The notes: generated from the letters alone by a model not told the origin. A DNA stretch of 24,000 nucleotides from Bradyrhizobium forestalis (GCF_002795245.1 NZ_PGVG01000015.1:136599-160598); one strand, 5' to 3'; positions 1 through 24,000 are shown, counted from the first letter of the stretch. Numbers and translations are program-made.

Positions 1-770
<770 letters not shown>

Positions 771-794
771 GGGCTCCTCTCCTCCAATGAAGCT

Positions 795-817
795 TGATCG
801 CACTCGATATGATCGCA
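795..817. promoter_or_regulatory. Direct octamer repeat TGATCGCA (795-802 and 810-817) in the divergent mmsA/LysR intergenic region; candidate LysR operator
   Basis: The repeat is seen directly. It lies between two divergently transcribed genes, one of them a LysR regulator. The function is inference only. Confidence 0.25.
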
Positions 818-873
818 TAAAAACGCTTATCAACGGCCGGTTTTGCGGCTCCGTTGTGCAGAAAGTGTAGTCA

Positions 874-1761
874 ATGGATTGGGAGCGGGTTCGGATATTC
901 CTTGAGGTCGCGCGGGCGGGGCAGATTCTGAAGGCGTCGAAACATCTGCGCTTGAATCATGCCACGGTGGCACGCCAGCTCACGGCATTGGAGCGCAGCC
1001 TGAACGCCAAGCTGCTCGAACGTCATACTTCCGGCTGCACGTTGACGGCGGCAGGCGAGGCCCTGCTCGCTGCCGCGGAGCGCGCAGAGAGCGAGTTTCT
1101 CAAGGTTGGCTCAAGCATCGGAGGCTCGACCGAGGCAATCACTGGCACTGTACGCGTGGGGGCACCCGACGGGCTCGGCAACTACTTCTTGGCCGATCAG
1201 CTTGGCTCGCTTGCGGCGAGAAATCCAGGCCTCATCGTCCAGCTCGTGCCGCTGCCGCGAACTTTCTCCCTGTCGCGGCGCGAGGCAGACATCGCGATCA
1301 CGCTGGATCGGCCGAAGCAGGGCCGTCTGATGTTGTCAAAGCTGACCGACTACACCCTCAGCGTCTATGCGGCAGCGAGTTACCTCGCGCGCGAGGGGCC
1401 CATACGCGATCAAGCCGACCTTGCCGGCCGCCTGTTTGTCACGCATGTCGAGGATTTCGTTTACAGCCGCGCGCTGGACTATGCGTCAGTGCTGGGCCGG
1501 CTCATGTCCCGGCGCTACGAATGTGGCAGCGTTGTCGCTCAGATGGAGGCGGTTCGGAGCGGCCACGGTGTCGGCATCCTGCACGACTACGCTGCCGGAC
1601 GCTATCCGGAGTTGAAGCGCCTGCTGCCTGACGTCCGTTTTGTTCGGAACTACTGGTTGACGTCGCATCCTGACACGCATGAAACCCGTCGCGTTCAGGA
1701 GGTTCATCGATTCATCACGACCGCTGTGAAGACCGCGAGATCATCTTTCGAGGCGGACTAG
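874..1761 (+). CDS. LysR-family transcriptional regulator, divergent from mmsA
   Basis: N-terminal wHTH ([42 protein letters not shown]) followed by a LysR-type substrate-binding domain. Clean 295 aa ORF. Confidence 0.85.
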
Positions 1762-2677
1762 CGGCATTCACCACCGCGGTGGTCGCAGGCACGTCAGCAG
1801 ACGAGATCGATCCCGCGCATTCGATCAATGCTCGCAATGCGGACGAAACGAATGCATCTTTGCGATGGACGAACAGTGTGGTGGCTCTGCCCGTTCCATT
1901 CGGCAGCGGATGAATTCGAATCAGGCCCTGCAGTGCCGCGGGCTCAGCAACCACGTGCGGGACCAACGAAAGGCCGACCGAAGCTGCGACACAGCCGATG
2001 ATGCCGTCGAGCGTTCCCATTTCCATCCAGCGCAGGTCCACGAAACCGCGGTGGGCGAGATATTCCGACAAGCGTTGCCGATAGGAGCAACCCGCACGGA
2101 AAACAATCACTTTGCGGCCGCTTCCGGTTGCGAGAAACTTGTTGATCTGCTCGGGGGACGTAACCATCGGCGGCGTGACAAGGACCAGCTCCTCTTCCAC
2201 GATCGGCTTGCTGGCCAATTCGCCATGCGTCACCGGCGCGGAGACAAAGGCGCCATCGAGCTTCCGCGACAATACGGCGTCCACAAGACTTGCCGTTGGT
2301 CCCGTTTCGATCTGAACGTCGACATCCGGATAGGCAATTGCGTAATGCGTCAGCAAGGGCGGCAAGCGCAAGGCCGCCGTCGTTTCCATCGACCCGATCC
2401 GCAATTCGCCACTGGGAGAGGCCTCGTCCTTTACCGCGCGCTGCGCTTCCGCCAAGAGTTCGCTGATCCGCTTGGCATAGGGAAGCAGCCTGTTTCCCAT
2501 TGAGGTGAGCGTCACCCCCTTCTTGGACCGGTGAAAGAGCTGGACGCCAAGCTGAGCCTCCAGAGCCCGAATTCGTTGTGTGACATTGGACTGCACTGTG
2601 TGGAGATCGTTCGCAGCCCGGCCGATTCCACCAGCCATCGCCACGGCGGCAAAGAAATTGAGGTCGGTGCTATCCAT
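1715..2677 (-). CDS. LysR-family transcriptional regulator, divergent from the nitronate monooxygenase-like gene
   Basis: ORF 1715..2710. Start moved to [17 protein letters not shown]... (ATG 2677-2675), the usual LysR N-terminus. HTH is [26 protein letters not shown]. The 3' end overlaps the convergent LysR gene by ~47 nt. Confidence 0.8.
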
Positions 2678-2787
2678 GGGGTCATCTCCAATAATGATGG
2701 TATCGATCAAAAATAATCACTTTTCCGTTGTCAATGGTCAATCTAGCCTTCCCGCATCGAAGGGCAGATCGCCTGAGGGGATGGACT

Positions 2788-3777
2788 ATGGCTATCAAGA
2801 CGAGACTGACCGAATTCTTCGGACTTGAGCATCCGATCGTGCTCGCGCCGATGGATCCAGCCTCCGGTGGTGAACTCGCGTCGGCTGTGTCCGCAGCCGG
2901 GGCGCTAGGCTTGCTCGGTGGGGGGTACGCAAACAGGGCTTGGTTCGAAGAGCAATCCGCCAAGGTTAGCCGCCCCGACGTCGGTTGTGGTTTCATCAGT
3001 TGGGCGCTAGCGAGCGATCCGGGTCTGCTCGACCTTGCTCTGCAACGGCATAGCAGAGCACTCATGTTGTCGTTCTCCGATCCCGCGCCTTATGCGCCGA
3101 AAGTGAAGCAGGCGGGCATTCCGCTGATCTGCCAGGTGCACACCCTCGAACACGTCAAGCGGGCAATCGACGTAGGTGCCGACGTCATAGTCGCGCAAGG
3201 CACCGAGGCGGGCGGGCACGGGCTAACGGCACGCTCCACGATGCCGTTCGTTCCGGCGGCTGCTGATCTGATCTCACGGCGAGCGCCCCGGGTTCTCTTG
3301 CTTGCCGCCGGAGGCATTGCGGACGGCCGCGGCCTCGCCGCGGCGCTCATGCTCGGCGCCGACGGTGTATTGATGGGAACGCGTTTCTGGGCCGCGCAGG
3401 AATCTGTGATCCACCGCAATGCTAAGGAAAAAGTGGTCACCGCCTCGGGCGATGAAACAATCCGCACTCGTGTCTACGATGTCGTTCGCAAGAAGGCTTG
3501 GCCTACCGAATATACCGGCCGTCTGATGAAAAACGGCTTTATCGAGAAGTGGCACGGTCGCGAAGATGAGCTGCGCACTCTCCAGGAAGCGGAGTTGCAA
3601 CGTGTCGAGCAAGCCTGGACGTCGGGCGACTACGACACGGCCAACGTCACTGTCGGAGAGGGCATCGGCCTCATTAACGACATCCCAACTGCCGGCGACC
3701 TCGTGAAGCGCATTTCGGCTGAAGCGAGCGCCTGCCTTTCGCGCTACGCTGCTGCGCGGAGTTCGATCGCGGCCTGA
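2788..3777 (+). CDS. FMN-dependent nitronate monooxygenase / 2-nitropropane dioxygenase-family oxidoreductase
   Basis: ORF 2728..3777. Likely start is MAIKTRLTEFFGLEHPIVLAPM (ATG 2788). Contains the family-typical VIVAQGTEAGGHG and LAAGGIADGRG motifs. Confidence 0.8.
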   Translation: MAIKTRLTEFFGLEHPIVLAPMDPASGGELASAVSAAGALGLLGGGYANRAWFEEQSAKVSRPDVGCGFISWALASDPGLLDLALQRHSRALMLSFSDPAPYAPKVKQAGIPLICQVHTLEHVKRAIDVGADVIVAQGTEAGGHGLTARSTMPFVPAAADLISRRAPRVLLLAAGGIADGRGLAAALMLGADGVLMGTRFWAAQESVIHRNAKEKVVTASGDETIRTRVYDVVRKKAWPTEYTGRLMKNGFIEKWHGREDELRTLQEAELQRVEQAWTSGDYDTANVTVGEGIGLINDIPTAGDLVKRISAEASACLSRYAAARSSIAA

Positions 3778-3877
3778 GCGACTTCCCTCACCTTCTATAT
3801 ATTGCCGGGCGAAAACGAGCGCGTGCGCCACGGCGCCCGCGATTGAGAGAACGCGTGCCCTAGAGATCGAAAGAGAG

Positions 3878-5239
3878 ATGTTGATGAGCGAACCGAGATT
3901 GGATGCCCGGGCTCCGGGAATATGGACTGTCGTACTTGCCTCAAGTGCAGGTACGATTATCGAGTGGTACGATTTTTATCTGTACGGCAGCCTCGCCGTA
4001 TTTTTTTCGACACTCTTTTATCCGGCCAATGATCCGACCGCGGCGGTCCTGATCAGCGTTGCGACCTTTGCTACTGGATTCGTTATTCGTCCCTTTGGCG
4101 CTATCGTCTTTGGCAGTCTCGGCGACCGGCTAGGACGGAAACACACGTTCCTGCTCACCCTGATCCTGATGGGCATTTCGACCACCATGGTCGGATTTCT
4201 GCCGACATACTCAAGCATCGGATTTGTAGCTCCCGTCGCGCTTGTGCTGCTGCGCCTGGTCCAAGGGTTGGCCATTGGTGGAGAGTACGGCGGCGCCGCC
4301 GTTTACGTGGCGGAACATGCTCCGGAGAACCGTCGCGGCTTCTTCACAAGTTTCATACAAACCACCGCGACCGTCGGTTTCTTTGTAGCCATCCTCGTCG
4401 TGCTTGCGTGTCGCTTGTCCCTCGGCGAAGAGGCATTTCGCGCGTGGGGATGGCGCATTCCGTTCCTGTTGTCGGCCGTTCTCGTCTTGCTCTCGATCTA
4501 TCTCCGCCTGAAGCTTAGTGAGTCGCCCGTCTTCGAGCAGATGCGTCAAGCCGGAAAAGTCTCACGTGCGCCCGTGCGAGAAAGCTTCGGCAGTGGGCAG
4601 GGACTGCGATATGCCTTGTATGCCCTATTCGGTGCAACGGCCGGACTTGGTTGCGTATGGTACACGGGGCAATTCTACGCGCTGTATTTTCTACAGAGCG
4701 TTCTGAAGGTGGACTTTCTCACGGCGAACATTTGTGTCGCTGTGGCGCTGGCCATCGGAACGCCTTTGATCGTGGTAAGTGGCGCCCTTTCTGATCGCAT
4801 CGGGCGTCGGCCTCTAATCGTAACGGGACTACTGCTCGCGGCTGCTCTGTATGTGCCGATCTACATGGGAATGGCCGCGGCGACAGCGGTTCAAAACTAT
4901 GTTGCAGTGACGGCCCTCATCTTGGCCCAGCTCATCTTCGCCGCACTGGTCTATGGGCCGAACGCCGCTTTCCTCGTCGAGCTTTTTCCGGCGCGGTTGC
5001 GGTATACTTCCCTGTCTCTTCCCTATCACATCGGGACGGGCATATTTGGCGGCTTCGTCCCGCTAATCAGCCTCTCGCTTGTCAGCTACACGGGCAACAT
5101 CTATTCGGGTTTAATCTATCCAATAGCGGTCTCGGTTTTGACGGCGATTGTCAATGTGTTTTGCCTGCCGAAGGCTGCGCCAGCCGCGGCGTCAGGCGAG
5201 CGCGAGGCAGAACCTACGGCGGAGCGGCAGCTTGCGTGA
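3878..5239 (+). CDS. MFS transporter, metabolite:H+ symporter (MHS) type
   Basis: Highly hydrophobic 453 aa ORF (about 12 TM segments by eye). Contains TIIEWYDFYLYGSLAVFF and GSLGDRLGRK motifs typical of the ProP/KgtP-like MHS family. Confidence 0.85.
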   Translation: MLMSEPRLDARAPGIWTVVLASSAGTIIEWYDFYLYGSLAVFFSTLFYPANDPTAAVLISVATFATGFVIRPFGAIVFGSLGDRLGRKHTFLLTLILMGISTTMVGFLPTYSSIGFVAPVALVLLRLVQGLAIGGEYGGAAVYVAEHAPENRRGFFTSFIQTTATVGFFVAILVVLACRLSLGEEAFRAWGWRIPFLLSAVLVLLSIYLRLKLSESPVFEQMRQAGKVSRAPVRESFGSGQGLRYALYALFGATAGLGCVWYTGQFYALYFLQSVLKVDFLTANICVAVALAIGTPLIVVSGALSDRIGRRPLIVTGLLLAAALYVPIYMGMAAATAVQNYVAVTALILAQLIFAALVYGPNAAFLVELFPARLRYTSLSLPYHIGTGIFGGFVPLISLSLVSYTGNIYSGLIYPIAVSVLTAIVNVFCLPKAAPAAASGEREAEPTAERQLA

Positions 5240-5399
5240 GAAACGTAGGCCGCCTGATCCAGGTGCTCTTTGCGCGAATACTCGTCTGAACCTAGCTATC
5301 GCTGTGATACACTGTCGGCCTGGAAGTTCCGATGACGCGCCCACCATTGTCGTTCCTGCAATGAGTTTCTCCCTAGACTTGTCGCTAGATGTTCTGCGA

Positions 5400-5430
5400 C
5401 CCCGCTGCTCGTAGCAGCGGGGCGTTTCTC
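5400..5430 (+). terminator. Rho-independent terminator-like hairpin
   Basis: Perfect 9 bp GC-rich stem CCCCGCTGC / GCAGCGGGG with 5 nt loop, followed by CGTTTCTC. Lies downstream of the MFS gene. Confidence 0.55.
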
Positions 5431-5554
5431 GAAGGGCAGATCGCATCCTAAGCATGGACATCTTAAAGCGCAGACCCACGACGGAGCGTCATATGAATTT
5501 TCGGGCTTTGGACCGGATCAACCCGCTACGCAAACCAAGGGGGGCGAGCCTGTA

Positions 5555-6544
5555 GTGCAACGTTGGTCCGTCGGTTTTCCGCGCAAATTCGGTTCATTGT
5601 GTGTGGCATTTCACGGCGTTCAGGGCACAGACGCGGAGACAGTCCACAATTCTGGCTTTATTCCTTGGCTGTCGGAGGCAATCCACCTGCCCAGCGGACC
5701 GGACGTGGTCGATCACGCCTGGTTTGTTGACCAGAACGGCCTCTACACGCATGTGGTAGCGACCTATTGGGTCGAATAGATGCGTCGGGATAGCTGGCTT
5801 GATGATGCTCACGTTGCGAATTGGTGGAACAATCCAGCGAGAAATTCGGAGCGCACCGGCTACTCTCAAGAAAGTTGGACGATTCCGATCGAGCGCATCG
5901 AGACGCTGTATTGGGAAGACTATCAGGTTGGCCTCAGTCGTTCCAAGGACGTTGCGCTCTATCCTACGCCGTATTGTGGATATTACGGTGCAATGCGTGA
6001 CCGCATTCCTCTAGCTGCAGTCGATCCGCTGGCGTCGGCGCTCAATGAGCTTCAACCCGCAACTCGACGTTAGACAAGGTTTCATCGCTGGCGTATTGCC
6101 GCTCCACAGAATCTCGCAGTCATACGCTCTGGCGCGTTTTGGGGACGCTGTGATCCAGAGCAAACCGAGGACTACATGCGTGACCTGCGTGCGCCTCTTG
6201 AGCAAGGAATGGAGTTTCTGCGCGAAAGCCCCGAGGCGACTGGCTGCTGCTCGTCACGCTTCCAACAAACTTGCGATGCAGCCGGCGCACCCGAGCTTGA
6301 GACCCATGCGCTCGGATATTTCCTGTCGCTCAACCACATGGAAGAGCGGGCTGAACATCATCCTTCGCATGGAGCCATTTTCTGTGCAGCGATGGCCAGA
6401 TACCGCAGATTCGGCAAGAAAAACCAGCTGCGAACCTGGCACGAAGTCTTCGTATTGCCAGCGCAAGATCAGGCTTTCGAGTACGTCAACTGTGCGCCGG
6501 GTACCGGCTTGGTGAACTATTTTGAAGGGCACCGACTATCATAG
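5555..6544 (+). pseudogene. oxd: Aldoxime dehydratase (heme Oxd family) interrupted by two in-frame TAG codons (5777-5779, 6071-6073)
   Basis: Track ORFs 5555..5779, 5780..6073 and 6176..6544 are all in one frame. Frame 2 is also open from 6074. The joined product (...YWVE*MRRDSWLDDAHVANWW...YCGYYGAMRDRIP...ATRR*TRFHRWRIAAPQNLAVIRSGAFW...GMEFLRESPEATGC...LSLNHMEERAEHHPSHGAIF...WHEVFVLPAQDQAFEYVNCAPGTG) tracks Oxd proteins end to end. The N-terminal start is uncertain. Confidence 0.7.
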
Positions 6545-6890
6545 CGGCCCGCTTCGATTCCGGCTTAGATCCGAGCAGGTCGAACAAAGCCTTCATGGCG
6601 CTCGACACATAGGCGTCATGACGACGGACGAACACCGTTTCTACCATTGCGCGGGAAGGGGGAAGCTTATGCACGGCAACTTGGCCGTTCTTAAGAGCGG
6701 GAGCAATGACGCCCCTTGGCAGCAGAGTGACGCCAACGCCGGCGGAGACGCAACTGACGATCGCATCGAGAGATCCGAACTCGAGAGGCTGGGCCACTGC
6801 AATGCCCATTTCGGCCAAAGCGGCCTCCAGCTTTTGACGATATGAGCAGCCGATCTGGAAGACGATCGTTTTTAGATCATTGATTGTTCC
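6486..6890 (-). pseudogene. 5'-truncated LysR-family regulator (C-terminal substrate-binding half only)
   Basis: The frame opens at 6890 just after a stop. GTINDLKTIVFQIGCSYRQKLEAALAEMGIAVAQPLEFGSLDAIVSCVSAGVGVTLLP...FVRRHDAYVSSAMKALFDLL is clearly paralogous to the C-terminal half of the LysR at 1715-2677 ([21 protein letters not shown]...[18 protein letters not shown]). No HTH-encoding part lies upstream. Confidence 0.7.
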
Positions 6891-7190
6891 CTAAGCACGA
6901 AGGCTGCATGAGCATCGTCGATACGCGAGACGATGCCGCTCCGTCGGGTCGATGGCCGCATCACGCACGGTAATCATCGGAACATGAGAGGCCCGACCGG
7001 GTCCGCTGGATTGGTCTCCAGCGGGGGACAGCGGCAAGGCACTGCCAGAGCCGTTGTTCGAGCTGAGGTCGGGAGTCGGACTGGTCCATACTACCTGTGA
7101 AGTCGTCGAAGGTAACGAGACGCATGGAGGGAAGGGACCAGCCCGAGGGGAGCCTGCGCGAGGAGGCCAGGGTCCGGACACAGAGCCGGG

Positions 7191-7484
7191 TTACCTTCTC
7201 TCCCGTGGGCGGCTGGTCAACTGCAGAATGACCAGCTTCTCGGTACGCTCGAAACCAAGACCAGTGTCGAACGCAGCTACGCAAGACCGCGGATGAAGAT
7301 GCACGACCTGATAGCGGTCACGGGCCGGCACGTGCAGCGTCTCAACCAGCACTTCATGAGTGAGGTCCAGCAACTTCCGGAGCTCACCATCGCTCCATCC
7401 CTCGATCAGATCTGCCACGTGAAAACGCGCAATACCGGTTGCAACTTTTTCATCAGGTGACGCATTCGAAATTCCGATGATCAT
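7191..7484 (-). pseudogene. Tautomerase-family (4-OT-like, PF14552-type) gene remnant, probably frameshifted or truncated
   Basis: ARFHVADLIEGWSDGELRKLLDLTHEVLVETLHVPARDRYQVVHLHPRSCVAAFDTGLGFERTEKLVILQLTSRPRE matches the long tautomerase family pattern. The frame stops right after SRPRERR, and the expected C-terminal third appears only weakly in another frame. The canonical Met-Pro start is absent. Confidence 0.45.
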
Positions 7485-7731
7485 GATCACGGCTTCAGAT
7501 GACGCGAACTCTCCACGGTTTAAATCTCCGAGGCAGAGCCGACGAAGGCATGCTGCAGGCACCAGCGATCGCCCAATTCGCCGAGCACGCTGGCGGAAAA
7601 AGGTGAAAAAATGTACGCCAAGATAGACGCGCACCATCATTGCGATTTTTGCAACAATATGTTGCCGGGCGGCGGCATTCCCGGCTAATCCGATCAGAAC
7701 TACTAGGAAGCCAAAACAGGAGAAGAGTTCG

Positions 7732-8340
7732 ATGAACCAGCAAATTCGGCTCTACGGTGGCAAGTTGTCGGGTCACAGCCATCGTGTGGAGTTGTTTCTC
7801 AGGCTTCTCGATTTGCCGTTCGAGTTTGCCGCTACGCCGCCACCTGATCGCAAGACGCCGACGTTTCTGGCGATGAACGCATTCGGCGAGATTCCAGTCA
7901 TCGACGACAATGGCATCATCATCGCTGACTCGAATGCGATTCTTGTCTATCTCGCCACTCGCTACGACGCGTCCAGGACCTGGCTTCCTGTGGAGGCCGT
8001 TGAACTCGCGCAGGTTCAGCGATGGCTCTCCGTCGCTGCCGGCCCCCTCGCCTTCGGACCAGCAACCGCTCGCCTCGGCGCCGTGTTCGGACGATCGATC
8101 GATCGTGAGCGGTCAAGCGAGATCGCGGATCGGCTCTTCAAGGTGATGAACGAGCATCTGGCACAGAGAGAGTTCGTCGCCACCGACGTGCCGACAGTTG
8201 CTGACGTCGCATGCTACAGTTACACGCGCGCCGCACCGGAAGGTGGCGTGGCGCTGCAGCCTTACCCGAACATCGTTCGATGGCTCGAGCGTATCGAAGC
8301 ATTGCCAAGATTCGAGCCAATGCCGCCCGCACCTCGATAG
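7732..8340 (+). CDS. Glutathione S-transferase family protein
   Basis: N-terminal thioredoxin-like GST domain (IRLYGGKLSGHSHRVELFL...FGEIPVIDDNGIIIADSNAILVYLATRY) plus an alpha-helical C-terminal domain. SD GGAGAAGAG lies upstream. Confidence 0.85.
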   Translation: MNQQIRLYGGKLSGHSHRVELFLRLLDLPFEFAATPPPDRKTPTFLAMNAFGEIPVIDDNGIIIADSNAILVYLATRYDASRTWLPVEAVELAQVQRWLSVAAGPLAFGPATARLGAVFGRSIDRERSSEIADRLFKVMNEHLAQREFVATDVPTVADVACYSYTRAAPEGGVALQPYPNIVRWLERIEALPRFEPMPPAPR

Positions 8341-8362
8341 ATGCCTTCTGGAGCGGTAAATC

Positions 8363-9325
8363 ATGATATCGGAACGCGGTTCGTCTCCGTTTCACCCAGG
8401 TGAGCTCGAGGTCCAGCACCGGGCGGGTGTCGGCGACGGCATCCGGAGGCGTGCGCAGGTGGCAATAAGAAAGGAGATGCCCGAACAGCACCGGGATTTT
8501 TTCGCTAACTTGGGCTACGTCTTTGTTGGATCCGCTGATCGGGACGGCTTGCCGAGCGCATCGGTTTTGACCGGGCCGACAGGCTTCTTGTCGTCGCCAG
8601 ACCCGGGGCGCCTGCTGGTCAGGGCTTGCCCCTCTAAGGACGATCCCTTGAGCGATAATCTAGTAGTTGGCGCCCACTTGGGGTTGCTAGGTCTAGACCT
8701 GACGAACCGACGGCGAAATCGACTCAACGGACGAGTTGCAAGCGCGGACGCTGAGGGATTTGAGGTGCATGTGCATCAAAGCTTTGGCAATTGTCCGAAA
8801 TACATTCAGGTTCGCCAAAACATAACCTCGGATCAGTTTTCGTCTCATCAAAGGCCGAGAGTCGAATTCAAGCAGCTCGACGAGGCGCTTAAGCGGGTCA
8901 TTCAAAACGCGGACACGTTTTTCGTGGCATCCTGCATTCGCACGCAGAATGGGGAGCCAGACACCTATGACTGCGATATATCTCATCGTGGGGGCCGACC
9001 CGGTTTCGTACTGGTCGGCGATCGCGAGATCACTGTTCCAGACTTTTCTGGCAACCTCTATTACAACACGCTAGGCAACTTTTCAGTTCATCCATATGCC
9101 GCTCTGCTCATCATCGATTTTCTGACCGGCGATTTGGTACACATTCGCGGGCGCGTTGAAATTCTTTGGAGCGACCCTCGTGTTGCCTCGTATTCTGGCG
9201 CCCAATGGGCTTGGCGCGTATATATCGAGGATGGATACTTCGCGCCGAGCGCCTCCATTCGATCTGGCCCTGAAGTCGAGTTCTCGCCGTTTACGAGCAC
9301 GACAGGGCTTTGGCGAAATGAGTAG
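8363..9325 (+). CDS. Pyridoxamine 5'-phosphate oxidase-like FMN-binding (split-barrel) family protein
   Basis: SPFHPGELEVQHRAGV...MPEQHRDFFANLGYVFVGSADRDGLPSASVL and a second barrel-like half (FFVAS...SHRGGRPGFV) are typical of two-domain PNPOx-related flavoproteins. Confidence 0.65.
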   Translation: MISERGSSPFHPGELEVQHRAGVGDGIRRRAQVAIRKEMPEQHRDFFANLGYVFVGSADRDGLPSASVLTGPTGFLSSPDPGRLLVRACPSKDDPLSDNLVVGAHLGLLGLDLTNRRRNRLNGRVASADAEGFEVHVHQSFGNCPKYIQVRQNITSDQFSSHQRPRVEFKQLDEALKRVIQNADTFFVASCIRTQNGEPDTYDCDISHRGGRPGFVLVGDREITVPDFSGNLYYNTLGNFSVHPYAALLIIDFLTGDLVHIRGRVEILWSDPRVASYSGAQWAWRVYIEDGYFAPSASIRSGPEVEFSPFTSTTGLWRNE

Positions 9326-9399
9326 GCTCAGCTAGACCATCGCATCAGTCGCCCAACACTCAAAATCGGCCCCATGTCAGAACGGAGAACTCCCTTGTA

Positions 9400-9985
9400 T
9401 GTGCCTCCCGCGTTCAGAGACGATGACGCGGACGACTTCGTCATGGGCTTCGAGAGCAAGGCCGATGCGCAGGAAATGCTCTTGGCTCTCAAGGTGCGGC
9501 TGGCCAGCTTCGGCCTGACGCTCCATGAGAACAAGATCGAGTTTGGCCGGTTCGCGGCCCTCTCGCGTCAGCGGCGGGGCGAGCGGCGGCCAGAGACCTT
9601 CGCCTTCCTCGGCTTTACCCACTACTGCGGGCGGACACGAGATGGCCGGTTCATCGTGAAGCACAAGACGGAAGCGAAACGCCTGACGCGCAAGCTGACG
9701 GCGTTGCGCCAGGAGGCCTGGCGGCTCATGCATGCGCCACTGGCCACGCAGTACGAGTGGTTCGCCGCCGTTCTGCGCGGGCACTATGGCTACTATGGCA
9801 GGCCGCACAACTATCCAGCGCTCAACGGCTTCTACCGCGAAGTGCGTCGAACCTGGCTGCGTTGTCTGAGACGGCGCAGCCAGAAAAGTCGGCGCATGAG
9901 CTGGCCAGAGTTCGAGACCCTGACGGCACGCTTCCGCCTGCCAACTCCACGCATCACTCGCACATGGGCGCAGGCGCGGATATGA
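9400..9985 (+). pseudogene. C-terminal fragment of a group II intron reverse transcriptase/maturase (intron A); N-terminal RT motifs missing
   Basis: Homology starts around RT motif 5 (RDDDADDFVMGF, cf. YADD). It continues through FAFLGFTHYCG and the maturase/X domain (VLRGHYGYYG...RRRSQKSRRMSWPEFE). RT motifs 0-4 are not present upstream. Confidence 0.75.
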
Positions 9986-10567
9986 CGCGGGTTACCCTCG
10001 GGAAGAGCCGGGTGCGGGGTGTGCTGCAGGTGCACACGGGAGGGGGTTTGCGATGAACAACTGACCGTGGGGATAAGCTGCGCGAAAGATGAGGGCGGGC
10101 CCCTCGGGATCGGCTTTCAGGAGCAGGTCCCAAACCAGTCCAAGCTGCTGCGTTCAAAAGGCGCGGTGGTGAGCGTTGGATCAAAAGTCCGAATGAAATT
10201 CGGGCAGGTGAGCATTCGAGAGACGAGCGTGAGCAAACCCTCGGTGACGCGCCGAAAGGCTTTAGACACTGCTAAAACCGGAGGCGCTCGCATCCTCTGG
10301 GACAAATCTGTCGGTTACCTGGGTACTGGGCAGATAGCGGTCGGCGTATAGGGGGCGTGAAGCGGATGCAGGCTTTCGTGTGGAACTGCAGGAACCAGTC
10401 CCTGGATGCCAAGGGAGAAGCTGAAGCGGCTAAAACTGCGAGGCGAGAGTACCGAAGCCAGGGACTGGGGCGGACCGACCCGTACGAGCGGTGAAGGCCC
10501 CGTAATCGGGCCGGAGCAAAGGGGTCGGGTCAGGACAAATCGTATTGACGTACCAACTGGAAACAGG

Positions 10568-11827
10568 ATGACGACGACGATCACGACAAACAAGCCGTTT
10601 CATATCGATAAGAAACGTGTGTACGAGGCTTACAAAGCGGTCAAATCCAATGCGGGTTCGGCCGGTGTGGATGAACAGACGATCGAGCAGTTCGACTCCG
10701 ACTTGCAGAACAATCTCTACAAGCTTTGGAATCGGATGAGCTCGGGAAGCTACTTTCCACCACCGGTGCGCGCCGTCTCCATTCCCAAAAAGGCTGGAGG
10801 CCAGCGGATTTTAGGTGTGCCAACCGTAGCGGATCGAGTGGCCCAGATGGTTGTCAAACAACTCATTGAGCCGGACTTGGACCCAATATTTTTGGCAGAC
10901 TCCTATGGCTATCGGCCGAGAAAATCGGCGCTCGATGCTATCGGCGTCACGCGCAAGCGGTGCTGGAAATACGACTGGGTTCTCGAATTCGACATCAAAG
11001 GTCTGTTCGACAACATCGACCATGAACTTTTGCTACGGGCTGTCCGGAAGCACGTGACGTGCAAGTGGGCGCTGCTCTACATCGAACGATGGCTGACGGC
11101 ACCTATGGACAAGGATGGAATAATTATCGAGCGAACCCGCGGCACCCCTCAGGGTGGCGTGATTAGCCCGATATTATCCAACCTTTTCTTGCACTACACT
11201 TTCGACCTCTGGATGGGACGGGCGCACCCCGACCTCCCATGGTGTAGGTATGCAGACGATGGCCTAGTGCACTGCCGGAGCGAGCAAGAAGCGGAAGCCT
11301 TAAAGGCCGAGCTACAAACTCGTCTGGCGGAATGCGGGCTTGAGATGCACCCCACCAAAACCAGGATTGTCTACTGTAAGGACAGCCGGCGGAAGGGCAG
11401 CTATTCGAACGTCAAGTTTGACTTCCTTGGCTACTGCTTCCGGCCGCGACGGGCAAAGAACTCGCAAGACGCCTCGGTGTTCTGCAGTTTTCTGCCTGGG
11501 GTCAGCGCTTCGGCGCTGAAGTCTATGCGGGCGGCAATCCGGGATTTGAACCTCCGAAGACGGACCCATGTGTCAATGGCTGACATCGCTCGGCAGCTCA
11601 ATCCACTCCTGCGGGGGTGGATTGAGTATTACGGTCGATTCACGCGGGCGGCTCTGGGGCCAATCCTTCGATACGTCAATCAGACAATCGAGGCTTGGAT
11701 GATGCGGAAGTTCAAACGCTTTATGGGTCGCAAGGCCAAGCCCGGCCGCGTTCTCGAACGACTATCTCGAGAACGTCCCGGGTTGTTCGCACACTGGAAG
11801 ATCGGCATACGCGGCTCGTTCGCCTGA
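10568..11827 (+). CDS. Group II intron-encoded reverse transcriptase/maturase (RT + X domains, no obvious endonuclease domain)
   Basis: ORF 10406..11827. Probable start is MTTTITTNKPFHIDKKRVYEAYKAVKSNAGSAGVDEQT (ATG 10568). RT motifs seen are RAVSIPKKAGGQRILGVPTVADRV, GTPQGGVISPILSNLFL and RYADDGLVH. The maturase motif is LNPLLRGWIEYYG. Confidence 0.9.
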   Translation: MTTTITTNKPFHIDKKRVYEAYKAVKSNAGSAGVDEQTIEQFDSDLQNNLYKLWNRMSSGSYFPPPVRAVSIPKKAGGQRILGVPTVADRVAQMVVKQLIEPDLDPIFLADSYGYRPRKSALDAIGVTRKRCWKYDWVLEFDIKGLFDNIDHELLLRAVRKHVTCKWALLYIERWLTAPMDKDGIIIERTRGTPQGGVISPILSNLFLHYTFDLWMGRAHPDLPWCRYADDGLVHCRSEQEAEALKAELQTRLAECGLEMHPTKTRIVYCKDSRRKGSYSNVKFDFLGYCFRPRRAKNSQDASVFCSFLPGVSASALKSMRAAIRDLNLRRRTHVSMADIARQLNPLLRGWIEYYGRFTRAALGPILRYVNQTIEAWMMRKFKRFMGRKAKPGRVLERLSRERPGLFAHWKIGIRGSFA

Positions 11828-11830
11828 TGG

Positions 11831-11864
11831 GAGCCCAGTGAGGCGAGAGTCTCACGCTGGGATC
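11831..11864 (+). ncRNA. Group II intron domain V (catalytic hairpin) of intron B
   Basis: GAGCCCAGU-GAGGC-GAGA-GUCUC-AC-GCUGGGAUC is 34 nt. It has the AGC triad, a GNRA loop and a 2 nt AC bulge, matching the canonical DV layout position for position. Confidence 0.85.
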
Positions 11865-11867
11865 TAT

Positions 11868-11901
11868 GAGAGGCCGGCGGTGAGATTCCACCGGCCTACT
11901 C
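11868..11901 (+). ncRNA. Group II intron domain VI of intron B with bulged branch-point A (about 11898)
   Basis: GAGAGGCCGGCGG-UGAGAUU-CCACCGGCCU(A)CUC forms a hairpin with a single unpaired A on the 3' strand, 3 nt after DV. Confidence 0.65.
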
Positions 11902-11907
11902 GCCAAA

Positions 11908-11958
11908 GCCGCCTGCCCGGATCTGTGAGGGCAAAGCCAAATGGCCGAGCTACTCGAC
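11908..11958 (+). mobile_element. 3' remnant of intron A: 3' half of its domain V (GCCGC-CU-GCCCGGAUC, 11908-11923) and a domain VI-like hairpin ending ...GCUACUCGAC
   Basis: GCCCGGAUC pairs with GAGCCGGGU at 10005-10013, which lies 20 nt after the intron A RT stop. The downstream hairpin GAGGGCAAAGCC-AAAU-GGCCGAGCU(A)CUC mirrors the DVI of intron B. Confidence 0.5.
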
Positions 11959-12061
11959 CACGATCCCTGCGCCCACCGGCTCTCGCGTACTTGGAACTCG
12001 AGATTGCGCCCCCAGTGTGATCGTGAAGCTTGTGGGGTAACGGTCGAAGACATGAATTAGA

Positions 12062-12285
12062 CTGTACAACCTGACCCCACGCAGGCCTTAAGCTCTTTCA
12101 GGTGCCGGTCATGGCGAGGCTGATTGAGGTATGTGCACGCGTCGAGCCTCAAGTTAATGATCCTCTGCGGATTCCGACGAAAGAAGCGCGAGGCGGACCC
12201 GCTTTCTCGACACTTGCACATACCTCAATCAGCCTCGCCACAGCCGTCAAGGCTTGATTCGTACGTGGCGTGAGGTTGTAACCTG
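12062..12285. repeat. Large imperfect palindrome / MITE-like inverted repeat (~85 bp arms, ~60 bp centre)
   Basis: Core arms 12112-12146 (TGGCGAGGCTGATTGAGGTATGTGCAcgcGTCGAG) and 12206-12240 (its reverse complement, with 3 mismatches). Outer arms GTACAACCTGACCCCACG (12064-12081) and CGTGGCGTGAGGTTGTAAC (12264-12282). Confidence 0.7.
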
Positions 12286-12778
12286 AGACCGAGCGCGCGG
12301 CCAATTTCCAAATTGAAGCCGGAGCTGGACGGGTTGTTTGAGATGAAAGCGGACGTCTTGCGTCTATACGGGCCAGGTTCAAACCCGACGTGCCGCACCG
12401 CTCTTTCAAAGGAGGATGCGGGTAATGAGCGAACAGAGAGAAGGGGGAGGACTGTCGTTCTTTGGCTTTGTTGCGGTCGTCGACCTGAGCGAACGGCTTA
12501 GCTCCGGGTCAGCTATGAAGATTTACCTCATCTAGGGAGAGTGATGTGGAGTCCAACTATAACGAATGGTTCATTACGGACGCTTGGATGCATCAATACG
12601 CTGCTTTGCAAGAGCAGCAGCGGGCGAGGCAAGAGTCGGATCATATTCCTGCGGATCGTCGGATTATCGCGCCAATCTCATCAGGGTGACGGCACAGCGC
12701 GCGGTGGCAGGGATGGCGTGATCATGGGTTTCTTTTTCGCCGAGCACTTGCAGCGCACTCGGTGAGTTCTCCCCCACT

Positions 12779-12799
12779 GCGAGGACCTCGTGTCCTCGC
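12779..12799 (+). terminator. Hairpin GCGAGGAC-CTCGT-GTCCTCGC followed by GACCTTTTGCG; weak terminator or insulator upstream of pqqA
   Basis: Perfect 8 bp stem and a short T-run. Function is inferred. Confidence 0.3.
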
Positions 12800-12840
12800 G
12801 ACCTTTTGCGCCGCATTCATCTAGCCAGGAGCAAATCGAT

Positions 12841-12945
12841 ATGAGCTGGAAAGCCCCAAAAATCGTCGAATTACCGGTCGGTCTCGAAATCAACATGTAT
12901 GCGTGCGCCGCTCGCAAGGAGGTTACCAGAAAGCTGGGAGCTTGA
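12841..12945 (+). CDS. pqqA: PqqA, ribosomal precursor peptide of pyrroloquinoline quinone (34 aa, orphan copy)
   Basis: Below the ORF-track size cutoff. ATG 12841 with AGGAG about 10 nt upstream. The product MSWKAPKIVELPVGLEINMYACAARKEVTRKLGA has PqqA spacing W-x2-P-x3-E-x3-G-x-E-x3-Y, including the cross-linked Glu-x3-Tyr pair. Confidence 0.75.
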   Translation: MSWKAPKIVELPVGLEINMYACAARKEVTRKLGA

Positions 12946-13036
12946 AGACAGATCCTATCCTTGCGGTCAACGATCGAAGTGAGCACTACCCTGGCAAACA
13001 ACACCACACCTTAGGCAATCTCAAGGAGGAGACAAG

Positions 13037-13828
13037 ATGTCGATCACGATGACTCATAACGCCAAGTCTGCCGCTGAGGACCGTACTCAGCCGTTGGCGA
13101 ATTTCAAACTTGCAGCAGGAGTCACTCTGGCGGTGCTAGCGCTGATGGTGTTCTGGCGCATCTTTCAGCAGGTCTATGCTTGGAGTGCCGGCCTGGATTC
13201 GACTGAGCCCGCGTTCGATGTCGCCTGGATGACGTTGCTGAAGGTTGAGCTTAGCGTCATCCCTTTGCTCTGGGTGGTGACCTGGGCGTATCTATGGTTC
13301 ACGCGAGACCGCAATCTTGGCGCGCTCAAACCGCGGGAAGAGCTCCGGCGTTACTTCAATCTGGTCCTGTTCATCTTCATCTATGCCCTTTGCGTCTGGT
13401 TCGCTACCAGCTTCTTTGCCGAGCAGGACGCCTCATGGCATCAGGTTGTGGTCCGGGATACAAGCTTCACGCCGAGTCACATCGTGCTGTTCTACGGCAC
13501 CATGCCACTCTACGTCCTGTTTGGCGTGGGATCATTTCTGTACGCGATGACGAGGCTGCCGAAGTTCGCAACGCAGATCTCAATTCCATTCGTGCTCGCG
13601 GTTGTAGGTCCGTTTCTAATATTGCCGAACTTGGGCTACAACGAGTGGGGCCATGCCTTCTTCCTGATGGAAGAGGTGTTCTCCTATCCCTTGCACTGGG
13701 GCTTCGTCGTGATGGGCTGGAGTGTGCTGGCCTTGGGTGGGCTCCTGATCCAGATCGCGATGCACATGCTTGAAGTGATCGGGCGGCTTTCCCAAGAGGA
13801 CGAAGTTTCGGTCGCCACCCAGCGCTGA
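13037..13828 (+). CDS. pmoC: Copper membrane monooxygenase subunit C (PmoC/AmoC family; generic xmoC)
   Basis: SD AAGGAGGAG upstream. Contains the hallmark EQDASWHQVVVRDTSFTPSHIVLFY and NEWGHAFFLMEEVFSYPLHW motifs with all Asp/His/His and Asn/His/His metal ligands. Multi-TM, 263 aa. Confidence 0.9.
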   Translation: MSITMTHNAKSAAEDRTQPLANFKLAAGVTLAVLALMVFWRIFQQVYAWSAGLDSTEPAFDVAWMTLLKVELSVIPLLWVVTWAYLWFTRDRNLGALKPREELRRYFNLVLFIFIYALCVWFATSFFAEQDASWHQVVVRDTSFTPSHIVLFYGTMPLYVLFGVGSFLYAMTRLPKFATQISIPFVLAVVGPFLILPNLGYNEWGHAFFLMEEVFSYPLHWGFVVMGWSVLALGGLLIQIAMHMLEVIGRLSQEDEVSVATQR

Positions 13829-13860
13829 AACCGCTTATGAACCATTGATCGCTGACAGCC

Positions 13861-13881
13861 CGGCATGTGCAAAGCATGCCG
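13861..13881 (+). promoter_or_regulatory. Intercistronic hairpin between subunit C and A genes (CGGCATG-TGCAAAG-CATGCCG, then TCTTG)
   Basis: 7 bp perfect stem in the 126 nt C-A spacer. Possibly an mRNA processing, stability or attenuation element (inference). Confidence 0.25.
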
Positions 13882-13954
13882 TCTTGTAATCATGTCGGGC
13901 GTCGGTTTCCAGGAAGGTCGATCTCAACTCGGTAAAAGCAATTAGGAGGAAGCC

Positions 13955-14812
13955 ATGCAAGGAGGAACGTCTGTGAGACTGTATGGGCTCGAATGGCCTA
14001 AAGAGTCAGCAAGAATCTCAAGAGTGTTAGACCTTCTCGTCGCCGCCATCCTTTTTCTGGCCGTCTCCGGCGCATTCCACCTACATTACATGCTGACCGC
14101 AGGGGACTGGGATATGTGGATCGATTGGAAAGACAGACAGTGGTGGGTCACTTTGTCTCCAATTATGGCCATAACATTCCCTGCAGCTTTGCAGTATGTG
14201 TTTTGGACGAAATTTAGACTTCCAATCGCCGCTACATTTGCGGTCGTTTGTCTCCTGTTCGGTCAGTGGATAAATCGATATTTCGGTTTCCACCTTTGGT
14301 CGTACTTTCCGATGAGCGAGGTCATTCCAGCGCTGCTGATACCTGGCGCACTAGTCCTCGATGTCGCTCTTTTGCTGACCGGGAATTTTTTGTTCACGGC
14401 CATGTCCGGCGCCTTTGCATTCGCACTGCTTTTCTACCCGACTAACTGGTTTTGGCTGGCGCCATATCGGCTACCCGTAGAAGTGATGGGGCAGCTTGTT
14501 TCCGTGGGCGATTACATCAGCTATGCCTTCACCCGCACCGCCCTGCCTGAGTATATCCGGCTGATAGAGCGGGGCACGCTTCGAACTTTTGGTGGCCACT
14601 CAGCCATTATCGCGTCCTTTTTCTCGGCGTTCGTATCCATACTGATGTATTTGGCGTGGTGGCATATCGGAATGCTCCTCGCTCGTGTGGTAACGACGCC
14701 AAACACCCTGAAAAATTTTATGGGGCTCACCGATAAGGATGAGCCAGCTGAGGCAGCCCAAAAAGCCATAGACGGCACCAGCCTGCAAGGGCGCTTCGTC
14801 GCAGCCGAATGA
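13955..14812 (+). CDS. pmoA: Copper membrane monooxygenase subunit A (PmoA/AmoA family; xmoA) with a ~35 aa C-terminal extension
   Basis: HLHYMLTAGDWDMWIDWKDRQWW, GQWINRYFGF and LPEYIRLIERGTLRTFGG are PmoA/AmoA signatures. There are two possible starts, each with its own AGGAGG: ATG 13955 or GTG 13973. Confidence 0.9.
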   Translation: MQGGTSVRLYGLEWPKESARISRVLDLLVAAILFLAVSGAFHLHYMLTAGDWDMWIDWKDRQWWVTLSPIMAITFPAALQYVFWTKFRLPIAATFAVVCLLFGQWINRYFGFHLWSYFPMSEVIPALLIPGALVLDVALLLTGNFLFTAMSGAFAFALLFYPTNWFWLAPYRLPVEVMGQLVSVGDYISYAFTRTALPEYIRLIERGTLRTFGGHSAIIASFFSAFVSILMYLAWWHIGMLLARVVTTPNTLKNFMGLTDKDEPAEAAQKAIDGTSLQGRFVAAE

Positions 14813-14839
14813 TCCTGCTGGGACTGTGGAGGACTCCAA

Positions 14840-16162
14840 ATGAGAACATTCTGTTTCCGCAAAAGCTCACGCTTGCTTGTAATCTTATCGGCAGCGGCGG
14901 CGATCATGCAGATCGGAATACTGACCTTCGTCCCAGATGCTGCTCTGGCGCATGGTGAGCGCAATCAGGAGCCGTTTCTGCGGATGCGAACGGCTCATTT
15001 TTACGATGTGAACTGGAGCACGAACGAAATTCCCGTGAACGGTGAAATCGTTGTCACCGGCAAGTTCCGACTCTTCCCGATCTGGCCAGTCAACCTACCC
15101 CTTCCCGAAGCGGCCTTTCTGGGAAACGGGACGCCGGGCCCGGTGCTAGCCCGAACCGAGAGCTACATTAATGGTGTCCCAGCAATTCAGTCCACCAAAC
15201 TGGAGTTGAACCGGGACTATGAATTCAAAACAGTGCTCAAAGGACGAGTGCCAGGCCACCATCACGTCCATCCGATGATCAACGTGATGGGAGCCGGGCC
15301 GCTGCTCGGACCGGGAAACTGGCTGACGGTGACGGGGAACGAAAGCGACTTCAAGCTTCCAATCAAAACTCTCAGTGGCGAGACTATCGATAATCTCGAA
15401 ACCTGGGGCCTTGGCAGGGTGTTCTTCTGGCATGGCTTGTGGGTTGCGATCGCCATCGTGTGGCTTGTCTGGTGGTTGCGCCGGCCGCTCCTGCTGCCTC
15501 GTTTTCGCGCGTTGACGGAAAAAGGCGGCGATCGATCTCAGCTCGTTACCAGCACCGATCGCCTATTTGGGGCCGGTTTGCTCGTGGCGACGATTCTCAT
15601 CGTATTCTTCGGCTTTCAGGCGACCGACATCGCTTATCCAAGGACCGTGCCGCTGCAGGGGTCCCGCGCAACCGTCGAGCCCCTACCGGAAGTGCCTGAG
15701 CAGGTCAAAGTTGTGGTCAACAAGTCAAACTATGACGTCCCTGGCCGCTCGCTTCGTATGAACGTGACACTGACGAACAATGGGAGCACGTCAGCACAGC
15801 TTGGCGAGTTCTTAACTTCCAATCAGCGCTTCATCAACCATGAGGTTAGCCAGGCAATGGCGGCGGTGGATCCGAATTACCCCAAGGAATTGCTTCCTCC
15901 GAATGGGCTTAAGGTGAGCGACAGCCGACCGCTCAAGCCGGGTGAAACGAAGACAGTCGATATCGAAGCGGCCGACGCGGCATGGGAGACGGAGCGCTTG
16001 AGTAGCCTGATCAACGATCCGGACAACACGTTGGGAGGACTGTTGTTCTTCTATGACGAGCACGGCAAACGGACAATCTCAAACGTCAGCGGCCCCATGG
16101 TCCCTGTATTCACCGATCCCGACAACCGCACGGCTGAGAATCCGAAAGGAGGTCCGGGTTGA
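14840..16162 (+). CDS. pmoB: Copper membrane monooxygenase subunit B (PmoB/AmoB family; xmoB)
   Basis: Signal peptide ending ALA|HGERNQEPFLRMRT (N-terminal His of the CuB site). Contains the HxH motif (GHHHVHPMINVMGAGPLLGPGNW), two central TM helices and a C-terminal cupredoxin-like domain. SD GGAGG upstream. Confidence 0.9.
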   Translation: MRTFCFRKSSRLLVILSAAAAIMQIGILTFVPDAALAHGERNQEPFLRMRTAHFYDVNWSTNEIPVNGEIVVTGKFRLFPIWPVNLPLPEAAFLGNGTPGPVLARTESYINGVPAIQSTKLELNRDYEFKTVLKGRVPGHHHVHPMINVMGAGPLLGPGNWLTVTGNESDFKLPIKTLSGETIDNLETWGLGRVFFWHGLWVAIAIVWLVWWLRRPLLLPRFRALTEKGGDRSQLVTSTDRLFGAGLLVATILIVFFGFQATDIAYPRTVPLQGSRATVEPLPEVPEQVKVVVNKSNYDVPGRSLRMNVTLTNNGSTSAQLGEFLTSNQRFINHEVSQAMAAVDPNYPKELLPPNGLKVSDSRPLKPGETKTVDIEAADAAWETERLSSLINDPDNTLGGLLFFYDEHGKRTISNVSGPMVPVFTDPDNRTAENPKGGPG

Positions 16163-16725
16163 ACATCGTAAAAGCCGCAGTGCTTGGAATTCCATCTTTG
16201 CTCCTCATCCTAGACTGCGGTGGGGCGCGGCCAGCGATTGCACACGGGGGAGTATCGATGGAGAAAGACGTGTGCAAGCTTCGCGCTGGGCCCTATATGA
16301 TGCATTTTACCGGATACCAGCCGGCCAAGCAGGGGAATCAGGAATTTTGCGAGGACATTCCGGAAATCGGCCGCACGGTCATCGTCTTGGATGCCGTCGG
16401 CGATGTGCTACGTGATCTGCCCATCGAGGTGCGGTTGTTGCGAGACGCCGGCAACGACGTAGACAGCGAGGCCGTCCTTCGAATCCCGCCAAAACAATAT
16501 CCGACAGGCTCACTATCGTTTCAGTACACGTTCCCCGAATCCGGGCGCTTTGTGGGCCTCGTGATAGTCGGCGACGGACCGAAATACGTATCGAGATTTC
16601 CGTTTTCGGTTGGTTACGGCAACGGGATTTGGGTCCGATATAGGGACAGTTTCGCAATCGTTCTAGGAACGCTGGCAGCCGGGGCCGCCCTGTTTTGGTA
16701 CTCCACGTTGCGCAAGGAAAGCTAG
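16159..16725 (+). CDS. PmoD/AmoD-like secreted protein: signal peptide, beta-rich periplasmic domain, single C-terminal TM anchor
   Basis: TTG start overlapping the subunit B stop (TTGA), with AAAGGAGG 7 nt upstream. Signal peptide ends AIA|HGG. Contains a C-x7-M-x-H motif (VCKLRAGPYMMHF) and a C-terminal helix IVLGTLAAGAALFWY. Position right after CAB matches pmoD/amoD. Family assignment is from architecture and memory, not alignment. Confidence 0.6.
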   Translation: MNIVKAAVLGIPSLLLILDCGGARPAIAHGGVSMEKDVCKLRAGPYMMHFTGYQPAKQGNQEFCEDIPEIGRTVIVLDAVGDVLRDLPIEVRLLRDAGNDVDSEAVLRIPPKQYPTGSLSFQYTFPESGRFVGLVIVGDGPKYVSRFPFSVGYGNGIWVRYRDSFAIVLGTLAAGAALFWYSTLRKES

Positions 16726-16769
16726 GCTAGCACTTTGTCGGCCGCTGTCCGGCAATAAGGGTCACACTC

Positions 16770-17297
16770 ATGTCTCACGAAAAACACGGAAACAAGAGCG
16801 ATTATATCCGAGTAGCGACGGGGCCGTCACTCGATCATGCTGGCACGCCAAACTTGACCGCCGGCACCGGCAGGGCGCGAACTAGGCTGATTCAAGGGAC
16901 GGTAAAAGAACTCTCCTCCGCAAGCAGGCGTCCGGTATCAGCGCTTGGCATCACGTTGCTGTGCGTTGGCCTCGTGTGCCTGCCGACGGCCGCCTCTGCA
17001 CATGCCGCTCTCGTGAAGTCCGATCCCGCGAGCCGGGCAGTGTTAGCTCATTCGCCGCAGCAGATCGAACTGTGCTTCAACGAACGCATAGAGCTCAAGT
17101 TTTCGAAAGTGGAGCTCAAGAACGCCAATGGTCAGTCGCTAACGCTCGGCGATTTGAAAGCAGGCAATGATCCGAAGTGCATGGTAACGGCAGTATCTGA
17201 CATGAGACCGGGGAGCTATTCGGTTCATTACCGCGTGCTCTCGCAAGACGGGCATGTGGTGGACTACGGCTATCAGTTCACCGTCGAGCAACGTTAG
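16770..17297 (+). CDS. copC: CopC-family periplasmic copper-binding protein
   Basis: Mature N-terminus is ASA|HAALVKSDPA, and the protein also contains YSVHYRVLSQDGHVVDYGYQFTV, both canonical CopC. An unusually long n-region carries SRRPVSAL (Tat-like twin arginine). The start codon is uncertain. Confidence 0.8.
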   Translation: MSHEKHGNKSDYIRVATGPSLDHAGTPNLTAGTGRARTRLIQGTVKELSSASRRPVSALGITLLCVGLVCLPTAASAHAALVKSDPASRAVLAHSPQQIELCFNERIELKFSKVELKNANGQSLTLGDLKAGNDPKCMVTAVSDMRPGSYSVHYRVLSQDGHVVDYGYQFTVEQR

Positions 17298-17306
17298 GCA
17301 TGCGGA

Positions 17307-19298
17307 ATGACGGTATTGTTTCCAGCTCTGTGTAAGGCCATCGCTGACATTGCGCTTGCATGGGTCATAGGCGGAGTACTCTTTCTGTTGCTGGCAGCGC
17401 CGTCTTCCGATCCGTTACTTGCCGCTTGGCAAAGACGAGTGCAGGTGAGCTTTCTCTGGGCGGCCGGCATTCACCTCTTCGCTACCGCTGGGTTATTTAT
17501 CGCTCAAGTCGCGATTGCGACAGATATGGCACTATCGGAGATAGTCGCGGCTGGCCAGACGCTGGAAAGCTTCGGATTTGACACACATTACGGTCGGATC
17601 ACGCTTGCAAGGTTAGCGCTCTCTCTTCTTTTGCTGCTGCCGACAGCGATCCTAATTCGCGGCTGGTCGAGGGAGCAGCAACGTTTAGCCTCAATCGTGA
17701 CAGCCTGGACAGCAGCACTGATCGCGCTGATTGGTCCACTTGCTGGACACGCCGCCGGGGAAGACGACAGCCGTTGGCTCGTTCCGACCCATCAACTTCA
17801 CGTGCTCGCGGTTTCGGCTTGGCTTGGGGCCTTACCGGCTTGGATCTGGCTGGTGGCTTCGGTCGCTGTCACCCCCACGGAGACTCGGCGCGTCTATGTC
17901 GCAGCGACGCTGCGACGTTTCTCCCAACTAGCAATCGGTTTCGTGGTCGCCGTCGTCGCGTCAGGTTTGGTGCTCGCGTTTAGCTCCGCTAGTTCGGCTG
18001 GCGAGTGGCTTGGCACGACCTACGGTCAACTAATTATAACGAAGCTTGCTCTACTTGCATGCATCCTGTTGGTGGCCAATCGGATTCGCACGCGCTTCCT
18101 ACCCGTCATGGAAACCGTAGGAGCAAAACCCGCGGCTTTTCTTGCAGGAGCTGGATGGGCAGCAACTGAATTCTTTTGCGGTGTTCTGATCGTCGGCTGC
18201 GCAGCCGCGCTCTCAACAGTCATACCAGCACGACATGATCAGCCCATCTGGCGGCTGCCGTTTCGCTTTTCGATCGAAGCCACGTGGCCGGCGTGGCCGA
18301 CGCCTGTTATCGCGGCGGGCGCCTTCTCACTAGCACTATTGTCACTCTTCTGGGGCCTACTCGTTTGTTTGAGAAAGCCGCAAAAGGCAAAAGCAGTTGC
18401 AGCAGGCGCCGCCGCCGTTATTTCGGTCGCAGGCGGTCTGTGGCAGATATCCGTGCAAGCCTATCCCGATACTTACCGCCGCCCGTCGGTTGCCTATTCG
18501 ACGATATCAATAACCAATGGAAAGCGTCTATTTGCCCAGAATTGTGCGGCTTGCCACGGCAGCGGAGGGCTTGGCGATGGTCCGGCGGCATCGACCCTTC
18601 CCAAGCCGCCCGCGAATTTGAGCGAACCGCATACTGTGCTGCACACGGCCGGCGACATGTTTTGGTGGCTTAGCCATGGAATTCCAAAAAGCGGCATGCC
18701 CGGATTTGCTGATGTATTGGACGAACAGGCCCGTTGGGATGTGATCAACTTCCTGCGGACGTTTTCAGAGGGATTTCAGGCGCGCATCCTGTCGCCTGAA
18801 ATCGTACCCGATCATCCGTGGCTGGGGGCTCCAAACTTTTTCTTAGAGGACGAGAATGGGGCGGAGAGGGAGCTGAAGGACTTCCGTGAGCAAAGCAATG
18901 TGCTGCTCGTGTTTCCCGAAAAGTCCGACGCAATGCGCGTTGAACAGCTACGCCTTGAGCAGAAAAGATTCCGGAAAGAACGATTGTGGGCGATTATCGT
19001 GTCGCCGGACGCAACGCTGGCGGCGGGCGTCCCAAATGTCCGGCATGGAGCACAAGAGGTTAGAGAAAGTTACGATCTGCTCTCCCGGAGCACTACAAAT
19101 CGTGGAGATCCCAAGCGTTTGGAAATGGGAAGACATTCCATGGAATTCCTAATCGACAGGTTCGGATACATCCGTGCGCGCTGGTTGCAAGCGGAGGACG
19201 AATGTGGTTGGCAAAATTCCGACGAGCTGATCTCGCAGGTCCGAGTTCTCAATAGAGAGTCCAAAATTCTCCCGCCACCCGCGCAACATGTGCACTGA
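17307..19298 (+). CDS. copD: Three-part fusion: CopD-like polytopic membrane domain + class I cytochrome c domain + C-terminal thioredoxin-fold-like domain lacking cysteines
   Basis: The first ~380 residues are multi-TM and CopD-like. They are followed by NCAACHGSGGLGDG...SGMPGF (CxxCH heme motif plus a Met ligand candidate). Next comes FFLEDENGAERELKDFREQSNVLLVFPEKSD, which resembles a redoxin/peroxiredoxin beta-alpha start but has no Cys. Confidence 0.75.
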   Translation: MTVLFPALCKAIADIALAWVIGGVLFLLLAAPSSDPLLAAWQRRVQVSFLWAAGIHLFATAGLFIAQVAIATDMALSEIVAAGQTLESFGFDTHYGRITLARLALSLLLLLPTAILIRGWSREQQRLASIVTAWTAALIALIGPLAGHAAGEDDSRWLVPTHQLHVLAVSAWLGALPAWIWLVASVAVTPTETRRVYVAATLRRFSQLAIGFVVAVVASGLVLAFSSASSAGEWLGTTYGQLIITKLALLACILLVANRIRTRFLPVMETVGAKPAAFLAGAGWAATEFFCGVLIVGCAAALSTVIPARHDQPIWRLPFRFSIEATWPAWPTPVIAAGAFSLALLSLFWGLLVCLRKPQKAKAVAAGAAAVISVAGGLWQISVQAYPDTYRRPSVAYSTISITNGKRLFAQNCAACHGSGGLGDGPAASTLPKPPANLSEPHTVLHTAGDMFWWLSHGIPKSGMPGFADVLDEQARWDVINFLRTFSEGFQARILSPEIVPDHPWLGAPNFFLEDENGAERELKDFREQSNVLLVFPEKSDAMRVEQLRLEQKRFRKERLWAIIVSPDATLAAGVPNVRHGAQEVRESYDLLSRSTTNRGDPKRLEMGRHSMEFLIDRFGYIRARWLQAEDECGWQNSDELISQVRVLNRESKILPPPAQHVH

Positions 19299-19341
19299 AT
19301 TAGTGGAAATCTTTCAGGGCTCGCAAACAAAGGAGGAAAGC

Positions 19342-19854
19342 ATGCAAATATCATCCCGTCCCAACCGGTTTGGCGATCGATTCGAACAGTTCATTTGGTG
19401 CATGATTCTTGTGGCTGGCGCTCTGGTCGCGGCTCCAGCCCACGCACAACACCATGAGCCGGGCATGCACCATATGCACGGGTCTGACGGTGCGCCTGTT
19501 GCGAGATCGGGAAATACCGGCGAGCTGCCCGCATTGAAGATCCTCCTGCCGCAATCGGGTAATACCATCGGCGAGCGTGTTGCTTTCGTTTTCCAAGCCG
19601 ACGATAACATCGCAGAAATGACCATGAGCTCTGCCAATGCGAGCGTTCATCTGCATGTTGCGATGGACGAAACCGAGCTCATGCCAATGGCAGACCAGCT
19701 GATCCAGCTTGGTGATGGCCGCTATCTCTATGTTTTTGATCTCCCTGCCAAGCCTGGTCGGCACACAATAAGACTCTATTGGGCGGATCCGCAGCATCAC
19801 ACAATCTCCGAGACGGTACAGACCCTCAACGTGGTTGTGAAGGAATCAAAATGA
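19342..19854 (+). CDS. Secreted His/Met-rich protein, probable periplasmic copper-binding protein (DUF4399-like pattern)
   Basis: Start chosen at ATG 19342 (AAAGGAGGAAAGC upstream) inside ORF 19288..19854. Signal peptide is followed by HAQHHEPGMHHMHGSD. The later VHLHVAMDE...LGDGRYLYVFDLPAKPGRHTIRLYWADPQHH recalls DUF4399 (tentative). Confidence 0.7.
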   Translation: MQISSRPNRFGDRFEQFIWCMILVAGALVAAPAHAQHHEPGMHHMHGSDGAPVARSGNTGELPALKILLPQSGNTIGERVAFVFQADDNIAEMTMSSANASVHLHVAMDETELMPMADQLIQLGDGRYLYVFDLPAKPGRHTIRLYWADPQHHTISETVQTLNVVVKESK

Positions 19855-20081
19855 GCAAGCCGTCAATCATTGGGGGCTTAGGTGTGAGCCATTATCAGGA
19901 AAGTCTTGCGCGTGCGCTAGCTGATCCGGAGGGATTGTGGGCGGAAGCTGCGAAAGAGGTTGATTGGATCGAGTGGCCGAGAAAGATCTTCGATCCATCA
20001 ATGGGCATCTACGGCCGTTGGTGCGCCGGCGGAGCGGTCAACACTTGCTACAACACGCTCGATCGCCATGTCGCACATGGC
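19851..20081 (+). pseudogene. prpE: 5' fragment (~77 codons) of an acetyl/propionyl-CoA synthetase (PrpE/Acs family) gene, truncated
   Basis: ATG 19851 overlaps the preceding stop (ATGA). MSKPSIIGGLGVSHYQESLARALADPEGLWAEAAKEVDWIEWPRKIFDPSMGIYGRWCAGGAVNTCYNTLDRHVAHG is the conserved N-terminus of the family. After ~20081 the frame turns into low-complexity junk and stops at 20177. Confidence 0.7.
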
Positions 20082-20211
20082 AGCTGCGCGGCGGCCGGAT
20101 CACGCGGTTCTTCGCCGCGCAGTTCCTCGGCGGCTTCAATGGGCGCCTCCTGCAATGCGGCGCGTGACGAGCGCTGATCTGACGTGAGTTGCGGCGTATC
20201 CCTCCGCCAAA

Positions 20212-20317
20212 GCTTTCAATTACCCACAAATGCTTGATTCGATGGCGGTAGTCCTGATCGAAAAATCTTGAATCGGATGAATCGCTTGTGATTCATTGTC
20301 GGGCACCTGAAACGCGA
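20212..20317. repeat. Copy A of a diverged 106 bp direct repeat (partner at 23835-23940)
   Basis: GCTTTCAATTACCCA... then ...AAATCTTGAATCGgAtGAAtcgCTTGTGATTCaTTGtcGgGCACCTGAaaCGCGA. The first ~18 and last ~60 positions match at roughly 80 percent by eye, and the middle is diverged. Confidence 0.7.
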
Positions 20318-20993
20318 TTGGCCCGACGCCCGGCGCACTCATCAGGCGGCGACAATGTGCATCTTGCTCCGCGATCTCGTTGATCTCCTTGGTGACTAAC
20401 GCGACGCGACGGTCGAGATAGCGCCAGTCCTCGGCCAAGTCCTGGATGAGCCGAACCACCCGAGGTGACAGGCTTTCCGAAGGCATCGAGAGGATTTGGG
20501 GGAGCGCCAATCGGAGTGCTGCCGCTCCCTGCCGCACTGGTAGCCCTCGCTCAAGCAAAAAGCCCCGGATTTGATTGATGACCGCCGTTCTCTGCGTCAC
20601 CAATCGACTGCGAACTCTGTGGAGTGCCTGCAAATTGAGTTGTTTGGCCGACTTCACTGGGACGAACCGCATTGTCGGCCGCTGAACGGCCTCGGCGATC
20701 GCTTCAGCATCCCGAAAATCATTCTTGTGACCTTTGAGGTATGGCTTGACGTACTGTGCCGGCAAGAGCCGGACTTGATGGCCAAATTTCTCGAGCTTGC
20801 GCCCTAGATGATGTGCGCCTGCACACGCCTCCATTCCGATCAGACAACGCGGAACATTGGCCAGCGACTGGTCAAGCTGATTTCTCGACCGCTTCTTGCG
20901 TAGCGTGATTGCGCCTGTGGCATCGAGACCAACGACATGGAATGTGTTCTTCCCGAGATCGATACCGATCGTGACAATGTTCGTATTCGACAT
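20220..20993 (-). mobile_element. IS110-family transposase, truncated or internally deleted (DEDD N-terminal domain intact; helix-hairpin-helix/Transposase_20 domain cut after GVGPIA)
   Basis: MSNTNIVTIGIDLGKNTFHVVGLD...CLIGMEACAGAHHLGRKL...LLPAQYVKPYLKGHKNDFRDAEAIAEAV...LQALHRVRSRLVTQRTAVINQIRGFLLERG...LMSAPGVGPIA is typical IS110. The last 30 codons are encoded by repeat A and are unrelated to the family. Start moved to ATG 20993. Confidence 0.8.
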
Positions 20994-21090
20994 GGCTTGC
21001 GCTCCTGCTGCTGCCCCGCCGGGCTCCACGTTGCCGCTGAGAGCGGGCGTGGTCCATGCCATTAACTCATGAGAACTTTCTCGTCGGAGC

Positions 21091-22053
21091 TCACGCTTCT
21101 CGAATGCTCAAGCGCTTCGGGGGCGTGAAATATCGATATTTTCCGGTGAGCGTACCGTTAACGAACTGAAGACCGTGATCGCCATAGATGATATCCTCGC
21201 GCAAGTAGCCGTCGGCTATGGCCTCTTGATTGTTGCCACCGACTGTCTTGCGGCTAGTCGCGACCCCATGGCGGGCTGACGGCGAGCCGAATATTTCAAT
21301 TATGGATTCGCGTGGTGTGCCCAGTTTCAAGGCATCAAATTGTTTGGCAGGAATCATTCCTGATGCCTCGATGGACTCAGCTCTCATTGGTGGGAGGTCT
21401 TCAGATCCAATTGGCCTACGAGCCACAACTTTCTCGATGCAGTGCGAATGTATTGGAATGCCAGGATGCGAGTCCCATTTAATGTAATGATCAGACCGTA
21501 GAATCTCCCAGTCTGCTTCCGCATAGATGGCCTCCAGCTCTCCACGCGAGAACGACTTCTTGTGACCGGACACCAAACTCTCCTTCGAAATAGGATGGTC
21601 TGGTTGATCGAGAGTATTGGTGAAGCAATGAAATCCTCCCGGCCGAGTCCTATCGATGAAGGCCGTGACGAGCGGTTTCCAGACGCTCCGTTCCGTGAAA
21701 TGCAATACGGAATGCGCTATAAGGACGTCGAGGTAAGCAGGCGGCCGGAAATCTTCAACGCGAACAACTCCGCTCGTAATGTTCACGCCAAGATCGCCTG
21801 CGAGCCGGTTCAGCTTGGAGATAGCGGCTTCAGAGATGTCAGTCGCGATCACCTGATGATCAAAATGGGCCAGATAGAGAGCATTGCGCCCCTCGCCGCA
21901 ACCCAGCTCGACAACCACGCTCTTCGCGCGGAGAGCTGGCGCGATCTCGAAGATTTCGGGGCTAGGACCACCCATAGACGAAACGTTGTGGTCGGCGTAG
22001 CCCGAATCCCACCAACAAGGTGAATTCGCCACCTCTTTCATACTGAACCTCAC
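21091..22053 (-). CDS. Class I SAM-dependent methyltransferase (TehB-like core) with an extra ~100 aa C-terminal domain (BamE/BLIP-like pattern)
   Basis: SAM motif I is VVELGCGEGRNALYLA, followed by VIATDISEAAI and LIAHSVLHF. The C-terminal FDALKLGTPRESIIEIFGSPSA...LQFVNGTLTGKY resembles small lipoprotein-type beta domains (tentative). The start overlaps the radical SAM stop (ATGA). Confidence 0.75.
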   Translation of the reverse strand: MRFSMKEVANSPCWWDSGYADHNVSSMGGPSPEIFEIAPALRAKSVVVELGCGEGRNALYLAHFDHQVIATDISEAAISKLNRLAGDLGVNITSGVVRVEDFRPPAYLDVLIAHSVLHFTERSVWKPLVTAFIDRTRPGGFHCFTNTLDQPDHPISKESLVSGHKKSFSRGELEAIYAEADWEILRSDHYIKWDSHPGIPIHSHCIEKVVARRPIGSEDLPPMRAESIEASGMIPAKQFDALKLGTPRESIIEIFGSPSARHGVATSRKTVGGNNQEAIADGYLREDIIYGDHGLQFVNGTLTGKYRYFTPPKRLSIREA

Positions 22054-23399
22054 GCCGCCTGATATTGCTCCTCAAGGCGAACCATCGTGTCGGAGTAAAA
22101 CATCCGAGCTATAATGCTTGAATATTTGAACCCCTTTTGAGTGAGCTGACAAACATCATCATCTGCCAAATTGACGAGTTGCAAAGACTCGAGCGCCTTG
22201 AGTTCTTCACCAAAATCATTTGCTAGTGCTCGTCCGGATATGGCAGCGTACTTCTTTCTGCTTAAAGCTGACAATGTGAGGCCAAGCAGCGCGTAACGAC
22301 GCGCAACATCTTCCGACGTCAGTTTAATTCCGTGTGATGCTATCGCCCCAGAATCGAACGGTCGATCCGAGAATGCGCTGATGATGCGCGAAGCCGCGCG
22401 CCCGTCTACGGCATAATCAGTGCTATAGTGATATTGGCCGAGGTAGCTTCTAGCACCAGCTCCTAATCCTAGCAGGGGTGTCCCCTCGAAGTCCGACATC
22501 TCCTGCCGGTAGGCATGGTCGCCAGTCATCCTCGTGAAACGTGTGAAGGATTCTTGACGGTAGCCTTTGGACGCCATCAGAGCAACGTTCTGATCGTAGA
22601 CTTCATACTTTTCCGCTTCAGAGAAAAATAGCTCAGGATCGCACATTTTCGAGGTAATGACGTTCGTCATCGGACGAATAACAACGGGATAGAGAGAAAT
22701 TGTCTGCGGCTCATAGTCGAGCACGCGGCCAAGCGAAAGGATCCAAGAGTTGAGGGTTTGGCCACGCAGGCCGTAAATCAGATCAAGATTGACGTGAGAA
22801 AAGCGCTTGATGAGGGCTTCGATTGCCGCTTTTGCGATCTCGATCGAATATGGCCGACCACAGTGCGCAAGCTCGCCGGGCTCCATACTTTGGATGCCCA
22901 TGCTCATTCTGTTGACGCCAAGTGCCTGCAAGCAATCCATAAGGTTGTTGTCGAAAGAGTCCGGTGCGCCCTCGACCGTAATCTCGCATCGCCGGCTTCG
23001 TTTTGGAAATGCAGTATCGAGGGCGGCGAATATCTCGCTAAATTGATGCTTCGTTAGCAGCGTCGGAGTGCCGCCGCCGAAATAGATACTGACAACCTCT
23101 TGATCTCCAAAGTACTCTCCATAACGAGCGATGTGCTCTACCAACCGACCAACATAAGACTCCTGGGTTCCGTGCCTATTGCGCGTTGTAAGGAGAGTGC
23201 AATAGGTGCAGCGGTAACGACAGAACGGAATGTGGACATAGATGTTGATTTGCTTTGAGCGATTAACCTGCTCAATAACATCAGCGATGCGGAGTGGTTG
23301 CCGGAAAGCCCTATACGCGCGCTTCGAAGGATAGCCATAAACATATGTTGGCAGCTCCTTCTTCTCTATCTTCGTCCGAAGAAATTCCAGACGATCCAT
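22050..23399 (-). CDS. HemN-like radical SAM enzyme (coproporphyrinogen III oxidase-like / class C radical SAM methyltransferase family)
   Basis: NIYVHIPFCRYRCTYCTL (CxxxCxxC cluster motif), SIYFGGGTPTLL, and a HemN_C-like C-terminal part. 449 aa. GC content and codon usage are visibly lower than the flanks. Confidence 0.8.
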   Translation of the reverse strand: MDRLEFLRTKIEKKELPTYVYGYPSKRAYRAFRQPLRIADVIEQVNRSKQINIYVHIPFCRYRCTYCTLLTTRNRHGTQESYVGRLVEHIARYGEYFGDQEVVSIYFGGGTPTLLTKHQFSEIFAALDTAFPKRSRRCEITVEGAPDSFDNNLMDCLQALGVNRMSMGIQSMEPGELAHCGRPYSIEIAKAAIEALIKRFSHVNLDLIYGLRGQTLNSWILSLGRVLDYEPQTISLYPVVIRPMTNVITSKMCDPELFFSEAEKYEVYDQNVALMASKGYRQESFTRFTRMTGDHAYRQEMSDFEGTPLLGLGAGARSYLGQYHYSTDYAVDGRAASRIISAFSDRPFDSGAIASHGIKLTSEDVARRYALLGLTLSALSRKKYAAISGRALANDFGEELKALESLQLVNLADDDVCQLTQKGFKYSSIIARMFYSDTMVRLEEQYQAA

Positions 23400-23834
23400 G
23401 ACTTAACCCCTCGGTCGTCGTGCGTGACCCGGAGGTCATGGACTCCGCTCGGCCGCTCTTGCCGCCGCGCAAAGAGGGACACTCAAGAGTCGTGCCAAGC
23501 CCGCGAAGTGTCCCAGAGAAGGTCGTTCTGCGTTCTATTCAATGGCTTAACTGCGAGCGCGGGACAGCACGTCGCGCGAACATCACTGTGTCTCAGGAGC
23601 GACAAACCCGACAACAGGGGCAACGTACCTAAGCCCAGTATGTCCTTTGGCGCCAGCATAGCGGCGCCACCGGTCTCCGTCACAGTCGAGCCGCCGTCGC
23701 GTATGAAGGCGCGGCGGCTCGACATCGGAGAGCGCAGATGCCGTAGGTTCTTTACGTGGGGCTCGACGTTCACAAAGCCAGCATTTCGGTGACTGTGGCG
23801 GAGGATGGACGGAACAGGACGGTGGGTTTCATCG

Positions 23835-23940
23835 GCTTTCAATTACCCATAACTTTGACCACTCGGGCTGATCCGCTGATCGGCGAAATCTTGAATCGAA
23901 AGAATTACTTGTGATTCCTTGCTGAGCACCTGAGTCGCGA
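23835..23940. repeat. Copy B of the diverged 106 bp direct repeat
   Basis: See copy A. On the minus strand it also ends in a stop codon at the equivalent position (TAA, 23845-23843). Confidence 0.7.
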
Positions 23941-24000
23941 AGGGGTGCTCTATGGGGCTGACATTAAGGGATCGATCGGCAAAAGGCTGTTTGCGGTCCT
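23843..24000 (-). other. Open minus-strand frame entering from the right window edge (52 codons without stop), unknown product
   Basis: My translation is ...DRKQPFADRSLNVSPIEHPFATQVLSKESQVILSIQDFADQRISPSGQSYG*. Its tail parallels the tail fused to the IS110 fragment (FQVPDNESQAIHPIQDFSIRTTAIESSICG*). Confidence 0.3.

Follow-up and report, generated by a model that had tools for sequence, protein, structure and literature searches.

The cassette and its genes

The window analysed here, a 24,000-nucleotide stretch of DNA from Bradyrhizobium, a heterotrophic rhizobium and legume-nodule bacterium, carries on its plus strand a conserved mobile cassette of ~7 kb (12907–19900), delimited by blastn comparison of the Bradyrhizobium loci L001–L005 with the window. 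The front part of the cassette is a copper membrane monooxygenase (CuMMO) operon composed of xmoC (13037–13828; 263 aa, with the CuC and CuD sites; Pfam AmoC, E = 3e-93), xmoA (13955–14812; 285 aa; Pfam AMO, E = 4e-94) and xmoB (14840–16162; 440 aa, with a signal peptide and the CuB site; Pfam Monooxygenase_B, E = 3e-141). The arrangement of three adjacent CuMMO genes in C-A-B order, claimed by a prior sequence-only reading of the same DNA, was thereby confirmed, in that the coordinates proved exact, all three genes lay on the plus strand and each matched its Pfam family. The encoded proteins were identical to those of Bradyrhizobium forestalis/sp. CB1717.

Alignment demonstrated that the metal ligands of subunits B and C were all retained, again as claimed. 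The CuB set in XmoB comprised H38, which forms the mature N-terminus after ...AALA|HGERNQ, together with H142 and H144 within GHHHVH; these three residues aligned to the CuB ligands of PmoB, with numbering identical to that of solved ammonia monooxygenase (AMO). The CuC set (D131/H135/H148 within EQDASWHQ...FTPSH) and the CuD set (N202/H206/H220 within NEWGH...PLHW) were both complete in XmoC. Neither the ligand losses nor the frameshifts that might have spoken against the assignment were found, and there were no internal stops; the operon thus consists of three adjacent Pmo/Amo C, A and B homologues with the CuB, CuC and CuD ligands that characterise the CuMMO superfamily. Two further features required some qualification: XmoA does have a C-terminal tail, the Pfam domain ending at residue 243 of 285, but a length of 270–290 aa is usual in the clade to which the operon belongs (vide infra); similarly, the HHHVH run of XmoB is present, but HHVH is typical of that clade and only the first histidine (H140) is specific to Bradyrhizobium.

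The sequence-only reading had overlooked the pmoD-copC-copD genes downstream, as well as the mobile elements flanking the cassette on either side. The first of these genes (16159–16725, plus strand) encodes a PmoD/AmoD homologue with a signal peptide, a cupredoxin-like periplasmic domain and a hydrophobic C-terminus forming a membrane helix, and a profile of 13 homologues matched PmoD (PDB 6CPD) with E = 2.9e-28. Its motif, C39-x7-M47-M48-H49...C64, fits the PmoD/AmoD motifs Cx7MxH...C or Cx8MH...C (PMC6189053), so that domain, motif, C-terminal helix and location in a pmo/amo-type operon all agree with membership of that family. The tripeptide A-H-G following the signal peptide was invariant, which identifies the long ORF, with its TTG start, as the genuine one. 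Next in order are copC (16770–17297, plus strand), coding for a periplasmic copper-binding protein (Pfam CopC, E = 3e-22), and a gene (17307–19298, plus strand) for a fusion of a CopD membrane domain, a cytochrome c domain (Pfam CopD, Cytochrom_C) and a Cys-less AhpC/TSA-like domain with an invariant HVH at its end (H171/H173). This last domain matched AhpC-TSA with E = 2e-9 in the orthologue from the betaproteobacterial locus L007 and with E = 1.5e-3 in this window. CopC and the CopD fusion were kept beside xmoCAB across the supergroup, with the CopD–cytochrome c fusion adjoining xmoCAB in ~30 related loci; the fusion was not found at pmo, pxm and Cycloclasticus loci.

The last intact gene (19288–19854, plus strand) encodes a periplasmic His/Met-rich protein, a putative copper binder recognised from its translation, with a weak DUF4399 match and the mature N-terminus QHHEPGMHHMHG. 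Its true start is likely Met19, near 19342. The gene was intact in all five species compared (dN/dS 0.14–0.29), and its product showed no resemblance to a 154-aa protein encoded after copD in related loci.

Decayed genes adjoin the cassette at either end. Downstream, a prpE/acs-like acyl-CoA ligase remnant (19851–20080, plus strand; NCBIfam propionate-CoA ligase, E = 1.6e-12; acetate-CoA ligase, E = 6e-12) overlaps the preceding gene by ATGA, an arrangement that denotes translational coupling. The first 13–76 codons were kept in every Bradyrhizobium copy, with differing cut points, and the destruction of the gene in each of them implies that it is not needed there. A proposal that the remnant belongs to the same lineage as the ligase adjoining xmoCAB in loci L014 and L017 was unsupported, identity being only 41%. 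Upstream, a pqqA-like ORF of 34 aa (MSWKAPKIVELPVGLEINMYACAARKEVTRKLGA; 12841–12945, plus strand), the CB1717 copy of which has a Pfam PqqA match on record, was intact in four copies, carried a 4-bp deletion in two and had its 5' half replaced in two; it is probably a relic outside the core cassette. A role for pqqA as a functional core partner was rejected, since half of the copies have it broken or lack it and no locus of the clade outside Bradyrhizobium contains it.

Mobility and constraint

The cassette was 97–98.5% identical at the DNA level across at least six Bradyrhizobium species. In the blastn comparison of L001–L005 the common block extended from 12907 to 19891–19951 at 97.2–98.5% identity, with flanks that varied by species. 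Elsewhere than in this window the surroundings comprise conjugation genes, IS elements or a plasmid. The B. niftali copy is located between relaxase/TraG and trbB-E, adjoining IS66, and that of strain Pa8 lies on a 374-kb plasmid amid IS66, IS21 and IS3; the latter was reached only via its protein cluster, a megablast search of the plasmid collection with the cassette having returned no match. In this window the cassette has a group II intron on one side and an IS110 element on the other. The intron (10019–11904, plus strand; Rfam group-II-D1D4-2 and Intron_gpII) is complete, with a reverse transcriptase/maturase ORF at 10406–11827 (Pfam RVT_1 and GIIM), and constitutes an insertion relative to CB1717, as indicated by an exact 1886-bp alignment gap. 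A truncated reverse-transcriptase fragment (9374–9985, plus strand; Pfam RVT_1, C-terminal part only), the remnant of an older group II intron, is also present in CB1717. On the other side, an IS110-family transposase gene (Pfam DEDD_Tnp_IS110, E = 2e-20) occupies 20220–21062 on the minus strand.

The occurrence of the same block amid differing flanks identifies the cassette as mobile cargo. Together with the low dS of the shared 7-kb block (0.02–0.1) and an offset in GC content (0.56 for the cassette, 0.60–0.62 at the window start), it strongly supports the horizontal acquisition originally proposed from the sequence alone. The neighbouring genes had been read as heterotroph housekeeping functions: two LysR genes, a nitronate monooxygenase gene and a GST gene were indeed present, along with an MFS transporter gene, but the presumed mmsA proved to be a gene for an aldehyde dehydrogenase, truncated at the start of the window and discernible only in the colinear CB1717 locus.

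In five species, none of the seven ORFs of the cassette (~6.8 kb) was interrupted by a stop codon or an indel. The corresponding dN/dS values, computed from few substitutions, were mostly 0.1–0.6, with a value of 2.6 for one xmoB pair derived from nine changes; values of up to 0.6 would be compatible with somewhat relaxed constraint. A scan of 11900–20300 for sigma-70 promoters and terminators yielded no more sites than shuffled sequence, and no convincing promoter was located there.

These data bear on the unlikely alternative that the cassette is selfish or decaying cargo, recently transferred and either unexpressed or of no use in Bradyrhizobium. Surroundings composed of IS elements, introns and pseudogenes, the decay of the adjoining prpE-like and pqqA-like genes, the lack of linked downstream catabolic genes, dN/dS values that are not very low and the outcome of the promoter scan would all accord with such a fate. 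However, the seven ORFs have stayed unbroken in five species while their immediate neighbours were broken repeatedly, dN/dS was below 1 in nearly all comparisons, and the cassette has been retained in ~20 strains, one of which possesses two copies.

Relationship to other copper membrane monooxygenases

A neighbour-joining tree of concatenated CAB sequences (100 bootstraps) recovered the Bradyrhizobium XmoCAB proteins as monophyletic at 100%, and united them with uncultured beta-, alpha- and gammaproteobacterial sequences in a single clade, also at 100%, the members of which other than Bradyrhizobium were all metagenome-assembled genomes. Within the limits of the searches undertaken, the lineage is thus otherwise represented solely by uncultured groundwater, lake and soil bacteria. 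Tight clustering inside a characterised pmo or amo clade, which would have spoken against a divergent enzyme, was not observed. The trees were constructed without actinobacterial Hmo/Bmo, Nitrosococcus, comammox or archaeal references, and the concatenated tree was relied upon because the deep nodes of an equivalent tree of the A subunit were unsupported.

Concatenated identities were 62–68% within the clade, 51–54% to Cycloclasticus and the ET-HIRO-like (ethane/short-chain-alkane) groups, 46–48% to gammaproteobacterial pmo/Crenothrix and pxm-like loci and 42–44% to verrucomicrobial sequences. The claimed divergence from canonical PmoCAB/AmoCAB was borne out by identities of only 42–51% to pMMO, Pxm and AMO. 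The nearest named relatives came from ethane- and ethylene-using isolates and from Cycloclasticus; these substrate-linked groups were the closest, yet fell outside the Bradyrhizobium clade.

In gene order the cassette resembles the extended operons of alphaproteobacterial methanotrophs (pmoCAB-pmoD-copC-copD) and betaproteobacterial ammonia oxidisers (amoCAB-amoE/D-copCD), with which it also shares the metal ligands of subunits B and C and a PmoD motif of the in-operon type. It differs from them in its low protein identity and separate clade, in a CopD that is fused to cytochrome c and to a thioredoxin-like domain lacking cysteine and terminating in HVH, in the additional His/Met-rich protein, in its heterotrophic rhizobial host and in its mobility. 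The nearest CuMMOs with a known or proposed substrate are those of marine Gammaproteobacteria, namely Methylococcaceae ET-HIRO/ET-SHO (ethane enrichments), Haliea ETY-M (ethylene) and Cycloclasticus. Their A subunits were 48–53% identical to XmoA over the alignment (53–61% in local BLAST matches), they and Bradyrhizobium fell on one side of the CAB tree, and the HHVH of XmoB is common to Bradyrhizobium and Cycloclasticus. However, they form distinct clades, their hosts are marine hydrocarbon degraders rather than soil symbionts, and no CopD–cytochrome c fusion was present within 10 kb of their loci.

The XmoCAB proteins carry the AmoCAB annotation in RefSeq, in line with scores above the cut-offs of the NCBIfam AmoC/A/B_BACT models, and an ammonia monooxygenase, with which a nitrogen-fixing symbiont would carry out heterotrophic nitrification or co-oxidise ammonia to hydroxylamine, would be consistent with several other observations: solved AMO was the best structural match of XmoA (E = 9e-84) and XmoC (1e-76), slightly ahead of pMMO (4e-78 and 5e-70), the PmoD family of the clade includes the AmoD-type Cx8MH motif, and the amoCAB-D-copCD layout is similar to that of betaproteobacterial ammonia oxidisers (PMC6189053). 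However, the same NCBIfam models name this whole uncharacterised clade, which stands apart with full support, and XmoA was 49–51% identical both to three solved AmoA proteins and to M. capsulatus PmoA, branching apart from the solved AmoA sequences in a comparison that did not include Nitrosococcus and comammox. No hao or other hydroxylamine-handling gene occurred in the window or cassette, nor were hao and its associated cytochromes found in the 10 kb upstream in CB1717, and the genes neighbouring related operons encode an aldehyde dehydrogenase and an acyl-CoA ligase rather than nitrification functions. An ammonia-oxidising role is accordingly judged unlikely.

About equally unlikely is a methane monooxygenase, by which these strains would be cryptic facultative methanotrophs oxidising methanol with host PQQ-dependent dehydrogenases: M. 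capsulatus PmoB was the best solved-structure match of XmoB (E = 7e-119), a pqqA-like gene lies directly upstream of xmoC in several copies and XoxF-type methanol dehydrogenase is known in Bradyrhizobium (cited in PMC7907005), but the operon falls outside the pmo, pxm and verrucomicrobial groups, half of the copies no longer have an intact pqqA-like ORF, and no C1-pathway gene was linked to any locus examined. The 24-kb window, as the sequence-only reading had remarked, contained neither a methanol dehydrogenase gene nor hao nor any gene for C1 assimilation.

Probable function and implications

On balance, the cassette is probably a functional, self-contained and horizontally mobile CuMMO module with C2–C4 hydrocarbons as its most likely substrates. 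XmoCAB would constitute the membrane enzyme, with catalytic CuC and CuD in XmoC and CuB in XmoB, while by homology PmoD, CopC, the CopD–cytochrome c–thioredoxin-like fusion and the His/Met-rich protein would undertake periplasmic copper uptake, reduction and delivery; the cytochrome c domain of the fusion may also transfer electrons. Candidate substrates such as ethane, propane and ethylene would yield an alcohol or an epoxide, which ancestrally would have been processed further to an acyl-CoA. Since the cassette lacks genes of downstream metabolism, the oxidised product would be handled by the alcohol and aldehyde dehydrogenases of the host.

Oxidation of small hydrocarbons, rather than of methane or ammonia, is considered most likely. 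In three alphaproteobacterial members of the clade, xmoCAB adjoins genes for an ExaC-type aldehyde dehydrogenase, DUF779, a PrpE-like ligase, AcuI and OmpW. Such catabolic neighbours occurred in only 3 of the ~18 loci of the clade; around the operons of the nearest relatives, the betaproteobacterial L007 and L008, only housekeeping genes were present. The aldehyde dehydrogenase, PrpE-like ligase and OmpW of these relatives, taken with the coupled prpE-like remnant, favour, short of proving, a C2–C4 substrate, and the hydrocarbon or other substrate guessed at in the sequence-only reading would fit this context. Rochman and colleagues reportedly described in 2020 an alkane-associated betaproteobacterial xmoCABD, betaproteobacterial relatives being tied there to ethane and propane, not methane; that study is not known to characterise the Bradyrhizobium enzyme. 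The CuMMO family is promiscuous, and substrate is not readable from sequence (PMC6215863).

CuMMOs of unknown function have been listed for Bradyrhizobium sp. ERR11 and Solimonas aquatica (Khadka et al. 2018), and the operon type described here is evidently the one named, though not characterised, for Bradyrhizobium in that list, the only mention found in the literature on Bradyrhizobium with CuMMO, amoCAB, pmoCAB or symbiosis island. With this mention and the RefSeq annotation, an operon of this kind was already on record.

Having evidently moved between species with four copper-handling genes, the cassette represents a candidate minimal transferable gene set. CuMMOs control the entry reaction in the oxidation of methane, ammonia and short-chain alkanes. 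Resistance to heterologous expression makes them difficult to study, as does uncertainty over their electron donor and copper loading; for copper reduction or electron delivery, the conserved CopD–cytochrome c fusion offers a concrete candidate. Bradyrhizobium isolates are culturable and genetically tractable, which opens the lineage to direct experimental work. A bolder proposal, and something of a long shot, is that the 7-kb module works after transfer, has moved among nodule-forming Bradyrhizobium on conjugative elements and plasmids, and acts on a plant- or soil-relevant gas (ethylene, or trace ethane, propane or methane). Ethylene is a plant hormone that inhibits nodulation, and such a module, if real, would provide rhizobia with a new way to modulate symbiosis or scavenge trace gases, and would make available a CuMMO that is portable by nature, in a host amenable to genetics. 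Meanwhile, the RefSeq 'ammonia monooxygenase' label could mislead metagenomic nitrification surveys in Bradyrhizobium-rich soils.

The xmoCAB operon and its accessory genes

Open reading frame inspection, together with Pfam and NCBIfam profile matches, confirmed exactly the gene limits proposed by the sequence-only reading for three forward-strand copper membrane monooxygenase (CuMMO) genes, namely xmoC (13037-13828; Pfam AmoC, E 3e-93), xmoA (13955-14812; AMO, E 4e-94) and xmoB (14840-16162; Monooxygenase_B, E 3e-141), which also matched AmoC_BACT, AmoA_BACT and AmoB_BACT of NCBIfam respectively, each above cut-off. Alignment of XmoB and XmoC to solved pMMO and AMO chains bore out the claim that every copper ligand is retained: the CuB site of XmoB kept H38 (the mature N-terminus, HGERNQ following AALA), H142 and H144, while XmoC kept both the CuC (D131/H135/H148) and CuD (N202/H206/H220) ligands. 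Two features previously singled out proved to be genuine but less distinctive: the HHHVH run is present in XmoB, but HHVH is typical of the clade and one extra His alone is confined to Bradyrhizobium; likewise the C-terminal tail of XmoA is real, but 270-290 aa is the usual length among its nearest relatives.

Four further genes lie 3' of xmoB on the same strand. The first (16159-16725) codes for a 188 aa PmoD homologue, a profile of which, built from the window protein plus 12 homologues and searched against solved structures, matched the PmoD structure PDB 6CPD (E 2.9e-28). It carries the motif C39-x7-M47-M48-H49...C64, and both in-operon PmoD/AmoD motifs of Fisher et al. (PMC6189053) fit it. 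Because an A-H-G directly following the signal peptide is invariant across the family (13 homologues), the 188 aa TTG-start frame was taken as correct and the deposited 155 aa call as too short; the latter, starting at an internal Met as also at a compared locus (L082, 12304-12771), drops both signal peptide and A-H-G. There follow copC (16770-17297; Pfam CopC) and a gene (17307-19298) for a 663 aa fusion that joins a CopD membrane domain to cytochrome c and to an AhpC/TSA-like domain devoid of Cys. The extreme C-terminus of the fusion (...HVH) is invariant in 14 sequences, and the protein might reduce and import copper or else deliver electrons. The last gene (19288-19854) specifies by translation a secreted protein with a His/Met-rich N-terminus, QHHEPGMHHMHG. 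That xmoCAB encodes a real CuMMO accompanied by these copper-supply accessories is well supported, and extended pmo/amo operons (CAB-D-copC-copD) exhibit the same architecture.

Phylogenetic placement and hosts

XmoC, XmoA and XmoB each matched Bradyrhizobium forestalis exactly, as did XmoC and XmoB the Bradyrhizobium strain CB1717, and the 90% protein clusters of all three subunits contained Bradyrhizobium only, their members including B. niftali, B. frederickii, B. cajani, Ai1a-2, CIAT3101, several USDA and UFLA strains, and a plasmid-borne copy from strain Pa8. A scan of species-representative genomes yielded 80 loci, from 64 of which C, A and B were extracted. In the resultant concatenated CAB tree (neighbour-joining only, 100 bootstraps, with a limited set of reference groups), Bradyrhizobium was monophyletic (100%) and fell within a 21-taxon clade (100%) that it shares with groundwater MAGs of Rhodocyclales and other Betaproteobacteria (68% identity), soil MAGs of Alphaproteobacteria (62-66%) and lake MAGs of Gammaproteobacteria (64-66%). 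Beyond this clade, identity was 58% to a Xanthobacteraceae-type group, 51-54% to Cycloclasticus and ET-HIRO-like groups, 46-48% to pxm-like loci and to the pmo/Crenothrix loci of Gammaproteobacteria, and 42-44% to verrucomicrobial loci; deep nodes of an A-only tree were unresolved. XmoA on its own shared 49-51% identity with three solved AmoA chains and equally with PmoA of M. capsulatus. This neighbour-joining phylogeny did not place the proteins within any characterised pmo/amo clade that it sampled, in line with the sequence-only reading. Judged by its sequence, the Bradyrhizobium enzyme belongs to the CuMMO superfamily and, among the groups compared, is placed outside every characterised pMMO or AMO clade.

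Every named member of the nearest protein clusters was a MAG, and within these searches no host other than the Bradyrhizobium isolates is in culture. MAG record titles were considered unreliable for taxonomy because near-identical contigs (L024/L025) were binned into a 'Bradyrhizobium' and a 'Sulfotelmatobacter' MAG, and several lake MAG records (L010, L015, L021) are titled Klebsiella. One alphaproteobacterial MAG, MFD04944.bin.1.97, bears two divergent xmoCAB operons (L014 and L030) some 24 kb apart on contig_30022, one in the Bradyrhizobium-containing clade and the other grouping with a Methyloceanibacter MAG. Khadka et al. 2018 mentioned that Bradyrhizobium sp. ERR11 has a CuMMO operon without a known function and opted to leave such sequences undiscussed, and no paper characterising a Bradyrhizobium CuMMO was found in the literature on Bradyrhizobium with CuMMO, amoCAB or pmoCAB; the enzyme is a new, uncharacterised addition to a known family.

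The CopD-cytochrome c-thioredoxin-like fusion adjoins xmoCAB in about 30 loci, drawn from the Bradyrhizobium-containing clade, the Xanthobacteraceae-type group and a second betaproteobacterial group, and was not found within 10 kb in pmo, pxm, verrucomicrobial or Cycloclasticus loci. Over its three parts the Bradyrhizobium fusion was 44/71/51% identical to the Xanthobacteraceae-type version (L024, L026 and L028, from Xanthobacteraceae/Bradyrhizobium MAGs), whereas identity to versions from its own XmoCAB clade was lower (30-35/50/35%). Since the fusion is thus nearest that of a different xmoCAB lineage, there are hints that the cassette may be a mosaic assembled by recombination.

Mobility of the cassette

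Copies of the block from 12907 to ~19900 in B. uaiense, B. niftali, B. frederickii, B. cajani and NAS96.2 share 97.2-98.5% identity with that of the window, whereas the DNA beyond these 7 kb differed from species to species. The block sits between a relaxase/TraG pair and trbB-E in B. niftali, with IS66 beside it, and on a 374-kb plasmid amid IS66, IS21, a DDE transposase and IS3 in strain Pa8; in the window a complete group II intron precedes it and an IS110 transposase follows. Synonymous divergence among the species copies was only 0.02-0.10, all seven reading frames were free of stops and indels with dN/dS mostly 0.1-0.6 (from small counts), and the GC content of the cassette was 0.56 as against 0.60-0.62 at the window start. 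These data were taken to mean that the cassette has recently spread horizontally and stays intact while its surroundings decay, and a mobile, self-contained CuMMO cassette in a culturable symbiont is worthy of note. In strain NAS96.2, xmoC-xmoA occurs on two separate contigs (L004, L006) that differ slightly upstream of it, and the strain therefore probably has two copies of the cassette.

The intron (10019-11904; Rfam D1-D4 plus domain V/VI, with an RT/maturase frame at 10406-11827) corresponds to an exact 1886-bp gap in the CB1717 chromosome, otherwise 99.5-99.7% identical to the window, and is on that account a recent insertion, ~1.1 kb upstream of xmoC. A 34 aa pqqA-like frame (12841-12945; PqqA signature W..P...G.E..Y) located 92 nt upstream of xmoC was intact in four Bradyrhizobium copies, frameshifted in two and half-replaced in two; none of the remaining loci of the clade has it ahead of xmoC.

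Substrate and wider neighbourhood

Four hints, from which we infer the substrate, favour small hydrocarbons, in keeping with the hydrocarbon or other substrate suggested by the sequence-only reading. Among relatives for which some substrate is indicated, the nearest are from ethane- and ethylene-using isolates and from Cycloclasticus. Catabolic genes lie beside xmoCAB in alphaproteobacterial members of the clade: a PrpE-like propionate/acetate-CoA ligase in L014 and L017, accompanied in L014 by the acrylyl-CoA reductase AcuI, a DUF779 protein and OmpW, and an ExaC-type acetaldehyde dehydrogenase in L039. A prpE/acs-like remnant (19851-20080) overlaps the last cassette gene by ATGA, and 13-76 codons survive in every Bradyrhizobium copy, IS66, IS3 and other rearrangements having truncated it at a different codon in different species; it is therefore probable that the operon once ran on into acyl-CoA formation in its ancestral form. 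Finally, no nitrification or C1 gene was linked to xmoCAB in any locus examined, and Pfam/NCBIfam matches upheld the absence of such partners throughout the 24-kb window.

A C2-C4 hydrocarbon is accordingly proposed as substrate only tentatively, at a little under an even chance. Counting against it, the betaproteobacterial nearest relatives have housekeeping neighbours only, the ligase is dead in Bradyrhizobium, and CuMMOs are promiscuous (PMC6215863); another substrate, or no function, takes up what is left of the estimate after ammonia and methane, both considered unlikely and to nearly the same degree. The best composite explanation, which we consider on balance probable, remains a functional, self-contained, mobile CuMMO module with C2-C4 hydrocarbons as its likeliest substrates.

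The neighbouring genes named earlier were largely recovered, comprising LysR (two genes), nitronate monooxygenase and GST, plus an MFS transporter; the start of the window, however, truncates 'mmsA', which the colinear locus of CB1717 shows to be an aldehyde dehydrogenase gene. At 5555-6544 and 6486-6818, a gene for a haem-containing aldoxime dehydratase is split into at least two frames beside a C-terminal LysR fragment. Taken with the nitronate monooxygenase and with a gene of the nitrilase family that lies upstream in CB1717 (L083, 7172-8248), these look like a decayed aldoxime-nitrile cluster. Downstream of IS110, on the reverse strand (21091-23399), a TehB-like SAM methyltransferase is paired with an STM4012-family radical SAM protein (NCBIfam E 1e-108, slightly below cut-off); B. 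cajani has the same pair, 99% identical.
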